Positions 1 to 64,000 of a stretch of DNA of 64,000 bases are shown here, piece by piece. The notes beneath the pieces were generated by a model. It made no database searches, was not told where the DNA came from, and saw only the letters and a program-made list of their open reading frames with translations. Position 1 is the stretch's first letter; each line of letters starts with the position of its first letter. Position numbers and translations under genes: made by a program. The DNA comes from an uncultured Hyphomicrobiales bacterium. Lineage in GTDB: Bacteria > Pseudomonadota > Alphaproteobacteria > Rhizobiales > Beijerinckiaceae. Location of the stretch: contig CAIZGQ010000073.1 of assembly GCA_903932565.1 (NCBI GenBank), positions 699-64,698 on the forward strand, in the 5' to 3' direction.

Positions 1-130
1 CAATGTCGGCTATGGGTCTTATGGCACCAATACTCTGGGCTTTACCGGGAACATAACGGAGGCCGGTGTTTTCGCCGGGACTACCAGCGCAACCCTACAA
101 ACGAATATGCGAACCCAGTACGGCCTATGA
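1..130 (+). CDS. partial CDS, 3' end of an upstream gene (Gly/Thr/Asn-rich, fibre-like)
   Basis: Frame 2 is open from the window edge to TGA 128-130. The stop overlaps the next start (ATGA). Confidence 0.4.
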   Translation, partial: NVGYGSYGTNTLGFTGNITEAGVFAGTTSATLQTNMRTQYGL

Positions 131-2877
131 AGCGGATAATAGCAGTTTTATTAGCGCTGGTTGCTTTTCCGGCCCTTGCTTACTTCCCGCACGGTGTCGC
201 CACGATAGGTAAGGCGCAGATCAATCTCGGAACGCAAGAAATCACGGCTGGCGTCACGCTGAACCTATTCAATACATCAGGGATTTCATTCTTCAATGCC
301 ACGCAGGTAGCAGCAGTTGACGGCGATCTTCTCCCGATAAATACATTCACGAATACCGTTAATAATCTAGGCGGCCAATCCGATCCCACACTAAACACAC
401 TTGGACCCTATGTGTTTGGTTGGGATGCTGGCCGCAGTTGTTTCAGTATTGTTTTTAATGGAAATTTCACGGTCAACAGTTATTCTAATGCGGGCGTCAG
501 CAATAACGCCCCTTACAACTTAACAGTGACGGGAAATTGCAGCACTGCCGGGCAGGTCAATATTACATTCGCCGGTTTCCAGTCTTTCGCGTGGCACTTT
601 GACTCAGCGTACGTGTATTATGCATCTAACACTTCCGGCAAATTCTATATGGTGCGTGCGGATCGCAATGGCACTTATAACGACCTGAATGCGTATCTGG
701 CAGGGAACTACTGGACTCCTGAATTTATCAACCTTCTAAAGGGAATGAAGCCTGAATCCATCCGCACAATGGGGTGGACGCCGCAAACCAACCTTACGGT
801 AGAAAATTGGGCATATAGAAAGCAAACCTCAAATATAGGATGGTGGACTGTAGACCATCCACTGGGGACCAGATGCGGGGGGACGACTTCCTTCTGCACC
901 ATGTCAATTGCAGGATCGCCCCATGGTGGTGATATTACCTCGGCTGCGGCTGCGGACACCTCGCTGACATCTTGGGTGGATGGGGAGCAAATCACCGGAT
1001 GGATGCCGTCCACCATACCCGTTCTTTCTGTCTCGCTCGCCCAAAACAATGGTGGGTTCTGTCAGCTCACCGTTTCCGACACAACAAATCTGAATGTCGG
1101 GCAGCGCGTCGAGGTGCAGGGGATTCAAGGCACCAATCCATCGAATTACATGGATTGTGATACCAAGAATATTGGTAGCACCACGCAGACCGCGCTCATT
1201 ACGTCAATAGATACGCCCGGAACGAACGGTACCATCACGCTGGACCGTGCTTTCGGCACCAATCAACCGACAAGCTATGGTGCGGCGGTTTTAGGCTATC
1301 AAACCCTCGCGATTACCGGAGCTGGTGGTGGCAAGCCGCCAAAACTTATTACCGGCATTAATGCCACCCCCGGTGCCGTTTCATCCGGACCGGCATTGTT
1401 CACCTATAACAAATGGCTGGATAAGCTTATCTATGGTGGGGGCGGTGTTGTAAATCATCCCCCAATAGAAGCGATGGTCCAACTGGCCAACAAGGTAAAC
1501 GCCAACTATTGGTTCAACCTTCCGCCGATGGCGAGCGACGATTATGTTAAACAGTCACTTAACGCCATCTATTCAAATCTAAATGGCAATCTGAAATTGT
1601 TGCTGGAATATTCCAACGAGGTTTGGAACTCAGCTTTCGCACCGTCTCAGTATTCCGTAGCGATGGGTTCTGCAATTCATCTGGCTACTTGTTGCGCACC
1701 GTTTTTTGAAACAATGCGCATTCGCCAGATAATGGGTAACGTGGTTCCGACCACTTCATGGAATGGATCATCCCGTATTGAAAGACTATTCTGCGATCAG
1801 AGTGGGAACTCCAATACACTTCCGTATGCCAACGGTTCTATTTTCCCCTTCCCCGGTGATGCTACCTACCAAACTTATCAAGGGGCATATTCTGGCGTAA
1901 ATTACTCAGCCTCTCCCAATCGTCCGATAGATTTTGTCGATACCATTTGTTATGCGCCTTACACGGGCGGCGGAACGGCATTAAGTGGACAGTCTCCCGA
2001 TACTAAATATTTTGCAACGACATACGATAAGACATTGTTAGATGCCATCGTTTCCGCTTGCCCATCGGGGGTATGCAACTCAACAGCGATATCTCTGGTC
2101 GATCAATCAGTACGAGGTGATTACCTCAACCGAGTTCAAACTATAACGGCATCTGGGGCAACTTTCACCACGTCAGCCGCACACAATTTTAGCGTGAATG
2201 ATTATGTTAGATTTACGGTAGTCGGCGGGACGACGTACAGCGGAGTTGACGTAACTGCCCTTTATCAGGTGCTAAGTACCCCGCTGACAACAACCTTCAC
2301 CGTTGGGAAGATTGTCAACGGAGCTACTGGTTCCGCTGTCAATGCTGGATCATCCGGGACCGGCACGACTTCTGTCGGATATACGGTAACACAAACTCCG
2401 TTCGGAATGGCGTCCACTTGGTTCGATCAATCCGAGAGTGTTGCCAAGTCCATGACCAATAACAACACAGGATTATCGCCTAAGACGCGCTGGTATGAAG
2501 GATCGCTTGAAGTAACACCGCCAACCGTGTCCCAGTGCATTACCGCTGGATATTCATCTGGCGACGCCAATACTTATTGCGATAGTGTTGGCATCAATAA
2601 CGGTACGATGAACGGATATATTCAGAATGCCATTGTCGCCTGGAAGAACGACCCGATGTCCGCTGCAACGCAGAAACTTATTTTCGATATTTATAAAGGA
2701 ACCGTTTCAGGGTATCCAACTTCTGGAAATACGCAATCAATAGCACCGTCTCAACTTACTCTTTTGCAGGCCGTGCCTATCGCTCAAGCATGGTCGCTTG
2801 TTCCGAATACAAATCTAGGCACATTCACCCCATACCAGACTTATTACGGCTTCTCGCAATTCAGTTCTGCCCCATGA
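127..2877 (+). CDS. large exported protein, putative glycoside hydrolase / polysaccharide depolymerase
   Basis: 916-aa ORF with Sec-type signal MKRIIAVLLALVAFPALA|YFPHG. 'LLLEYSNEVWNS' resembles the NE acid/base strand of clan GH-A TIM-barrel hydrolases. Confidence 0.6.
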   Translation: MKRIIAVLLALVAFPALAYFPHGVATIGKAQINLGTQEITAGVTLNLFNTSGISFFNATQVAAVDGDLLPINTFTNTVNNLGGQSDPTLNTLGPYVFGWDAGRSCFSIVFNGNFTVNSYSNAGVSNNAPYNLTVTGNCSTAGQVNITFAGFQSFAWHFDSAYVYYASNTSGKFYMVRADRNGTYNDLNAYLAGNYWTPEFINLLKGMKPESIRTMGWTPQTNLTVENWAYRKQTSNIGWWTVDHPLGTRCGGTTSFCTMSIAGSPHGGDITSAAAADTSLTSWVDGEQITGWMPSTIPVLSVSLAQNNGGFCQLTVSDTTNLNVGQRVEVQGIQGTNPSNYMDCDTKNIGSTTQTALITSIDTPGTNGTITLDRAFGTNQPTSYGAAVLGYQTLAITGAGGGKPPKLITGINATPGAVSSGPALFTYNKWLDKLIYGGGGVVNHPPIEAMVQLANKVNANYWFNLPPMASDDYVKQSLNAIYSNLNGNLKLLLEYSNEVWNSAFAPSQYSVAMGSAIHLATCCAPFFETMRIRQIMGNVVPTTSWNGSSRIERLFCDQSGNSNTLPYANGSIFPFPGDATYQTYQGAYSGVNYSASPNRPIDFVDTICYAPYTGGGTALSGQSPDTKYFATTYDKTLLDAIVSACPSGVCNSTAISLVDQSVRGDYLNRVQTITASGATFTTSAAHNFSVNDYVRFTVVGGTTYSGVDVTALYQVLSTPLTTTFTVGKIVNGATGSAVNAGSSGTGTTSVGYTVTQTPFGMASTWFDQSESVAKSMTNNNTGLSPKTRWYEGSLEVTPPTVSQCITAGYSSGDANTYCDSVGINNGTMNGYIQNAIVAWKNDPMSAATQKLIFDIYKGTVSGYPTSGNTQSIAPSQLTLLQAVPIAQAWSLVPNTNLGTFTPYQTYYGFSQFSSAP

Positions 2878-3731
2878 TAACCCGCCGCTCATTCATCGGC
2901 GGACTTGGGGCGATGGCCTGTACTCCCGTGCAAGCCTATTTCCCGCACGGCAACGCCAGCAAGTTCATTATGAATCTGGTTTGGGAAACGTCGGCTCTAT
3001 CTGCTCCGCAGGGATTTAGGGACGCCGCGGTATCGGCGGCTAAAATGATTAGCAACGCATTCCCGCTTACCAACATCACGTTCAATATGCTGGTTGGATA
3101 TGACGACTATAACAACGGCGCGGTGACTGGACTTGGCGTGAACTCGCAAGGCGGGGATAGTGCTGCCCTAGTTCAATTCGTTACCTACTCTAATTATAGA
3201 GCGGCGTATCTAGGTGTCGCCACCATACCGAACGCAGTCACATTCTCCAATTCTCTTACTGCTGGTACATCCATCAACGGACATAACTCAGGCTATGTCC
3301 CAAGCGGAACCTTGAAGGCTGTTGGTTTGTTGTCTGGTACGAATGGGGCGGTTGATGGCCAGGTGGGTATTGGTGCAAGCATAGGATCTGGGAATCTAGT
3401 CGGGGTGTTCCTGCACGAAATGACTCACGCGATGGGGCGCGAATCCGGCATCTTCTCCTATAACCTTGCGAGGTTTACTGCCGTAGGCACTAGGGATTGG
3501 AGCGCCGGTTCTCCGGGATATCCGACCGTGGCGACCTATTTCTCATTGGATGGTGGGACAACTCAACTGGCAGACTTCGGGACAGCGCAAGATACCAGCG
3601 ATTTCAAAAATAGCGGACAGCAGGACACCGGAGGTCTAACGGATGCCCTTGACGAATTTTATTCGGGGAGCAGCCGCCAAGTGATGACCACCGTCGATAT
3701 CCAGATGATGAATGCGCTGGGGTATCAGTAG
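2874..3731 (+). CDS. exported zinc-metalloprotease-like protein (HExxH)
   Basis: ATGA-coupled start at 2874. Twin-arginine signal MITRRSFIGGLGAMACTPVQA|YFPHG. Zincin motif 'FLHEMTHAMG'. Confidence 0.6.
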   Translation: MITRRSFIGGLGAMACTPVQAYFPHGNASKFIMNLVWETSALSAPQGFRDAAVSAAKMISNAFPLTNITFNMLVGYDDYNNGAVTGLGVNSQGGDSAALVQFVTYSNYRAAYLGVATIPNAVTFSNSLTAGTSINGHNSGYVPSGTLKAVGLLSGTNGAVDGQVGIGASIGSGNLVGVFLHEMTHAMGRESGIFSYNLARFTAVGTRDWSAGSPGYPTVATYFSLDGGTTQLADFGTAQDTSDFKNSGQQDTGGLTDALDEFYSGSSRQVMTTVDIQMMNALGYQ

Positions 3732-3751
3732 ACGTATATGTGATGATTAGG

Positions 3752-3949
3752 TCATTCTCCGGGAAATGAAACGCCATCCCCGACCATTCCGCAGTCGCAA
3801 CAAAATCCGGGCTGATCATAGCGAAATCGGCCAATCTCTGGCGTCTTGCGGTGGTAATATCTAAGCCAGCATCGAATACGCCGAATGCGCCATTTGATTT
3901 TCTCAAGTTTGCTTAGTCGTTGTCGTCCGGGTAAGTATGGACAAGGCAT
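3752..3949 (-). CDS. hypothetical small Arg/Cys-rich protein
   Basis: 65-aa ORF, the only candidate in the gap after 3731. Weak RBS and no recognisable family. Confidence 0.25.
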   Translation of the reverse strand: MPCPYLPGRQRLSKLEKIKWRIRRIRCWLRYYHRKTPEIGRFRYDQPGFCCDCGMVGDGVSFPGE

Positions 3950-3991
3950 TTTTAAACCTTCCTAATCTGCTGAGATACGTCGCGAAGCATT

Positions 3992-4189
3992 CTACCTATT
4001 CACGAAAGACGGACATCGTCTTTCTTTCTTATGCCATTTGTAGGCAGCAATGATCGCGTCTTTTGCCTCAATACGAAACGTTTCCCAATAGACGCACCCT
4101 CCGCCAACACAATGAACGCATACGCCTCCTTCGCCATTGTGTGGACGTCCTGCCGCTTCGCAAATCGCTCGGGCTACTTCGTCAACCAT
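3992..4189 (-). CDS. hypothetical small Cys-rich protein
   Basis: 65-aa ORF, last gene of the leftward array, with a 'CVHCVGGGC' cluster. Confidence 0.5.
   Translation of the reverse strand: MVDEVARAICEAAGRPHNGEGGVCVHCVGGGCVYWETFRIEAKDAIIAAYKWHKKERRCPSFVNR
4004..4030 (+). terminator. hairpin plus T-rich tail, possible terminator of the rightward genes 127-3731
   Basis: GAAAGACG-gacat-CGTCTTTC followed by TTTCTT. It lies inside the 3' end of minus-strand ORF 3992-4189. Confidence 0.3.
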
Positions 4190-4238
4190 TCTTCGTATCC
4201 TGTCTATCTGCGTGAGCTATAGTTCACAGTGCTATAGC

Positions 4239-4391
4239 TCAGTTTTGCTGTTCTTTCACGGCCTCCGCGACCGCCTCCCAATACCCTATGCCGCAGTGGA
4301 TGCAGCGCATGGTCCGCTTGTCGAAGGCGTGGCCGTTCCGGTCCCGTATGGGATAATCGACGCGGCGCACCGGTTTTGGCGTATGATCCAT
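4239..4391 (-). CDS. hypothetical 50-aa protein (below the ORF-track cutoff)
   Basis: ATG at 4391 to TGA at 4239: MDHTPKPVRRVDYPIRDRNGHAFDKRTMRCIHCGIGYWEAVAEAVKEQQN. It fills a gap in the same-strand array. Confidence 0.4.
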   Translation of the reverse strand: MDHTPKPVRRVDYPIRDRNGHAFDKRTMRCIHCGIGYWEAVAEAVKEQQN

Positions 4392-4430
4392 GCGTTATAC
4401 TCAATCCGCGATCTGCGTATAAACGACGCG

Positions 4431-4604
4431 TTAACGAAAGCGATCTAGGCGATCCTCATCCGGGTGAAACGCCTTAACTACATGCGCCACTCCCGGCATC
4501 GCGAACGCCTTTTGCAGCGCCTCATCCTCAGTAACCGCCGATACCTCTATTTCGTCGTCCACTAGCCTCATAATGTGGACCAAGAAAGTTGTCTCCGCTC
4601 CCAT
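4431..4604 (-). CDS. hypothetical 57-aa protein (below the ORF-track cutoff)
   Basis: Strong RBS AGGAGGGG just upstream of the ATG at 4604. MGAETTFLVHIMRLVDDEIEVSAVTEDEALQKAF... Confidence 0.5.
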   Translation of the reverse strand: MGAETTFLVHIMRLVDDEIEVSAVTEDEALQKAFAMPGVAHVVKAFHPDEDRLDRFR

Positions 4605-4633
4605 CAACCCCTCCTATACTTGCCGTTTACGAA

Positions 4634-4798
4634 ACCACTTAGCTAGCTGAGCAACCCGGTACCCTACGACAGTTTCGGTGTCCCCGCGTCTTTCACGGGC
4701 CTATCTGGGGAGTCACCCCAGCATATCGCAAGGCTCTGTATGCTCCTGTTGCTCGGAGAACTGACTAGGTTATTTTTCCCGTCAGCTAGCTAAATGGT
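4634..4798. other. structured non-coding element: long-range helix closing a ~130-nt multi-hairpin domain
   Basis: 4634-4650 pairs with 4782-4798 (16 of 17 bp; cores TTAGCTAGCTGA / TCAGCTAGCTAA). Internal hairpins are CTGGGG-agtca-CCCCAG (4705-4721) and GCATA-n13-TATGC (4721-4743). No ORF of 60 aa or more lies here. Confidence 0.3.
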
Positions 4799-4892
4799 CG
4801 TCCTGCGGTTCCCTGCTGTTCCAGTTTCCAACCCTGACTGACGCGATCCCTGTAATCATTCGTTAATCAGTTCACGACTTCTTTAAGCATGG

Positions 4893-4917
4893 CTGGAGTT
4901 TCTCTCCAGTTGTTTTG
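4893..4917 (+). terminator. terminator-like hairpin on the plus strand inside a minus-strand gene array
   Basis: CTGGAG-tttct-CTCCAG followed by TTGTTTTG. Confidence 0.25.
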
Positions 4918-5019
4918 CGGTGGCCTAATACATTTTCAGTACTGTCAATGATTTCAATCATGGCTTCCTTCCCATACCCGAGGTTAAGTCGTTACGTTGT
5001 CCAGTGGTTTGCGCGTAAT

Positions 5020-5868
5020 TCACGCGGGTTCTTTCCATAGCGGGACGAGGGACATCTGTGATGGATCGTGCACCTCGCAACTTTCCTCACACCCGCCATT
5101 TTGGTCTAGCTCGCGAATGTCGATGAATGTTTCAAAGGGATCGCGCGCCAATTCGATTATGTCTTTGGCAGTTCGTTTGTCTCGAAAGAAAACCCGCCTG
5201 CCTTCGCCGCCGCCAGAAAGACCGTGCTTTTCTTCCATCTGCATCGCGAACTTGAAAACTTGTGGCGTTTCCTTAGCGAGCGTTAAGTGCTTACGGAGCG
5301 ACTTCTTCCAGCACCATACGCAGTTGCCGCGATGCTCTGGAACTTCAAGGTCAAACGGCTGCTTATCCCAAAAGGCGAAAACGTCCGCTTTTTTGATCCT
5401 AGCATCGCAGAGCGGGTAACAGAGGCCCTGTTCGACAAAGTTCGGATTAACGCGATCCATTTCATCCGCCCGGATACCAATTGCGGTTCGGTAGCTCCCC
5501 TTCTCCCAGCCAATCGACCGTACATAGCTGTTGATCGGGTTTAGCTTTAGCTCCCTAGTGCAATGCGGATAGTTCTTGTTCGGGATTCCATATTTTTCAA
5601 TCATCCGCTCAAATAGCGATGTGTCACGGGTCGCCGTCTCGAATGTTACAATCTTATGGGTGCTGCCCTTACCCTTGGGTTGGACCACGAGTTCGACCCA
5701 AACAATATCTAGTCCCCATTCGACGGCGCAGCGGTTGACAAACTCAAGCGTCCGATTGTCCTCTTGCCCCGTATTGGCAAAGACGATCTGCTTTTCCGGC
5801 AAATCCCTGAGCATGTAAGTCATCATTCCAGATGTCCTGCCGCCGCTGAAGCTGATTAGAGTCCGCAA
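5020..5868 (-). CDS. PAPS-reductase-family PP-loop ATPase
   Basis: N-terminal PP-loop 'ISFSGGRTS' and a C-terminal Cys cluster 'GNCVWCWKKS'. 282-aa ORF. Confidence 0.8.
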   Translation of the reverse strand: MRTLISFSGGRTSGMMTYMLRDLPEKQIVFANTGQEDNRTLEFVNRCAVEWGLDIVWVELVVQPKGKGSTHKIVTFETATRDTSLFERMIEKYGIPNKNYPHCTRELKLNPINSYVRSIGWEKGSYRTAIGIRADEMDRVNPNFVEQGLCYPLCDARIKKADVFAFWDKQPFDLEVPEHRGNCVWCWKKSLRKHLTLAKETPQVFKFAMQMEEKHGLSGGGEGRRVFFRDKRTAKDIIELARDPFETFIDIRELDQNGGCEESCEVHDPSQMSLVPLWKEPA

Positions 5869-5878
5869 TGATCATTCC

Positions 5879-6040
5879 TTAAGTGGTGTTTTGCTTCTCT
5901 GTCTTTCGCGCCTGTTCCTCGACCGCCGCGTGAAGTCTTCGCAAGGCTGCTTGCAAATATGCTTCGCTGCATAGCGCGTCGATAAACCACAGGCCCTCGT
6001 CCTCGGCCTGCTCGTTTACGATGGCGATCAGTTCATCCAT
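5879..6040 (-). CDS. hypothetical 53-aa protein
   Basis: MDELIAIVNEQAEDEGLWFIDALCSEAYLQAALRRLHAAVEEQARKTEKQNTT. Its start overlaps the upstream stop (ATGGATGA). Confidence 0.4.
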   Translation of the reverse strand: MDELIAIVNEQAEDEGLWFIDALCSEAYLQAALRRLHAAVEEQARKTEKQNTT

Positions 6041-6167
6041 CGGACTTTCCTATTGCGGTCATTAACTTCTTCATGTCTCCGGATCTCATGGCCTCACTGA
6101 GTAATTTAACGATTACCTCGACGGCAATCTTGGCATCGTTCAAATGACCAAGAATTGCTCGGATCAT
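6033..6167 (-). CDS. hypothetical 44-aa protein
   Basis: MIRAILGHLNDAKIAVEVIVKLLSEAMRSGDMKKLMTAIGKSDG. Tightly packed between neighbouring genes. Confidence 0.3.
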   Translation of the reverse strand: MIRAILGHLNDAKIAVEVIVKLLSEAMRSGDMKKLMTAIGKSDG

Positions 6168-6168
6168 G

Positions 6169-6426
6169 TTACGCGCCAGCAGGTTTTCCAAATGCGCCAC
6201 AAAACCCTACCGGATCAGTAGATCCGGGGCGATCGACACCGCGCCATGCCATGCAATCAGATGCGATGCAGCGAGCATTTACGACCTTATCTTCTCTCAT
6301 CGGTGTGCGATTGACGGCAACAGACACCCACTCTTCAGTATCCTTGCCACCTAAATCTTCAGACACCATCACGCGAGCGTGTGGGCACCACTTCTTTAGC
6401 GCTTCTTTTTCCAGCAAAATGGCCAC
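6169..6426 (-). CDS. hypothetical Cys-containing protein
   Basis: 85-aa ORF. GTG start preceded by GGAGGAGG. Confidence 0.55.
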   Translation of the reverse strand: MAILLEKEALKKWCPHARVMVSEDLGGKDTEEWVSVAVNRTPMREDKVVNARCIASDCMAWRGVDRPGSTDPVGFCGAFGKPAGA

Positions 6427-6700
6427 GATTTATTACCTCCTCCAGTTTGGACTGATGTGCAGCAACGTCTCGTGGCCAGTCAGGCCAGTCAGGTAAGCAT
6501 CCATCTTCGACTAAAAAATGTTCGTGGATCAGATATGCCAGCCTAGCGATGTATGGCGGCAGCAGTTTCTTTCCGCGCTCATACTCACCGATTCGATGGG
6601 AGTTATTCCGCTCGGAGCCGACGTAGCCAAGCTCCTCGGCAAACTGCGCAGTTGTCAGTCCCATGCTCTGGCGGATGTTCCTGAATTCCTTCGGCGTCAT
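6359..6700 (-). CDS. XRE-family helix-turn-helix regulator
   Basis: 'FRNIRQSMGLTTAQFAEELGYV' is a typical HTH_XRE N-terminus. The 3' end overlaps the next gene by 68 nt. Confidence 0.7.
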   Translation of the reverse strand: MTPKEFRNIRQSMGLTTAQFAEELGYVGSERNNSHRIGEYERGKKLLPPYIARLAYLIHEHFLVEDGCLPDWPDWPRDVAAHQSKLEEVINRGHFAGKRSAKEVVPTRSRDGV

Positions 6701-6918
6701 CAGGTCGACCTTCCAGCGACGTTTAGGGCCACTCTGGCGCGATTGTACGTTTCCACTGCCTGACCCTCGTCCCGGCCAAGAAACCGCATCAGGACTGTCG
6801 GGTGGCCCTCTATGGGATCACCCTCGATCGACAGATAGTGGCCCCCACGCTTGCGCAAATGGCGCATGATGGCACCACCCAGCGGGCCGACGATGTCCTC
6901 TTGGAGAATGTCAGCCAT
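6700..6918 (-). CDS. hypothetical protein
   Basis: 72-aa ORF in the operon array. Confidence 0.5.
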   Translation of the reverse strand: MADILQEDIVGPLGGAIMRHLRKRGGHYLSIEGDPIEGHPTVLMRFLGRDEGQAVETYNRARVALNVAGRST

Positions 6919-7141
6919 TTTTAAGCCTTTCCAGAACGCGATTTGCTGCCTCAGATATAGGCCTCATGCCCGGAACTGATGCGAGGATTTCAAGATCCTG
7001 ATCGTGACCTGAGATGATTCCTTCCGCGGACAATAGTTCACGGAATTCCTTCTCATGAATAGCGCCGCTGCGGAAACGATCGCGAATGCGCTGCAGGCGG
7101 TCTAGGCGTAGCTGGTACATTGGGTTCAGATTTCCGGTCAT
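6911..7141 (-). CDS. hypothetical protein
   Basis: Start chosen at ATG 7141, behind GGAGGAAG. 76 aa (MTGNLNPMYQLRLDRLQ...). Confidence 0.5.
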   Translation of the reverse strand: MTGNLNPMYQLRLDRLQRIRDRFRSGAIHEKEFRELLSAEGIISGHDQDLEILASVPGMRPISEAANRVLERLKNG

Positions 7142-7209
7142 GACTTCCTCCGAGAGAGAGGCCCCTGCCAAACTATAGCAGGGGCCCGCCGCACCTCCGA
7201 TACCTCCTG

Positions 7210-8091
7210 TTACGCGGCTTCCTTCCACCCCTTGAGTTCTGCCATACGCTGGGCCAAGATCCACAGTGCCCGGTTCAGTTTGACGTCCTGATCGATGCCG
7301 TTGACCTGACGGGTCGACACGTTGCGGCGAACATTGTTGGCGTCGACAGTAACGCCATGCAGGCCACCGCGGATCACGTTCTCTTGGATCACGTTGAAGT
7401 TGGTCCAGAGATTGTTTTCCTGATCGTCGCGGCGGCGAACCTGCAGCAACTGATCGGCTTGGATCGGCGTATTGACGTTGCCTTCCGCGTCAGCAAAGCG
7501 AACGGCGCGGGCAGCTTCAGCAAACGCCAGTTTCTCGTCACGATCGAGCTGGATCTGAGCCCAATCCTGCGGGGCAGCGAGCGCCAACTTGGAATTCTCC
7601 ACCACCGAGTAGGTGCCTTCGATGACCTTGTTGACGATATCCTTGCCCGTGTGACGGACCTTGACGGTGTCGATCGTGCCCATGTGAGCAACGAGGCTGT
7701 TCATGCAGCGGATGCGCCACAAGGCAGACAGGAGCTCATACTGAGCGGTGCCGTCGTTAGCGTTCTTGAGAAGCGATTCGACCACGGTGTCGCCAACCCG
7801 GAAAGAGGTGTCGGCATCCATGCGACGAAGGCGAAGCAAGTGCTTGGTGAAGTCGGCCTTGCCGGGAACGCGGCTCTTGCCCTGCTTCACGCCAACAACC
7901 TCAAAACCTTCCTTCTTGAGGCCGCGAACGATCTCAATGGTGGGGATCGGGGCAAAACGCTCAGAGCGCGATTCGTGGGCGGTGACAGCGAACACCGACG
8001 GAGCAATCTTGAAGATCTCGTCTTCCGTCATGCCGCGACCTGCGTCGAAGCGGGCGTGATTTCCGTAGGTGGTGTTGATGCGGTCAAGCAT
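7210..8091 (-). CDS. DUF932-family phage/plasmid protein
   Basis: 'LLKNANDGTAQYELLSALWRIRCMNSLV' matches the DUF932 core (NShDG...fR..C.NG). Confidence 0.75.
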   Translation of the reverse strand: MLDRINTTYGNHARFDAGRGMTEDEIFKIAPSVFAVTAHESRSERFAPIPTIEIVRGLKKEGFEVVGVKQGKSRVPGKADFTKHLLRLRRMDADTSFRVGDTVVESLLKNANDGTAQYELLSALWRIRCMNSLVAHMGTIDTVKVRHTGKDIVNKVIEGTYSVVENSKLALAAPQDWAQIQLDRDEKLAFAEAARAVRFADAEGNVNTPIQADQLLQVRRRDDQENNLWTNFNVIQENVIRGGLHGVTVDANNVRRNVSTRQVNGIDQDVKLNRALWILAQRMAELKGWKEAA

Positions 8092-8174
8092 TGGTCTAAT
8101 CCTAGTTTCTGTCAGGCCTCCATGGCCCGATCCAGTAGTTGGGTTCTAGCATGTGGGTTTTTGGGTGTCAACAT

Positions 8175-9716
8175 CTAGTTTACTTCATCCAATAACCCGT
8201 ACCGACTAGACCATTTATCAAAGGAAAACAGCACCTTTCCTACCTCCCCCGTACCCTCAAAGCGAACCTTGGAAACATAGACCGTGGTTTGAGGCACAAC
8301 AGGGTCAGGACGATCGACAACCAACCCAAGATCCGGCTTATTATTCCAGTGAGCCGAACCGTCTATGTCATACAACGAAGGCACCCTGCGAGAACCTCCG
8401 GACGCTACGTCCTTCGTGGGGTGGGCCAACACGAAAATTGCCAGATTGTATTTCCGAGACAATTTCCGCAACGATCGAATACCGCGCCCAATGTATTCCG
8501 TCATTGATTCGTCGCGGCGCTTGGCGTGTTCGATTTCATTCCAAGGATCGATGATCAACATGCGAATGCCGTAACGCAGGACGGCGTCCTCTGCTCGATC
8601 AATGATCCAGTCCAGAGAAATATCATCGTCGCTGTTTCCATCATGGTCGATGAAGATAAAATTCTCATCGATCCATCTATCGATAACCTGCATTCGATCT
8701 GGAGTATTGTGCAGCGTCTCGAGACTGCTTCGTCCAACGATCCTTCGCATCTTGTCACGCAGGAACGGCATCACCGGCATTTCAGGACTGAAAACCGCGG
8801 TCTGCCACCCATGCAACTCGGCCATGTTGATCATCAGGTGCGTCATGAAGGTTGATTTTCCCATGCCGGGAATCCCAGTGACGACTGCAACCATCGGAAC
8901 AAACATCTGGCAGTGCTTGTCGAGCGTCTCCCAACCGGTGCTGTAGGTCTTGATTGCGGGCGCGTCTGGATACTGTGAAAGCGTGAATAGCCCACGGACT
9001 GGATACGGCTGGGCCGCGCTAAGAACCTCTCTGACGCGATCTGCGCCGTGCTGCATCAGGACTTCATTCAGATCCTTGCAACCGGTTGGGTAGGTCACAA
9101 ACAAGCAGCGAGCGGCACTCAGCCTACGAACCAACTCCTCCGCTAGTCTCTGCCCCGGAGGATCATTATCAACAGCGATGATGAAGCGTTTGACCGGCTT
9201 AAGCCTGTCCCGGTTATTCCAGAGGAATTCATACTTCCCAACCGAATCATCCGTTGGTTCTTGGTCCTTCAGGTCGACAACCGCGGGCGGGGCTCCGTCT
9301 GGTACCGATACCGACAACGGCCATCCACAGTCGATTGCTGTCAGCGCATCGATCTCTCCCTCCGTGATAACCAGAGGCAACCTGCCATCCGCTAACGCAG
9401 GATCATCGAGTGCATCAGAATTCCAAAATGTTTTTCGCCCACCAGTGCGCTGCCAAAATTTCTTTTGAGGCCCACGGAATTTTTCGTTGACCGAAACTCC
9501 ATGCTCGATGAACGGAAAAACAATGATGTTTCCATCTTCGTGCGGAACTACCTCACCGTCGATAAATTTACCGGTATAGACGTTCAGGCGAGCTACTGTT
9601 TCTGCTCCTATCCCCCGCCGCTCGAATGCTTCCGCTCCCTTTTTTCCAAGAACCAGATCCTTCATAGAACGCTCCCCCGTTGAATGTGCAGTTGTGACAG
9701 AAATACTGAAATCCAT
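8175..9716 (-). CDS. primase-helicase, Toprim plus DnaB-like helicase part (T7 gp4-like)
   Basis: Toprim 'VITEGEIDAL...VDNDPPG'. Walker A 'GIPGMGKST'. RecA-like C-terminal domain. Confidence 0.85.
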   Translation of the reverse strand: MDFSISVTTAHSTGERSMKDLVLGKKGAEAFERRGIGAETVARLNVYTGKFIDGEVVPHEDGNIIVFPFIEHGVSVNEKFRGPQKKFWQRTGGRKTFWNSDALDDPALADGRLPLVITEGEIDALTAIDCGWPLSVSVPDGAPPAVVDLKDQEPTDDSVGKYEFLWNNRDRLKPVKRFIIAVDNDPPGQRLAEELVRRLSAARCLFVTYPTGCKDLNEVLMQHGADRVREVLSAAQPYPVRGLFTLSQYPDAPAIKTYSTGWETLDKHCQMFVPMVAVVTGIPGMGKSTFMTHLMINMAELHGWQTAVFSPEMPVMPFLRDKMRRIVGRSSLETLHNTPDRMQVIDRWIDENFIFIDHDGNSDDDISLDWIIDRAEDAVLRYGIRMLIIDPWNEIEHAKRRDESMTEYIGRGIRSLRKLSRKYNLAIFVLAHPTKDVASGGSRRVPSLYDIDGSAHWNNKPDLGLVVDRPDPVVPQTTVYVSKVRFEGTGEVGKVLFSFDKWSSRYGLLDEVN

Positions 9717-9876
9717 CTCTGTCAGATTTAACCGACAGGCACTTGCGTTTTTTGTTTGCTGGCTTCCGCGTGTGAGAACATTCGCAGCATCTGAAGGTTT
9801 TGTTTCCGGTGAATGTCCTTGGGTCGCAGCCTACCGTCGATAGTCGACGAAACAGATCATCCAGCAAATCGCTCAT
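9568..9876 (-). CDS. primase zinc-binding domain, out of frame with 8175-9716
   Basis: 'CCECSH...FQYFCHNC' is a Cys4 zinc ribbon like the T7 gp4 N-terminus. It overlaps the downstream ORF by 149 nt in another frame. Confidence 0.7.
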   Translation of the reverse strand: MSDLLDDLFRRLSTVGCDPRTFTGNKTFRCCECSHTRKPANKKRKCLSVKSDRDGFQYFCHNCTFNGGAFYEGSGSWKKGSGSIRAAGDRSRNSSSPERLYR

Positions 9877-10604
9877 TGCCGCCCCGTGGATGGATATTCC
9901 CAGCCGGGGATTGTATCCGCCGATCGTTTCGATGCGTCAACTTTGTCTCGATTGATGCACCCCCTGATCCAAGTCACCGGGTGACCCTTACCAACGGATT
10001 TTTCCAAAACCGATCTGGCCTCGCTGTAGCTGGAGCCTTTGGCTATCAACAATTGTTTTGCCAGTCCGCCAGCCTTGTCCCCCAACAGTTCTCTGGCCCT
10101 TCGGAAATATCCGGCCTCTTCGGTATCGATCACGGTAGCTGTTGGCGATGGTTCTAAACTCAACTGATCTGAGGGTGCTACCTTGGTAGCGCCTCTTTCT
10201 TTCTCTTCTAGTCTAGTCTTGTCTAGTCTTAGGGCAGGAGGTTCTTTAAGCGACGCTTGATGCGTGTCTTGTATTTCCAATGACTTAGCTCGCGCCTTAC
10301 CACCCTTTGAAGCGTTGAGACGGTTCTCACCGATTTTTTCTAGCTCTTTTTTTGCTCGTAAATTGCTGAGACGACCCTCTGAACTGCTCAAGAGCCCAAG
10401 TTCCACCAGCCTTGAGAGGTTTGCTCTGAATGATCGAATCGGCTGTTTGCAGCGTCCAGCAATGCCGTGTTCATTGATCCTGATCGGACCCTCATTAAGA
10501 TAAATCAACTGGCATACAACGTGATAAACTCGGTACGGACCATCATCGAGATGCTCTGTTCCGTCCATCCACGCTGCAATGTCGTGCTTGTACCAGTCTG
10601 CCAT
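9873..10604 (-). CDS. DUF1376 (YdaU-like) replication-associated protein
   Basis: N-terminus 'WYKHDIAAWMDGTEHLDDGPYRVYHVVCQLIY' has the DUF1376 pattern. Basic C-terminal half. Confidence 0.65.
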   Translation of the reverse strand: MADWYKHDIAAWMDGTEHLDDGPYRVYHVVCQLIYLNEGPIRINEHGIAGRCKQPIRSFRANLSRLVELGLLSSSEGRLSNLRAKKELEKIGENRLNASKGGKARAKSLEIQDTHQASLKEPPALRLDKTRLEEKERGATKVAPSDQLSLEPSPTATVIDTEEAGYFRRARELLGDKAGGLAKQLLIAKGSSYSEARSVLEKSVGKGHPVTWIRGCINRDKVDASKRSADTIPGWEYPSTGRQ

Positions 10605-10669
10605 TTTCGTCCCTTCTTGGGGACGACAAGATCAACAGATGGTGGGCTATTGACGTCGGGTACAGAGAT

Positions 10670-10678
10670 ATTATACCA
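10670..10678 (-). promoter_or_regulatory. extended -10 element (TGGTATAAT) upstream of the replication genes
   Basis: The minus strand reads TGGTATAAT, about 65 nt upstream of the ATG at 10604. No convincing -35 element. Confidence 0.2.
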
Positions 10679-10725
10679 CTGACAGTGCCACCTGCTGATC
10701 AGTCGTCGCATCCGACTGTTCATTT

Positions 10726-10764
10726 GAGCCCTGCCGTCCACAACGGTGGGGCTCAACCATTTTT
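10726..10764 (+). terminator. 12-bp hairpin followed by T5
   Basis: GAGCCCTGCCGT-ccaca-ACGGTGGGGCTC, then aacca-TTTTT. It sits in the intergenic gap between the methyltransferase and DUF1376 genes. Confidence 0.25.
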
Positions 10765-10785
10765 ACGCCTGATTTCCGCTCGCAG

Positions 10786-11313
10786 TCAATCTTTCGTCCA
10801 AGAGATTCGGTTCAGGATTGCTGGACCTTCATGGTCGCGATCGAAAACGAACCAAGCAAAACACACGGTATTGGTGCTCTTGGGTCCGGACCAACTATCC
10901 CTATGCATCATTGGGAGCCTATTTGAGAAAACGTGGACCCGAGAAAGTTTTCCACCGTCGAGGATATCGGACCTTCCTTCGCTCTCGAGGAACGTCAAGC
11001 GAAGCAGCATTATCACCTTGGGGCAGAGCTCGAGGCCCTTCCGGACGAAGTCAGCCGCTAGTTTGTAGGGTGGGTTGGTGACGATTGTATTGCATGGATA
11101 CGGTGATGCTCCCTCAAAAAGGAAATCCCTGCGGGTGGCATGAAGTGGATATCCATAGTCTACCAGATCGTGCGCTATCACTGCGTGGCCATTGGCCCTC
11201 AGAACCTCCACGATCGCGCCGCGGCCAGCGGCTGGCTCCCAGATCCAGTGCGGCAGTTTCTCAGCCCTCAGTAGGGCCTCTGTGGCCTCTGGAGGGGTTT
11301 CGTATAGATCCAT
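10786..11313 (-). CDS. N6-adenine DNA methyltransferase
   Basis: Motif I 'EPAAGRGAI' and motif IV 'TNPPY'. ATG 11313 preferred over the GTG at 11352, which would overlap the HNH gene. Confidence 0.8.
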   Translation of the reverse strand: MDLYETPPEATEALLRAEKLPHWIWEPAAGRGAIVEVLRANGHAVIAHDLVDYGYPLHATRRDFLFEGASPYPCNTIVTNPPYKLAADFVRKGLELCPKVIMLLRLTFLESEGRSDILDGGKLSRVHVFSNRLPMMHRDSWSGPKSTNTVCFAWFVFDRDHEGPAILNRISWTKD

Positions 11314-11329
11314 ACCACGTTCTTTTAGG

Positions 11330-11815
11330 CTATGGCGTAAGACCACGGGCACGGCAGAATTCCTTTCGCGCTACGACGGCTTCCTCTATTGTGCAGAACG
11401 TTCCAATTGAGATTTGCTGTCTTTGAATGACCACTTTCGCGTATATTTTTCCGGACGGCCTTAGATATATGCCACGGTGACCAGTAGAACTATTTTTGTT
11501 TGCCTTCTTCCTGTTGTGTCCATTAAGGCTGGATGTTGTCACCCGTAGATTGGAAATTCTATTGTTGGATTTGTTTCCATCGATATGATCAACGTGAGAT
11601 TTCTTTGGAGGCAATAAACCAGTCTGTATAAGAATGGCTAGGTGGTGCGCGTAATAGGATCTGTAATCAATCATTATGGTGAGATATCCGTTTGGACCTA
11701 TGTTGCCAGATATATCACCGGCCAAAGCGTTGGACCGCCGAATCAGATTGCGAAATTCCCCAGAAACTGGGTTGTATGAGATAACCTGCATAACCCTATT
11801 TCTTAAATCCCCCAT
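11330..11815 (-). CDS. HNH-AP2 homing endonuclease
   Basis: 'YAHHLAILIQTG...VDHIDGNKSNNRISNLR' (HNH_3) plus a C-terminal AP2-like 'TGHRGIYLRPSGKIYAKV'. Confidence 0.8.
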   Translation of the reverse strand: MGDLRNRVMQVISYNPVSGEFRNLIRRSNALAGDISGNIGPNGYLTIMIDYRSYYAHHLAILIQTGLLPPKKSHVDHIDGNKSNNRISNLRVTTSSLNGHNRKKANKNSSTGHRGIYLRPSGKIYAKVVIQRQQISIGTFCTIEEAVVARKEFCRARGLTP

Positions 11816-12237
11816 TGTCTCACCTTGATCACTAGCCGCGGTTCTGCGCTGTAGAATTTCCAGACATGCAGATCGACGATCTGGCTGTCATCTCGCCAGA
11901 CAACCCCGTTCAGTGCGTCAACCACTTTCGACAAATTATCGACGTCGGGACGTGATGTAGGGACTGATTCGCCAGCCAATGCCGCAGCCGTATCCTTTCG
12001 GTTCCAGCTTTTTGGGATTGGCGTATAGGCCACAATCTCCACAGCAAGCGGGCCTTCCAATGGCTGGTCGGTTCCCATGACCTTCTTGGCCTGATCATGC
12101 AGCGCTGATTCGTACTTGCGGGTAGCTGCGTCCGTATAGGCTGAAACGAACTTTCCCATAGAACGGAACCGGGGCCTCCCTTTACCGCGGGGAGGCCCCA
12201 TTAACGTGATTATGACGGTTGATAGAACTAGGCTCAA
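11803..12237 (-). CDS. rusA: RusA-family Holliday junction resolvase
   Basis: 'RPDVDNLSKVVDALNGVVWRDDSQIV' matches the RusA catalytic core. Confidence 0.75.
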   Translation of the reverse strand: MSLVLSTVIITLMGPPRGKGRPRFRSMGKFVSAYTDAATRKYESALHDQAKKVMGTDQPLEGPLAVEIVAYTPIPKSWNRKDTAAALAGESVPTSRPDVDNLSKVVDALNGVVWRDDSQIVDLHVWKFYSAEPRLVIKVRQWGI

Positions 12238-12899
12238 AAAGGTGCCTCATCGTCCAAACCATGTTCTGCGAGGGCCTGAGCCGCGGCAGCTTGCTCTGCA
12301 GCGAATTCCTCCTCGTCCATGGAAAGACCACCGGCACCGTTGGGCTTCTTGGGGTCAGTTTTCTTGAACCCTTGGGCCAGTTTGGTTTGATGGGAGTTCC
12401 ATCCGTCGAGCCATTTGCGATACTGCTCGGTAGAGGGGTCATACGGCGGGCTAGCGGGCTTGTTCTGCATGCTTGCCGTCTGGCCCTCCTCATAGGCCCT
12501 GTCGACCGCAGGAACCCTCTCTGGCTCGCTGAACAGGTCTAGCTGGTGCCCTAGATCAGATCCCATGAAACGGGCTATCAGGAGCCTGCGCCGGATGCCC
12601 TCCTTGGTCGACTTTTCCTTGTCTGGCGTGGTGACCTGCTCGGCGTAGTCAAAGTCCACCTTGTTGAAGCCATCTGATCGAGCTGTTTTGTAGAGCGCAC
12701 GAAGGGAAGCCACCGCAGATGCAACCCTTTCCCGCCCCGCCATGACCGTAGGAAGATGGTGAAGAAACCTCGCTTTGTCGCCTTCGTCGATCGGGGAATT
12801 GAACCTGACCTTTTCCTTCTTTGGCTTTGCGGTCTTCTTGGGTGCGGGTTCTGATTCGGTGTGCTTCTCAGCCTTCTTACGTCGCGGTCCTTTAGCCAT
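12234..12899 (-). CDS. hypothetical basic protein with an acidic SSB-like C-terminal tail
   Basis: 221-aa ORF with a Lys-rich N-terminus. It ends in 'LDDEAPF'. Confidence 0.6.
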   Translation of the reverse strand: MAKGPRRKKAEKHTESEPAPKKTAKPKKEKVRFNSPIDEGDKARFLHHLPTVMAGRERVASAVASLRALYKTARSDGFNKVDFDYAEQVTTPDKEKSTKEGIRRRLLIARFMGSDLGHQLDLFSEPERVPAVDRAYEEGQTASMQNKPASPPYDPSTEQYRKWLDGWNSHQTKLAQGFKKTDPKKPNGAGGLSMDEEEFAAEQAAAAQALAEHGLDDEAPF

Positions 12900-12920
12900 G
12901 GATGCCTCGCTGGTTGGGTT

Positions 12921-13199
12921 TCAGGATAGAAGTTTGATCAATTCAGGCAGCAACTTCTCACTCGGCCTGTTCAGCAATGCGCTGACAGCCCGCTCGAGCT
13001 CCGGAAGAATGTAGGAAATTGGCAGCTTCGTCAGGTCGGAAACCTGCATGACGTACCGCGGCGGGACGCTTTCCCATCGGGTGATCAACTGCTTAGAAAC
13101 ACCGAGATGCTTGGCTATGTCAGTCTTGCTGTTGCACGTCAGAACAAGGGCATAGCCATCGGTGTTATTTTTAGGCTGTTTTGTCATGGATAATTCCAT
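12921..13199 (-). CDS. Cro/YdaS-like HTH regulator, first gene of the leftward operon
   Basis: 'DIAKHLGVSKQLITRWES' is an HTH. It sits at the divergent junction with the rightward operon. Confidence 0.6.
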   Translation of the reverse strand: MELSMTKQPKNNTDGYALVLTCNSKTDIAKHLGVSKQLITRWESVPPRYVMQVSDLTKLPISYILPELERAVSALLNRPSEKLLPELIKLLS

Positions 13200-13331
13200 A
13201 TATGGTCTACCGCCAGTTTACAAGATCCTGTATCTATGGCTGATGGGGATGGCGATCGAGATTCTCAGTTGGGCTGTCATAATCGTGGGGATTATGGCGG
13301 AAATCCTTATTTTCGTACCGTGGATCTTCCG

Positions 13332-13739
13332 ATGAAACGACCAAAGCGCAAGGCTATTCCCAAAAAAATCAAAATTCAGGTGTGGAGACAGCAGCAGGCT
13401 ATTTGCCCTGAGTGCAAAGAATTTATCATCATAACTCCCAGCGGGGACAACATACAGTACGACCACCGACCCGCCATCATCATGCGGCCTGTAAACGCCG
13501 CCGGGACCGATTACGAACCACCCCAGAACGATCCGAATCACATCGAGGCCCTTCATAAGGCCTGCCACCTCCGGAGGACCGTAGGAAGGGTCGTAGGGGC
13601 CTCTAGGACGGTCACCACGAAGGGGAGCGACATCTGGCTCAAATCCAAGTTTAACCGTCTGGAGGGCCGTCTAAAGCCCCGGAAGAAGGCATCCATACCG
13701 CAGAGAAAGAACCCTTGGCCGAAAAGGAAGTTCAAATGA
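13332..13739 (+). CDS. HNH endonuclease-like protein
   Basis: 'CPECKE...YDHRPAI...HIEALHKACH' with a basic C-terminus. ATG 13332 chosen within ORF 13236-13739. Confidence 0.6.
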   Translation: MKRPKRKAIPKKIKIQVWRQQQAICPECKEFIIITPSGDNIQYDHRPAIIMRPVNAAGTDYEPPQNDPNHIEALHKACHLRRTVGRVVGASRTVTTKGSDIWLKSKFNRLEGRLKPRKKASIPQRKNPWPKRKFK

Positions 13740-13882
13740 GCATTTGGGGTCGAATCCGTGCCTTTTTGGGCCTGTGTGAGCATAGCTGGGCCTATGTCAC
13801 CGTCATCATCAGCCCCAATGGGATAGAGGAGGTCTACTCCTGCCGTCGGTGCAAAAAGAGCAAGTACCAGAAGCGCCCGTGA
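13736..13882 (+). CDS. hypothetical 48-aa protein
   Basis: ATGA-coupled start. MSIWGRIRAFLGLCEHSW...YSCRRCKKSKYQKRP. Confidence 0.35.
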   Translation: MSIWGRIRAFLGLCEHSWAYVTVIISPNGIEEVYSCRRCKKSKYQKRP

Positions 13883-14091
13883 CGAACGACGTTCTGGAGG
13901 TATTGCTGGGGCTCATGGTGTTTCTGGCCATGCTTGCTCTGGCCACGGAAAGCATAAACCCGCCCCCGCCACCGGATAACAATATCCCCGGAGGATGGCA
14001 CGATTGCTAGGCCGGTAAACGTCCTGTTGACATTGGTCTGGGGAGATGGCCTAGAGGACTGCACAGATCCCGATTGCGAATGGTGTGAATC

Positions 14092-14310
14092 ATGAGCATC
14101 TCAAAGGCACAACGCGAGGCCCTCGCATCATACGCGGCAGACTATGAGGCACCTGACTATGCCGAATATTCTGATCGTGCTGGGCCAGCCCTTGGATGGG
14201 TCAATCGTGAACGGGTTATATCGGCCCTGATCCGCAAGGGCATGATTGATGCGGACCAAAAGGTCACTGACTTGGGAATGCAACAACTTGAGAGGACATC
14301 CAGCAAATGA
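14092..14310 (+). CDS. hypothetical protein
   Basis: 72-aa ORF whose stop overlaps the next start. Confidence 0.5.
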   Translation: MSISKAQREALASYAADYEAPDYAEYSDRAGPALGWVNRERVISALIRKGMIDADQKVTDLGMQQLERTSSK

Positions 14311-14543
14311 TGGTTTCATCGGCTACCAACTATTTCGACGTCAAGCGTATCTCTGCCAGCAAGCACGACTACGCCAATGCTCCCGTTCGCCTGATCATTC
14401 ACGGCAACGAGGATTTCGTAGACAAGTACAATCAATGCGAGATCACCCTTTTCGTTGACAACGATGCCTTGGCTGAGAGGCTCGTCGCAGCCATCAACAA
14501 CGCCGCTTTTATCGCGAGCGAGATCGAGGAAGTTCAGTCATGA
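14307..14543 (+). CDS. hypothetical protein
   Basis: 78-aa ORF, translationally coupled on both sides. Confidence 0.5.
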   Translation: MMVSSATNYFDVKRISASKHDYANAPVRLIIHGNEDFVDKYNQCEITLFVDNDALAERLVAAINNAAFIASEIEEVQS

Positions 14544-15319
14544 CCAGCACCAAATCCAAGACGATCGCCAATCTTCCGCAGGCCAACTCCAGTTCTATCG
14601 CAGCCATGGACCCGCTTGTGGCCATGATCGAGAGGGCGGCTCGAGATCCAAGCATCGACATGGACCGGCTCGAGCGGCTGATGCAGATGCAGGAGAGGGC
14701 CCAGCAGCGCACCATCGAGGCTCAGTTCAACGAGGCCATGGCAGAGGCGCAAATGGAAATGCGGGCTGTTGCCGCTGACGCCAACAACCCGCAGACAAAA
14801 AGCAAATATGCCTCTTACTTTGCGCTCGATAAGGCCATACGACCTATCTACTCAAAGCATGGTCTAGCATTGTCGTTCAATACTGCGGAGGGTGCATCGG
14901 CGGATTGCGTTCGCGTGGTGTGCTATGTATCCCGCAGTGGATTTACTCGCCAGTATCACGTCGACATGCCCGCAGATGGCAAGGGGGCCAAGGGTGGCGA
15001 CGTCATGACAAAAACACATGCCGTTGGTGCAGCAATGACCTACGGACAGCGTTATTTGCTCAAGATGATTTTCAATATCGCCGTCGGAGAAGACAAGGAT
15101 GGCAACAAGATAGACACCAGCGACATCGTTACGGAGCAACAAGTCACCGAGATCCGCAACCTTCTCAACTCAGATGCGGAAGAACCGGCGCTGTGCAAGC
15201 ATCTCGGCATAGCTAGGCTTGGCGATATGACTGAGGTGTTGTTTGAGAAAGCCAAGAAGGCCATTGATGCAAAGCGCAAGCAGACTGCCGCTGCCCCAAA
15301 ATCGGAGGAATTGCTGTGA
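14540..15319 (+). CDS. ERF-family single-strand annealing recombinase
   Basis: 'NPQTKSKYASYFALDKAIRPIYSKHGL' and 'GAAMTYGQRYLLKMIFNI' parallel the P22 Erf motifs. Confidence 0.65.
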   Translation: MTSTKSKTIANLPQANSSSIAAMDPLVAMIERAARDPSIDMDRLERLMQMQERAQQRTIEAQFNEAMAEAQMEMRAVAADANNPQTKSKYASYFALDKAIRPIYSKHGLALSFNTAEGASADCVRVVCYVSRSGFTRQYHVDMPADGKGAKGGDVMTKTHAVGAAMTYGQRYLLKMIFNIAVGEDKDGNKIDTSDIVTEQQVTEIRNLLNSDAEEPALCKHLGIARLGDMTEVLFEKAKKAIDAKRKQTAAAPKSEELL

Positions 15320-15960
15320 GTGAAGTTATCGCATTTTCTCCCGTCGTGGAGCAGCGTTCGCCTGAATGGTTTCAGCAGCGGCTTGGCAAAGCTACGGCCA
15401 GCCGGATCGCAGACGTCGTGGCGACCACCAAGTCTGGATACTCTACAAAACGAGCTAACTACGCTGCGGAGCTTGTCACTGAAAGACTGACCGGCGTTCA
15501 GGCCGAGAGATACCAAAACGACGCCATGAGATGGGGGACCGAAAAGGAACCCCTCGCTAAGGACGCTCTGGAGTTCTACAGGGGCTATTCCGTTGAGGAG
15601 GTGGGGTTTGTGCCCCATCCCAAAATAGATCAATCTGGAGCCTCCCCAGACGGTCTGGTTGGGTCTGACGGTCTGGTAGAGATCAAGTGCCCACTCCAGA
15701 CCGCAATTCATATTGAGACGCTGTTGAAACAGAATGTGGATGGCGGATATCTCACGCAGATGCAGTGGCAGATGGCATGCACTGGACGTCGGTGGTGCGA
15801 TTACGTCTCGTTCGACCCACGCTTGCCCGCAAACATGCAGCTCTTCACCAAGCGGGTTCTGCGCGATGACGTCATGATCGATCGGCTCGAGAAGGAAGTC
15901 AGGTCGTTTCTCGCGGAGGTCGACGAAACCATCAGCAAGTTACGGAGTATCTATGGCTAA
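15316..15960 (+). CDS. YqaJ/lambda-Exo-like recombination exonuclease
   Basis: 'QRSPEWFQQRLGKATASRIADV' and 'SPDGLV...VEIKCP' are PD-(D/E)xK motifs. Confidence 0.8.
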   Translation: MSEVIAFSPVVEQRSPEWFQQRLGKATASRIADVVATTKSGYSTKRANYAAELVTERLTGVQAERYQNDAMRWGTEKEPLAKDALEFYRGYSVEEVGFVPHPKIDQSGASPDGLVGSDGLVEIKCPLQTAIHIETLLKQNVDGGYLTQMQWQMACTGRRWCDYVSFDPRLPANMQLFTKRVLRDDVMIDRLEKEVRSFLAEVDETISKLRSIYG

Positions 15961-16471
15961 GGGCCCACGACCAGTATTCGCCTATGAAGGTGACGGCGAG
16001 TTCAAGGCAGAGCCCAGATTCGTCTGGCAGTGCGACCGCGATTATGTGATCGGTGAGAAATACCGGATGGACATAATCGAAGATCGATCGGCGGCGTCTC
16101 ACAGTCACTACTTTGCTGCAGTCAATGAGGCGTGGCTGAACCTTCCGGAAGATCAGGCCAAACGGTTTCCGTCCCCAGATCATTTACGAAAATGGGCGCT
16201 TGTGCAGTGTGGATACTGCCACGCAACACCTTCGGTGTTCAGCACCAAGCAAGATGCTATTACGTCTGCATCCATGGTTCGAAAAACAGACAAGTATTCT
16301 GTTCTTACGGTCCACGATAACATCGTGACCAGATATGAGCCAGAATCGCAGTCAACGCGATCCATGGACAAGGAAAGATTCCAAAAGAGCAAAACAGCAG
16401 TGCTGGATTTGCTTGCAACCATGATCAACGTCACGCCCAAGCAGTTGGAAAAGAATTCCAGCCACGCCTAA
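15953..16471 (+). CDS. hypothetical protein
   Basis: 172-aa ORF, coupled to the upstream gene. Confidence 0.55.
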   Translation: MAKGPRPVFAYEGDGEFKAEPRFVWQCDRDYVIGEKYRMDIIEDRSAASHSHYFAAVNEAWLNLPEDQAKRFPSPDHLRKWALVQCGYCHATPSVFSTKQDAITSASMVRKTDKYSVLTVHDNIVTRYEPESQSTRSMDKERFQKSKTAVLDLLATMINVTPKQLEKNSSHA

Positions 16472-16476
16472 AGGAA

Positions 16477-16662
16477 ATGCAGATGTCGCAGGCTTGGTTA
16501 ATTACGGTTGAAGCTCTTACCGCCTTCTATCTTATCGGTGGATCACTTGTGATCGACGCATCCCAAAACATGCCGAGCAAGTTTCTTTTCAAGGTAGTCC
16601 CGATGGGCTTAGGATTGCCGCTCGCTGCACAATATCTAATCCACTGGATAACGAAAGCATGA
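16477..16662 (+). CDS. small membrane protein
   Basis: 61 aa with two hydrophobic segments. Confidence 0.5.
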   Translation: MQMSQAWLITVEALTAFYLIGGSLVIDASQNMPSKFLFKVVPMGLGLPLAAQYLIHWITKA

Positions 16663-16802
16663 CGATGCACTACCACGGCACCCCGATAACCCCCGTTGAC
16701 CGACTCTATGAGCTGGCTGGGCGTAATTTCTGCGTGTCGTTTGCCCATCCGGCAGATGTTGTCCCGCTGCCACCAGATCGGGCAGTCCGTCATGCTAGAT
16801 AA
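16659..16802 (+). CDS. dpdA: N-terminal fragment of the DpdA-like transglycosylase (frame 0)
   Basis: ATGA-coupled start. 'MTMHYHGTPITPVDRLYELAGRNFCVSFAHPADV' then runs into a stop, and the sense continues in the +1 frame. Confidence 0.55.
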   Translation: MTMHYHGTPITPVDRLYELAGRNFCVSFAHPADVVPLPPDRAVRHAR

Positions 16803-17334
16803 TGGCGCATTCTCAAAATGGAAATCTGGCAAAGATACCAATTGGGATGGCTTCTATGCGTGGTGCGACCAGTGGCTTTCCTACCCTACCACATGGGCCG
16901 TTATCCCCGACGTTATCGACGGCGGTTCGCAGTTGCAGGATGCCATGATCCGAGAATGGCCGCACGGCAATCGCGGCGCTCCGGTTTGGCACATGGACGA
17001 GCCAATAGGACGCCTCGCCAAGCTCTGCGACGAATGGCCGAAAGTCTGTATCGGATCAACCGATGAATATGCCGTCGTGTTGTCGGACGCATGGCAGCGC
17101 AGGATGGACGAGGCGTTTAATCTGGTCGCTAAGCGTCATATGCCTTGGCTTCACATGCTGCGCGGGATGCAGTGCCTTGGCCTCCGCTGGCCATTTGCAA
17201 GCGTCGATTCGACCGACATAGCCCAGAACCACCACCGCCCGCAAAACACGCCTAGAGCGATGGCTGACCGCTGGGACGCTATCCAGTGCAAGGCGTCATG
17301 GGAACTGCGCCCCGAGCAAATGGAATTAGCATGA
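16696..17334 (+). CDS. dpdA: DpdA-like DNA (7-deazaguanine) transglycosylase, main part
   Basis: 'CHQIGQSVMLDNGAFS...' is TGT-like. ATGA-coupled to queE. The first ~25 residues of this ORF look non-native. Confidence 0.65.
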   Translation: MTDSMSWLGVISACRLPIRQMLSRCHQIGQSVMLDNGAFSKWKSGKDTNWDGFYAWCDQWLSYPTTWAVIPDVIDGGSQLQDAMIREWPHGNRGAPVWHMDEPIGRLAKLCDEWPKVCIGSTDEYAVVLSDAWQRRMDEAFNLVAKRHMPWLHMLRGMQCLGLRWPFASVDSTDIAQNHHRPQNTPRAMADRWDAIQCKASWELRPEQMELA

Positions 17335-17942
17335 ACTACCGCGTCAAAGAGATTTTCTATTCGATCCAAGGCGAGGGGCACCATGCCGGACGCCCCGCGA
17401 CCTTCTGCCGGTTTAGTGGATGCAATCTTTGGTCTGGCAAAGAGCAGGATAGGCATAAAGCCATCTGCAAATTTTGCGACACTGACTTTGTGGGCGGCGA
17501 TATTTATGAGACAGCGGAAGAATTGGCGGACGCCATAGCCGCTTTCTGGAAAACGAAACAACATCGCTTTGTTGTACTGACCGGCGGCGAACCATCAATG
17601 CAGGTTGATTATGCCCTGCTGACGGCTCTGAAAGAGCGGCATTTCTATATCGCGATAGAAACCAATGGAACGCGGGAAACCCTCACCGGAGTTGACTGGA
17701 TTTGTGTTAGCCCGAAGGCCGGAACCTACATCGCGCAAGATTGCGGGGATGAGTTGAAATTGGTTTACCCGCAGAATGGGATTGATCCAGCCTCATATGA
17801 GGGGATGCGATTTCACCGTTTCTCCTTGCAGCCTGAATATAGCGACCGCGAACGAGCCACAGCCAAAGCAATCGCCTATTGCCTAGAACATCCGAAATGG
17901 AACGTAAGTCTGCAAACGCACAAATTGATGGGGGTCAGATGA
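17331..17942 (+). CDS. queE: 7-carboxy-7-deazaguanine synthase
   Basis: 'IFYSIQGEGHHAGRPATFCRFSGC' and a C-x14-C-x2-C radical SAM cluster (CNLWSGKEQDRHKAICKFC). Confidence 0.85.
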   Translation: MNYRVKEIFYSIQGEGHHAGRPATFCRFSGCNLWSGKEQDRHKAICKFCDTDFVGGDIYETAEELADAIAAFWKTKQHRFVVLTGGEPSMQVDYALLTALKERHFYIAIETNGTRETLTGVDWICVSPKAGTYIAQDCGDELKLVYPQNGIDPASYEGMRFHRFSLQPEYSDRERATAKAIAYCLEHPKWNVSLQTHKLMGVR

Positions 17943-18274
17943 GGATCGCGGCGGAATACACATTCGAGGCAGCTCATCGTCTGCCAATGGTGCCTGACAC
18001 CCACAAATGCAGCCGGATGCACGGTCATAACTATCGTGTGATTGTATCAATTGATGGTCCGCTGGATGAACGCGGTTTCGTGGTGGACTATGCGGAGCTA
18101 GATGAGGTCGTCCAGCCGCTCATAAATCGGCTTGACCATAGATGCCTGAATGACATCGACGGGCTTTCCAATCCAACAGCCGAGATTATTGCAGGATGGC
18201 TCAAGGAGCGTATCCAGCCGAACGCAAGGGTCCGAGTTTACGAAACTTCCCGCTATTGGGCAGAAACTACCTAA
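17939..18274 (+). CDS. queD: 6-carboxy-5,6,7,8-tetrahydropterin synthase
   Basis: 'YTFEAAHRLP...CSRMHGHNYRV' is the QueD/PTPS signature. Confidence 0.85.
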   Translation: MRIAAEYTFEAAHRLPMVPDTHKCSRMHGHNYRVIVSIDGPLDERGFVVDYAELDEVVQPLINRLDHRCLNDIDGLSNPTAEIIAGWLKERIQPNARVRVYETSRYWAETT

Positions 18275-18346
18275 ACCACTGGACAACGTAAATCCCGGAA
18301 ATCATCGGGAGAGCAATCATGAGTACCTATACCACTGGATAACGTC

Positions 18347-18604
18347 ATGGAAAAATACAGAAAGAAGCCGGTCGTGATTGATGCTTGGCAGTGGAACGGT
18401 CAGAGCCGTTCAAATTGGCCCGGCATTATCGCCACGGGCACGGTCACCGAAATCCGCGATGGGCACAAAATCGTTGAACTGCGTATCAAAACGCTTGAGG
18501 GCGAAATGAGAGCAGATCGCGGGGATTGGTTCATTTGCGGCGTCAAGGGCGAGCTATATCCCTGCAAGCCGGACATATTCGCCGCCACATATGAACGCGC
18601 CTAA
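18347..18604 (+). CDS. hypothetical protein
   Basis: 85-aa ORF, 'KKPVVIDAWQW...GELYPCKPDIFAATYE'. Confidence 0.6.
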   Translation: MEKYRKKPVVIDAWQWNGQSRSNWPGIIATGTVTEIRDGHKIVELRIKTLEGEMRADRGDWFICGVKGELYPCKPDIFAATYERA

Positions 18605-18806
18605 ACCTCGGGTTAGCGTCGTCCTTTTGAAAAATAGCACGGAGCATGATATGGTAGCCAGAAGGTTCACGGTGATCGAGAGGCCAAGGCAGATCAACGT
18701 GGGGAACCTTGTTCAGAAACTGAGGCGGATCAGAACTGAGCTCGCACAGATGACGCAGCAGATAGACGATGCTCTTGATAGGATCGAAAGAGCGGATGGT
18801 GGATGA
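18591..18806 (+). CDS. hypothetical protein
   Basis: 71-aa ORF. A later start (MVARR...) is possible. Confidence 0.4.
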   Translation: MNAPKPRVSVVLLKNSTEHDMVARRFTVIERPRQINVGNLVQKLRRIRTELAQMTQQIDDALDRIERADGG

Positions 18807-19275
18807 CATCACCCGTTCCATCGAGGGGTTAACAGACCGTATCGTTGTGTACAGAGCGGTGGTGCAGACGAGAAAGAAGGCGGACATGGACAGGCTGGCT
18901 GAAAAACTGGCTAAGGCTGGTGGGGTGGTAAACCGAATCACCGCGAAGATCGAGGCTCGCGCTGATGCTCTGATAGCCCGTGAGAACGAGCTGGAGGAGC
19001 GCACTCATTCCGCCTTTTCTCCCCATGAGGGTATTTTGTCATCTGCTGAACGTGGGCTGGACGATGTCGAGAAGGCGCTCGCACTTCTGTCCAACGGTGG
19101 GCCCCCTTTAGAAGCCTCAAGGCCCTTATCGCTAGAAGATCCAGCAAATCTGGCGGCGTGGATCCTAAACAATAAAATCAGTATGGAGCAGCATAACGCC
19201 GCGATCGCCGCGGGCCATGTGCCGGAATCCCGCTATTATTTTGAATACATTGAACAGCACAAGCCGACAGAATGA
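18796..19275 (+). CDS. hypothetical coiled-coil protein
   Basis: Start at MVDDITRS, overlapping the upstream stop. Confidence 0.5.
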   Translation: MVDDITRSIEGLTDRIVVYRAVVQTRKKADMDRLAEKLAKAGGVVNRITAKIEARADALIARENELEERTHSAFSPHEGILSSAERGLDDVEKALALLSNGGPPLEASRPLSLEDPANLAAWILNNKISMEQHNAAIAAGHVPESRYYFEYIEQHKPTE

Positions 19276-19724
19276 GCGCCAAGTCAAATCCACACAGGGA
19301 TGAGCTTTTCGCCCAATATCTATCTTCTGGGATGCCGCAGCTAGAGGCCTATCACGCTGCTGGATTCAAGGGGGACACGCCTAATGCTTCGCGGAAGGCA
19401 AATACCCCTGAAATGCTCAAGCGAGTGGCCGACATCAGGGCCAAGGCAATTGAGAATCTAATTATAGACAAGCAGTGGGTGGTCAGACAGTTGATCATGA
19501 ACCACAATAGAGCGTTTCAGAAGGGAATGATTGCGGCATCAAATCAATCTCTAGAGCTCATAGGGCGAGAACTGGGGATGTTTGTCGACCGCAAGGACAT
19601 CCGAGTTCATGCTCAATTCGAGCGGCTTACAGACAGAGAGTTGTTGCAGCAACTGAAAGAGGTTACACAACAACTAGCGATCGAGGACAAGTCTGAGGCC
19701 GAAGATGCCGATACGCCAGAATGA
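19272..19724 (+). CDS. terS: terminase small subunit
   Basis: 'FAQYLSSGMPQLEAYHAAGFKG...' is a Terminase_2-like N-terminus, directly upstream of TerL. Confidence 0.7.
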   Translation: MSAKSNPHRDELFAQYLSSGMPQLEAYHAAGFKGDTPNASRKANTPEMLKRVADIRAKAIENLIIDKQWVVRQLIMNHNRAFQKGMIAASNQSLELIGRELGMFVDRKDIRVHAQFERLTDRELLQQLKEVTQQLAIEDKSEAEDADTPE

Positions 19725-19971
19725 CGATGAGTTCTTCTTTGAACCCACCAAAGAAGAGAAAGAGCGCTGTCTAGTCCTGCGCGACGTCATTTTGGAAATC
19801 TGCGACGAGATCGAGCCAGACGACACCAATATGGTGGTGAACGCCCTGTCCTACGTCATGGCTGAAGTTCTGACGGATATGTGCCCGGACAGTCTGACAG
19901 CAATGTTCCTGATCAACGCCATCATGCCACGGATACTGAACAACGTCCGCAATAGCCGGGTCTTGAACTGA
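19705..19971 (+). CDS. hypothetical acidic protein
   Basis: 88-aa ORF between terS and terL. Confidence 0.5.
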   Translation: MPIRQNDDEFFFEPTKEEKERCLVLRDVILEICDEIEPDDTNMVVNALSYVMAEVLTDMCPDSLTAMFLINAIMPRILNNVRNSRVLN

Positions 19972-21659
19972 TGCTGACCCAGCTTAAGGGATGGGATGGG
20001 GAAACCCTGCCGCAGGATGAGCGGCAAACCCTGTCAGTCATGATCCAGCAGGGGCGGAACAGGATCACCAGAAAGCGCCACAGCCGCCGTGGCGGGCTCA
20101 TGGAGTTCATCAAGGACTTCTGGTCGGTCCTAGAGCCCCAGACAAAATTGGTCGATGGGTGGCCTCTGGAGGCTCTCTGCACCCACCTCGAGGCAGTCAC
20201 CCGCGGCAAGATCACCCGGATACTGATCAACGTGCCGCCGGGTTTCATGAAATCACTGGTCACGGACGTATTCTGGCCAGCATGGGAATGGGGCCCGATG
20301 AACATGGCCCATCTCCGATATGTCGCATTCTCATACTCAGCGGAACTGACGGAGCGCGACAACGACCGGTTTGGGGCCTTGATATCCTCCGAGATGTACC
20401 AAGAGCTCTACGGCGACCGTGTCCAGATCCGGAAACTGGGCCAGAAAATGGTCAGCAACTCCCAGCGAGGATGGAAAAGAGCCACCTCAGTTGGAGGCGT
20501 AGGAACGGGCGAAAGAGGCGATCGCGTGATCCTCGACGACCCCCATAACATCAAGGAAGCCGAATCGGAGGTTATCCGATCCGAGACGGTCAGATGGTTC
20601 AGAGAATCGATGAGCAATCGTCTGAACGATGTCGACACCGGATGTGTCGTGATCATCATGCAAAGAGTACATGAAGATGACGTAAGCGGAGTGATCCTCT
20701 CCGAAGATCTCGACTACGTCCACCTCATGATCCCAATGGAGTACGACGTAGACCGACAAGTAGACGACAACGGAAATCCCCTAGAAACTCCAATAGGATG
20801 GTATGACCCACGCTTCGATGAGGCAGATAACCTAGATGACCTCAACGGTATACTGGCTTGGCCAGACCGTTTCTCCGAAGCCGCATGCGTCCGAATGATG
20901 AAGGATATCGGTCCTTACGGATGGGCCGGTCAGTACCAACAAGCACCCGCTCCTCGAGGTGGCGGTATATTCCAGAGATCATGGTGGCAGCTTTGGGAGA
21001 GCACTGACGGAAAGTTCCCGGCATTCGACTATATGCTGGCCAGTTTAGACAGCGCATTCACCGACAAAGAGCAGAACGATCCCAGCGGATTAACTATATG
21101 GGGCATCTGGCAGAAGGACGGCATGAACCGGATTATGCTGGTGCATGCGTGGCGCAAACATCTGCAGTTTAGCGGTCCACGGATCGAGCCAGAGCCGGGT
21201 GAAAGCAAGGCCAATTGGGTATTCCGGACCCAGAAGACGTGGGGGCTGATGGAATGGCTGCGGTATACCTGCGAGCGGTTCAAGGTCGATCGGCTGCTGA
21301 TCGAGGCTAAGGCTAGCGGGATGTCCGCGGCGCAGGAGCTCCAGAACCGGTTCTCGGACTTAGACTTTGCGATCCAGTTGTGCCAGGTGAAGGGTGACAA
21401 GATGGCTCGAGCGCTGGCGGTTCAGGCCACATTTGCCCAAGATCTGGTATACGCCCCATCCCGCGAATGGGCTGAGATGGTGATCGACGAAATGGCGGTC
21501 TTCCCCAAGGGCAAATACAAGGATCTGACCGATTCGACGACCCAAGCCATCAAGTACCTGCGTGATACCGGGATGGCGTTCACGGATCGAGAAACCCACC
21601 GGCAGGAGCAGGAGGCTTTGGTCCCCCAGAAGAAGAAACGGGCGCTTTACCCGGTTTGA
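19971..21659 (+). CDS. terL: terminase large subunit
   Basis: ATPase 'ILINVPPGFMKSL' and 'RVILDDPH'. C-terminal nuclease-like domain. 562 aa. Confidence 0.85.
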   Translation: MLTQLKGWDGETLPQDERQTLSVMIQQGRNRITRKRHSRRGGLMEFIKDFWSVLEPQTKLVDGWPLEALCTHLEAVTRGKITRILINVPPGFMKSLVTDVFWPAWEWGPMNMAHLRYVAFSYSAELTERDNDRFGALISSEMYQELYGDRVQIRKLGQKMVSNSQRGWKRATSVGGVGTGERGDRVILDDPHNIKEAESEVIRSETVRWFRESMSNRLNDVDTGCVVIIMQRVHEDDVSGVILSEDLDYVHLMIPMEYDVDRQVDDNGNPLETPIGWYDPRFDEADNLDDLNGILAWPDRFSEAACVRMMKDIGPYGWAGQYQQAPAPRGGGIFQRSWWQLWESTDGKFPAFDYMLASLDSAFTDKEQNDPSGLTIWGIWQKDGMNRIMLVHAWRKHLQFSGPRIEPEPGESKANWVFRTQKTWGLMEWLRYTCERFKVDRLLIEAKASGMSAAQELQNRFSDLDFAIQLCQVKGDKMARALAVQATFAQDLVYAPSREWAEMVIDEMAVFPKGKYKDLTDSTTQAIKYLRDTGMAFTDRETHRQEQEALVPQKKKRALYPV

Positions 21660-21779
21660 GGTGGCACTAAAAATAGTTGTTGCAGACCCATAATTTCTGT
21701 GCCACGCTGTCTCCGAGGCTTCAATGACCGACGAACTCCTTTCCATCGCCATCGCCGCTATCGGGATGAGGTAACCACC

Positions 21780-21908
21780 ATGCTTTCCCTTTACACCACC
21801 GCGGAGCTGCAATTGAAGATCCTCCGCCATCAGGAGGGTCGTGTGACGCAGCCCGCCAAATTGCTGAAGGCTATCAGGGCAGAGATCGCCTCGAGAGAGC
21901 ACAAATGA
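21780..21908 (+). CDS. hypothetical 42-aa protein
   Basis: MLSLYTTAELQLKILRHQEGRV... Internal ATG of ORF 21699-21908. Confidence 0.3.
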   Translation: MLSLYTTAELQLKILRHQEGRVTQPAKLLKAIRAEIASREHK

Positions 21909-22036
21909 CGAAGACGAAGCCTGCCGAGAAACCCAAGCGTGGCCGACCCAAGATCGTCGGCCCGCGTCCTTGGGAGGTTAAGGGCATGTCCCGCCGCACA
22001 TGGTATCGCCGCAAGAAGCTGGGGTTGGAGAAATGA
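21905..22036 (+). CDS. small basic HTH-like protein (43 aa)
   Basis: MTKTKPAEKPKRGRPKIVGPRPWEVKGMSRRTWYRRKKLGLEK. Coupled on both sides. Confidence 0.4.
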   Translation: MTKTKPAEKPKRGRPKIVGPRPWEVKGMSRRTWYRRKKLGLEK

Positions 22037-22476
22037 GAATGCTCTGGAACGATGAGATGGATTCTGAACTGAGGGATCTGTTCTCCAAGGGGCTTTCATA
22101 CACGCAGATAGCATCAGTGATGAACCGAAAATTCCAGACAGTGCTCACCCGAAACGCCACGATCGGCAGATCCCATAGGCTGAATTTGCAGGGAACAAGA
22201 ACAGAGGAGAGGCCTAGGAGCCGCAAGCATATCTCGACCGAGCCCAAGCCGGTAAGGGCCAAGCGGCCTCCGATGATCAAGGCTGAATTCATTGTGCCGG
22301 TATGCGTCGAGGTGCCGGTGAAGCCGCGGCATATAACGCTGCAGGAGCTCAGCGAATCGGTCTGCAAATATCCTTATGGGGACGAACCGCCATATACGTT
22401 CTGCGGCCACCCGTCGAAGACCGGAAAGCCATACTGCAGCCCACATTGGAACGTCACTAATCCGCCGAGATCATGA
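22033..22476 (+). CDS. gcrA: GcrA-like cell-cycle regulator homologue
   Basis: 'WNDEMDSELRDLFSKGLSYTQIASVM...TRNATIGRSHRL' and the C-terminal 'CKYPYGDEPPYTFCGH...KPYCSPH'. Confidence 0.8.
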   Translation: MRMLWNDEMDSELRDLFSKGLSYTQIASVMNRKFQTVLTRNATIGRSHRLNLQGTRTEERPRSRKHISTEPKPVRAKRPPMIKAEFIVPVCVEVPVKPRHITLQELSESVCKYPYGDEPPYTFCGHPSKTGKPYCSPHWNVTNPPRS

Positions 22477-22570
22477 TGACCACGCATGACGCCTTCAAGA
22501 CCGGAGTGTGCTTAGGGCTGGCACTATTCGGTCTATATCTCTTCAGCCTGCTGGTAGGTATCGGACCAAC

Positions 22571-22858
22571 ATGAGCAAGATAATCGGAGCGCAGCCCAAG
22601 CTATCGAGCGATCAGATCCAGATCGTGGACGTCCTCAAGGAGACGCTGGCAATGGCGCTGGAGGGCAAGATCAACACGCTGGGGATCGTTGCCTGCCTCG
22701 AGGATGGGCCAGCCACGCTGGTCGGTGGGCGCAATGCCGCGGCGTTGAACATCGGCATCGATCACCTCAAGCACAAGATCCTGATGGCCACGTTTGAGGC
22801 TGGCGAGGACACGGTTCAGCGGGTTGCGCCGCATATCATCAAGCCACGGGGGAATTGA
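22571..22858 (+). CDS. hypothetical protein
   Basis: Start at MSKIIGAQ within ORF 22508-22858. Confidence 0.5.
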   Translation: MSKIIGAQPKLSSDQIQIVDVLKETLAMALEGKINTLGIVACLEDGPATLVGGRNAAALNIGIDHLKHKILMATFEAGEDTVQRVAPHIIKPRGN

Positions 22859-23040
22859 TGACGTATCATATGTGGCCTCAGATCCTTGTGGCTATGGTGT
22901 TCATCGCCATTACGGTGATGGGATTTATTCGCAACGGACAGCCCCTTAATAACCCGACAACCAACGCGACCCAGATCTTTTGGACCTCGATGTGGTTTGC
23001 GCTGGTGCTTGGGGCTGGTGGCTTTTGGGATTTGAGGTGA
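22855..23040 (+). CDS. small membrane protein
   Basis: 61 aa with two hydrophobic helices. Confidence 0.45.
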   Translation: MMTYHMWPQILVAMVFIAITVMGFIRNGQPLNNPTTNATQIFWTSMWFALVLGAGGFWDLR

Positions 23041-23043
23041 GCC

Positions 23044-23208
23044 ATGGTCGACCAGCTATCGCTTGATTCGTACATCCTGAAGCACTGGCGGGCAGGCCGG
23101 GATACACTCGAGATCGCTAAGTTGCTGCAACTGCGAGAGCATGTGGTCGCCAACAGGCTATGGCACATCAGGGATATGGGGAAATGCCAGCAAACGAGCT
23201 CAGGCTAA
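23044..23208 (+). CDS. small HTH-like protein (54 aa)
   Basis: MVDQLSLDSYILKHWRAGRDTLEIAKLLQLREHVVANRLWHIRD... Confidence 0.4.
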   Translation: MVDQLSLDSYILKHWRAGRDTLEIAKLLQLREHVVANRLWHIRDMGKCQQTSSG

Positions 23209-23278
23209 TAGCGATCGCCATAAATCTGGCGGGATGGGTTCTGATCATTGGGGCAATCAAACTTATAGGGGGATTGTA

Positions 23279-23494
23279 ATGCCAGCTGGTCAACAGTTGA
23301 TCGAAGCGGTTGCTGCAGAGCTCAAGGCGGATATCGGGCAGCATCCATGGCAGATTGAATTGGCGCTGTTGCCAACAAGGGGAAAGGTATCCCGCCGGGT
23401 GGTGCGCTACGCCATCACCGAGTTGCTCAAATCCGGCAGGGCGCTTAGGATTGGTTCCAGGGGTTTGGTTTACGCGGCTCCGGAGATCAAGTGA
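23279..23494 (+). CDS. hypothetical protein (71 aa)
   Basis: Start at MPAGQQLIEAV within ORF 23141-23494. Confidence 0.45.
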   Translation: MPAGQQLIEAVAAELKADIGQHPWQIELALLPTRGKVSRRVVRYAITELLKSGRALRIGSRGLVYAAPEIK

Positions 23495-23670
23495 TGGCCC
23501 ACGCCTACAAAGAGCGCCTTGACTACGTCAGCAAGAAGATGGCTGAACTGGAAGCGGCGCTCGAGCGTGAGCACATCGGAACTGCAAAAGAGATTTTAGC
23601 TGTGATGAAGAACGCGCTACGCGGCAAGCGCTATTTGAACCGGATGGTTCCGGGTTGGGGTGATCAGTGA
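23494..23670 (+). CDS. hypothetical 58-aa protein
   Basis: ATGA-type coupling. MAHAYKERLDYVSKKMAELEAALE... Confidence 0.4.
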   Translation: MAHAYKERLDYVSKKMAELEAALEREHIGTAKEILAVMKNALRGKRYLNRMVPGWGDQ

Positions 23671-23672
23671 GT

Positions 23673-23798
23673 ATGTTTGACACCCTGAACTTCTACGATC
23701 GCCTCTCCAGTGGAATTCTTTACGGAATGGGCGGAATAGCCCTTGGTAGCGCCGTTCTGGTCGTCGGGCTTTGGATGTGGCGCGACATGCAGAAATAG
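23673..23798 (+). CDS. hypothetical 41-aa membrane peptide
   Basis: MFDTLNFYDRLSSGILYGMGGIALGSAVLVVGLWMWRDMQK. Confidence 0.3.
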   Translation: MFDTLNFYDRLSSGILYGMGGIALGSAVLVVGLWMWRDMQK

Positions 23799-23885
23799 GT
23801 TATATGAACTGCCTCGCCATAGTTTGGCGGGACCATACGAATCATTAGACCGAGCCGGTCATGCTTCGCAAACAAGCGGTCCCGC

Positions 23886-26222
23886 ATGGCCGAAGCGCAG
23901 CCTATTACGGTTACGGTTGAAGACGATGAGGATCAAACCATCATCGTTGACCCGGATACCGGCACCGTTGAGGAAATGCAGCCCGACGGTGGGGTAATCG
24001 TAAGGCTGGATGAGCGGCGTAAGGCTGGCCTTGGCCCGGATGCCGACAAGTGGTTCCGCAATCTGGTCGACGAACTGCATGGCACCGAGCTCTCAGTCAT
24101 AGCCAATGACCTTATCGAGGGCGTTAAGGCTGACGATCAATCCAGAACCGGCAAGCTGGACGATATCCGCCGCGGTCTTGATCTGCTTGGCCTCCAGATC
24201 CAAGAGCCAAACAGCGACGTCAACGATAGCGGTTCCGGCCCACAGATATCCAGCGTCACCAATCCATTGCTGCTCGAGGCTGTCCTGAAGGGATGGGCCA
24301 ATGCAGAGGCTGAGCTCCTGCCTGCGAGCGGTCCCGCCAAGATCAAGACGGACGGCAAGGAAACCTCGCAGGAAGACGAATCAGCAGAGACGCTCGAGCG
24401 AGGGATCAACCACTATCTCACCGCGGTAGCTGTCGAATACTATCCCGAAACGTCGCACATGCTGTTGTGGGGAACCTATTTCGGCGGATCGGGGTTCAAG
24501 AAGGTCTACCGGTGCCCGATGAGGCGCAGGCCGGTTGCCGAGACGGTAGAGACGAAAGACCTGATCGTCAGCAATACCTCCAAGGATCTGCGCAGTTGCG
24601 GACGAATCACTCATCAGATCCCGATGCGGCCAAGCGTCTTCAAGAGGATGCAATTGCTGGGGGCCTATCGCAAGACCAGTGGCTCACAGCCCAATCCGGA
24701 ACCGAATGCGGTCGATGAGAAGGTCGGAGCGATCCAAGGCACCGATACGACGCCGAGCAGGCCAGAGGACAAGCCATACACGATCTGGGAAACGCAGTGC
24801 GAGCTCGACCTCGACGATTTCATTCCAGAGGGTTCAAAGTTCAAGGGCCAAGGCATCCCGCTGCCGTATCTGGTGACGATCGACAAGGACAACGAAGAGG
24901 TTCTGGCGATCAGGCGTGATTGGGATGAGGATGACGAATACTGCACCCGCCTCCGAATGTATGTCCGATATCCGTATATCCCCGGACCCGGATTCTACGG
25001 AACTGGAATGCTCAACATGCTTGGCAATGCCAGCATGGCAATGACGGCAGCATGGCGTGAAGCGCTCGACGCCGGGATGTACGCCAATTTCCCTGCTGGT
25101 TTCATGTCGAAGATTGGTGGTCGACAGATCAACACCGACATCAAGTTGGGACCGGGCGAATGGCGTCCGATCGAGACGAACGGCCTTCCCATCAGTGCGG
25201 TCATATCCCCAAATCCCTACAAGGATGTCACGCCGGGACTGATGACGCTGATAGACAAGATCACCGAGCAGTGTCGAGCGCTTGGTCAGGGGGCAGAACT
25301 ACCGGCTGCAGAAGGCCTGCAGAACGTCCCGGTTGGCACCATGCTGGCTCAGGTCGAGCAGGCCACCAAGATCATGGCTGCGGCCCACAAGGGCATGCAC
25401 AACGCTCAGAGCGAAGAGCTGCAGCTTCTGGTCGATCTGTTCAAGAAGCATCCCGATGATCTCATCCGGAATGGCGACCATGATTCGCCTTTTGATGGCT
25501 GGGATGAGGCTCAACTGATCCAAGCGCTAAACGATCACAAGCTGGTGCCGGTTTCTGACCCAAATGTGCCGAGCCATATCCATCGTGTGGCTAAGGCATT
25601 GGGTCTGGTGCAGTTGTTCAACATCCCGGTGTTCGCGGCGCGGCTCGACCCTGATGAGGCGCTCAAGCGTGTCCTTGCCGCGATGCGCGAAGACCCGAAT
25701 GGGCTGCAGGTTCCGGCTCCTACGCCCCAGCCACAGCAAGATCCGGAAGCCGCGGCGAAGATGGTCACGGCACAGGCCAAGATGAAGGACGCGGAGAACA
25801 AATCCGCCGATTCTGCGGTGAAGGCGTCTCAGGCGCAGATGAATGCCAAGCAGAAGTCAGATGAGTTGCAGACCGAGCGTGATCTGAGGACATTGGACGT
25901 CACCAAGGAAGTCATCATTCATCAGGCCGACAATGCAAAGATTCAAGCTGGCGAGCGAAAAGATGCCATGGCTGTGCAAGCAAAGGCTTCGCTTGAGGAT
26001 CGCAAACAGGCGCATCAAGAGACGATGGCGAACAAGAGCCACGGGCTCGAGGCCCTGAAGGCAGGCGTTGCAGCGCACGATACCGCCCACGAACAGAAAC
26101 TTGGATTAGCACAGCATGCTCTTGAGGCCGAAAAAGCCGCGAATGAACACGCACTTGAGGTCCACAAAGCGCTTAATCCGCCAACCCCCGCTCCCGCCGC
26201 GAAACCCAAACCGAAGAAGTGA
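23886..26222 (+). CDS. portal protein with a long helical C-terminal extension
   Basis: 778-aa ORF downstream of the terminase. The ~180-aa Lys/Ala/Gln-rich helical tail is reminiscent of the P22 portal barrel. No motif-level proof. Confidence 0.6.
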   Translation: MAEAQPITVTVEDDEDQTIIVDPDTGTVEEMQPDGGVIVRLDERRKAGLGPDADKWFRNLVDELHGTELSVIANDLIEGVKADDQSRTGKLDDIRRGLDLLGLQIQEPNSDVNDSGSGPQISSVTNPLLLEAVLKGWANAEAELLPASGPAKIKTDGKETSQEDESAETLERGINHYLTAVAVEYYPETSHMLLWGTYFGGSGFKKVYRCPMRRRPVAETVETKDLIVSNTSKDLRSCGRITHQIPMRPSVFKRMQLLGAYRKTSGSQPNPEPNAVDEKVGAIQGTDTTPSRPEDKPYTIWETQCELDLDDFIPEGSKFKGQGIPLPYLVTIDKDNEEVLAIRRDWDEDDEYCTRLRMYVRYPYIPGPGFYGTGMLNMLGNASMAMTAAWREALDAGMYANFPAGFMSKIGGRQINTDIKLGPGEWRPIETNGLPISAVISPNPYKDVTPGLMTLIDKITEQCRALGQGAELPAAEGLQNVPVGTMLAQVEQATKIMAAAHKGMHNAQSEELQLLVDLFKKHPDDLIRNGDHDSPFDGWDEAQLIQALNDHKLVPVSDPNVPSHIHRVAKALGLVQLFNIPVFAARLDPDEALKRVLAAMREDPNGLQVPAPTPQPQQDPEAAAKMVTAQAKMKDAENKSADSAVKASQAQMNAKQKSDELQTERDLRTLDVTKEVIIHQADNAKIQAGERKDAMAVQAKASLEDRKQAHQETMANKSHGLEALKAGVAAHDTAHEQKLGLAQHALEAEKAANEHALEVHKALNPPTPAPAAKPKPKK

Positions 26223-26230
26223 GATAGACC

Positions 26231-26410
26231 ATGGCGCACCCATACGAGAAGGCTGGCCACAAGAACGATCCGTCTTGGATCAAGGGCCTGAACCGGTTTA
26301 AGGAAAAGGCAGAAGTTGGGGACACCAACGAAGTCATCCGCAATTTTGACGCAGATCCGAAAGTAACTCGCGAGGCGAGCTACGTTCCTGCTGGCAAGAA
26401 GGGCAAGTAA
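26231..26410 (+). CDS. hypothetical 59-aa protein
   Basis: MAHPYEKAGHKNDPSWIKGLNRF... It shares its N-terminus with the next ORF. Confidence 0.45.
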   Translation: MAHPYEKAGHKNDPSWIKGLNRFKEKAEVGDTNEVIRNFDADPKVTREASYVPAGKKGK

Positions 26411-26411
26411 C

Positions 26412-27353
26412 ATGGCGCATCCGTATAACGAAAAGCGGGCTCACAAGGTCGAGAAAGAGCGCGTGAAGGGGCTGTGCAACGGTGGATATTCATCCGGTGG
26501 TGCAGTTGGTGATGCCAATCTTGACCAGCGCACCAACTTGCTGAAGACCGAGCAGAGCAACAACCGCATAGGCAATATGGGTCTTCCTGAGAAGGGCCGA
26601 GCCGATCGTGTGAAGCGGGCCAAGGGTGGGCGCGTGAAGCACAAGGGTGGACACAAGACCAATGTGAACGTGATCGTGGCCCCGTCCGGTGGCGACAAGG
26701 GCCCGATGGCAGGTCTGGGGCCAAAGCCCCCGATCGGCATGGCACCTCCACCGCCCCCGCCCGGTGCCATGCCGCCTCCTATGGCTGCAAAGCCTCCGAT
26801 GCCGATGCCGCCTCCGGGCGCAGGCGCTCCTCCCGGTATGCCTCCGATGCCAATGCGCAAGCGTGGCGGTCGCGTTCCGCATGATGTGGCTGAGCCGGTT
26901 CGCACTACCAAGAAGGCCGGTGAGGTCGAAAGCCGCAAGCACCGTACCGGTGGCTCCAATGACATGGGCAAGACCAAGCGAGCCGAAGGTGGCAAGGTTC
27001 CGATGCCGAAGCCCCGTCCGCAGGGCAAGGAGCCTGATGCTGATGATCTCTACGCGCCGAAGGATCTGAAGCGCCTGAGCGATCAGAACCGCGCAAAGGG
27101 TGGCAAGGTCGTTGCTGGTGCCAACGAGCGTGGCAAGACCGGCATTGGTTTCCGTCTTCCGGTCCAGCACTCAGGCAACAAGGACGACACCCAGAACATC
27201 GGTCGCAAGCCGGTGGTCACCCGCGCTACCGGTGGACCGATCTACGCCGACGGCAAAGCAGGGAAAGACATGGGCCCGAGGTTCACTGGCGGATCTAAGG
27301 GCGGCGAGGGCCGTATGGAGAAGGCCAAGAGGGCTGAGTCCACGCATGGCTGA
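26412..27353 (+). CDS. basic Gly/Pro/Lys-rich virion-associated protein
   Basis: 313 aa with a poly-Pro tract and five copies of the R-x-x-GG-[KRP]-[VI] motif. Confidence 0.6.
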   Translation: MAHPYNEKRAHKVEKERVKGLCNGGYSSGGAVGDANLDQRTNLLKTEQSNNRIGNMGLPEKGRADRVKRAKGGRVKHKGGHKTNVNVIVAPSGGDKGPMAGLGPKPPIGMAPPPPPPGAMPPPMAAKPPMPMPPPGAGAPPGMPPMPMRKRGGRVPHDVAEPVRTTKKAGEVESRKHRTGGSNDMGKTKRAEGGKVPMPKPRPQGKEPDADDLYAPKDLKRLSDQNRAKGGKVVAGANERGKTGIGFRLPVQHSGNKDDTQNIGRKPVVTRATGGPIYADGKAGKDMGPRFTGGSKGGEGRMEKAKRAESTHG

Positions 27354-27558
27354 AGAAGCATTCCGGATGTTCACGGTCGACGCGCCGCGAACATTCCGTA
27401 CCATGGCGAAGAGACTGAGAGAGAGGAAGGAAGAACTGCTTCGCTCTCTCATTGCCGTGCAGAACTGGGATCATCACCAAAGGATGGTTGGAACTATCAA
27501 CGGTATCGAAGAAGCCATCCAGATGTTGGATGACGTCGAAAAACAGGAGAGAAACTAG
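27346..27558 (+). CDS. hypothetical 70-aa protein
   Basis: Start at MAEEAFRMFTV overlaps the upstream stop. Confidence 0.45.
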   Translation: MAEEAFRMFTVDAPRTFRTMAKRLRERKEELLRSLIAVQNWDHHQRMVGTINGIEEAIQMLDDVEKQERN

Positions 27559-27951
27559 ATGCGCGTTAACCTTCGTGAGATTGCCGCGGCTGCGGAATTC
27601 GATGCGGCCAAAGCATTGCTGGATGCGGCAGGCGATCTCGGTGATTACGTTCCGTGCCACAACGAGGTTCTGGTGGCCACCTACATCGCTCCGGAGAAGG
27701 TCGGCAGCATCATTCGTCCGGATGCCCACCTCGCAGAGGATCGCTATCAGGGCAAGTGCGCTTTGGTCCTCAAGACCGGTCCAAAGACCACGATCGACGT
27801 CAAGCCGGGTGACTGGGTTGTTTTCCGCAATAGTGACGCAATTGAATTGTTCATTCGCGATCGTCGCAAGGTCAACGAGGGCATTTCTGCTCGTTTGGTC
27901 GAGGACACATACATCCGCATGATCGTGACGGACCCGAGCCTGATTTACTGA
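27559..27951 (+). CDS. GroES/Cpn10-like co-chaperonin
   Basis: The 'HNEVLVATYIAPEKVGSIIRP...QGKCALVLKTGP...VKPGDWVVF' pattern aligns by eye with GroES. Confidence 0.45.
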   Translation: MRVNLREIAAAAEFDAAKALLDAAGDLGDYVPCHNEVLVATYIAPEKVGSIIRPDAHLAEDRYQGKCALVLKTGPKTTIDVKPGDWVVFRNSDAIELFIRDRRKVNEGISARLVEDTYIRMIVTDPSLIY

Positions 27952-28340
27952 TGATCCAGCTATTCGCATCACCTCCAGAGCCAGTTCAGCAAGTTTCGAT
28001 GCATCCATTATGGATGGCGATTGGCGTGGTTGGTGTTGTTGTGGCCTTATTCGTCATTGCGATGATCAGGCGACGATAAATGGATATCGTATTTCCAAGG
28101 GTAGTTCAGGCTGAAAGGTTTGATGAAAACCGGTTACGAGAAATATGCCATCACCTGTACTATCAATGGCACAGTTGCTGCGAGGACAGACAGCCCTATA
28201 GGTCTATCGGCATCAGCCACGCACATGATCCGGAATGGAGAAACAGGTTCCTGAGTATCCAAGGCGCTCACGATGGGAATCATCTGTTCTGGAAGGCCAC
28301 AAAAACAGTCTGTACCTTTATGTTCGGGGTAGTGTAGGGG

Positions 28341-28520
28341 ATGGAAACCAACTTCGATAAATTCATGGCCACGGAAGAGGCGCGGATTCTACGAGCTCAG
28401 GCCATTAATGACGTTCTGAAGTATGGAGAAATCAGAGAAGAGACGACGTTGCTGATGAAATCCGCCATCAACGATTATCTTCTCGCAAGTATTATGAAGA
28501 TGTTGCCGACTAAACACTAA
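28341..28520 (+). CDS. hypothetical 59-aa protein
   Basis: METNFDKFMATEEARILRAQAINDVLKYGE... in a locally AT-richer stretch. Confidence 0.35.
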   Translation: METNFDKFMATEEARILRAQAINDVLKYGEIREETTLLMKSAINDYLLASIMKMLPTKH

Positions 28521-28555
28521 ACTGCGCCAAGCTGGCGTGTGAAGGGATAGTTCCC

Positions 28556-29140
28556 ATGACGAAGTCTATGCGCGTTTCTGTTGACCCATATGAGATACCT
28601 GAGCATCTAATTCCGCCGGGAATGATCTATCAGTGGGTTTCTAAGAGATCATTCGGACAAATCGATAAACAATTCCAGACAATGCGTGATGCTGGCTGGA
28701 CCGAAGTGCCTTATGAGAGGCTGGCATCCCATTTTAAGGGAAAATATCGCAGCGAGGTCAGCGGTGTGCTGATAGGCGGTCAGACCCTCATGGAACGGAC
28801 CCGAGAGGTTTCAAAGATAGCCCGCGACAAAGAAATGGATTTCGCCAGCATCAATGCCAATTCCGGGCGAGCCATAGGAATTGACATCGTCTCGAAATTC
28901 AATCTTTCGGCGTTTGAGATTGAGACGGCGCGGAATATGAGCCTGAGTAGCTCCCAATATGCCGCATGGCGCATTAAGCAAATACAGGAAGGCCACGACC
29001 GATCCATTATTGTCGGTGGCATCAATCAGGATTTGATGTTTGCACCTGCTCCAAAGTACATGGTTCCAAAACGTCGTTGGCTGGGGTGGTTGTTCAAATT
29101 GATTTCAATGGAGACAGAGAGGGATATCTATGTCGGATGA
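28556..29140 (+). CDS. head-module protein, paralogue A
   Basis: 'LIPPGMIYQWVS...MRDAGWTEVPYERLA...GGQTLMER' is shared with ORF 30089-30769. Confidence 0.6.
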   Translation: MTKSMRVSVDPYEIPEHLIPPGMIYQWVSKRSFGQIDKQFQTMRDAGWTEVPYERLASHFKGKYRSEVSGVLIGGQTLMERTREVSKIARDKEMDFASINANSGRAIGIDIVSKFNLSAFEIETARNMSLSSSQYAAWRIKQIQEGHDRSIIVGGINQDLMFAPAPKYMVPKRRWLGWLFKLISMETERDIYVG

Positions 29141-30077
29141 GACTGAGCTGAAGATTACGATCGAACCGGATCTCGATGAAGAGGTACAGAAGGCTCCTGT
29201 AGTAGTAGAGCCGAAGAAGTCGGCAGAGCCTGCAGTCGACGAGCTCAAGACACAGGTCGAGACGCTTACAGAGGCCCGCGAGAACGAGCGGCAGCGTCGT
29301 GAGCAGGCAGAACGTCGGGCCCGTGAGTTGGAGCTCGAGGCCGATCAGGCTCGCCAGAGAGCCTCTGACAGCGATCTCAGCACCATCACAACGGCGCTCG
29401 AATCAGCCCAGACAGAGATCGAACAATCCAAGAAGGATATGCGTGCGGCCAAAGAGGCTGGCGATATCGACGCTGAGACGGATGCGCTCGATCGGCTGAC
29501 GACGGCCAAAGCCACCCTGATGCGGCTGGATGAGGCCAAAGCAGATGCCGAGGTCCGCAAGAAATCCCCACCCAAGCGAGAGCAGAAGACGGTTGATCCG
29601 GTCGAGGCCTATGCCGAAGGTCGGACGCCATCCACCGCTGACTGGATACGGAAACATCCGGAGTATGTGACGGATGCCAGCAAGAACCTCAAACTTACCG
29701 CAGCGCATTATGCGGCATTGGCTGAAGGCTATCAGGCCGCCAGTGCCAAGTATTTCCAGCACGTCGAGGAATTCTTGGGCCTGACGTCTAAGGCAGGAGC
29801 GGACGAACCGGCTCCGAAGCCAGCACCGAAGAAGGCCGCATCGGCACCCGTTGCCCCCACCGCAGCGACCGCGAATGGTGGGACGGCTCCGGACAATGCC
29901 GTCAGCCTTACGGCGAGGGAGGCTCGATCAGCCACCGACGGAACACTTGTGTGGAACTGGGATGATCCGAAAGGAAAGTTCAAGAAGGGTGATCCGATCG
30001 GTCACCAAGAGATGGCCCGCCGTAAACAGAAGATGATGGCGAGCGGCGTCTACGACAAATCGTACACCGATAGCTGA
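29130..30077 (+). CDS. scaffolding-like coiled-coil protein
   Basis: 315 aa with an acidic/basic heptad-rich N-terminal half, positioned between portal and capsid. Confidence 0.5.
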   Translation: MSDETELKITIEPDLDEEVQKAPVVVEPKKSAEPAVDELKTQVETLTEARENERQRREQAERRARELELEADQARQRASDSDLSTITTALESAQTEIEQSKKDMRAAKEAGDIDAETDALDRLTTAKATLMRLDEAKADAEVRKKSPPKREQKTVDPVEAYAEGRTPSTADWIRKHPEYVTDASKNLKLTAAHYAALAEGYQAASAKYFQHVEEFLGLTSKAGADEPAPKPAPKKAASAPVAPTAATANGGTAPDNAVSLTAREARSATDGTLVWNWDDPKGKFKKGDPIGHQEMARRKQKMMASGVYDKSYTDS

Positions 30078-30088
30078 AAGGTAATCCC

Positions 30089-30769
30089 ATGGAAGAAGAG
30101 ATCGTTAAGACCAACAGTGCCGCGAAGACAGAGGCATTGGCAAAGGCTCGAGCGGCCAAGGCTGCGAAGAAGGCAGCGGCTGCACCGGAGGAGCCCACCC
30201 GTCAGCACAAGGCAGAGCCTGAACCGGCGGAAGAGCGTGAGCATCGCATGGGTCGATCGGGCCGCATTGAGGCCACCGGTCGCGACGGTGAGGTTCTGTC
30301 CCGTGGTGCGGTGTACGTCAGGGACTCATTCGAGGTCGACAAGCCACTGATCCCGGAGGGATGGGATTATCAATGGAATAGTATTTCGATCCACGGCAAT
30401 GCCGAAGTGGTCAGGGATATGCATAATCTCATGACCCAGCAGGGTTGGCGACCCGTACCGGCTGAACGATATGCCGGAACGCTGCTGCCGCGCGGGGCCA
30501 AGGGAAATATTGTTCGTGGTGGCGTCATTCTCGAGGAGCGTCCTACGGTTCTTGGAAATGAGGCCCGTCAGGAAGAGCTTAATGCGGCTCGCAAGTTGAT
30601 CAGCGACCGCAACGAATCACTCAAGCTGGCTGGTGTGAAGAAGAACATGCCCGACGGGTTCGAGATGGGCGGTCAGTACAAGGGCACTGGCGGCGACATC
30701 AGGATGTCGATCGATAAAGGTTTAGATATCCCTGCGCCCGGATACACGCTTGCCAAGCCGGGAGAGTAA
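30089..30769 (+). CDS. head-module protein, paralogue B
   Basis: 'LIPEGWDYQWNS...MTQQGWRPVPAERYA...GGVILEER'. Confidence 0.6.
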   Translation: MEEEIVKTNSAAKTEALAKARAAKAAKKAAAAPEEPTRQHKAEPEPAEEREHRMGRSGRIEATGRDGEVLSRGAVYVRDSFEVDKPLIPEGWDYQWNSISIHGNAEVVRDMHNLMTQQGWRPVPAERYAGTLLPRGAKGNIVRGGVILEERPTVLGNEARQEELNAARKLISDRNESLKLAGVKKNMPDGFEMGGQYKGTGGDIRMSIDKGLDIPAPGYTLAKPGE

Positions 30770-30780
30770 GTCACAAAAAA

Positions 30781-30807
30781 GCCCGCAGACTAATTGAGCC
30801 TGCGGGC
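30781..30807. terminator. bidirectional-looking terminator hairpin
   Basis: AAAAAA-GCCCGCAG-n11-CTGCGGGC-agTTTcg, between the head genes and the sugar island. Confidence 0.45.
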
Positions 30808-30887
30808 AGTTTCGAGAGGAAGTGCGTAGCTCTCCAGAGCGCCGCAGCCTCTCTCTAGCACACCTTAACACCTACCGGAAGTATCCT

Positions 30888-31796
30888 ATGCCTAAGCTGG
30901 TAATATCGCTCGCAACCCGTGGGCGTCCGCAGCAGGTTATTGACACCGTCAGGCGATCATTTGTGAATTGGACGCATCCGGATACGCGGATGTACGTTAT
31001 GATCGATGACGATGATAAAGCGACGGCAGATGCGCTTGTTGCGTCTGGTATTCCCAACGATTCTAGTGGTCGAATTGTTCCATGGGTTGCGCCACGCGAG
31101 GACACTATCGCGGAGAAATGGAATAGATGCCTGAAAGAACCGGCTGACGCCTATCTGATTGCCGCGGATGACGACCCGTATGTCTCCAAGGGCTACGATA
31201 TGGCCATCCTCGAGGCCGCAGAGCGCTTCCCAGATGGCATCGGATACGTCTATGGCCACCTCGCCAATCTATCCTTCACCGGGGCTGTAGCGGTCACCCG
31301 CAAGATGGCGGATATGATGGGCTATATCTTCCCGCCCTATTTCCCGTACTGGTTTGTCGATCACTGGACCGATGACGTGGCGCGGATCACCGGGCGCATA
31401 TCGTTTGCCAATATCCAGACAGATCAATCAAAGGCTGGCAAGACGCAGGAGATGCGGGAGCCGGGATGGTGGGCGACGTTCTTTGACGCCTGTTACCTGA
31501 TGAGGCGAGCTCAGGCTCACGCCATCATCGATTCGCCTGAATTTGTTGGTGAGGAGTGGCAGAAGAAGTTGCTCAAGGCCAATCATCCGCTGATCGAGGT
31601 TCGATCACGAATGCTGAACGGGTCGGTCAGGGCACAAGACAAGCAGTTGTCCGGATGGTCCGGACTGAGCAATGCAGACGACAGATACAAGCGCGTGAAG
31701 CAGCGAGCGATTGACATGCTGCCTCACGCTCTTGGAGATTACGGCATGCCAGAAGCAGAGCAGGTCATGTTTCGCAAGTATCTAGGTGTCAAGTGA
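30888..31796 (+). CDS. glycosyltransferase (GT-A-like)
   Basis: 'LVISLATRGRP...MYVMIDDDD' and a second acidic 'AADDDPY'. ATG 30888 chosen within ORF 30822-31796. Confidence 0.6.
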   Translation: MPKLVISLATRGRPQQVIDTVRRSFVNWTHPDTRMYVMIDDDDKATADALVASGIPNDSSGRIVPWVAPREDTIAEKWNRCLKEPADAYLIAADDDPYVSKGYDMAILEAAERFPDGIGYVYGHLANLSFTGAVAVTRKMADMMGYIFPPYFPYWFVDHWTDDVARITGRISFANIQTDQSKAGKTQEMREPGWWATFFDACYLMRRAQAHAIIDSPEFVGEEWQKKLLKANHPLIEVRSRMLNGSVRAQDKQLSGWSGLSNADDRYKRVKQRAIDMLPHALGDYGMPEAEQVMFRKYLGVK

Positions 31797-31974
31797 GATC
31801 CACGACGAACGATTCAACGACGTTACATTCAAGACAGACGAATGATCGCAGGTCGTAGCTATTCGATATGGTGTCGATGCTATCAAGCATCATCCTATCT
31901 CCACAGGTCATGCAAGTAAGGTTTGGCATGTCCATAAGACGAAAGATGAGTTCTGGATAGGCATGGGTACTCAT
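31789..31974 (-). CDS. small zinc-ribbon protein on the opposite strand
   Basis: GGAGGGAATTGAT-ATG. MSTHAYPELIFRLMDMPNLTCMTCGDR...FVCLECNV (CxxC...CxxC). Confidence 0.45.
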   Translation of the reverse strand: MSTHAYPELIFRLMDMPNLTCMTCGDRMMLDSIDTISNSYDLRSFVCLECNVVESFVVDLT

Positions 31975-32092
31975 ATCAATTCCCTCCGTTTTGTTGGTCG
32001 AGATAGACCAATCTTGCAGTAGGCCTATGGTTCCGTGGATCAAGTGCAATATTGACCATGATTGAAAATAAAGACGTATTAGGTAAGGACGG

Positions 32093-33460
32093 GTGTCCAT
32101 GATTGATCGGCCTAATAAGACGGTACTATGCCACGGATGCTTCGATTTGCTGCATCTTGGTCATATCCAGCATCTGCAGCAGGCGGCAGAGATGGGCAGC
32201 ACCCTCACGGTCAGCGTCACCGCGGATGAATTCGTCAACAAGGGTGTAGGTCGTCCGCATTTCACGGCAGAGCAGAGAGCGGAAGCGCTGCGATCGCTAT
32301 CATGCGTTGATTCCGTGGTGATCAATCGATCCCCGAATGCCGTTCCTGTCATCAAGACGCTACGACCGGACATCTACTGCAAGGGGATTGACTACTCTGG
32401 AGATCCGTCGCCGGGATTGATGGAAGAGATTGATGCGGTCGGCCACATTGGTGGCAAGGTGTGCTTCACCAATACCCGCAAGATGTCATCCAGCCGACTG
32501 ATCAACGAGGACAAATTCAGCCGCGAGACGATGCAGTATCTCGATCGCCTCAAGGATAGCGGGGCGTTGGAAGCCATTCTCCGAGCATTCGACGATGCGG
32601 ATAAGAAGACGATCCTATTCGTCGGAGAGAGCATCCGCGATGTCTATCTCTATGTGCAGGGGCTGGGGCGAGCATCCAAGGAGCTCATGCTGGCGACCGT
32701 TGTCACTGGGCAAGAGAGTTTCGACGGTGGAGTGATCGCTGCATCGCGCCAAGGCGAATGGAAACACTCAGCACTTCTCACATCCTCAGAATATATGGTG
32801 AAAACCCGCTATGTTGACGCTGACTTTCATCGCAAAATATTTGACGTGTATGGGCAGCGTTCGCTGGTCTTGGATGAAAATGAGCGGGAAGACTTCAGAG
32901 CGAAGCTGACTGACGCCGTGATGCATCATGACGTGGTGATCACGCTGGACTTTGGGCACGGACTGCTTGGTCCGCTCGAGCGCTTTATCATCAGCGAGCA
33001 TTCGCCTTGGCTGGCGGTCAACTCCCAGACCAATGCCGGAAACTACGGGTTCAATCCTGTCACCAAGTACATGAAGCCGCATTACGTCTGCATCGATGAG
33101 CCGGAAGTGCGTCTGGCCATGCAGGATCAGGTCGGCAATCTACAGAAGGTCGTGCAGAACCTGCAGACAAGTCAGCGATGCTTCCGATATCTCATCACCC
33201 GTGGTCGCAATGGATCTGCTTGGCTGCGCTCAGGCGTCTATGGCGAGGCTCCTGCGCTGTCATATGGTGGCGTTGATACGATGGGAGCCGGTGACGCAGT
33301 GATGGCTGTAACGGCTCCGCTGGCCTCCACAGGGCTGGACATGGAGCTAGTGGCATTCGTCGGCAACATCGTGGGGGCATTGAAGATTGGAACCGTAGGG
33401 CATCGAACCCACGTCAAGCGCAACGAGATCATACGAACGGTGGAGGCGTTACTAGCGTGA
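32093..33460 (+). CDS. bifunctional sugar-1-phosphate nucleotidyltransferase / PfkB sugar kinase (HldE-like, reversed domain order)
   Basis: The N-terminus 'CHGCFDLLHLGHIQHL...KGVGRPHFTAEQR...VDSVV' resembles RfaE domain II. The C-terminus carries the PfkB 'DTMGAGDA'. Confidence 0.8.
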   Translation: MSMIDRPNKTVLCHGCFDLLHLGHIQHLQQAAEMGSTLTVSVTADEFVNKGVGRPHFTAEQRAEALRSLSCVDSVVINRSPNAVPVIKTLRPDIYCKGIDYSGDPSPGLMEEIDAVGHIGGKVCFTNTRKMSSSRLINEDKFSRETMQYLDRLKDSGALEAILRAFDDADKKTILFVGESIRDVYLYVQGLGRASKELMLATVVTGQESFDGGVIAASRQGEWKHSALLTSSEYMVKTRYVDADFHRKIFDVYGQRSLVLDENEREDFRAKLTDAVMHHDVVITLDFGHGLLGPLERFIISEHSPWLAVNSQTNAGNYGFNPVTKYMKPHYVCIDEPEVRLAMQDQVGNLQKVVQNLQTSQRCFRYLITRGRNGSAWLRSGVYGEAPALSYGGVDTMGAGDAVMAVTAPLASTGLDMELVAFVGNIVGALKIGTVGHRTHVKRNEIIRTVEALLA

Positions 33461-33996
33461 GAGACAGTTTTAGGGATCTGCATTCAGCATTGGACTTCAT
33501 GCAATGCGAGGACAACGCCTTTGATCAGGTAAAGAACCTGATCAACATGAGCGGGTTTGGCAAGGCGAGGCTGTTCTTTGTGGGGAATGGTGGATCGGCT
33601 GCGATCGCATCGCACATGGCCACTGACTGGATGAAGAATGGCGACTTCCCCACATTCTGTTTCAACGACGGCCCGCTGCTGACGTGCATCACCAACGATC
33701 TCGGCTATGAGAACAGCTTCTGGCTCCCGATCGACATGCATGGCCAGATTGGAGACGTGTTGTTTGCCATCTCGAGCTCAGGAAAGTCACCCAACATCAT
33801 TTCCGCGGTGAATGCTGCTCGAGGAAAGCGCATGAACGTCGTGACATTGTCTGGGTTCAAGAGCGACAATCCGTTGCGCAGTATGGGGCAGGTCAACTTC
33901 TATGTCCCGTCCGATAACTACGGCACTGTCGAGATCGCCCACTTGGCGATCCTGCATTCCATCCTCGACGAGGTGATGGCAGATGAACGCAAGTGA
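33457..33996 (+). CDS. gmhA: SIS-domain sedoheptulose-7-phosphate isomerase-like
   Basis: 'FFVGNGGSAAIASHMATD' and 'AISSSGKSPNI' are GmhA/DiaA signatures. Confidence 0.8.
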   Translation: MRDSFRDLHSALDFMQCEDNAFDQVKNLINMSGFGKARLFFVGNGGSAAIASHMATDWMKNGDFPTFCFNDGPLLTCITNDLGYENSFWLPIDMHGQIGDVLFAISSSGKSPNIISAVNAARGKRMNVVTLSGFKSDNPLRSMGQVNFYVPSDNYGTVEIAHLAILHSILDEVMADERK

Positions 33997-34570
33997 CCTG
34001 ATTGCCTTTGAAGACGAGATGACCGCTCTATTCGAGCAAGGTCACATCAAAGCGCCTTTGCATTTGGCTGGTGGGAATGAGGAGAATCTCATTGAGATAT
34101 TCAAAGAGATCGACAAAGAAAACGACTGGGTGTTGGCGTCATGGCGTAGTCACTACCATTGTCTTCTCAAGGGGGTGCCAGCCGGAGATATCCGCAACTC
34201 CATCATCAACGGTCATTCGATATCGCTTTGCTTCCCAGAATATAAGGTTCTCTCATCTGGAATTGTTGGCGGCATCTGTCCGATTGGGGTTGGAATCGCC
34301 GCTGGTCTTAAGCGACAGAAGCAAGCGGGGAAAGTCTGGATCTTCTGTGGCGATATGACTTCGTTGACGGGAATTTTTAATGAATCTTTGCGCTACTCTC
34401 TGGGCAACGATCTTCCAATAGAGTTTGTAGTAGAAGGTAATGGATTGTCTGTTGCAACCGATACACAAGCATCATGGGGATGCGATTACACAGGACGTCC
34501 AATTGCTCGTGGTTACAAATACAAGTTGACCAAGCCTCATGTAGGAATAAACAAATGGGTAAAATTCTGA
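33983..34570 (+). CDS. TPP-dependent enzyme, E1 alpha-like small subunit
   Basis: ThDP/Mg motif 'GDMTSLTGIFNESLRYSLGNDLPIEFVVEGNG' (GDG-x-NN type). Only 195 aa. Confidence 0.65.
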   Translation: MNASDLIAFEDEMTALFEQGHIKAPLHLAGGNEENLIEIFKEIDKENDWVLASWRSHYHCLLKGVPAGDIRNSIINGHSISLCFPEYKVLSSGIVGGICPIGVGIAAGLKRQKQAGKVWIFCGDMTSLTGIFNESLRYSLGNDLPIEFVVEGNGLSVATDTQASWGCDYTGRPIARGYKYKLTKPHVGINKWVKF

Positions 34571-35007
34571 TACCTGAAACAGTTTTGGCCTATACCGCGG
34601 GTATTATTGATGGTGAAGGATGGATTGGCATTTGTAAAACATACGCCAAGGGAAGAAAAACTCTTGGTAAAATATACCCACATCGCATGTTTCAGATTTC
34701 CGTTTCAAATTCTATAGAATCGATGATTGATTATCTGCATATCAATTTTGGTGGCGTAAAGACTTTCGGGCATAGGCCAAATCGAAAGCCATATTATAGA
34801 TGGACCATAACATCACGAAGTGCCGAAGATTTTTTAAGGATGATCTATCCATATTTGGTTGCCAAACGAGATCAGGCAGAAATTTCATTTCGATTCAGGG
34901 AGACATTCCGTAAAAGAAATCAATGGAGTCGCACGGTTCCTCCGGAAGATCTGGCTGTTCGTGAGGAGTGCTATAAATCATTGCGAGACTTAAAGAGAGC
35001 CGCATGA
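34555..35007 (+). CDS. LAGLIDADG homing endonuclease (free-standing)
   Basis: 'LAYTAGIIDGEGWI'. AT-rich relative to its neighbours. Overlaps both flanking genes. Confidence 0.8.
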   Translation: MGKILIPETVLAYTAGIIDGEGWIGICKTYAKGRKTLGKIYPHRMFQISVSNSIESMIDYLHINFGGVKTFGHRPNRKPYYRWTITSRSAEDFLRMIYPYLVAKRDQAEISFRFRETFRKRNQWSRTVPPEDLAVREECYKSLRDLKRAA

Positions 35008-35555
35008 GCTACTACAGCGAATTATGCCTAGCCATGAACCTGCTTGCTGACGATGAGCGCACGGTGTTCATCGGTCAGGGCGTGGGGAACGCTGGCACCA
35101 CGATGTCCGGCACGTTTGAGGATATCCCTGATCACAAGAAGATTGAATTCCCGGTGGCAGAGGATTTGCAGATGGGGGTGTGTACCGGGATGTCGCTGAC
35201 CGGGGTGATTCCAATTTGCGTATTCCCCCGTTGGAACTTCATGCTGTGTGCTGCGAACCAGCTTGTTAATCATTTGGACAGATTGAGCCTGTTCTCCGAC
35301 TATCGGCCCAAGGTCATCATTCGGGTGGCTACCCCGAGCGTGGCACCATTCTATCCGGGCCCGCAGCACGACGATGACTTCTCAAGGGCGTTCAGATCGA
35401 TGCTTCGGACAACGGACATTGTCTCGCTGGTCGAGGAGGAAGACATCGTGGCCCAGTACGACAAGGCGCTTCATTCGCCACGGTCGACCATACTTGTTGA
35501 GTACACGGACGCTTATGCGGGAGACATCGCTAAGGCAAAGGGTGAGGACAAATGA
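35004..35555 (+). CDS. TPP-dependent enzyme, E1 beta-like (pyrimidine-binding) small subunit
   Basis: 'FPVAEDLQMGVCTGMSLTGVIPICVFPRWNFMLCAANQLVN'. 183 aa with no C-terminal transketolase domain. Confidence 0.65.
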   Translation: MSYYSELCLAMNLLADDERTVFIGQGVGNAGTTMSGTFEDIPDHKKIEFPVAEDLQMGVCTGMSLTGVIPICVFPRWNFMLCAANQLVNHLDRLSLFSDYRPKVIIRVATPSVAPFYPGPQHDDDFSRAFRSMLRTTDIVSLVEEEDIVAQYDKALHSPRSTILVEYTDAYAGDIAKAKGEDK

Positions 35556-35764
35556 AAACCGTGCAAGACGAGGTTTACGAAGCGCTACGGGTTGACGTCG
35601 GACAAACGCCTGCCCAAATTGCAAGGCAGGTTGAGTATGGGTCGCTGATCAGTGTTCGTCATGCCTTGCGGGAATTAGCCAAAGAAAAGCGCTGTTGGCA
35701 CGAAGGCGAAGATATGTTCCGGATCTACTACAAGGTGGAAATGTCAGATGACAATCTTGCGTAA
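35552..35764 (+). CDS. small winged-helix-like protein
   Basis: 70 aa, 'QTPAQIARQVEYGSLISVRHALRELAKE'. Confidence 0.45.
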   Translation: MKTVQDEVYEALRVDVGQTPAQIARQVEYGSLISVRHALRELAKEKRCWHEGEDMFRIYYKVEMSDDNLA

Positions 35765-35948
35765 GAACACGGTCCTCGTTCAGTTTGCGGACAACATCCC
35801 GAGTGCGGCTCAATCATCTGCAATGATGGAACTGGAGAAGATCCTGCGGCGCATGACCGGCATGGAGATCGAGGTCTTCAAGGAAGTGATGGGCGACGAC
35901 AGTAAATTGCGCGTTCAGATGACGCCAGAGGAGCGAAACAAACTATGA
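35748..35948 (+). CDS. hypothetical 66-aa protein upstream of the radical SAM gene
   Basis: Coupled ORF with no recognisable family. Confidence 0.45.
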   Translation: MTILRKNTVLVQFADNIPSAAQSSAMMELEKILRRMTGMEIEVFKEVMGDDSKLRVQMTPEERNKL

Positions 35949-37093
35949 CCAGCTCAGTTCCTGAACTGATCAACCACATTGTGACCGGTTCAGCGGTCCA
36001 TGATCTGCAGCTAGACGGTAGCAAGGTTGGATGGTGGCGTGATCGTGTTGAGGCGTGGGACCGTGGAGAGCGCATTGCACCGGTCACCATGGACGTAGCT
36101 TGGACGAGGAAATGCAACGCTGCATGCTCGTTCTGTTACGCCCAGATGCAAGCGAGCGATGGTGGCGAGATCACCGAGCGTCACGCAATGGAGTTCTTGG
36201 AAGATGCTGCAGCAATCGGGGTCAAGGGCGTCAGTCTCATATCTGACGGTGAATCTACCGTCGTCCCATTTTACGAGCGATCCATACAGTACGCAGCCTC
36301 GCTTGGTCTGCAGATTGGTATCGGCACAAACGGTGTGCGACTCAAGCGTAAGGTGCTGGAGGCCATACTGCCCCACCTGTCGTACCTCCGTTTTAATTTC
36401 AGTGCAGGAGATCTAGATCGATACAAGCAGATCATGGGGCTGAAGGAGAGGGACTATTGGCAAGTCATTCAGAACGTCAAGGATGCGATGGAGATCAAGC
36501 GCAGGGACAATCTAGATGTGACGATCAACATGCAGATGGTCACGATGCCGGATTTCCACGACCAGATAATGCCACTGGCACATTTAGCCAAGGAAATCAG
36601 ACCGGACTATCTGATCTACAAGCATTGCGCGGACAACGCCGATGGGACTCTTGGGATCGATTACCGACAGTACGACGCCCTTTTTGATACGTTCCGGCAA
36701 GCAGAAGCCATGGGCGACGATGAGTTTCGCGTCGTTGTGAAGTGGTCCCGCCTCGAGGACGAAGGCAAGCGCCACTATAGCCGCTGTTTCGGGCCTCCGT
36801 TCATCACTCAGATGTCAGGCAATGGATTGATTGCGCCGTGTGGGTTCTTGTTCAACGAGAAGTACAAGGCGTTTCACATCGGCAACATCACCAAGACCCG
36901 CTTTCGCGAGATTTTTGCCTCCGATCGCTATTGGGAGGTGATGAACTATCTGGCGAGCGAGTTCTTCAATCCGCAGAAGCGTTGTGGGCCAAATTGCCTG
37001 CAGACCAACACCAATGATTGGCTATTCAAGTACAAGACCGGTCAGGTTGATTTCCCAACATCCCCAGCACCTCCGCACATGGGCTTCCTGTGA
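35945..37093 (+). CDS. radical SAM enzyme with a twitch/partial-SPASM-like C-terminal domain
   Basis: 'CNAACSFC' (Cx3Cx2C). The C-terminus is 'RCFGPP...NGLIAPCG...IGNI...FREIF...RCGPNC'. Confidence 0.85.
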   Translation: MTSSVPELINHIVTGSAVHDLQLDGSKVGWWRDRVEAWDRGERIAPVTMDVAWTRKCNAACSFCYAQMQASDGGEITERHAMEFLEDAAAIGVKGVSLISDGESTVVPFYERSIQYAASLGLQIGIGTNGVRLKRKVLEAILPHLSYLRFNFSAGDLDRYKQIMGLKERDYWQVIQNVKDAMEIKRRDNLDVTINMQMVTMPDFHDQIMPLAHLAKEIRPDYLIYKHCADNADGTLGIDYRQYDALFDTFRQAEAMGDDEFRVVVKWSRLEDEGKRHYSRCFGPPFITQMSGNGLIAPCGFLFNEKYKAFHIGNITKTRFREIFASDRYWEVMNYLASEFFNPQKRCGPNCLQTNTNDWLFKYKTGQVDFPTSPAPPHMGFL

Positions 37094-37186
37094 AGTGGAA
37101 GGTTCCATACGAGCGCTACAGCATGGGTGACTGGCCCAACAAGCCTGCAGTAGATAATGCGTACCAACAACTGAGAGAGATCCTAA

Positions 37187-37861
37187 ATGGCACTTACGCA
37201 AAACAGCACGAAGTTCTGGCACCCAGATCAGAAGATGATCGACTGGCTGACAGAGAAGAAGATCCCGGCAGACGCCAAGGTTCTTGAGATCGGACCCGGT
37301 ACTGTCCCATTCAAGCGGGCAAATGCCTACGTTGATTTCGTCGACATTCCCGACCTCGAGAATTTCACCAAGGCAGATGGCACGGGCAAGCTGCCGTATG
37401 GCGACAAGGAATTCGACTTCATCTACTGTCGGCATGTGCTGGAGGATTCGTGGAATCCATTCACGCTTTGCGAAGAGATGTCTCGGGTTGGCAAGGCTGG
37501 CTACATCGAAACGCCATCCCCGATCGCTGAATTGTGCCGTGGCATCGATGGTTCATCCCCGCCGTTCCGTGGCTACCACCATCACCGTTGGATCGTGTGG
37601 ACCGCGAACAAAGAACTACGGTTCGTCACCAAGTATCCGCTGATCGAGTATCTTCGGTTCAAGGAAGACGAGATCGACGAGTGGCTGAAGCAACAGCGCT
37701 ATTGGAACACACATTACCTGTGGGAAGATCGCGTCAACTATGTCCATCGACAGAGCCCGATGGATTTCAATATCCCCACTGACTTTGCCTTGATGCTCGC
37801 AGATGCTATGCAGGCGTCGAAGACATATACTGATGATCTATACTTTCCGATAAACGCATGA
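37187..37861 (+). CDS. class I SAM-dependent methyltransferase
   Basis: Motif I 'VLEIGPGT' and an acidic 'VDFVD' post-I. Confidence 0.75.
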   Translation: MALTQNSTKFWHPDQKMIDWLTEKKIPADAKVLEIGPGTVPFKRANAYVDFVDIPDLENFTKADGTGKLPYGDKEFDFIYCRHVLEDSWNPFTLCEEMSRVGKAGYIETPSPIAELCRGIDGSSPPFRGYHHHRWIVWTANKELRFVTKYPLIEYLRFKEDEIDEWLKQQRYWNTHYLWEDRVNYVHRQSPMDFNIPTDFALMLADAMQASKTYTDDLYFPINA

Positions 37862-38198
37862 ACCAACGCGAAGCAAAACTGAGCCATGAGACGCTCATTC
37901 GTCTTCTGGATTACGATCCGGAGACGGGCGTCTTTATCGCGTCAAGACCGACAACAGAATTTCCAATCTACGAGAGGCAACTCACTTACAGAATGTGTGC
38001 AATGTCAAAATAAGACGACATAACACGACTGGTTTTAAGGGCGTTACCTATCATAAATTGGCGAACAAATTCATGGCTCAAATCAGAGCCAATAGAAAAT
38101 ACATCTATCTTGGGCTCTTCAACACCCCGGAAGAGGCTCACGCAGCATATGTTGCAGCATCACAACTTCACCACGGGGAATATGGGGTAACCTACTAA
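37858..38198 (+). pseudogene. decayed HNH-AP2 homing endonuclease (internal deletion plus frame change)
   Basis: The N-terminal 'LLDYDPETGVFI' is in one frame. 'KTDNRISNLREATHLQN' plus the AP2 'TGFKGVTYHK...YLGLFNTPEEAHAAY' are in another. The HNH core is missing. Confidence 0.6.
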
Positions 38199-38965
38199 TG
38201 GCAAAGAACATTTTTATTTTCGTCCCAGCCTTCGGCCAGATCATTTCTGCCACGACGTTTCTAACCACGCATGGTCTTCGTCAGTTGCTGGCATCGAAGG
38301 GTGTTGGTGGCGGCATTTCCACGCTGTCGTTCCCTGACATTGCAGAGTTGCGATCGATGGCGACCACGGTCTGGTACGATACGATGCCGGATGCTTCCCA
38401 TCTGCTGTTCATTGATGCGGACATGGGTTTCCCGCCTGAGTTGGTGACGGATATGCTGATGTTTGATGAGCCGCTGGTTGGAACCGTTTACCCACAGCGC
38501 AAGTTGCCACTGTCTTGGGCCGGATCTGGCACAGGTACGGCTACTACGGAACGCCGTGGTGACTTTATGCTGGTCGAGGGCGTTGGTATGGGCTGTACGT
38601 TGATTGCCCGTGAAGTCATCACGAAGATGATCGACAAGTTCCCAGAGCTCATAGACACCCGCCTTCAGTTACATCCTGCGGGTGAGACTATGCGGCAGAT
38701 GGGAACGAATCGGCTCTTGAGGTTCTATGAAAAGATGGATCTTCCGGAGCGTGGTCTGATCTCTGAAGATCTTTCCTTCTGCATCCGCTGGCAGCAGTGC
38801 GGTGGCAAGACATGGGCGGCGATCGGTCACAAGATGAGCCATGTTGGTCCGTTCGATTATTCCGGGCGCTATCTGGATGTGATCGAGGCGCAGGCTAACG
38901 CGCCTGCAATGGAGGCTGTTACACCGATGGATGATGCTGCTATTTCGGCACTTCCAGCGGCATAA
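38198..38965 (+). CDS. glycosyltransferase (GT2-like, DxD)
   Basis: 'IFIFVPAFGQ', 'LLFIDADMGF' and 'SEDLSFCIRW'. Confidence 0.7.
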   Translation: MAKNIFIFVPAFGQIISATTFLTTHGLRQLLASKGVGGGISTLSFPDIAELRSMATTVWYDTMPDASHLLFIDADMGFPPELVTDMLMFDEPLVGTVYPQRKLPLSWAGSGTGTATTERRGDFMLVEGVGMGCTLIAREVITKMIDKFPELIDTRLQLHPAGETMRQMGTNRLLRFYEKMDLPERGLISEDLSFCIRWQQCGGKTWAAIGHKMSHVGPFDYSGRYLDVIEAQANAPAMEAVTPMDDAAISALPAA

Positions 38966-39280
38966 GATCCGGCGGTACCTCCCCCTGCTTCAAGTGTCGC
39001 GGACAGGGAACACACGTCTCTGATGAAGTGCCTGCCGCCGACGGTCGCAAGGCCGTAAGGATGGGTGAATCGGAGAAATGCGGCGTGGTCTGCGCGTGAC
39101 TTGACAATTCGGTGAAGTTCGCGCAGATTGCCGTACCTGATGTTCCCTCCACGCGCTGTGGAGGTAGAGCGGACAGAGACGGGCGTAGTCGCAGTCTCAG
39201 TCATTTGTCACCGCAAGCTGCGGGACTAAGGTTTCCAATCCGGCAAGCGGCTGGACGAGCCCAATCTCGGTGAGCTTGTC

Positions 39281-39865
39281 ATGGCTAATACGCAGGCCCA
39301 ATTTGGGTTTCAGCATTTCGGATATCTTCAGGGCGGTGCGCCTGACTACCAGCAGAGCAAGGGACTGATCCAGTCGACCTTCTCGACCAAGATTTACTTT
39401 GGTGACCCCGTCATCAAGTCTGCGGCCTCCCAATACATGACCCTGATGACCTCCACCACGACAGCGGTGTGGGGTATTTTTGTGGGCTGTACCTATACGC
39501 CGACTGGCAGTGCTCCCGTCTGGTCGCCTTGGTGGCCCGGTGCTGCGGCTGCGGACGCCACTGGCTATGTCATCGATGCTCCGAATGCTCTGTTCAAGGT
39601 TGCGGCTCTTCTGACCGCAGTTCCGGCGACGGCGATCGGGCAAAACATTGGTTTCTCTACCGGCGCAGGCGGCACCACCGTCGGCGGCGGGTTCTCGACG
39701 TACACTGTCGATCAGTCGACGCTAACAACCAGCAATGGTTTTCCATTCCAAGTCTATTCGATGTATCCGGGCGTGGGTAACGGGTCCGACACGACGACCA
39801 ACTACAATTGGGTCATCGTATCGTTCGCGAACCAGCGCTTCCGGACGTTGACTGGCGTGGCATAA
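39281..39865 (+). CDS. virion structural protein directly upstream of the capsid gene (possible decoration/cement)
   Basis: 194-aa ORF. The call rests on position only. Confidence 0.5.
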   Translation: MANTQAQFGFQHFGYLQGGAPDYQQSKGLIQSTFSTKIYFGDPVIKSAASQYMTLMTSTTTAVWGIFVGCTYTPTGSAPVWSPWWPGAAAADATGYVIDAPNALFKVAALLTAVPATAIGQNIGFSTGAGGTTVGGGFSTYTVDQSTLTTSNGFPFQVYSMYPGVGNGSDTTTNYNWVIVSFANQRFRTLTGVA

Positions 39866-39880
39866 TAGGGAGCATGACCA

Positions 39881-40795
39881 ATGCCTATTTCTCTCGCTAG
39901 TATACGTTCTGAACTGCTCCCCGGTCTGTTCGATGTTCGGGGTTCGTATGACATGATCCCGCGTCAGTGGGACAAGGTCTTCAAAACCCACAAATCGGCA
40001 ATGGCCGTTGAGCGTTCGACGCAGATGGCGTTCGTTGCGCTGCCGTTCCTTAAGGATGAAGGTGCGGCTACGCAGTTCGACAATCAGTCTGGCGAGCGAT
40101 TCACTTGGGCATTCGTGCATATCGAGGTGGCGTTGGGCTACGCGATTACACGCAAAGCCATCGATGACAATCTGTACAAGGCTCAGTTCAACCCCACCAA
40201 CCTGAAACTCCAAGAGGCGTTCGCGCAGTTCAAGGAAATTCAGGCCGCGAACATCTTCAATCTGGGCACGACCTACAACAGTGCGCAGGTTGGTGACGGT
40301 GTGGCGTTCTTCTCGACGTCGCATCCGTATGATGGCGGTACTTGGGCCAACACCTCGACGGTTCCGAAGTCACTCAACGAGTCGACGCTGCTTGCGGACA
40401 TGACCAACGTCCGTGCCCAGTTTGTCAACGAGCGTGGCCTCCGCATTCTGGCTCGAGCCCGTCGCCTGATCGTTCCGCCGAATCTTGAAGCGGTTGCGAT
40501 CCGCCTGACCAAGACTGAGCTTCGTCCCGGCACTGCGGACAACGACGTCAACGCGATCCTATCTCTCTCAGGTGGTCTGCCGGAAGGCTTCATCGTGCTG
40601 GACTTCCTGACGTCGAACTTCGCTTGGTTCCTGACGACCAACATCGAAGGCCTGATCCATATGCTTCGTATTCCTTACGAAAGCGATATGTGGGTCGACA
40701 ACATCACCGACAACCTGTTGGTGAAGGCCTACGAGCGTTATTCGTTCGGCATCAACGATCCTCGCGCCGCTTGGGGCGAGTTCCCGACTGCGTAA
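39881..40795 (+). CDS. major capsid protein (HK97-fold type)
   Basis: 304 aa. Sequence character and position are typical of Mu gpT-like capsid proteins. Confidence 0.7.
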   Translation: MPISLASIRSELLPGLFDVRGSYDMIPRQWDKVFKTHKSAMAVERSTQMAFVALPFLKDEGAATQFDNQSGERFTWAFVHIEVALGYAITRKAIDDNLYKAQFNPTNLKLQEAFAQFKEIQAANIFNLGTTYNSAQVGDGVAFFSTSHPYDGGTWANTSTVPKSLNESTLLADMTNVRAQFVNERGLRILARARRLIVPPNLEAVAIRLTKTELRPGTADNDVNAILSLSGGLPEGFIVLDFLTSNFAWFLTTNIEGLIHMLRIPYESDMWVDNITDNLLVKAYERYSFGINDPRAAWGEFPTA

Positions 40796-40821
40796 TTCAG
40801 CGATGACAAGGAGACGAGCTC

Positions 40822-42078
40822 ATGGCTGAAACACTGCTTCGCGGCCCCGGTATTAGCATCGGGTCATTGATGGACGGGCGCGTCGAGCCATTCGACGGCC
40901 CCTCCATTAGCTATCAAGGCGATATGGTCCCTGACCCGCGTCAGTCCCCAGCGAACAAGGATGGGTTGAGCCCCGGTGTGGTCAAGGGGTTCTTCAATAA
41001 CCCGTACTTTGTGCTGATTGACGTTGTCCCACAGGCCAACAGTACGACTACGATTGCTGCATCTCAGGTTCCGTCGACTACTGCTGGCGTTGCTTTGGCT
41101 CTGACTACCGCGGTTCTCGGCACTGCGGCTGGCGTTCAGGTCTGGACACCCGGCATCACCATCTACAACGCCAGCACTGGCGGTACGGCCTCTGTCGGAG
41201 CGATCGACTTCGGTTTCACCACCGGTACTACTGCGGCCAACTCCACGACGGTTGTTGTTGTAGATAACTCGCAGTTTACGATTGGCCAGTGGATCGTCAT
41301 TGGTGGCGCTGGATCTGGCTCTGCCACCAACGTGCAATTGTTCACTCAGGTACAGAGCAAATCGACCAACACCACGGTAATCACGGTTTCCCCTGCTGCC
41401 GCGACGGCATTGAACAATGCTCCGATCGGTCAGGGTAATCTGTATAATACGTTACTGCCGCCAGCTACGCAGTTCGGGCCTGCTGCAGCGTCTGCCAATG
41501 CGTCAGAACCTTACAGGCTGGCTGGTTTCGGTCTTACCTTCGATTCCTTGCAGGGCTCTTGCCGCGCCTTGAGTGTTGCGGCGGCATCGGTTGGTTCGGG
41601 AACCACGACGCTGCTGGCCTCTGGTTATGATATCTACGGCTACCCGATGACGGAATCTATCACTGCGAACGGCACTACCGTGGTCAACGGCAAGAAGGCA
41701 TTCAAGTACGTTGCCAGCGTTGTGACTGCTGGTACGGCGGCAACTTCCGGTGCGCCAGCCGCGGTATCTGTTGGTATTTCCGACGTGTTCGGCGTAAATA
41801 TTCGCTCCGACAAGTGGGAATATCTGAACATCTTCTGGAATGGTGGCTTTGCCATCAACAACACCGGCTGGACCAAGGCGCTTTCGACAACTTCTAGCTC
41901 CACGACCGTTGACGTTCGTGGTACACAGAACGTGTCGACGGCATTGACCGGTACTGGTGTCGCGGCACCGACTGATGGTGTTCGTCGTTTGACGATCATG
42001 ATGTCGGTTCCGGTTCAGAACATGATCAACGCCACTCCGCTCAACAGTTCCACCCTCTTCGGCACGACACAGGCATAA
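40822..42078 (+). CDS. Thr/Ser/Ala-rich virion structural protein
   Basis: 418-aa ORF following the capsid gene. Confidence 0.6.
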   Translation: MAETLLRGPGISIGSLMDGRVEPFDGPSISYQGDMVPDPRQSPANKDGLSPGVVKGFFNNPYFVLIDVVPQANSTTTIAASQVPSTTAGVALALTTAVLGTAAGVQVWTPGITIYNASTGGTASVGAIDFGFTTGTTAANSTTVVVVDNSQFTIGQWIVIGGAGSGSATNVQLFTQVQSKSTNTTVITVSPAAATALNNAPIGQGNLYNTLLPPATQFGPAAASANASEPYRLAGFGLTFDSLQGSCRALSVAAASVGSGTTTLLASGYDIYGYPMTESITANGTTVVNGKKAFKYVASVVTAGTAATSGAPAAVSVGISDVFGVNIRSDKWEYLNIFWNGGFAINNTGWTKALSTTSSSTTVDVRGTQNVSTALTGTGVAAPTDGVRRLTIMMSVPVQNMINATPLNSSTLFGTTQA

Positions 42079-42089
42079 GGAGCCTAGAT

Positions 42090-42416
42090 ATGGCTAATCG
42101 ACACAATGTTCAGCGTAAGAAGGGCGGTCGCATTGGCATCGTTGCCGCTGGCAATAAGGATGTCATTGAAGAAGCCAAGGACGACAAGGACGGTGCCGAG
42201 ACTGGCTATGAGCGCAAGCGCGGTGGCAAGGTCAAGAAGGGCAAGAAGCATGAGGTCGAGGGCAAGGAAGCTAAGAAGCGCTTCGATCGTCCCGGTCGCA
42301 AGAGCGGTGGTGCCGTTGGTGCCAATCGTTCACCGCTCTCTACCGCTCATAGCGGTGGCCATGGTGTTGACGGATCTAGCGATCCGAAAGATACCTACGG
42401 CGGTACGCCTTCCTGA
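42090..42416 (+). CDS. small basic Lys/Gly-rich virion protein
   Basis: 108 aa with three basic-GG motifs. Confidence 0.55.
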   Translation: MANRHNVQRKKGGRIGIVAAGNKDVIEEAKDDKDGAETGYERKRGGKVKKGKKHEVEGKEAKKRFDRPGRKSGGAVGANRSPLSTAHSGGHGVDGSSDPKDTYGGTPS

Positions 42417-42664
42417 TGTCTCGTCTTACGGCATCTAGTCGTAAGAAAATACCGACGAAGAACTTCGGCGGTCCCGATAGAAGCTACCCGATTGAGGATG
42501 CTTCACACGCAAGGAATGCGCTGGCTCGAGTTTCTCAATTCGGAACGCCAGCGCTGAAGGCCAAAGTAAGGGCAAAGGTCAAGGCGAAGTATCCCGGCAT
42601 TGCCATGAAGATGTACGGTGGCGAGGTAGCCCACAGAGCGGATAGGCCTCGTCGCAAGAAATAA
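42416..42664 (+). CDS. small basic protein
   Basis: 'SYPIEDASHARNALARVSQFG' is a pattern I associate, from memory only, with a phage DUF. Confidence 0.55.
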   Translation: MSRLTASSRKKIPTKNFGGPDRSYPIEDASHARNALARVSQFGTPALKAKVRAKVKAKYPGIAMKMYGGEVAHRADRPRRKK

Positions 42665-42679
42665 CGAGGACCGATCCAG

Positions 42680-43060
42680 ATGGGTATGCCAACCTTACTC
42701 ACAGCCAACGGAACTGGCACTAGTGCCGTCATCTGGTTTCCTGACTGGATGCAAACCCCGTTTAATATTGGCATTCAGTGTGTCGTGGCTGGAACGGCCA
42801 CGTTCAATGTCGAGCATACGTTGGACAACATCGACGTCACGCAGATAGGTCCGTTCAGCGGGAATGCCAATGCCACGACCGCAGCTAATGCTACATGGGT
42901 AGCCAATCCCGGCATCACGCTGGCCACAACCACCATCAATGGAAACTACGCCTTTCCGGTGCGGGCACTGAGAATTAACATTCTCTCTGCGTCGGGCCCC
43001 GGCGGCGTTGGAACGGGAAGTGTTTCGGCTCAATTCATCCAAGCAACATTTGGGCGGTGA
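42680..43060 (+). CDS. hypothetical virion protein
   Basis: 126-aa ORF in the structural array. Confidence 0.5.
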   Translation: MGMPTLLTANGTGTSAVIWFPDWMQTPFNIGIQCVVAGTATFNVEHTLDNIDVTQIGPFSGNANATTAANATWVANPGITLATTTINGNYAFPVRALRINILSASGPGGVGTGSVSAQFIQATFGR

Positions 43061-43063
43061 TGT

Positions 43064-43528
43064 ATGACTGGGGTCGTCGTAAGCGGGGCTGCATTGGCCC
43101 TATTGACGACCAGCGACATCAAGGTCAATGGTGTCGCATATACTGGGTTCCCGCTGGTTTATGGCAACGGCCTTATTGTCGGTGGGCTCATTCTTAACCT
43201 GTCTGCGGCTACGATCGCATCGACGGCGGCGACGTCAACCCTCATCGGCAATTTCTCTGTAAGCAACGGCACTGGAACGTACACCTATACGTTCACCAGC
43301 AATCCGAGCTCGCTGTTTGCTATCAACGGCACTGCGCTTAGCAACGCCATATCCCCGCTCACCGCAGGCTCTGATCCCATCACCGTTAAGGCTGACAATG
43401 GGGCCGGTTCTGTGGTAATCTCTCCATTCCTGATAACTGTAATAGCTTCTGCTGGCGGGTTCAGTCCGTCGCTGGACTTCTCTAACGCTACCGACAGTAT
43501 GTATGCTGGAACCGTCATCCACTTCTAA
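43064..43528 (+). CDS. hypothetical virion protein with an Ig-like repeat character
   Basis: 'YTYTFTSNPSSLFAINGTALSN...ITVKADNGAGS'. Confidence 0.5.
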   Translation: MTGVVVSGAALALLTTSDIKVNGVAYTGFPLVYGNGLIVGGLILNLSAATIASTAATSTLIGNFSVSNGTGTYTYTFTSNPSSLFAINGTALSNAISPLTAGSDPITVKADNGAGSVVISPFLITVIASAGGFSPSLDFSNATDSMYAGTVIHF

Positions 43529-43541
43529 GTGAGATTAGATC

Positions 43542-44174
43542 ATGAGCAAAATCCTGAATAAAGTTTGGCCAACAATCGCATTCACGCTTTTATCAAGCGG
43601 TGCGGCAAATGCTGTGTGTTCGCAGATTCCGCTGAACATCAAGGATGCGAGTGGCAACACGGTGGCTATGAGCTCCGGAACGGCAGGAGACACCAACTGC
43701 AAAACCTACATTGACGCGGATTCGGCCAGCGTTCTGTATGGAATCTTGGCGCAGATCAATACGGCGGCATTGGCGTCCATCCCGGCGGGCACAGCAATTG
43801 TTGGCTATGTTTCCAGCGATCCTTGCTTGCAGAAGACCAAGACCAATCTGGCCATCTCACAGGCTACGACATTCAGTCAGCAGCTTGTCGCCCTAGCTGC
43901 AGGGTCGGCAATCAATGTTTGCTCCATGTTTGTGATATCAGCATCGGCTAATGCTCTAGCACTTACAAACGGGACTGGGACCAACTGTGCAAACGGATCT
44001 ACGGCACTCATTGGAAGCCTAACCTTGGCAAGCAGTGTATCGCTTGCGGCTAACGGTGGTTGGACCTTGGGTAACGGCGCAGGGACCATACTGATTGCGG
44101 CGGCTGGACAGGAACTGTGCATGCTCACATCGACTGGCGTGATCGCTGGCAACCTGACCTATGTCTATCAATAA
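43542..44174 (+). CDS. signal-peptide protein inside the tail module
   Basis: MSKILNKVWPTIAFTLLSSGAANA|V... 210 aa. Confidence 0.55.
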   Translation: MSKILNKVWPTIAFTLLSSGAANAVCSQIPLNIKDASGNTVAMSSGTAGDTNCKTYIDADSASVLYGILAQINTAALASIPAGTAIVGYVSSDPCLQKTKTNLAISQATTFSQQLVALAAGSAINVCSMFVISASANALALTNGTGTNCANGSTALIGSLTLASSVSLAANGGWTLGNGAGTILIAAAGQELCMLTSTGVIAGNLTYVYQ

Positions 44175-44186
44175 TGGGAGTGCGAC

Positions 44187-44423
44187 ATGGAAGAGAAAGT
44201 TGGCGCTCTATTGGTGTCACTTGTTGCGACAGTTGCATTTGGTGCCGTGTTGTTTTTCTGGGTTATTCGTCCTCCAACCGTCAACAGTGATGTCCTCAAT
44301 GTTTTGGTCGGGGCTCTTTCCGCTGGCTACATTCAAACTCTCAACTATTGGTTTGGTTCCTCTGCCGGGTCAAAACAGAAAGACACGACGATCTCTAACC
44401 TCGCTGGTGGGACCAAGGCGTGA
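44187..44423 (+). CDS. two-TM small membrane protein (holin-like)
   Basis: 78 aa with two TM helices and 'NYWFGSSAGSKQKD'. Confidence 0.5.
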   Translation: MEEKVGALLVSLVATVAFGAVLFFWVIRPPTVNSDVLNVLVGALSAGYIQTLNYWFGSSAGSKQKDTTISNLAGGTKA

Positions 44424-45112
44424 CATCCTCCGGAACTTATACATTCAGCCTGTCAAACAGCGAGGGCATTCTCGCTGCCTTTGAACGTATCGGAATGGAC
44501 CCGTCAGAACTGAAGCAACGTCACTTCATGACGGCTCGACGGGAATTGAATCTTCTCAACGGTGAATGGTCGAACAAGCAGGTCAACCTGTGGGAGGTGA
44601 CGCTCAGCTCGATCGCACTGGTGTCTGGAACGGCCACCTACACGCTTCCGGCCAGCGTGGTGATGGTTCTGGATGCATACTACAGCACCAATCAGGGCAC
44701 CTCTACGCAGACTGACCTGTTCATGAATCCGATGAGCCGGGATGAGTATGCTGGATATCCTCAGAAGCAGACACCGGGCCAACCTACAATGTACTGGTTC
44801 AGTCGCCAGATCACGCCCACGCTGACGATCTATCCCGTCTACAATCTCAGCACCACGAACTATATTAATTATTACGCCTGTACCCAGATCCAAGACGCAA
44901 ACCTGCCAAGTGGGTCTACTCCAGACATTCCGTTTTTATGGTATGATGCCATGGTAGCGGGGATGTCCCACCGTCTCGCTCGAGTGTTCAAGCCAGAGTT
45001 GGAAGACAAGCGTAAAGTTGATGCCAAGGAAGCGTGGGAAACCGCGGCTTCCCAGAACATAGAGAACACCAATTTGACCATCACCCCTAATCTTGGGTCG
45101 TACTACAGATGA
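44420..45112 (+). CDS. putative head-tail adaptor / virion protein
   Basis: 230-aa ORF. The pattern resembles podovirus adaptor-like proteins. Low certainty. Confidence 0.45.
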   Translation: MTSSGTYTFSLSNSEGILAAFERIGMDPSELKQRHFMTARRELNLLNGEWSNKQVNLWEVTLSSIALVSGTATYTLPASVVMVLDAYYSTNQGTSTQTDLFMNPMSRDEYAGYPQKQTPGQPTMYWFSRQITPTLTIYPVYNLSTTNYINYYACTQIQDANLPSGSTPDIPFLWYDAMVAGMSHRLARVFKPELEDKRKVDAKEAWETAASQNIENTNLTITPNLGSYYR

Positions 45113-45621
45113 AGCCAAGCGACATTGAAAAAGGTCTATCTGCCGATCGCCTTCGCGAGGTACTGCGCTATGAGCCAGAGACTGGCAAATTCTTTTGGCT
45201 GAAAGGAAACAACCAAAAGAAGGCTGGAGATGAGGCGGGATGGGCCGAAACAAAAACCAGATATATCCGAATAACCATCTTTGGACAGCGGTATTTGGCC
45301 CATAGACTTGCGTGGCTGTATGTGACTGGTGAATGGCCACACGACAGGATTGATCATAAAAATATGGGTCGGCCCGACAATCGATGGGAAAACCTTCGCC
45401 AAGCCAGCGACAGTCAAAACAGTGCAAATCAAAAAACGTCAAAGAAGAATATGCTCGGCATTAAGGGGGTCCGTCTTCACGAATGCGGAAGATATACCGC
45501 TAGGATTTGCGTCGGTAGGAAATCCATGTACTTGGGGCTTTTTTATACCCCTGACGATGCAAGGGATGCCTACGCGAAGAAGGCGAGAGAAATATTTGGC
45601 GAATTCGCGAGGACTAAATAA
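45109..45621 (+). CDS. HNH-AP2 homing endonuclease
   Basis: 'LRYEPETGKFFW...YLAHRLAWLYVTGEWP...IDHKN...ENLRQAS' plus the AP2 'LGIKGVRLHECGRYTARI'. Confidence 0.8.
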   Translation: MKPSDIEKGLSADRLREVLRYEPETGKFFWLKGNNQKKAGDEAGWAETKTRYIRITIFGQRYLAHRLAWLYVTGEWPHDRIDHKNMGRPDNRWENLRQASDSQNSANQKTSKKNMLGIKGVRLHECGRYTARICVGRKSMYLGLFYTPDDARDAYAKKAREIFGEFARTK

Positions 45622-45965
45622 TGCGCAAGCATCCCCGTCGAGCTCGAGTAGATCCGTCTCACCCATGCGCTTGGGGGACGAGCGATTCCAATGGAATGAT
45701 TGGCCAACATAATAAAATGCGATGGAAGCATGATTGGCGTGGGAACAAGATCATCAATCTTCGTGTGTTGGTTCATGAGGACGAACTAGACAAGCCGCAG
45801 CGTCAGCTTGGCAACTTGGTTCTGCCTGCTGATCCGCCTCCGATCCGATACGCAAGGCCCGAGAACTATACGATCGATGAGACTACTCAGCGCATGACCT
45901 CTACTGGGAAGATGCGTCTAACGATGGATGGAAAAGTCCGAATCCAGTCCAACGTGCAGAATTGA
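45621..45965 (+). CDS. hypothetical virion-module protein
   Basis: 114-aa ORF. Confidence 0.5.
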   Translation: MRKHPRRARVDPSHPCAWGTSDSNGMIGQHNKMRWKHDWRGNKIINLRVLVHEDELDKPQRQLGNLVLPADPPPIRYARPENYTIDETTQRMTSTGKMRLTMDGKVRIQSNVQN

Positions 45966-45972
45966 GGGTGCT

Positions 45973-47724
45973 ATGGCCGCGGCAGTAGGAACAATCCCTT
46001 GGTTATCGACCTACCAGCCGGGTGCGCTCGCGATCGGGTCTACGGTCTTTCTCGAGATTGTGGATAGCACGAACGCTACTACTGCCCAGTCTTGGAACAT
46101 CTCGCAGCAGGATCTGGTGGGCAAAGCGCCCAGCGTCATGAACTATGGCGTTCCGACTGCTACGGATCAGGTGGCGTTCTTCCAGAAGATCACCGGTCTG
46201 CCGATGCAGTGCGCGATCGGTGACCTTTCTATCCCGTCTGGCAATCTGCCCGCTGGCGGCGGCACCGGCACGTTTCTGGCCAAGGTATCGGCTACGAGCT
46301 ACTCGGCAAACTGGACTACAATTTCAAATCTAGTTTCTCCCGGCACAGGCCTGTTCAATTCCGGCACTGCCACTGCTTTGGTACTTGGTATTGCGACGGT
46401 TTCGATCGTCAGTTCGATGATTGCAACGGGAGCGATCGGCTCAACGCAGATAGCGGCGAATGCGGTCGGGTCTGCTCAGATGGCGAGCGGGATCATTGGC
46501 ACGTCTCAGATCGTTGCTAACTCCATCGGCTCCTCCCAGATGCAGAACAATGCCATCGGGACGGCGCAGTTGGCCACCAGTATTGGCCTGACTGGGTCGT
46601 TGAGCATCGGAACGGTCCTTGCCGTTGGAGGCACTGCCACTCTTAGCGGGGGCATGATTCTAAACGGTACGCTTGGTCTGACTGGAAATTCTGTTTTGAC
46701 CGGTACATTCGGCGTAGTTGGAACGACGCTGGCAACCGGCACGTTCGGAATTGTCGGAACCACCAATATCACCGGCACATTCGTCAATGTTGGTACTGCT
46801 TCGTTCACTGGTGGCAACTTCAATGTGCTGGGGACAGCGACATTTACTGGTGTCCATGGGGTCATCGGTACAACCATAATTACCGGAACTCTGAGTGTAA
46901 TCGGAACGTCTAATTTTAGCGCCGTAAACGTCACCGGAATTGTGTTGGTGAATGGAAGCGTTACGTTCACGTCCGGTGCGTTCAGCGTTATCGGCACAAC
47001 GCTATTCACATCTGGTGCATTTGGCGTCGTCGGAACAGCAACGTTTACTTCAACTTTTGGAGTCGTTGGAACGACTGTTCATACCGGTGTTGTAAACATC
47101 ATCGGAACGACATCCATCACCGGATCTCTATTGCTTGGCAGCTTGGCTACTGGTGTATTGGTAAGCAGCGGTACTGGTGTTGTATCTGCGCAGGGCGGCA
47201 TGGTGTTGCTGAATACGCTGTTACCGAATGCGATTGCGTCGGTTAGCGACACAACCAGCTTTACTAACTCCGCTTATCGAAGCTTCATGATCATGCTTGA
47301 TACGGTGTGCCCCGCCGCTCAAACCACCACGTTCCAGATGACTCTTGCTACGACTGGATCGGCATTTACGACGTCTGGATATGTTTCTATTGCGCAGATA
47401 AATGTTAGCTCTGTGCTGGTTACGGATACGTCTACGTCTGCATTGTTGATCTCAGGAACTAGGGCCACCACGCAGCTTCAGACGTCGACTGTGCTTGGCG
47501 TCAGCGGGTTTATTAAATTCTTTAATCCGGCTAGCGCCGTAAATAACAAAACTATGGTTGGTTCACTTCAGTATCCAACGCCGGGCGCTATCGGAACTAC
47601 GACATTCGCCCAGTCTGATATCAACGGTGTATTTCAGAATGCATCACCCGTTACCGGGGTGAACTTCCTGTTCAACTCAGGTAATATCCAAACCGGCGTC
47701 ATTAAGATATTTGGCATCACATGA
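45973..47724 (+). CDS. tail fibre with periodic Gly/Thr repeats
   Basis: Start at MAAAVGTIPW, behind GAGGG. Arrays of 10-aa and 12-13-aa repeats. Confidence 0.7.
   Translation: MAAAVGTIPWLSTYQPGALAIGSTVFLEIVDSTNATTAQSWNISQQDLVGKAPSVMNYGVPTATDQVAFFQKITGLPMQCAIGDLSIPSGNLPAGGGTGTFLAKVSATSYSANWTTISNLVSPGTGLFNSGTATALVLGIATVSIVSSMIATGAIGSTQIAANAVGSAQMASGIIGTSQIVANSIGSSQMQNNAIGTAQLATSIGLTGSLSIGTVLAVGGTATLSGGMILNGTLGLTGNSVLTGTFGVVGTTLATGTFGIVGTTNITGTFVNVGTASFTGGNFNVLGTATFTGVHGVIGTTIITGTLSVIGTSNFSAVNVTGIVLVNGSVTFTSGAFSVIGTTLFTSGAFGVVGTATFTSTFGVVGTTVHTGVVNIIGTTSITGSLLLGSLATGVLVSSGTGVVSAQGGMVLLNTLLPNAIASVSDTTSFTNSAYRSFMIMLDTVCPAAQTTTFQMTLATTGSAFTTSGYVSIAQINVSSVLVTDTSTSALLISGTRATTQLQTSTVLGVSGFIKFFNPASAVNNKTMVGSLQYPTPGAIGTTTFAQSDINGVFQNASPVTGVNFLFNSGNIQTGVIKIFGIT
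46432..47127 (+). repeat. in-frame degenerate tandem repeats within the fibre gene
   Basis: IGSTQIAANAV/GSAQMASGII/GTSQIVANSI..., then TGTFGVVGTTLA/TGTFGIVGTTNI/TGTFVNVGTASF... Confidence 0.7.
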
Positions 47725-48428
47725 GCCTGACGTATTCAACATATGTGACGTCACTCGCCAACATGCTGGTTGTGCCGACGGCTGACGCCGGTTTGACGAC
47801 CGTCCTTCCCAATATCATCGACGATGCGGAGCAGTATCTGTATCGCGAGCTCGATCTGCTTAATACAGTGCAGCGAGATTCCAGTGCTGCATTGGTGGCC
47901 GGGAACAGGAATTTCAACCTTCCATCGACCAATGGCACGTTCATCGTGTGCAAGGAATTCAACGTCGTCACGCCGACAGCTACACAGCCGGATAGCGGAA
48001 CGCGCAATCCTCTTGTTCCCGCATCAATGGAAATGCTTAATTGGATGTGGCCTAGCGTTACAGGATCAACCGTTCCGCAGTACTTTGCCATGGTGACGCA
48101 GAGTTCAATCATCGTAGCTCCGTGGCCAGATCAGGCATACACGGTAGAGGTAGTTGGCACGTTGAGGCCTCCTGCTCTTTCATCCTCTGTGGCGACCACG
48201 CTTCTGTCGGTCTATTTCCCTGACCTGATGCTATCGGCATCCATGATCTTCGCTGCGGGATATCAGCGCAACTTCGGTGCTGGCGTAGACGATCCGCAGA
48301 TGGCCGGAAACTGGTCGGCGCATACCAAGATGCTTCTGACGTCGGCACAGACGGAAGAAATGCGTAAGCGCTTCTCTGACGGAAGCATCAAAGACATATC
48401 CGTACCGTCACCAACGCCAAGGACATAA
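47721..48428 (+). CDS. hypothetical virion protein
   Basis: 235-aa coupled ORF. Confidence 0.55.
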   Translation: MSLTYSTYVTSLANMLVVPTADAGLTTVLPNIIDDAEQYLYRELDLLNTVQRDSSAALVAGNRNFNLPSTNGTFIVCKEFNVVTPTATQPDSGTRNPLVPASMEMLNWMWPSVTGSTVPQYFAMVTQSSIIVAPWPDQAYTVEVVGTLRPPALSSSVATTLLSVYFPDLMLSASMIFAAGYQRNFGAGVDDPQMAGNWSAHTKMLLTSAQTEEMRKRFSDGSIKDISVPSPTPRT

Positions 48429-48431
48429 GAG

Positions 48432-49421
48432 ATGTCTGAACCAGTAACTACATACAGGTCGCTAATTGTCCCAAATACGGGCGATCTTGCAGGTGCATGG
48501 GGAACGTCTGCCCTTAACCCAAATTTCCAGATGGTTGATGGAATGTTTGGTAGCGTTGCGACAATTTCTTTGTCTGGTGCAACTACCATTCTTCTTACTT
48601 CTGCATCTACTAGCGGCATCTGGCTTGGTTCACTGCCTCAATGCGCCAATGCGATGTTAAGATTTACTGGAGCCCAGACTGGGGCAGCGGTAATCCAATT
48701 CCCAACAAATGGTCTTGGTTATTATATTATTGATAACCAATGCACTGGGACTTCTTATATTCAACTTTCCCCAACAGGAGGCGGAAAGAAGATCGGCGTT
48801 CCATACGGAAGAAAGACTCATGTGTTCTTTGACGGAACGGACTTGGACTACGTCAACATGCCAGAAGTCGGTGCGGCTCTTGATCTTCAGGGATGGTCAG
48901 CACTTCCTGCGTGGATGACGGCGTGTACGTTCTCGCCGTATTTGATTAAGGACGGTGCGACGTATTCGGCCTCGGTATATCCGCAATTGTTTCAGGCATT
49001 GGGATCGACGTTTGGTGGAAACGGCATAACGACGTTTGCCGTTCCTGATGAGCGGGCTCGAGCAAGGATCGCGCTAGATACTATTCAGGCGGCGTCTGGG
49101 GCTACATCAGCTCGTATCACGTTCCCCATTGGTGGATTCACCGCCTCTATCATGGGCGCGGCTGGTGGCGATCAGCGGATGCAAACGCATACTCATGGGA
49201 TTACTGATCCCACACATGCGCACGCCTTTGGATTTCCGGTATACAACGGAGCAGGATCGTCATTGCCCCCCGTCGCCAGCAACGCGACCGGCGGAATTGG
49301 CACCTATACGGGCACGACCAACAACAGTGCAACTGGCATCACTATAAACGCAGTAGGTTCCGGCGCTTCCCAGAACATCCCGCCATCTATCGTTTCATTT
49401 TTGCCCCTAATAAAAACGTGA
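48432..49421 (+). CDS. tail fibre protein with a phage tail-collar domain
   Basis: 'LGSTFGGNGITTFAVPDERAR' and 'THTHGITDPTHAH'. Confidence 0.7.
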   Translation: MSEPVTTYRSLIVPNTGDLAGAWGTSALNPNFQMVDGMFGSVATISLSGATTILLTSASTSGIWLGSLPQCANAMLRFTGAQTGAAVIQFPTNGLGYYIIDNQCTGTSYIQLSPTGGGKKIGVPYGRKTHVFFDGTDLDYVNMPEVGAALDLQGWSALPAWMTACTFSPYLIKDGATYSASVYPQLFQALGSTFGGNGITTFAVPDERARARIALDTIQAASGATSARITFPIGGFTASIMGAAGGDQRMQTHTHGITDPTHAHAFGFPVYNGAGSSLPPVASNATGGIGTYTGTTNNSATGITINAVGSGASQNIPPSIVSFLPLIKT

Positions 49422-49425
49422 TGAA

Positions 49426-51468
49426 ATGGCATTTGGTTCAGTTGAACTAGTCCCCGGTGTCAATGTTGAGCGCACTCCGACTGCGCTGAAGGCTGGTATT
49501 TCTACAAGCCAGAATATCCGTTTCAAGGATGGCCTGACGCAGAAGATTGGCGGATTTCAGAAATACTATTCCTTCAATATTGCGGGAACACCGCGCGAAC
49601 TTCATGCGTGGCAGGATCTGAACGGGGCGCAGCATCTGTTGGCTGGGACCACTAGTTCTCTGGGTGTCATCACATCCGGATCGTTCGTCAGCATAACGCC
49701 ACAGCAAGTCAAAACTGATGTCGCTCTTAATTTTACGACCACGACTGGATCATTGACGATCGGTATTACTGATACTGGTGTCAACAACCTGACGATCTAC
49801 GATACTCTGATGCTTAATACTCCGGTGTCGGTTGGTGGAATAATTCTTTCGGGCCTCTATACAATTCAGAACATTGTCGGCTCTACAGCATACACAATCT
49901 CTGCTGCGACGGCTGCGTTGACGGCGGTAAACGGTACGGGGTCCGTTCCATTATTCTCCACAACCATCAATTCATTTTTGGTTGCTGCTAGGTTTACCGC
50001 GCATGGGATGTCGAACAATAACATCATTTCATTTCAGGCAACGACAACTGTCGGCGGCATAACAGTCATCGGCTCCTATCCAGTTACGGTAGTTGATGCA
50101 AATAATTTCACGTTCACTGCCGGTTCCGTAGCTTCGTCCACGGCTACGTCGTACATGAATTCCGGTAATGCGGAGTTTCTCTATTATATTTCTCTGGGCC
50201 CGTCACCCAGCGGGTCTGGCTATGGTAGCGGTGGATACGGATCTGGTGGCTATGGAAGTGGTATTGTTCCGTCATCCATGACCGGAACGCCGATCACCGC
50301 AACGGATTGGACGAGTGATAATTGGGGTCAAATCGCTCTAGCTTGCCCGAATGGCGGTGCTATTTACGCTTATGATCCAACGGCTGGATTTACCGCGGCA
50401 GCAGTCGTTCCGTCAGCGCCTCCGTTCAACAATGGAATTTTCGTATCGAGCACATTGCAGATACTGTTCTGCTGGGGGTCGACCGCGACAAATGCAATTG
50501 GTCAGGCTCTTGATCCAATGCTTATCAAATGGTCTGACGTAGGTGACTACACGCAATTCAAGGTTTTGACGACGGATCAGGCTGGATCGTTCCGACTGCC
50601 CAGCGGCTCTATGATCCGTGGCGGGATGGCAGCTCAGAACCAGAATCTGTTCTGGACCGACATTGATTTCTGGGCGGCGCAGTATCTTGGGTATCCACTA
50701 GAGTTTAGCTTCAACAAGATAGGATCTGGTGCTGGATTGATTTCGTCCCATGCCGCGCAACAATTGCGAGGTGGCGTCTATTGGATGGGTCAGAGCAACT
50801 TCTACTCGTACATTGGAGGCGTGTGCAAGGTAATGCCATGCCCGATGTGGGATTTTGTTTTCCAGAACCTGAATACGTCGTTCACGCAAAACATCCGGTC
50901 AATGCCAAATACTCCATACAACGAGGCTGGCTGGCTGTTTCCGTCTGCGGCATCTGTTAGCGGAGAATGCGATTCGTATATCAAGTTCAATCTGACAGAA
51001 CCCGGAATGCCGTGGGATGGCGGTCTTATCAATCGATCGGCATGGATCGATCAAAACATCATTGGAAATCCAATCTCAGCTACCTCTAACGGAATTATAT
51101 ACCTGCAAGAGACAACGAATGATGCAGATGGTCAGCCGCTGACGTCGACCTTCACTAGCGGATATTTCTATATCGCAGAGGGTGAAGAGTTTGCGTTTGT
51201 AGATCAGATTTACCCCGACATGATCTGGGGAACGTATGGAAGCCAGTCCACCGGAACCGCACAGGTCTATATCTCGTTCAATGTCACGAACTATCCGGGC
51301 GACGTTCCGACGGTTTACGGCCCGTATTTGATGACATCGACAACGGAGTACATTTCTGTTCGTTTCCGTGGCAGGCAGATGTCGGTAACTGTGAAGTCAA
51401 GTGATCTTGGTAGCTTCTGGCGATTGGGTCGGATTCGTTATCGCTATGCCCCATCTGGGAGGCGATGA
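49426..51468 (+). CDS. large tail/baseplate-like structural protein
   Basis: 680-aa ORF with a 'GSGYGSGGYGSGGYGSG' linker. Confidence 0.6.
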   Translation: MAFGSVELVPGVNVERTPTALKAGISTSQNIRFKDGLTQKIGGFQKYYSFNIAGTPRELHAWQDLNGAQHLLAGTTSSLGVITSGSFVSITPQQVKTDVALNFTTTTGSLTIGITDTGVNNLTIYDTLMLNTPVSVGGIILSGLYTIQNIVGSTAYTISAATAALTAVNGTGSVPLFSTTINSFLVAARFTAHGMSNNNIISFQATTTVGGITVIGSYPVTVVDANNFTFTAGSVASSTATSYMNSGNAEFLYYISLGPSPSGSGYGSGGYGSGGYGSGIVPSSMTGTPITATDWTSDNWGQIALACPNGGAIYAYDPTAGFTAAAVVPSAPPFNNGIFVSSTLQILFCWGSTATNAIGQALDPMLIKWSDVGDYTQFKVLTTDQAGSFRLPSGSMIRGGMAAQNQNLFWTDIDFWAAQYLGYPLEFSFNKIGSGAGLISSHAAQQLRGGVYWMGQSNFYSYIGGVCKVMPCPMWDFVFQNLNTSFTQNIRSMPNTPYNEAGWLFPSAASVSGECDSYIKFNLTEPGMPWDGGLINRSAWIDQNIIGNPISATSNGIIYLQETTNDADGQPLTSTFTSGYFYIAEGEEFAFVDQIYPDMIWGTYGSQSTGTAQVYISFNVTNYPGDVPTVYGPYLMTSTTEYISVRFRGRQMSVTVKSSDLGSFWRLGRIRYRYAPSGRR

Positions 51469-51902
51469 TGGTTGATCAGCAATCACCACAATCAGATATC
51501 AACACTGGTGGACTTAACGACCTAGTGTCGACACAGAAGGGCGGGGTCCAGACGCTTGCAGTGCTCGCGCAGGCGCTCGTAAATGCGTTCCCAAAGGCTA
51601 CCGCCTCTACATCTCCAGTGGCAACCGGCCTTAATTCAATTGCGACGGCGGCGAGTGTTGCTATTGCTGCCAACACGCTTCGCCATGGGATCATGTTTCA
51701 CAATCCGGGGACGACGACGATCTATGTTTATCCAACGGCGATGGCTGTCGCCCCAACAACGACCGTATTGGGTGGCACGTTTGTCATCTATCCGGGCGCA
51801 ACACTACAATTCTCACCTGCCAACTTTCCAAACGTGAACTGCGGCTGGTCTGCATTTGGTCTTGGAGCATCGTTACCGCTGACAGTCTGTGAGTTCTACT
51901 GA
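51465..51902 (+). CDS. hypothetical virion protein
   Basis: 145-aa coupled ORF. Confidence 0.5.
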   Translation: MMVDQQSPQSDINTGGLNDLVSTQKGGVQTLAVLAQALVNAFPKATASTSPVATGLNSIATAASVAIAANTLRHGIMFHNPGTTTIYVYPTAMAVAPTTTVLGGTFVIYPGATLQFSPANFPNVNCGWSAFGLGASLPLTVCEFY

Positions 51903-52675
51903 TGTTTGGCAATGAAAACCCAAACATGATTGTGCCGACGGCCCCTGCCGGGGATTCATCCAACCGTGCGGCATCTACTGCATTTGTAATTTCAAATTTA
52001 CCAACTTCAAAAAATCTGAGTGTTGTTAAACAAATTTTTACTGGTAGCGGAACTTATACTCCAACTTCCGGAATGGTTTACTGTATCATTGAATGCGTAG
52101 GAGGCGGCGGCGGTGGTGGTGGTGTTGCTGGAGCTTCCGCTTTTTATCTCGGTGGTGGTGGTGGTGGTGGTGGAAATTATTCTCGTTTGATTGCAAGTGC
52201 CGCCACCATCGGTGCATCACAGGTCGTTACAATCGGGACATCAGGAACGGGTGGGTTGGCTGGTCTTAATTCCGGTATAGCTGGTGGAGATACATCGGTC
52301 GGCGCTATCTGCATTGGAAAGGGTGGCTCCTTCGGTGTGGGTGCTTCGTCTGCGGGAAACGCAAATCCCGGCACTGGTGGTGTGGCTGGAACTGGCGACA
52401 TTACGATGCCCGGACAAAGTGGCGCGGTTGGAATGTATGTGAGTGTCGGGGCAACCGGCGTATCCTTCATTTCGTATGGTGGAAGTGGCGGAAATAGTCT
52501 CATGGGGGTTGGTGGAGTAAACGGCCCCAACGCAAGTTCTGGAGCAACAGGCGCGGCGGGGCAAAATTACGGCGGTGGTGGTGCGGGAGGGGTTGCCGCA
52601 AACATTGCCAGTAACTTTGCTGGAGGCGCCGGTGCCGCGGGTGTCGTGTTTATAACCGAATACGTTTATAAGTGA
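51902..52675 (+). CDS. glycine-rich fibre-like protein
   Basis: 'IECVGGGGGGGGV' and 'LGGGGGGGGNYS' poly-Gly tracts. Confidence 0.6.
   Translation: MFGNENPNMIVPTAPAGDSSNRAASTAFVISNLPTSKNLSVVKQIFTGSGTYTPTSGMVYCIIECVGGGGGGGGVAGASAFYLGGGGGGGGNYSRLIASAATIGASQVVTIGTSGTGGLAGLNSGIAGGDTSVGAICIGKGGSFGVGASSAGNANPGTGGVAGTGDITMPGQSGAVGMYVSVGATGVSFISYGGSGGNSLMGVGGVNGPNASSGATGAAGQNYGGGGAGGVAANIASNFAGGAGAAGVVFITEYVYK
52151..52171 (+). repeat. (GGT)7 trinucleotide microsatellite
   Basis: Perfect GGT x7, encoding part of a Gly8 run. Confidence 0.8.
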
Positions 52676-52682
52676 GGGCACA

Positions 52683-53207
52683 ATGCCGCTGATCAAATCA
52701 AAGTCGCAACCGGCGTTTGTAAAGAACCTCAAGGCTGAGCTTAAGGCTGGGAAGCCAAGGGCCCAAAGTTTGGCGATCGCTTATGCGATGAAGCGTCGAG
52801 CGAGAGCATCTGGTGGGCCAGTCTTTGAGGGGCCGATCGTGTCGTCGGTTCCGGGGAGAACGGATCACTTAGCCGCTGACGTCGGCCAAAATTCATACGT
52901 CATCCCCGCTGAGACAGTGAGCCATTTAGGCCAAAGCAATACTTTGGCTGGCCTGAAAAAGCTGGAAGGAATGTTTGGAAGAAATAGCAAATATGGAAGG
53001 GGATTAGCTACTGGGGGTAGCCCTAGCGCTCCCGGTGTCCCTGTGAATTTGGCCGGTGGAGAATATGTGATTTCTCCGGAAATTGTTGCTAGAATAGGCG
53101 GCGGTGATCCGAAGAAAGGTCACGCTTGGCTCGATAAGTGGGTAATGAGTCAAAGGAAAAAACACATAAAGACATTAAGGAATTTGGCCGGACCAGCCCA
53201 TGACTGA
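52683..53207 (+). CDS. hypothetical basic virion protein
   Basis: 174 aa, 'QSLAIAYAMKRRARASGGPV'. Confidence 0.5.
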   Translation: MPLIKSKSQPAFVKNLKAELKAGKPRAQSLAIAYAMKRRARASGGPVFEGPIVSSVPGRTDHLAADVGQNSYVIPAETVSHLGQSNTLAGLKKLEGMFGRNSKYGRGLATGGSPSAPGVPVNLAGGEYVISPEIVARIGGGDPKKGHAWLDKWVMSQRKKHIKTLRNLAGPAHD

Positions 53208-53322
53208 CATTGTCCTATATGCCGATGCTAGGGCGCTGCAGATAACGTGCGTCGATTGTAATTTATCCAAGGGTGCGCGTGATCCAATTTTCCACGCGCA
53301 GCAACTTGGTATGCTCATTTAA
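53200..53322 (+). pseudogene. possible C-terminal remnant of an HNH nuclease (40 codons)
   Basis: 'LQITCVDCNLSKGARDP' resembles the end of HNH motifs. No upstream HNH part is present. Confidence 0.3.
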
Positions 53323-53332
53323 GGATTGAAAC

Positions 53333-53872
53333 ATGGAAGAGGTTGTCCGAGTTGCTACGAAGGAAGACGAAGACGAGGTCATGCGTCTGCTTCACATGAT
53401 GCACAGCGAGGGCGGATTGATGCCGCTGGATGAGATGAGCGCCCATGAGATGTTTCAGAAGGCATTCAACCGTCATGGTGCCATTCTGGGGGTGATCGGA
53501 GATCCCGGTGACATCAAGGCGATGATCTTCCTGCTGATAGGCAAGTTTTGGTACACCCAGAGCTATCACCTCGAGGAGTTGTTCAACTTCATCCGCCCGG
53601 ACAAGCGGAAGAGCGACTACTCCGATCGCATGATTAACTTTGCCAAGAAGTGCGCTGAAGAGACAAAGCTTCCTCTGGTGATTGGTGTGCTGACGAACAG
53701 CCGCATGGCTGGAAAGGTGAGGCTGTATCGGCGTCATCTTGGATACCCCGCAGGCGCGTTTTTCGTGTATAATGCTGCTTGGATTAACGAACCGTCCGGC
53801 AAGGATTTCTGGAAGAAACCGTTTTACGGAAACAATAACCTGCTGGATGTCGACGGGCATAAGGGAGCATAG
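53333..53872 (+). CDS. GNAT-family N-acetyltransferase
   Basis: 179 aa with a GNAT-like pattern ('RKSDYSDRMINFAKKCAEE') and fold-length. Confidence 0.6.
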   Translation: MEEVVRVATKEDEDEVMRLLHMMHSEGGLMPLDEMSAHEMFQKAFNRHGAILGVIGDPGDIKAMIFLLIGKFWYTQSYHLEELFNFIRPDKRKSDYSDRMINFAKKCAEETKLPLVIGVLTNSRMAGKVRLYRRHLGYPAGAFFVYNAAWINEPSGKDFWKKPFYGNNNLLDVDGHKGA

Positions 53873-53874
53873 CG

Positions 53875-56682
53875 ATGTGCGGTAAGGGTTCTAATACGAC
53901 CTCGACCACGTCGAGTGCCAATCCGCAGGCCATGGGTGCCTACAGCGATGTTCTTTCGCGGGCAGCATCAGCGGCGGGAACCCCCTACCAAGCATACGGC
54001 GGTGAAGAAGTAGCTCCGATAAACCAGCAGCAGCAGGCTGGTTTCGGAACGATCAATGCGGCTCAGCCGGGATACCAGACGGCATTCGGACAGATACAGG
54101 GCAGTTCAGCCCCCATCACCGGTCAAGACATCTCCCAGTACGAAAGCCCCTACACGAACGATGTCGTTAACGCGACGATGGCTGATTTCGCGCATCAGAA
54201 CGCAGAGGGTCAGGCAGGTGTTGTTGGCAATGCCGCGGCGCAGAATGCATTGGGCGGCGATCGTGTCGGCGTAGCGCAGGCATTGACGGCAGAGGGTCAG
54301 ACGAGGGCACAGGCACCGGTCATTGCTGGACTGCGCGATAAAGGCTTCCAGACAGCCTTGGGAGCGGCCCAGAACCAGCAGCGGACGGGTATTGCGGGTG
54401 GTCAGGGCATGGCTGGCGTGACTGGTCAGGAGATCCAAGGCGGTCAGGCTCAGGTTGGTGCAGGCACCCTCCAGCAGACGACCCAGCAGGCTCAGGACAC
54501 GCAGGGACGTCAGGACTACTACCAGAAGATGGGCTACCCGTTCCAAGTGGCTCAGTACCTTGCCGCGATCGACACTGGAGTCGGCTCCCAGATGGGTGGA
54601 ACCAGCCAGACGCAGGGTCCGACACCGAATACCTTTGCTCAGGTTGCTGGTCTTGGATTATCTGCCGCATCCATGTTTGCGGCCCGCGGTGGTCGCATCC
54701 CCGGATTTGCCCCGCCCCGTCGCCATAGGGCATCAGGAGGCTATACAGGCCCGTGGGGAGGTGCTGATAGCTGGGTGCCCGCAATGCAGCCGGTCCATGG
54801 AAAGGGCCCTCCCGCGCCCCCCGCCGCGCCCAAACAGCAGGGTCTATCGCAAGATCAGATGAAGGGATTTGGTGTTGCGGCGAAGGGCCTGTCTAATTGG
54901 TGGGGCAATCAGGATGCAGATCCAGGTTCCGCAGATAATCCGTTGCCGGGTCTGGTTGGCGGTAGCGGCCCAGATTCTGATTATGGCCCGATGAACCGTG
55001 GCGGTCGCGTTCGGCGCTATGCCAATGGCGGCTTTGCTCGAGGCGGCGATCCGGAGGCAGACGACTACGCAAGTGGCTACATGGGGGACTATACCCCACC
55101 GACGGTGGCAGGATTAGGTGCCACGGAACCTGCGGTATCGTTTGATGACCGGTTTGGTGCGGCTTTCCGTCCCCATGAGGGGCCGAAGTATCGATTGGCT
55201 GGTCCGGAGGCCATGGATGAATGGCGCAATGGCGTGGACCATCCCAATGCGGCTCTGGTTGCCGATAGCGGTGGCCCTGAAGGTCCGGAAGTTGGCAAGC
55301 CTCCGGAGGATGGCGGTAACGTCCTTCCGTTCCCGAAAAAGCGTGGGTTTGAACCGACGTCGGCCACGGCATCATTGCCAAAGGAAATCACTGGGCCCGA
55401 CAGCGAAGAGGAGCCCACAAGTGCGATGGGCTATGCTGGCAAGCCGCAAGCTGCCGGTGTCGGTCCCGCTACCTCACTTGCTCCTCCTCCTGCGCCACCG
55501 GTCGACACTAGCTGGCTCGACAAAATTGGCATCCACCTGTCTCCGGATGAGCGCCATTCGATGAAGCAGGCGTTGATGCAAGCTGGCTTCGCGATGATGG
55601 CGAACACGCACGGTGGGCCCGGATCATTCCTGCAGTCCGCAGGCGAGGCTGGGATGACCGGTGTTGGTGCCTATACCAAGTCGCAGGAACTGCAGCATGA
55701 GCATGATGTAGAGCAGCAGAAGTTGCAGATGCATCAGGCAGAGGTCGATCGTCCATATAAGGAAATGACACTAGCTCAGAAGGCCGCGGCAGATCGCGAG
55801 AAATGGACGCCGGTTGGTTCAGCCATCACAGCAGATGGTGCAATTCATCCGGTTGTGATGAACCAGAGCACGGGTGAATACAAAGACGTCGTGACTGGTA
55901 AGGCTCCGGATGCAGATGCAAAATATCAACCTCCGAAGGGGAAGACCGGGAAAGATTCAGCCGTTGTTGATTCCATCGTCAACGGCATCGTAAGTGGCAG
56001 GCAGTCCCCACTCACGACCGGCCTTTATGGATACGGGCCTGAAGTAAGAGCAGAGCTCGAGCGCCGCAACTTTGATTCATCCAAGGCTACGCTGGAATGG
56101 AAAAGAGCAGAGAAGCAGATCGCATCGCTTAATGGTCCGCAGATGACCCGGTTTGTCGGTCTTGCATCCAGTGTTGATAGGACCATCGATGAAGTTCGCG
56201 ATCTGTCTAAGGAGTTGAAGAACTCTGGCATACCGCTGCTGAACAAGGCGAAGCTGATGGAGGTGAAGAACCTCGAGGGCAATTCTCCGAAGGGGCAGTT
56301 GGCGGCTCGCTATATCGGCGCAGTCAACACGCTGAAAGAAGAATTCGCCAACTTGGCTCAGGGCGGATATGCACCGACGGAATCGGCGTGGCATCTTGCC
56401 AACGAGCAGATCAATCGCGACTACGGCGTTCAGCAGCTAGGTGCATCGCTCGACGAAGTGCAGCGTCTTGTTCGTTACCGTGTTCAGGCAATTCCGGGGC
56501 TGTCTACGCAGGGGCCGGGAGCTGCGAATAGATATACGGGACAGGGTGGTCAGCAGACTGAACCGCATACGCCTCCGTCAGGTATTCCTCCGCTGGCTGT
56601 CGGCACTAAAACAGATACCAAGGGCGTTGAGTGGTATGTCGACAGTAAGGGCAACGCCTTAAGGCCGGTACATGAAGAATGA
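53875..56682 (+). CDS. Gln/Gly/Pro-rich internal virion (ejection) protein
   Basis: 935-aa low-complexity ORF upstream of the giant protein. Confidence 0.6.
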   Translation: MCGKGSNTTSTTSSANPQAMGAYSDVLSRAASAAGTPYQAYGGEEVAPINQQQQAGFGTINAAQPGYQTAFGQIQGSSAPITGQDISQYESPYTNDVVNATMADFAHQNAEGQAGVVGNAAAQNALGGDRVGVAQALTAEGQTRAQAPVIAGLRDKGFQTALGAAQNQQRTGIAGGQGMAGVTGQEIQGGQAQVGAGTLQQTTQQAQDTQGRQDYYQKMGYPFQVAQYLAAIDTGVGSQMGGTSQTQGPTPNTFAQVAGLGLSAASMFAARGGRIPGFAPPRRHRASGGYTGPWGGADSWVPAMQPVHGKGPPAPPAAPKQQGLSQDQMKGFGVAAKGLSNWWGNQDADPGSADNPLPGLVGGSGPDSDYGPMNRGGRVRRYANGGFARGGDPEADDYASGYMGDYTPPTVAGLGATEPAVSFDDRFGAAFRPHEGPKYRLAGPEAMDEWRNGVDHPNAALVADSGGPEGPEVGKPPEDGGNVLPFPKKRGFEPTSATASLPKEITGPDSEEEPTSAMGYAGKPQAAGVGPATSLAPPPAPPVDTSWLDKIGIHLSPDERHSMKQALMQAGFAMMANTHGGPGSFLQSAGEAGMTGVGAYTKSQELQHEHDVEQQKLQMHQAEVDRPYKEMTLAQKAAADREKWTPVGSAITADGAIHPVVMNQSTGEYKDVVTGKAPDADAKYQPPKGKTGKDSAVVDSIVNGIVSGRQSPLTTGLYGYGPEVRAELERRNFDSSKATLEWKRAEKQIASLNGPQMTRFVGLASSVDRTIDEVRDLSKELKNSGIPLLNKAKLMEVKNLEGNSPKGQLAARYIGAVNTLKEEFANLAQGGYAPTESAWHLANEQINRDYGVQQLGASLDEVQRLVRYRVQAIPGLSTQGPGAANRYTGQGGQQTEPHTPPSGIPPLAVGTKTDTKGVEWYVDSKGNALRPVHEE

Positions 56683-59600
56683 CAGACACTCCTGAATTTG
56701 AACCGGATGCTCCAGTAAAGCCATTGTCGGTGCCGACTGCGCCGATGAGCCAGCCCACGTTTGCGCCAGATGCTACGGTTAAGCCGCTCAAGAAGACTGA
56801 TGCGGAAACGCCGGTCGACTACGGCAAGATGCCGTGGAGTGATGTGGCTGGAAGCGCCGTAGGAAATCTGATCCCCAGTGCGAAGAAGTTTGGCGAAGAT
56901 CTGGTTCAGCCAATTCTTCATCCGATTGACACCGCGCAGTCTCTTGGAAGGGTGGCGCTTGGTGCTGCGGAAAAGCTGGTCCCCGGTGGCGAGCATCCTC
57001 ATGAGAAATATGCCAATGCAGTCGGTCAGTATCTGGTCGATCGCTACGGCAGCGAGGCTGGGTGGAAGAAGGCGATAGCTGAAGATCCAGTTGGTGTGAT
57101 GTCTGACGTTTCCATGGCCGTTACTGGCGGTGGATCTGCTGCTGCCCGTATTCCGGGTACCGTTGGTAAGGTTGGCAGGGCTGTCAGTGAGGTTGGCCGC
57201 GCTGTCGATCCGCTGATGGCTCCGGTGAACGCAGCCAAGGGTGTGAAAGGACTGGCGGCAAATCTCGGAACGCACACTGGATCTGAGGTTCTCAATCAGG
57301 CCTATCAGACTGGTGTCCGCGGCGGCGAAGCTGGTGAAGCCTTCCGCGACAACATGCGCGGGAATGTCCCAATTTCTGATGTTGTCGATACGGCGCGTTC
57401 TGGCGTTGCCAACATGGCACTCGAGCGGAAAAAACAATACGTCAGCGACATGGCCAAGCTGGGCCAAGATCAGACCATCCTGAGTTGGGATGACGTCACA
57501 AAAGCACTTCAGGAGAATGAGAAGGTAAAGACCTTCCATGGCGTGAATATCAGTCCTGAGACGTCAGAGATCAGGAACAAGATCCGTGATGCCGTTGAGC
57601 AGTGGGGCGAATTGCCGCCTGAGATCTATCACACACCGGTCGGGTTTGATGCTCTGAAGCAGATGATTGGCGACATCAAGGAGGCAACTCCATACGGAAC
57701 GCCACAGCGCAAGGTGGCGAACGATGCCTATAACGCTATCCGGAAGGAGATCGTCAAGCAGGCTCCTGAGTATGCCAAGACGATGAAGGACTATGAGAGG
57801 GCGTCGGATCTCATCAAGGAGATGAACCAGACGCTGTCCCTTAATCCGAAGGCAAACATCGACACCACGCTTCGCAAGCTGCAGTCGATCATGCGCAACA
57901 ACGTCAATACCAACTATGGTCGGCGGTTAGAATTGGGGCAATTGCTCGAGCAGAACGGTGCAAAGAACCTGATGGCATCTCTCGCCGGTCAGGCATCGAG
58001 CTCATGGTTTCCGCGTGGCCTTGGTAAGTTGGGTGCTGAGATTGGATTGCTTGCCGCGGGTAGTCACTTCGCAAGTCCTTGGACGCTGGCTGCAACACCG
58101 TTCATGTCGCCGCGATTCATGGGTGAGGCTGCGCATCTGACGGGTCGCGTGGTCGGGAAGCCGCTGCAGAAGACCAACGAGGTTCTTGGCAAGGTCGGTC
58201 TGTCCAATCGCAAGGTTGGAAACACGCTGTACCGCGCCGGTCGGTTGGTCGACGAGCCGCCGCTGACCAAACTGACCGTTGGCGCAAATCCGGATTATGT
58301 TCCGGGTCGTGCGACTGGTGGTGCTGTCCACGCCCATGTGAAAGAACAGGCAGAGCGGGTCGACACCAAGCCAACTGAACCGCAGAAAGAGGTTGGGAAC
58401 TATCGCAAGGGCCATGTTCGGGTGCATGGCCTTCCGATCTCGATTGAAAACCCGCGCGGTTCGTACCGTGAAGGCAAAGACGCGAATGGGAAACCGTGGC
58501 GATCGAAGCTACCTGCTCATTATGGGTACCTGAAGCGGACGGAAGGTGCGGACGGAGATCACGTCGACATCTACGTTGGGCCGAAGCTGAAAAGCCCGCT
58601 GGTGTATGTGATCGACCAGCACGATCATCGCACCGGAAAGTTCGATGAGCATAAGGCATTCATCGGGTTTGAAAATGCCAAGGACGTCAAGCGGACCTAC
58701 CACGAATCATTCACGGATGGTCGGGCTAAGGACCGTCTTCGCCACATGACTGAGATGACCGTTGGTCAATTTAAGCATTGGCTCCAGAACGGGGACACGA
58801 CCAAACCTCTCAAAAAAAAACAACGCGCTGAAGGTGGCCGCGTAGGGTTTGAGGAAGGCGGCGCTCCGGACTGGCAAGATCAGGAAGCACAGTCAAATCT
58901 AGCTGCAATCCAATCCGCACAGCCCCGATCGTGGGGCGACGTGATGAGCGATGTGGCTCAGGCACCGGTTCGTGTGGCGAAGCGTTTGTATAGTGACGCT
59001 ACTACTCCGCATGACTTCTCCAAGGTCATTCCGCGGTTAGCCGGTACGCAGGAAGGCGAAGATCGTTTCCAGACATGGCCAGAGCAGTTGGTCCGCAGTG
59101 GTTCGACGCTGGCTGGGGATACGATGTCTGGTGCCGTTCCGCAGTGGCAGGAAGACCCGGCGACGGGAGAGATGCACACCTCGCCTCAGATGATCGAGCG
59201 GGGGCAAGATCTGGCTGGCATGGCTGGTGGCGCATCTGCTGCGCAGTCGCTGGGTAAAGCCGGTGCTGAGAATGTTGGTCGCAATGTCCGTGTACTTGGG
59301 AAGCAGATACTTGCGTCTGATACTGGTCAGGGTGCTCCGCTATCCGCTCTTGAGAAATCAATCAACATTCATCCGGTCGAAGAACACGCTCCCAAGTTCT
59401 ATTCAAAACTCGAGCAGACAGTTGCTGAATTACCCAACAAGGCAACCGGATCTCAGATCTTGAACACGCTGAAGAACAAGGGCATCAAAGCTGAAGAGCT
59501 GGAGCATACTGGAACGCAGGAGTTTCTGGAGCAGAACGCCGATCGACCGCTGACGAAGGATGAAGTCGCGCAGCATGTAGCGGCGAACAAGGTGCAGTTG

Positions 59601-62513
59601 GGTGAGGTGACGAAGGAAGCCCAAAAAGCATGGGAAGACTTATCTTCATCTGAAATGGATAAATGGGTAGACAGATATAGAGAGTATGACGAACGAGATC
59701 CTCGTCGTGGACGAATAGATATGGACGCTGTTGCTGAGTTCTATGAACGCAATCGCGATGAGTCTTCAAGCGAGGCTAAGTTTAGCGGCTACCAACTCCC
59801 CGGAGGCGAGAACTACCGAGAGAAGCTGCTGACGCTGCCGAAAAAGGAGGCCGCCCTCGTAAGCGATGCTGAAGCATTGGCCGGGGCTAAAAGATTTTTG
59901 GCCCAGCTAGGTGAAGACTGGGACAAGGTACCGGAGCGGTCGCAATTAAATTTTGTCGAGGGAGCACGAACCCAGCTACAGAATGAGCGTCGCGCCTCTG
60001 GAGAAGACGGCGCTAATTATCGTTCCTCCCACTGGGACGAGCCCAACGTATTAGTCCACCGCCGCACAAATGAGCGGGAGGTGAATGGGAAACCGTCGCT
60101 GCACATCGAGGAAATTCAGAGCGACTGGCATCAGCAGGGAAGGCAGAGGGGATATGCCACAGAACAGCCAGAGGTTCTGCGCAAACAAATAACTGATGCC
60201 ACTGAACAGATGGATCAGGCTCGCAAAGCGATCGCCAATACCAGCCCTAATTTACCAGATAAAAGAGCGGCTCGTATTGCTGATTATGAGCGACTTAAGT
60301 CAGACATTCAATCAATGCGAGATAGGTTGGAGGCATCGAAGAAGGGTATCCCCAACGCTCCCTTCAAAAAGAACTGGCACGAACTAGCACTGAAAGACGC
60401 CATCCGTGAGGCAGCGGAGAAGGGCATAGACCGCATCTCATGGACACCGGGAGAGGCGCAGGCGGCTAGGTATGATCTGAGTAAGCAGGTTGATCAGATC
60501 AGGGCTATCAAACGTGGGGATGGAAATTACACGCTTGCCTATGTCCCAAAGGGCGAGCGATATGTGGGAGAGAATTCATTTCGTCCGATGGCGGACGATG
60601 CGTTGCCAGCGAGCAAACTTGCGGACTACGTCGGCAAAGACATGGCCGATAAGATCATAAATGATCCGGAAACAGCCAAGATAGGTGGAGCAAAATATAG
60701 TGGCCTCGACCTCAAGGTCGGCGGGTCCGGCATGAAGGGCTTCTACGACAAGATGATTCCCGACGCGCTGAACAAGATCGGCAAGCCGCACGGGGTGAAG
60801 GTGGAGAGGGGGCAAACGGAAGTCGGGCGTATGGCGAAGGACGTCGATATTGCCCCAGTTCCCGGTGGATGGCGGGCAGTAGTAAGGGGCGATAATACTG
60901 GGGCTCATTTAGATGGCCCTGTTCACGCTACTAGTGGTGAGGCCATACAGTGGCTGAGAAATAAAGGTCATCTATCCGCCCCCGTCCACTACATGGACAT
61001 CCCGCCATCCCTTAAAGAGCAGGCCCTGAAGAAGGGGTTCTCGCTGTTCGAGGATTCGTCGGTAGGTGCGCCGATCGCGGCGCTGGAGCATGCGCCACGC
61101 GAAGGATTTGGCAAGCTTGGTTCTGACCCAAAAGAACAGGCCCTGACCGTCAACGATATTCTGCATCCAGATACTAAGGCGCTTCCGCCTCGATCGCGCA
61201 ACGTCGAGGACATAGCGCAGGGCCTGATGGACCGTGGTGCTAAGGCCTTGCGCAAATTGGGCGTGAAGGGTGGCCGAATTGAGGAGCCGTCGCCACGCAC
61301 CGATGAGTTGCTTTCCCGCTCTATCGCATCAGAGATCAAGGCCGCGATGAATCGTGGGGGAAAGACCGCATCTGACTGGTACACGAAGGCGATCGATGAG
61401 GCGATGGATCATGCCGCTAGCATCCATCCAGAATTGAAGAATGATCCACATCAGAAGATGGGATTCACGTCTGCTCTTGCCATCACCAGTCAAGGCGAGG
61501 CCGTCACATCGAATGTTCGTTTAGCTGAAAAGGCATACGACACATTCAAGAAGACCGGTCGCTTCCCGACGGATGTGCAGGCCAAGAACGGCCCTGCCAT
61601 GAATGCCAATTTCAAGAAGATGAATGCACTGCTTGATGGACTTGGTCCGGAGGGAACGCGCGAGTTCCTGCATAAGGAATTCACCGTCAAGGAACTCGAG
61701 CAGCTTGGGTTCGACGTGGGTGGCGAGAACAAGCAGACCAAGGTTTATGGATCAGCAATCCTGGGACCGAAGATCGGACAAGGATTCTATCAGAACCTGA
61801 ATGGCAACTATAAGCCGGTGACCATGGATCTGTGGTTCATGCGGGCATGGGGTCGGTTGACCGGGACGCTCGTCGGCAAGACCGATATGGCTAAGCCGAC
61901 TGCCAGACTGCAGGACGCAATCCGATCCGAGGGCATGAGGGTGCCTCGCGATCCGGAGAAGCTGTCTCAATTGGCCGACCAGATAGTCCTAAAGCACGAA
62001 CGTGACTTCAGGGCCAATCGCGAGAACTACAACTCTGGTGAAAAGAGCAAGTCAGAATTGACTTATGCTGCGGAGCGGTATGTCAAAAACCTTAAAGGTA
62101 TCAATGAGCAGCCGACGTCTGGTTCTCAGCGGGTCTGGATGCGCGATCGCGTCGAGCGGGCCCGAAAGATCCTCGAGGGCGAGGGCCACAAGATAACAAA
62201 CGCTGACTTGCAGGCCATATGGTGGTATCCTGAAAAGGAACTTTATAGCAAACTTGGAGGGAGAGACAGTGAGCCGATTAACACAGACTACGCCAGCGCG
62301 TTCCGCGACCTCGCCCAGAAAAGAAATGGCGCAGGCGATGGGGCAGTACGCCCCGTGGAGCCAAGATCCGGATCCGCCGGCCAAGCCGATGACAGACGAG
62401 CAGCTCAAGGCAGCGGTGCAAGGTCTAAAAAGGCTAATGGGCAAGAAGTAAGGAAGACCGGTGGCAGAGTAGCACTGCAGACCGCATACGAGATCCGGAG
62501 GGCTGCGCGATGA
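56679..62513 (+). CDS. giant polyvalent internal virion protein
   Basis: 1944 aa. Pyrophosphatase-like 'GADGDHVDIYVG'. Also 'HIEEIQSDWHQQGRQRGY' and 'ISWTPGEAQAARYDLSK' modules. Confidence 0.7.
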   Translation: MTDTPEFEPDAPVKPLSVPTAPMSQPTFAPDATVKPLKKTDAETPVDYGKMPWSDVAGSAVGNLIPSAKKFGEDLVQPILHPIDTAQSLGRVALGAAEKLVPGGEHPHEKYANAVGQYLVDRYGSEAGWKKAIAEDPVGVMSDVSMAVTGGGSAAARIPGTVGKVGRAVSEVGRAVDPLMAPVNAAKGVKGLAANLGTHTGSEVLNQAYQTGVRGGEAGEAFRDNMRGNVPISDVVDTARSGVANMALERKKQYVSDMAKLGQDQTILSWDDVTKALQENEKVKTFHGVNISPETSEIRNKIRDAVEQWGELPPEIYHTPVGFDALKQMIGDIKEATPYGTPQRKVANDAYNAIRKEIVKQAPEYAKTMKDYERASDLIKEMNQTLSLNPKANIDTTLRKLQSIMRNNVNTNYGRRLELGQLLEQNGAKNLMASLAGQASSSWFPRGLGKLGAEIGLLAAGSHFASPWTLAATPFMSPRFMGEAAHLTGRVVGKPLQKTNEVLGKVGLSNRKVGNTLYRAGRLVDEPPLTKLTVGANPDYVPGRATGGAVHAHVKEQAERVDTKPTEPQKEVGNYRKGHVRVHGLPISIENPRGSYREGKDANGKPWRSKLPAHYGYLKRTEGADGDHVDIYVGPKLKSPLVYVIDQHDHRTGKFDEHKAFIGFENAKDVKRTYHESFTDGRAKDRLRHMTEMTVGQFKHWLQNGDTTKPLKKKQRAEGGRVGFEEGGAPDWQDQEAQSNLAAIQSAQPRSWGDVMSDVAQAPVRVAKRLYSDATTPHDFSKVIPRLAGTQEGEDRFQTWPEQLVRSGSTLAGDTMSGAVPQWQEDPATGEMHTSPQMIERGQDLAGMAGGASAAQSLGKAGAENVGRNVRVLGKQILASDTGQGAPLSALEKSINIHPVEEHAPKFYSKLEQTVAELPNKATGSQILNTLKNKGIKAEELEHTGTQEFLEQNADRPLTKDEVAQHVAANKVQLGEVTKEAQKAWEDLSSSEMDKWVDRYREYDERDPRRGRIDMDAVAEFYERNRDESSSEAKFSGYQLPGGENYREKLLTLPKKEAALVSDAEALAGAKRFLAQLGEDWDKVPERSQLNFVEGARTQLQNERRASGEDGANYRSSHWDEPNVLVHRRTNEREVNGKPSLHIEEIQSDWHQQGRQRGYATEQPEVLRKQITDATEQMDQARKAIANTSPNLPDKRAARIADYERLKSDIQSMRDRLEASKKGIPNAPFKKNWHELALKDAIREAAEKGIDRISWTPGEAQAARYDLSKQVDQIRAIKRGDGNYTLAYVPKGERYVGENSFRPMADDALPASKLADYVGKDMADKIINDPETAKIGGAKYSGLDLKVGGSGMKGFYDKMIPDALNKIGKPHGVKVERGQTEVGRMAKDVDIAPVPGGWRAVVRGDNTGAHLDGPVHATSGEAIQWLRNKGHLSAPVHYMDIPPSLKEQALKKGFSLFEDSSVGAPIAALEHAPREGFGKLGSDPKEQALTVNDILHPDTKALPPRSRNVEDIAQGLMDRGAKALRKLGVKGGRIEEPSPRTDELLSRSIASEIKAAMNRGGKTASDWYTKAIDEAMDHAASIHPELKNDPHQKMGFTSALAITSQGEAVTSNVRLAEKAYDTFKKTGRFPTDVQAKNGPAMNANFKKMNALLDGLGPEGTREFLHKEFTVKELEQLGFDVGGENKQTKVYGSAILGPKIGQGFYQNLNGNYKPVTMDLWFMRAWGRLTGTLVGKTDMAKPTARLQDAIRSEGMRVPRDPEKLSQLADQIVLKHERDFRANRENYNSGEKSKSELTYAAERYVKNLKGINEQPTSGSQRVWMRDRVERARKILEGEGHKITNADLQAIWWYPEKELYSKLGGRDSEPINTDYASAFRDLAQKRNGAGDGAVRPVEPRSGSAGQADDRRAAQGSGARSKKANGQEVRKTGGRVALQTAYEIRRAAR

Positions 62514-63289
62514 CCGATTTCGCTACGGCCCTTTGGGCGCTATGGCCCAATGGCGATCAGTTCATCCCCGGACTACGCAAGGGCATTGTGGATTCTGCGC
62601 CAGCGGTGTTTGCAAAGTATGGGGTGAAGTCGCCGATCGTTCTAGCTCACCTCATGGCCCAGATCTCACATGAATGCGGTGCCGGTCACGACGTTGTCGA
62701 AAACCTGAACTACACTGCGTCCAGAATGATGCAGGTTTGGCCATCTCGGTTCCCCACAGTTGGCGATGCCGCACCGTATGTGAAGAGCCCAAGAGCATTG
62801 GCCAATAAGGTATACGGTGGGAGAATGGGTAACCGTATCAACGCAAATGACGGTTGGGACTTCCGCGGTCGGGGCGCCACGCAGACCACCGGTTTCGACG
62901 GGTATCGCGCCCTCGCCACTAGGACTGGCCTTGATCTGGTTAAGAACCCCGATCTGGTAAATGATCCACAGTATTTCCTCGAGTGTGGCGTGGCCGATTT
63001 CATCCTGTGCGGCTGCATGTCGTATGCGCTCGCGGACGATATTGTCGGGGTTACCAAGAAGCTAAACGGCGGTTTGATTGGCCTAGACCAGCGCAGGGAA
63101 TGGCTGGCTAAGTGGAAGGCCAGATCCGTTCCGGTTCCTGTCGCTGTTACGGTTGCACCGCAACCGGTCCCAGTCCCACAGCCCGTGCCTTCAATTCCTG
63201 TTCCGCCTGTGGTAGTTGTGAAGCCAAAGCAATCTTGGATTGCGTCGATTCTCTCTGCGTTTATCTCGTTCTTCAAAAAGGGGAAATAG
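62510..63289 (+). CDS. GH19 (chitinase-like) endolysin with a Pro/Val linker and C-terminal amphipathic helix
   Basis: 'LMAQISHECG...VENLNY...GNRINANDGWDFRGRGATQTTG'. Confidence 0.8.
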   Translation: MTDFATALWALWPNGDQFIPGLRKGIVDSAPAVFAKYGVKSPIVLAHLMAQISHECGAGHDVVENLNYTASRMMQVWPSRFPTVGDAAPYVKSPRALANKVYGGRMGNRINANDGWDFRGRGATQTTGFDGYRALATRTGLDLVKNPDLVNDPQYFLECGVADFILCGCMSYALADDIVGVTKKLNGGLIGLDQRREWLAKWKARSVPVPVAVTVAPQPVPVPQPVPSIPVPPVVVVKPKQSWIASILSAFISFFKKGK

Positions 63290-63290
63290 C

Positions 63291-63467
63291 ATGGCTATCT
63301 TCAGTGGCGGTTTCTGGCTTGGATTTGTGGTTGGCGGCGGCGCGATCGGTGCCGTTGTTTGGTACTACAAGTCGAAAATCCAAGCAGCGGCGGTTTCAGC
63401 CGCTACCATCGCAGCCAAGGCTCAGGCTACGGCATCTGCGGTCGTCAGCGACATCAAGAAAATCTGA
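63291..63467 (+). CDS. small N-terminal-TM lysis-cassette protein
   Basis: MAIFSGGFWLGFVVGGGAIGAVVWYY... Confidence 0.45.
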   Translation: MAIFSGGFWLGFVVGGGAIGAVVWYYKSKIQAAAVSAATIAAKAQATASAVVSDIKKI

Positions 63468-63470
63468 ACT

Positions 63471-63740
63471 GTGTGGGCCTCGCTCAAGCAAACACTGAAG
63501 GGATGGAAGACGGCCATATGGTCTGTCTTCCTGATCGCTCTCGGGCTTGGGCTGACGGCACTTAGCGCTTTGGATATTGTCCAACTCACAGCCATCCTGC
63601 CGGAAAAATACAAGCCATTTGCACCAATGCTTTTGGCTATCATCGGCGGCATCACCGGATATCTACGTAGCATCACCACAGGCCCAATGGGGTCCAAGGG
63701 TAATGTGTCTCCTGAACCTGTAGTAAAGGCGGGAGACTGA
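63471..63740 (+). CDS. two-TM holin-like protein
   Basis: GTG start. 89 aa with two hydrophobic helices. Confidence 0.5.
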   Translation: MWASLKQTLKGWKTAIWSVFLIALGLGLTALSALDIVQLTAILPEKYKPFAPMLLAIIGGITGYLRSITTGPMGSKGNVSPEPVVKAGD

Positions 63741-63743
63741 ACC

Positions 63744-64000
63744 ATGTTGGCGCTCATCACTGGCATACCCGGATTGATTGCCGCCCTATTTGGCTCGATC
63801 AATCACATCACCGATGCCATTGCGAATGAGAAAATAGTCGCCCTCAACGCCACTACTGAGCAAGGCAAGATAGCATCTAACGAGCGGGTTAGGGCGCTCG
63901 AGGCCAAGCGCGACCTGATGATTGCTGAAGCCGGGGCATCTCGGCTGAATATGTGGGTGCGCTCGCTTATAGCCCTTGGTCCCGCTTCCTTCCTCCTCAA
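63744..64000 (+). CDS. partial CDS, GTA-type 3TM-holin-like protein (5' part)
   Basis: MLALITGIPGLIAALFGSINHITDAIANEK... runs off the window. Confidence 0.4.
   Translation, partial: MLALITGIPGLIAALFGSINHITDAIANEKIVALNATTEQGKIASNERVRALEAKRDLMIAEAGASRLNMWVRSLIALGPASFLL

Follow-up and report, generated by a model that had tools for sequence, protein, structure and literature searches.

A possible late glycosylation operon, supplying its own sugar, in the head module of an uncultured phage

Genes and features of the island

We analyzed a window of 64,000 nucleotides (the whole stretch of DNA examined here), in which positions 30888-38965 hold, among the coding genes, two GT-A glycosyltransferases (here GT1 and GT2), a nucleotidyltransferase-PfkB kinase fusion, a GmhA-like SIS isomerase, a miniature E1alpha/E1beta ThDP pair, a radical SAM enzyme and a methyltransferase, together with two homing endonucleases, the LAGLIDADG enzyme intact and the HNH/AP2 enzyme decayed. 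This island is flanked by head-assembly genes on one side and by decoration-like and capsid genes on the other. Upstream (29130-30769, plus strand) are two genes, one for a scaffold-like coiled-coil protein and one for a head-module protein without an assigned role, which were recognized by synteny with MW202675 and IMG/VR relatives; downstream (39281-40795, plus strand) are those of a decoration-like protein, a label given by position only, and of the major capsid protein (60% identity to the MW202675 major capsid protein; phrog_371; Phage_capsid_4). The carrier is an uncultured phage, and its host is probably an alphaproteobacterium because the window encodes a GcrA homologue.

An earlier sequence-only reading had placed the block between scaffold-like and decoration/capsid genes and had left it to synteny whether these head genes adjoin when the island is absent. 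Both points were confirmed: homologues of the gene at 30089-30769 and of the decoration-like/capsid genes are separated by only 100-300 nt in MW202675 and HTVC023P, as well as in dozens of IMG/VR contigs. The protein-coding elements named in that reading were all found at or near their assigned places, except for a reverse-strand zinc-ribbon ORF (31789-32100, minus strand); the ORF with its CxxC...CxxC pattern is present, but the gene is unconfirmed, with no family match and no homologue in related loci. Similarly, a terminator-like hairpin between the head gene 30089-30769 and GT1 (30781-30807) is real and stable (11 pairs, 8 of them GC; -18.6 kcal/mol, z -3.35), but its T-run is on the minus strand, the plus-strand U-tract is weak and the hairpin is not conserved among relatives; on the minus strand it has the look of an intrinsic terminator. 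Overlapping start and stop codons link the genes from the nucleotidyltransferase-kinase fusion through the radical SAM enzyme, and again those from the methyltransferase through GT2. In three relatives (L007, L008 and L011), GT1 in turn begins in an overlap with the stop codon of the head gene before it.

Neither glycosyltransferase had a Pfam or NCBIfam match; nevertheless, the predicted models are clearly GT-A and the acidic motifs are invariant, in agreement with the earlier assignment. GT1 (30888-31796, plus strand; PHROG 14945 'glycosyltransferase', E 8e-8) is GT2-family-like with a helical C-terminal domain. Its acidic motifs are D40xDD43 and three consecutive Asp residues (94-96); D95 and D96 do not vary across 40 close homologues, and D94 is invariant in a 12-sequence set including relatives that carry only glycosyltransferases. 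The AlphaFold model (pLDDT 91.3) gave TarP, TarS, RmlT, PcManGT and WrtF as top Foldseek matches (E 2e-8 to 1e-5, TM about 0.5). The GT1 start is probably 30888 rather than 30822. GT2 (38198-38965, plus strand; phrog_1574, E 3e-15) has an invariant D73-x-D75 motif, and its model (pLDDT 81.5) matched STIV A197 (E 1e-8), LH3/ColGalT1, Mnn9 and PBCV-1 A64R.

The fused gene (32093-33460, plus strand), assigned from Pfam, NCBIfam and PDB matches, encodes an N-terminal nucleotidyltransferase (CTP_transf_like, E 2.8e-15) and a C-terminal PfkB sugar kinase (PfkB, 6e-9), and its translation keeps the respective HxGH and DTxGAGD motifs. These are the domain types of HldE in reversed order. The best NCBIfam matches were rfaE_dom_II (100 bits) and rfaE_dom_I (55 bits), both under the cut-off; in the PDB, the nucleotidyltransferase domain matched ECT (3elb) first and then HldC (5x9q and 3glv), and the kinase domain matched HldA (4e84) best. 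The SIS ketose/aldose phosphate isomerase (33457-33996, plus strand) scored 84 bits with gmhA against a cut-off of 209, and its 13 best PDB sequence matches were phosphoheptose isomerases. Aligned to GmhA, it keeps the phosphate-binding SSSGKS and the equivalents of His61/His180 and Asp94, and two substitutions relative to canonical GmhA (E65 to D, Q172 to E) were read by eye. The earlier description of isomerase, kinase and nucleotidyltransferase as heptose-type was thus borne out, with GmhA, HldA/HldE and HldC as the nearest families; because all of these scores are far under the curated equivalog cut-offs, we infer the sugar and the nucleotide rather than regard them as shown.

The ThDP alpha subunit (33983-34570, plus strand; 195 aa) has a PP domain with the GD...N ThDP motif (E1_dh, E 1.5e-10; NCBIfam PDH E1alpha, 59 bits; phrog_34187, E 1.5e-40), and the beta subunit (35004-35555, plus strand; 183 aa) has a PYR domain with the catalytic Glu (Transket_pyr/PDH E1beta), its 'PVAED' aligning to 'PLNEG' of the PDH E1beta 1ik6 (E 4e-7). 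Both are truncated and the Transketolase_C domain is missing. In other phage sugar islands, the miniature pair adjoins a B12-binding radical SAM enzyme.

Two small ORFs follow. The first (35552-35764, plus strand; 70 aa) had no matches, is not conserved among relatives and may be either accessory or spurious. The second (35748-35948, plus strand) encodes a 66-aa protein without Cys or a family match, which is 46-56% identical in every island-bearing locus; its gene is directly upstream of the radical SAM gene, except in L007, L008 and L010, where other genes intervene. The radical SAM enzyme (35945-37093, plus strand; Radical_SAM and SPASM) carries CX3CX2C (C57/C61/C64) and four more invariant cysteines (C281, C299, C347 and C351), a pattern that indicates one auxiliary cluster of the twitch or partial-SPASM type. 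In CX3CX2C and in this four-Cys auxiliary site with CX17C spacing it resembles the sugar-acting enzymes BtrN, DesII and BlsE; however, it has no close sequence relationship to them, its best matches being generic (for example, the tungsten-cofactor maturase model and NirJ), and NCBIfam and PDB comparisons gave no close characterized relative. An oxidant role would be assigned to it by analogy. The SAM-dependent methyltransferase (37187-37861, plus strand; Methyltransf_11, E 6.5e-6) is kept in most islands.

Occurrence in relatives and a cellular counterpart

At least nine distinct IMG/VR contigs carry the island at this site, and it has diverged (46-90% identity) about as much as the scaffold-like and decoration-like genes have. 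No island gene occurs in relatives whose capsid identity is about 60-80%; those with 86-88% have GT2 only (L033-L035) or GT1 and GT2 (L030, L032), and those with 88-94% have the full island. GT2 is the most conserved island gene; in one of the relatives that have it as the sole one (L035), it forms a fusion with an FkbM methyltransferase. The SIS and methyltransferase genes are missing from one island (L011). Recent insertion was accordingly rejected, and the word 'inserted' in the earlier reading proved misleading: the relatives form a series from none through GT2 and GT1+GT2 to the full set, inherited within a clade of uncultured phages to which the island is ancestral. The lineage may have gained GT2 first, alone, using host sugar nucleotides, and GT1 second, while the biosynthetic and tailoring genes would have come later from a cellular surface-glycan module. 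We found no GenBank phage with the island and no cultured phage with the gene set, which upholds the view that the combination is undescribed in phages; its chemistry likewise has no published description.

The E1-like pair and an acetolactate-synthase-type ThDP enzyme (TPP_enzyme_N/M/C) are mutually exclusive across islands, and relatives without the former carry the latter. In E1-type islands the ThDP genes directly follow the SIS gene and precede the radical SAM gene, whereas the replacement is placed after the radical SAM gene. Judged from this exchange, the ThDP step is a core, replaceable part of the island. Only two enzyme types have been described for two-carbon sugar branches, AviB1/AviB2 and YerE (PMC4425429). 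YerE, of the yersiniose pathway, is an acetolactate-synthase-type ThDP flavoenzyme, and AviB1/AviB2 and Pau11/Pau12, for eurekanate and paulomycose, are PDH E1alpha/beta-like (PMC4425429, PMC4753412). Since both described types alternate in the same island, a two-carbon-branched sugar is supported. The tailored sugar nucleotide (oxidized, C2-branched or methylated) of the earlier reading thereby gained independent support, although its sugar and nucleotide stay at the level given above.

We further found that clusters in MAGs of seven phyla, bacterial and archaeal, hold the same fusion architecture (33-36% identity), an SIS isomerase and full-size E1alpha/beta, together with two radical SAM enzymes and a GT2-family transferase. 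The island alpha subunit is 29-32% identical to their E1alpha, and these E1 subunits, at 326 bits where the cut-off is 394, are near true pyruvate dehydrogenase E1. The cellular radical SAM orthologues are 47-50% identical to the phage enzyme, with weak profile similarity to DesII and BlsE. Reading by eye found GmhB-like genes near the clusters and, in one (L119), adjacent sialic/legionaminic-type genes. By gene content, the biosynthetic core of the island is matched to an uncharacterized cellular gene cluster. The clusters contain no homologue of phage GT1, GT2 or the 66-aa protein.

Proposed pathway, acceptor and alternatives

From family membership and gene content, we tentatively read the island as an operon for glycosylation that is expressed late and supplies its own sugar, a reading that we rate as somewhat short of probable. 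Most likely, the phage would make a tailored NDP-heptose-type sugar and transfer it late in infection. The SIS isomerase would convert a ketose phosphate, most likely sedoheptulose 7-phosphate, to an aldose phosphate; the PfkB domain would phosphorylate the anomeric position, a host GmhB-type phosphatase would remove the distal phosphate, and the N-terminal nucleotidyltransferase domain would yield an NDP-heptose. The radical SAM enzyme, which like BtrN-type dehydrogenases has one auxiliary cluster, may then create a carbonyl or radical site on the sugar, to which the ThDP enzyme would join a two-carbon unit, most likely from pyruvate, giving a branched or extended sugar. The methyltransferase would methylate it, and GT1 and GT2 would move the sugar or sugars onto an acceptor made alongside the head proteins.

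This scheme shares with the ADP-L-glycero-beta-D-manno-heptose pathway (GmhA, HldE or HldA+HldC, GmhB, HldD) the logic from ketose phosphate through aldose phosphate and bisphosphate to NDP-sugar, with the SIS protein near GmhA, the PfkB domain near HldA and the HIGH-motif nucleotidyltransferase near HldC. However, the fusion is reversed, scores are sub-equivalog, the isomerase has two active-site substitutions, and the island has neither GmhB, whose absence had been seen earlier, nor HldD. The low scores, the substitutions and the two missing genes, together with the island lacking SIS and methyltransferase genes, count against the scheme. Many alphaproteobacteria have no heptose in their LPS, so the supply of host GmhB is uncertain. 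In containing both ThDP types, mutually exclusive, the islands resemble the systems of YerE and of AviB1/AviB2 or Pau11/Pau12, but the E1-like subunits are miniature and the substrate would be a heptose, not a 6-deoxyhexose. Known branched-sugar pathways include an NDP-hexose 4,6-dehydratase and a ketoreductase; the island has neither, another point against the scheme.

The sequence-only reading had left virion, envelope and DNA as possible acceptors. Position favors a virion protein; the likeliest would be a head protein (decoration-like, capsid or the 418-aa Ser/Thr-rich protein at 40822-42078). Counting against this, the three proteins did not differ in Ser/Thr or sequons when phages that have the glycosyltransferases were compared with phages that lack them. 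Glycosyltransferase genes beside structural genes are also seen in PBCV-1 (A064R), STIV (A197), mimivirus (R655/R699) and the mycobacteriophage systems, and the GT2 fold is nearest to A197 and also matches A64R and R699, with TM-scores of just 0.3-0.57. A064R combines a glycosyltransferase and a methyltransferase, recalling the GT2-FkbM fusion of L035. For the island, a virion glycan is predicted. We know of no mycobacteriophage glycosylation system with its own sugar-nucleotide pathway. The earlier analogy with protein O-heptosylation by TibC and AAH is weak, as these, to our knowledge, are not GT-A enzymes.

It is unlikely, though worth weighing, that the same sugar goes to a host envelope polymer (LPS, capsule, EPS or another surface glycan), where late modification could keep progeny from binding to debris or shut out competing phages. 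By fold, GT1 is nearest to TarP (prophage-encoded), TarS and RmlT, all of which act in the cytoplasm to glycosylate wall polymers; the cellular module is found in loci for surface glycans, alongside a GT2-family transferase and membrane proteins; and the large sugar islands of marine myophages are in non-structural regions. TarP, which acts on wall teichoic acid of S. aureus, gave GT1 its best structural match (E 2e-8, TM 0.54), but the two are 11% identical, the island host is probably Gram-negative and TarP uses host UDP-GlcNAc. The TarP gene is not known to lie in a head module. Against an envelope acceptor, the island has no flippase, polymerase, initiating transferase, GtrA/GtrB-type or other membrane protein, its glycosyltransferases are without homologues in the cellular clusters, no integrase was seen in the ORFs scanned, and the island genes are embedded among, and translationally coupled to, head genes.

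A different order of steps, compatible with any acceptor, seems quite improbable: a transketolase/DXS-like ThDP enzyme acting first to build a higher ketose phosphate, which isomerase, kinase and nucleotidyltransferase would activate along the lines of the lincosamide GDP-octose route before the radical SAM enzyme and methyltransferase tailor it. In favor of this order, GmhA-like isomerases act on just the kind of 2-ketose phosphate that a ThDP enzyme would build, the isomerase substitutions hint at a different substrate, the E1-type islands run from SIS through ThDP to radical SAM, and L011 has no SIS gene. On the other hand, the cellular E1alpha/beta are near pyruvate dehydrogenase E1, not transketolase; a pyruvate donor would give a 1-deoxy-ketose, unusable by an aldose/ketose isomerase; and the acetolactate-synthase-type replacement follows the radical SAM gene.

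It seems very improbable that the sugar hypermodifies phage DNA before packaging, as in the 5hmC-glycan clusters, perhaps on a 7-deazaguanine derivative from the phage's own QueD/QueE. Such phage gene sets are known to put heptose on DNA (5hmC-heptose) and, like the island, include a cytidylyltransferase-type enzyme, a kinase and a glycosyltransferase, with GT-A enzymes resembling A64R involved (bioRxiv 10.1101/2023.12.21.572611). The window also encodes QueE (290 bits, over the cut-off) and QueD, and a place beside packaging and head genes fits modification before packaging. However, the 5hmC clusters contain or neighbor 5hmC-generating enzymes and their heptose transferase is GT-B (bioRxiv 10.1101/2023.12.21.572611), whereas the island is in the head module and the ORFs scanned, including those of the early region, contained no thymidylate-synthase-like hydroxymethylase, no TET/JBP or 5mYOX enzyme and no other enzyme making a hydroxyl acceptor. 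The Que genes are 13 kb off, in the early region, and a QueE-based scan, which finds close relatives only, recovered no island-bearing contig. Also counting against DNA, we know of no glycosylated 7-deazaguanine in DNA.

That the radical SAM enzyme works with the 66-aa protein in peptide modification (RiPP/maturase type), unrelated to the sugar genes, is highly improbable. In its favor, most SPASM-type enzymes are peptide maturases, the best PDB sequence match is to SkfB, PqqE and several NCBIfam peptide-maturase models match and a small conserved ORF is directly upstream, but the cellular orthologues have no such ORF and reside in nucleotidyltransferase-kinase/SIS/E1/GT2 clusters, the 66-aa protein has neither Cys nor a leader/core pattern, and only one auxiliary cluster is indicated.

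Homing endonucleases

The claim of one intact and one decayed homing endonuclease held. The free-standing LAGLIDADG enzyme (34555-35007, plus strand), whose gene fills the gap from ThDP alpha to ThDP beta, exceeded the Pfam cut-off (LAGLIDADG_1, 25 bits against 23.1) and matched phrog_5046 (E 2e-22); its ORF is open from 34474, with 34555 the likely start, and it is inside a 1-kb block of 0.438 GC. The alpha and beta subunits are separate genes in relatives too, and the endonuclease therefore is between genes, not inside one; L004, L012 and L013 have none in this gap. The HNH/AP2 remnant (37858-38198, plus strand; AP2, 38 bits) consists of two overlapping ORFs, 37858-38013 and 37995-38198, the second with the AP2 domain, which match both ends of an intact 175-aa HNH_3 protein in L004, and the part deleted from the window is the HNH core, residues 68-110 of that protein.

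Gene content and putative sugar-nucleotide enzymes

The island genes are tightly packed on the plus strand, with stop and start codons overlapping in most cases. In order, they encode a glycosyltransferase (GT1, 30888–31796), a nucleotidyltransferase plus PfkB-kinase fusion (NT-kinase, 32093–33460), a SIS isomerase (33457–33996), a ThDP alpha subunit (33983–34570), a LAGLIDADG endonuclease (34555–35007), a ThDP beta subunit (35004–35555), two small proteins of 70 and 66 aa (35552–35764 and 35748–35948, respectively), a radical SAM enzyme (35945–37093), a methyltransferase (37187–37861), the remains of an HNH/AP2 endonuclease (37858–38198) and a second glycosyltransferase (GT2, 38198–38965). 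These genes were assigned by profile searches, except for GT1 and GT2 (ORF listing and predicted structures), the two small proteins (ORF listing) and the endonuclease remains (comparison with a protein of the related viral contig L004). A sequence-only reading of the window had listed the same genes together with a reverse-strand zinc-ribbon ORF; the latter was not upheld, having no family match in Pfam, PHROG or NCBIfam and no homologue in related loci. That reading had also placed a terminator-like hairpin upstream of the island (30781–30807). The hairpin itself is real (–18.6 kcal/mol, z –3.35), but its T-run lies on the minus strand and it is not kept in relatives. The upstream head gene and GT1 overlap at their stop and start codons in three relatives. 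No match was obtained in Pfam, PHROG or NCBIfam for the 66- and 70-aa proteins, for the decoration-like protein or for the proteins encoded at 30089–30769 and 40822–42078.

The fusion protein consists of CTP_transf_like and PfkB domains, in the reverse of the domain order of HldE, and its best curated matches were rfaE_dom_II (100 bits, cut-off 181.5) and rfaE_dom_I (55 bits, cut-off 345). Among PDB sequences, its N-terminal domain was closest to ethanolamine-phosphate cytidylyltransferase (3elb), followed by HldC (5x9q) and an RfaE-domain-II-like protein (3glv), and its kinase domain was closest to HldA (4e84). The SIS protein scored 84 bits against gmhA (TIGR00441, cut-off 209), and its 13 best PDB sequence matches were phosphoheptose isomerases. 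According to the alignment, its active site keeps the phosphate loop and the equivalents of His61, Asp94 and His180, with Glu65 replaced by Asp and Gln172 by Glu. On the basis of the ORF listing, Pfam and NCBIfam, the island contains no HAD phosphatase that would correspond to the heptose-1,7-bisphosphate phosphatase GmhB, as had been noted previously, and no SDR that would correspond to the 6-epimerase HldD, whereas the canonical ADP-heptose pathway has both. Because of these absences, the scores below the cut-offs and the reversed domain order, the island would, as judged from sequence, fall outside the canonical ADP-heptose pathway.

Neither GT1 nor GT2 was matched by a Pfam or NCBIfam model. 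Because sequence-profile searches of the PDB and a profile–profile comparison of GT1 with GT2 also gave nothing, we took their folds from structure prediction. The AlphaFold models (pLDDT 91.3 for GT1 and 81.5 for GT2) indicate that both are GT-A folds. The structural neighbours found with Foldseek were TarP, TarS, RmlT, PcManGT and WrtF for GT1, and STIV A197, human LH3/ColGalT1, Mnn9, PBCV-1 A64R and mimivirus R699 for GT2. Acidic DxD-type motifs are invariant in each protein. The predicted structures and alignments together thus present a Rossmann-like GT-A fold with a DxD metal/nucleotide-sugar motif in both GT1 and GT2, in agreement with the earlier listing of a GT-A-like and a second, DxD glycosyltransferase.

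ThDP and radical SAM enzymes and their cellular counterparts

The ThDP subunits are miniature forms of E1alpha (195 aa, PP domain with the GD...N motif) and E1beta (183 aa, PYR domain with the catalytic Glu). Both are without a Transketolase_C domain, and a phmmer search of the PDB with the alpha subunit gave no match. Few E1-type ThDP enzymes may be smaller than this pair, which could be of use in biocatalysis. In islands without the E1-like pair, an acetolactate-synthase-type ThDP enzyme of approximately 600 aa (TPP_enzyme_N/M/C; 354–374 bits, cut-off 538) directly follows the radical SAM gene, and the two were mutually exclusive among islands. The sugar cluster contains a ThDP enzyme of either the PDH-E1alpha/beta or the acetolactate-synthase type; the ThDP motif and catalytic Glu are present in the former. 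We also considered a single ThDP gene split by an endonuclease, intron or intein, an idea prompted by phrog_34187 (405 positions), which matches both halves. This was ruled out, as alpha and beta form two genes lying in different frames in every relative, whether or not it has the endonuclease. The LAGLIDADG gene fills the intergenic gap between them.

Only two mechanisms have been described for two-carbon sugar branches, namely, the PDH-like AviB1/AviB2 and the TPP flavoprotein YerE (PMC4425429; see also PMC4753412 for two-carbon sugar branching). Exactly these two types, AviB-like and YerE-like, swap in one slot of the island, which is the strongest argument that the ThDP step would couple the sugar to a two-carbon unit, for which pyruvate is the most likely source. 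Neither an NDP-hexose 4,6-dehydratase nor a branch ketoreductase was found in the island by the ORF listing, Pfam or NCBIfam, and we propose that the radical SAM enzyme might supply the keto acceptor in the dehydratase's stead. Since the YerE and AviB systems have a dehydratase and a reductase, whereas the phage island has neither, it appears not to be a member of these known systems.

The radical SAM enzyme carries CX3CX2C and four further invariant cysteines (C281, C299, C347 and C351), an arrangement that indicates one auxiliary cluster, putatively of the twitch or partial-SPASM type. SPASM enzymes have a seven-Cys motif for two auxiliary clusters, whereas the phage enzyme has the twitch-like four; the Pfam SPASM model nonetheless matches at 25 bits. 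A miniature ThDP alpha/beta pair was also observed in unrelated low-GC phage contigs (L014–L020; e.g. L014 8460–11132), where a B12-binding radical SAM gene lies immediately before it; the radical SAM/ThDP partnership therefore recurs. The sugar island of these contigs spans at least 13 kb, comprises RmlC-like, DegT, GHMP-kinase and nucleotidyltransferase genes and several glycosyltransferase genes, and adjoins a class II ribonucleotide reductase.

When 185,579 species genomes were searched with the radical SAM alignment, 15 loci were obtained in MAGs (identity 47–51%) from Leptospirales, Geobacter, Verrucomicrobiota, Elusimicrobia, Omnitrophota, Thermoplasmatota and DPANN archaea. Many of these loci encode an NT-kinase fusion that is 33–36% identical over its full length and has the same domain order as in the phage. 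They also encode a SIS isomerase, PDH-like E1alpha/beta of full size, another radical SAM enzyme that is a paralogue of the first, a transferase of the GT2 family and membrane proteins of small size. Near the MAG clusters there are GmhB-like ORFs, and sialic/legionaminic-type genes adjoin the cluster in L119 (both read by eye). None of the curated NCBIfam models cover the radical SAM enzymes or membrane proteins of these clusters. Because the MAG clusters hold homologous NT-kinase, SIS, E1alpha/beta and radical SAM genes, the phage biosynthetic core appears to derive from a cellular surface-glycan module that is uncharacterised, or to have a common origin with it; the phage alone has GT1, GT2 and the 66-aa protein. 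As a cluster (L114–L128; e.g. L119 3933–12111), the cellular genes were observed in MAGs of seven phyla. Besides an HldE-like fusion with permuted domains and a GmhA-like isomerase, they encode E1alpha/beta similar to PDH, a transferase of the GT2 family, two radical SAM enzymes of the SPASM type and two small membrane proteins. The combination of interchangeable ThDP enzymes with a radical SAM enzyme recurs in other phage sugar islands and in these MAG clusters, which suggests that higher or branched sugars are made by a route not yet described.

Distribution of the island among phages

No GenBank phage matched the island, whether as DNA or as protein: a nucleotide search with positions 30000–40000 gave nothing, and tblastn with the NT-kinase, GT2 and radical SAM proteins gave distant, uncharacterised matches only. 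The island is carried at the same site by a clade of IMG/VR viral contigs. A capsid-anchored survey of 80 loci revealed a graded series. At capsid identities of about 60–80%, none of these island genes are present and the gap is typically 100–300 nt; at 86–88%, the loci carry GT2 only (L033–35) or GT1 and GT2 only (L030 and L032); and at 88–94%, the full island is present. In L035, the sole island gene is a GT2 homologue fused to an FkbM-type methyltransferase (7608–9206), directly upstream of the decoration-like/capsid genes. The island genes are 46–90% identical across the clade. The scaffold-like and decoration-like genes have diverged to a similar extent, and the capsid protein alone is unusually conserved. 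The graded series and this comparable divergence show that the island goes back to the ancestor of the clade and grew step by step, glycosyltransferases first.

The survey supplied the synteny comparison proposed in the sequence-only reading, which had described the island as inserted inside the capsid module. In agreement with that description, homologues of the flanking genes are adjacent or approximately 1 kb apart in two island-free relatives, the uncultured phage MW202675 and the Pelagibacter phage HTVC023P (capsid protein identity 60% and 40%, respectively), but a recent insertion does not fit an island that is ancestral and built up by steps. Such growth from one glycosyltransferase to a full sugar operon within the head module would show viral assembly of autonomous glycosylation machinery.

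The previously proposed intact and decayed homing endonucleases were both recovered. The LAGLIDADG gene scores above the Pfam cut-off (25.0 bits, cut-off 23.1), its motif reads AGIIDGEG and it lies within a kilobase of 0.438 GC. The decayed gene is represented by two ORFs that align with the N-terminal and the C-terminal portion of a 175-aa L004 protein, which is intact; the HNH_3 core of that protein (residues 68–110) is exactly the stretch missing in the window, and the C-terminal ORF is an AP2 domain. In relatives, the island slot also collects selfish elements and accessory genes, namely, HNH endonucleases, a C5-methylase, an RNA ligase, a Ro60/TROVE-vWA protein, a cupin and DUF1330; in L004, the gene for a Ro60/TROVE plus vWA protein (18814–20118) lies between GT2 and the decoration-like gene. 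Homing endonucleases are abundant in the window, with intact HNH_3 genes at 11330–11815 (minus strand) and 45109–45621 (plus strand) besides those at 34555–35007 and 37858–38198 (both plus strand). In relatives, additional copies stand between the capsid gene and the one that follows it (e.g. L026 10961–12106 and L030 10986–12128, by eye).

Proposed route, acceptor and other features of the window

By analogy, the island would combine the logic of an ADP-heptose pathway with a pathway for tailoring branched sugars and with a set of genes for viral glycosylation. From the domain families, folds, motifs, operon structure, clade conservation, ThDP swap and cellular homology, which were directly established, we infer the following steps. 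A ketose phosphate, probably sedoheptulose 7-phosphate, would be isomerised, the product would be phosphorylated at the anomeric position, and the distal phosphate would be removed by a host GmhB-type phosphatase, after which the sugar phosphate would be nucleotidylated to an NDP-heptose. The radical SAM enzyme would create a carbonyl or radical site, the ThDP enzyme would add a two-carbon unit, the methyltransferase would methylate the sugar, and GT1 and GT2 would transfer it late in infection.

Mycobacteriophages and giant viruses are known to glycosylate their virions; among phages, this has so far been documented mainly in mycobacteriophages, which use host sugar nucleotides. In the present phage, the glycosyltransferase genes adjoin structural genes in the same orientation, the gene context of virion glycosylation. 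This position, co-expression with the head genes and the minimal state, in which GT2 alone lies directly upstream of the decoration-like/capsid genes, favour a virion head protein, which may be the acceptor. Some observations caution against leaning on this preference: the resemblance of GT1 to glycosyltransferases of wall polymers, the A64R-like GT-A folds reported for DNA glycosyltransferases, and the lack of a compositional signature in the candidate acceptors. Ser/Thr content, NxS/T sequons and alignments of the decoration-like, capsid and 40822–42078 proteins did not differ between phages that carry the full island, glycosyltransferases alone or none of these genes. The last of these, a 418-aa Ser/Thr-rich protein, was ruled out as a co-occurring acceptor, since it is also present in relatives without the island. 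The host envelope seems an unlikely acceptor: GT1 resembles wall-polymer glycosyltransferases, but the island contains no membrane, flippase or polymerase gene, and no integrase was seen.

Transfer to DNA is less probable still. Heptose transfer onto DNA by phage genes is already known (bioRxiv 10.1101/2023.12.21.572611), and GT-A folds like A64R have also been reported for DNA glycosyltransferases. However, no dCMP/dUMP hydroxymethylase and no C5-methyltransferase plus TET/5mYOX were found among the early-region ORFs scanned (not all of the small ones, and within the window, which covers all but 3 kb of the 67-kb genome), and the phage's own modification genes, QueE and QueD, lie 13 kb off in the early region. 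These 7-deazaguanine genes are QueE at 17286–17942 (TIGR04508, 290 bits, cut-off 240) and QueD/PTPS at 17879–18274, and the phage DNA is probably modified with deazaguanine. A QueE-based scan of viral contigs, a method that picks up close relatives only, matched no island-bearing contig. Upstream of QueE, a 212-aa ORF (16696–17334) without a family match is DpdA-like by eye.

Returning to a virion head protein as the acceptor, the complete proposal is that this tailed phage of a Gram-negative host makes its own branched (C-acetyl/hydroxyethyl), O-methylated, heptose-derived NDP-sugar by an undescribed route, with a radical SAM enzyme replacing the usual 4,6-dehydratase as the source of the reactive sugar intermediate, either ThDP type performing the branching and two dedicated GT-A enzymes coating the capsid. 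Taken together, this set of claims is doubtful; if true, it would provide a bacterial-virus counterpart of the autonomous capsid glycosylation in chloroviruses and mimiviruses, and would show what a widespread but uncharacterised glycan module does in cells. Such a system would also bear on how immunogenic and how stable phages are, and on the engineering of their host range. No description of this gene combination was found in the literature, which, with the GenBank phage searches, bears out the earlier statement that no such phage system has been described. Undescribed features are the gene combination, its head-module position, the stepwise series, the pairing of a radical SAM enzyme with ThDP enzymes that can replace one another, and the corresponding module in cells.

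A homologue of the GcrA cell-cycle regulator at 22000–22476 (PF07750, 98.6 bits) points to an alphaproteobacterial host. In the head module, the proteins encoded at 28556–29140 and 30089–30769 share a domain of approximately 30% identity and thus appear to be paralogues, flanking the scaffold-like gene; in the related viral contigs L003, L004 and L012, the two adjoin each other downstream of that gene. Upstream of the GroES-like gene of the same module, a 313-aa Pro/Gly/Lys-rich protein with poly-proline runs (26412–27353) had no family match. At 127–3731, two large ORFs (916 and 313 aa) both begin with a signal-like peptide followed by AYFPHG, and the second is weakly metalloprotease-like (NF038122, 71 bits, cut-off 80); their products may be secreted phage proteins.
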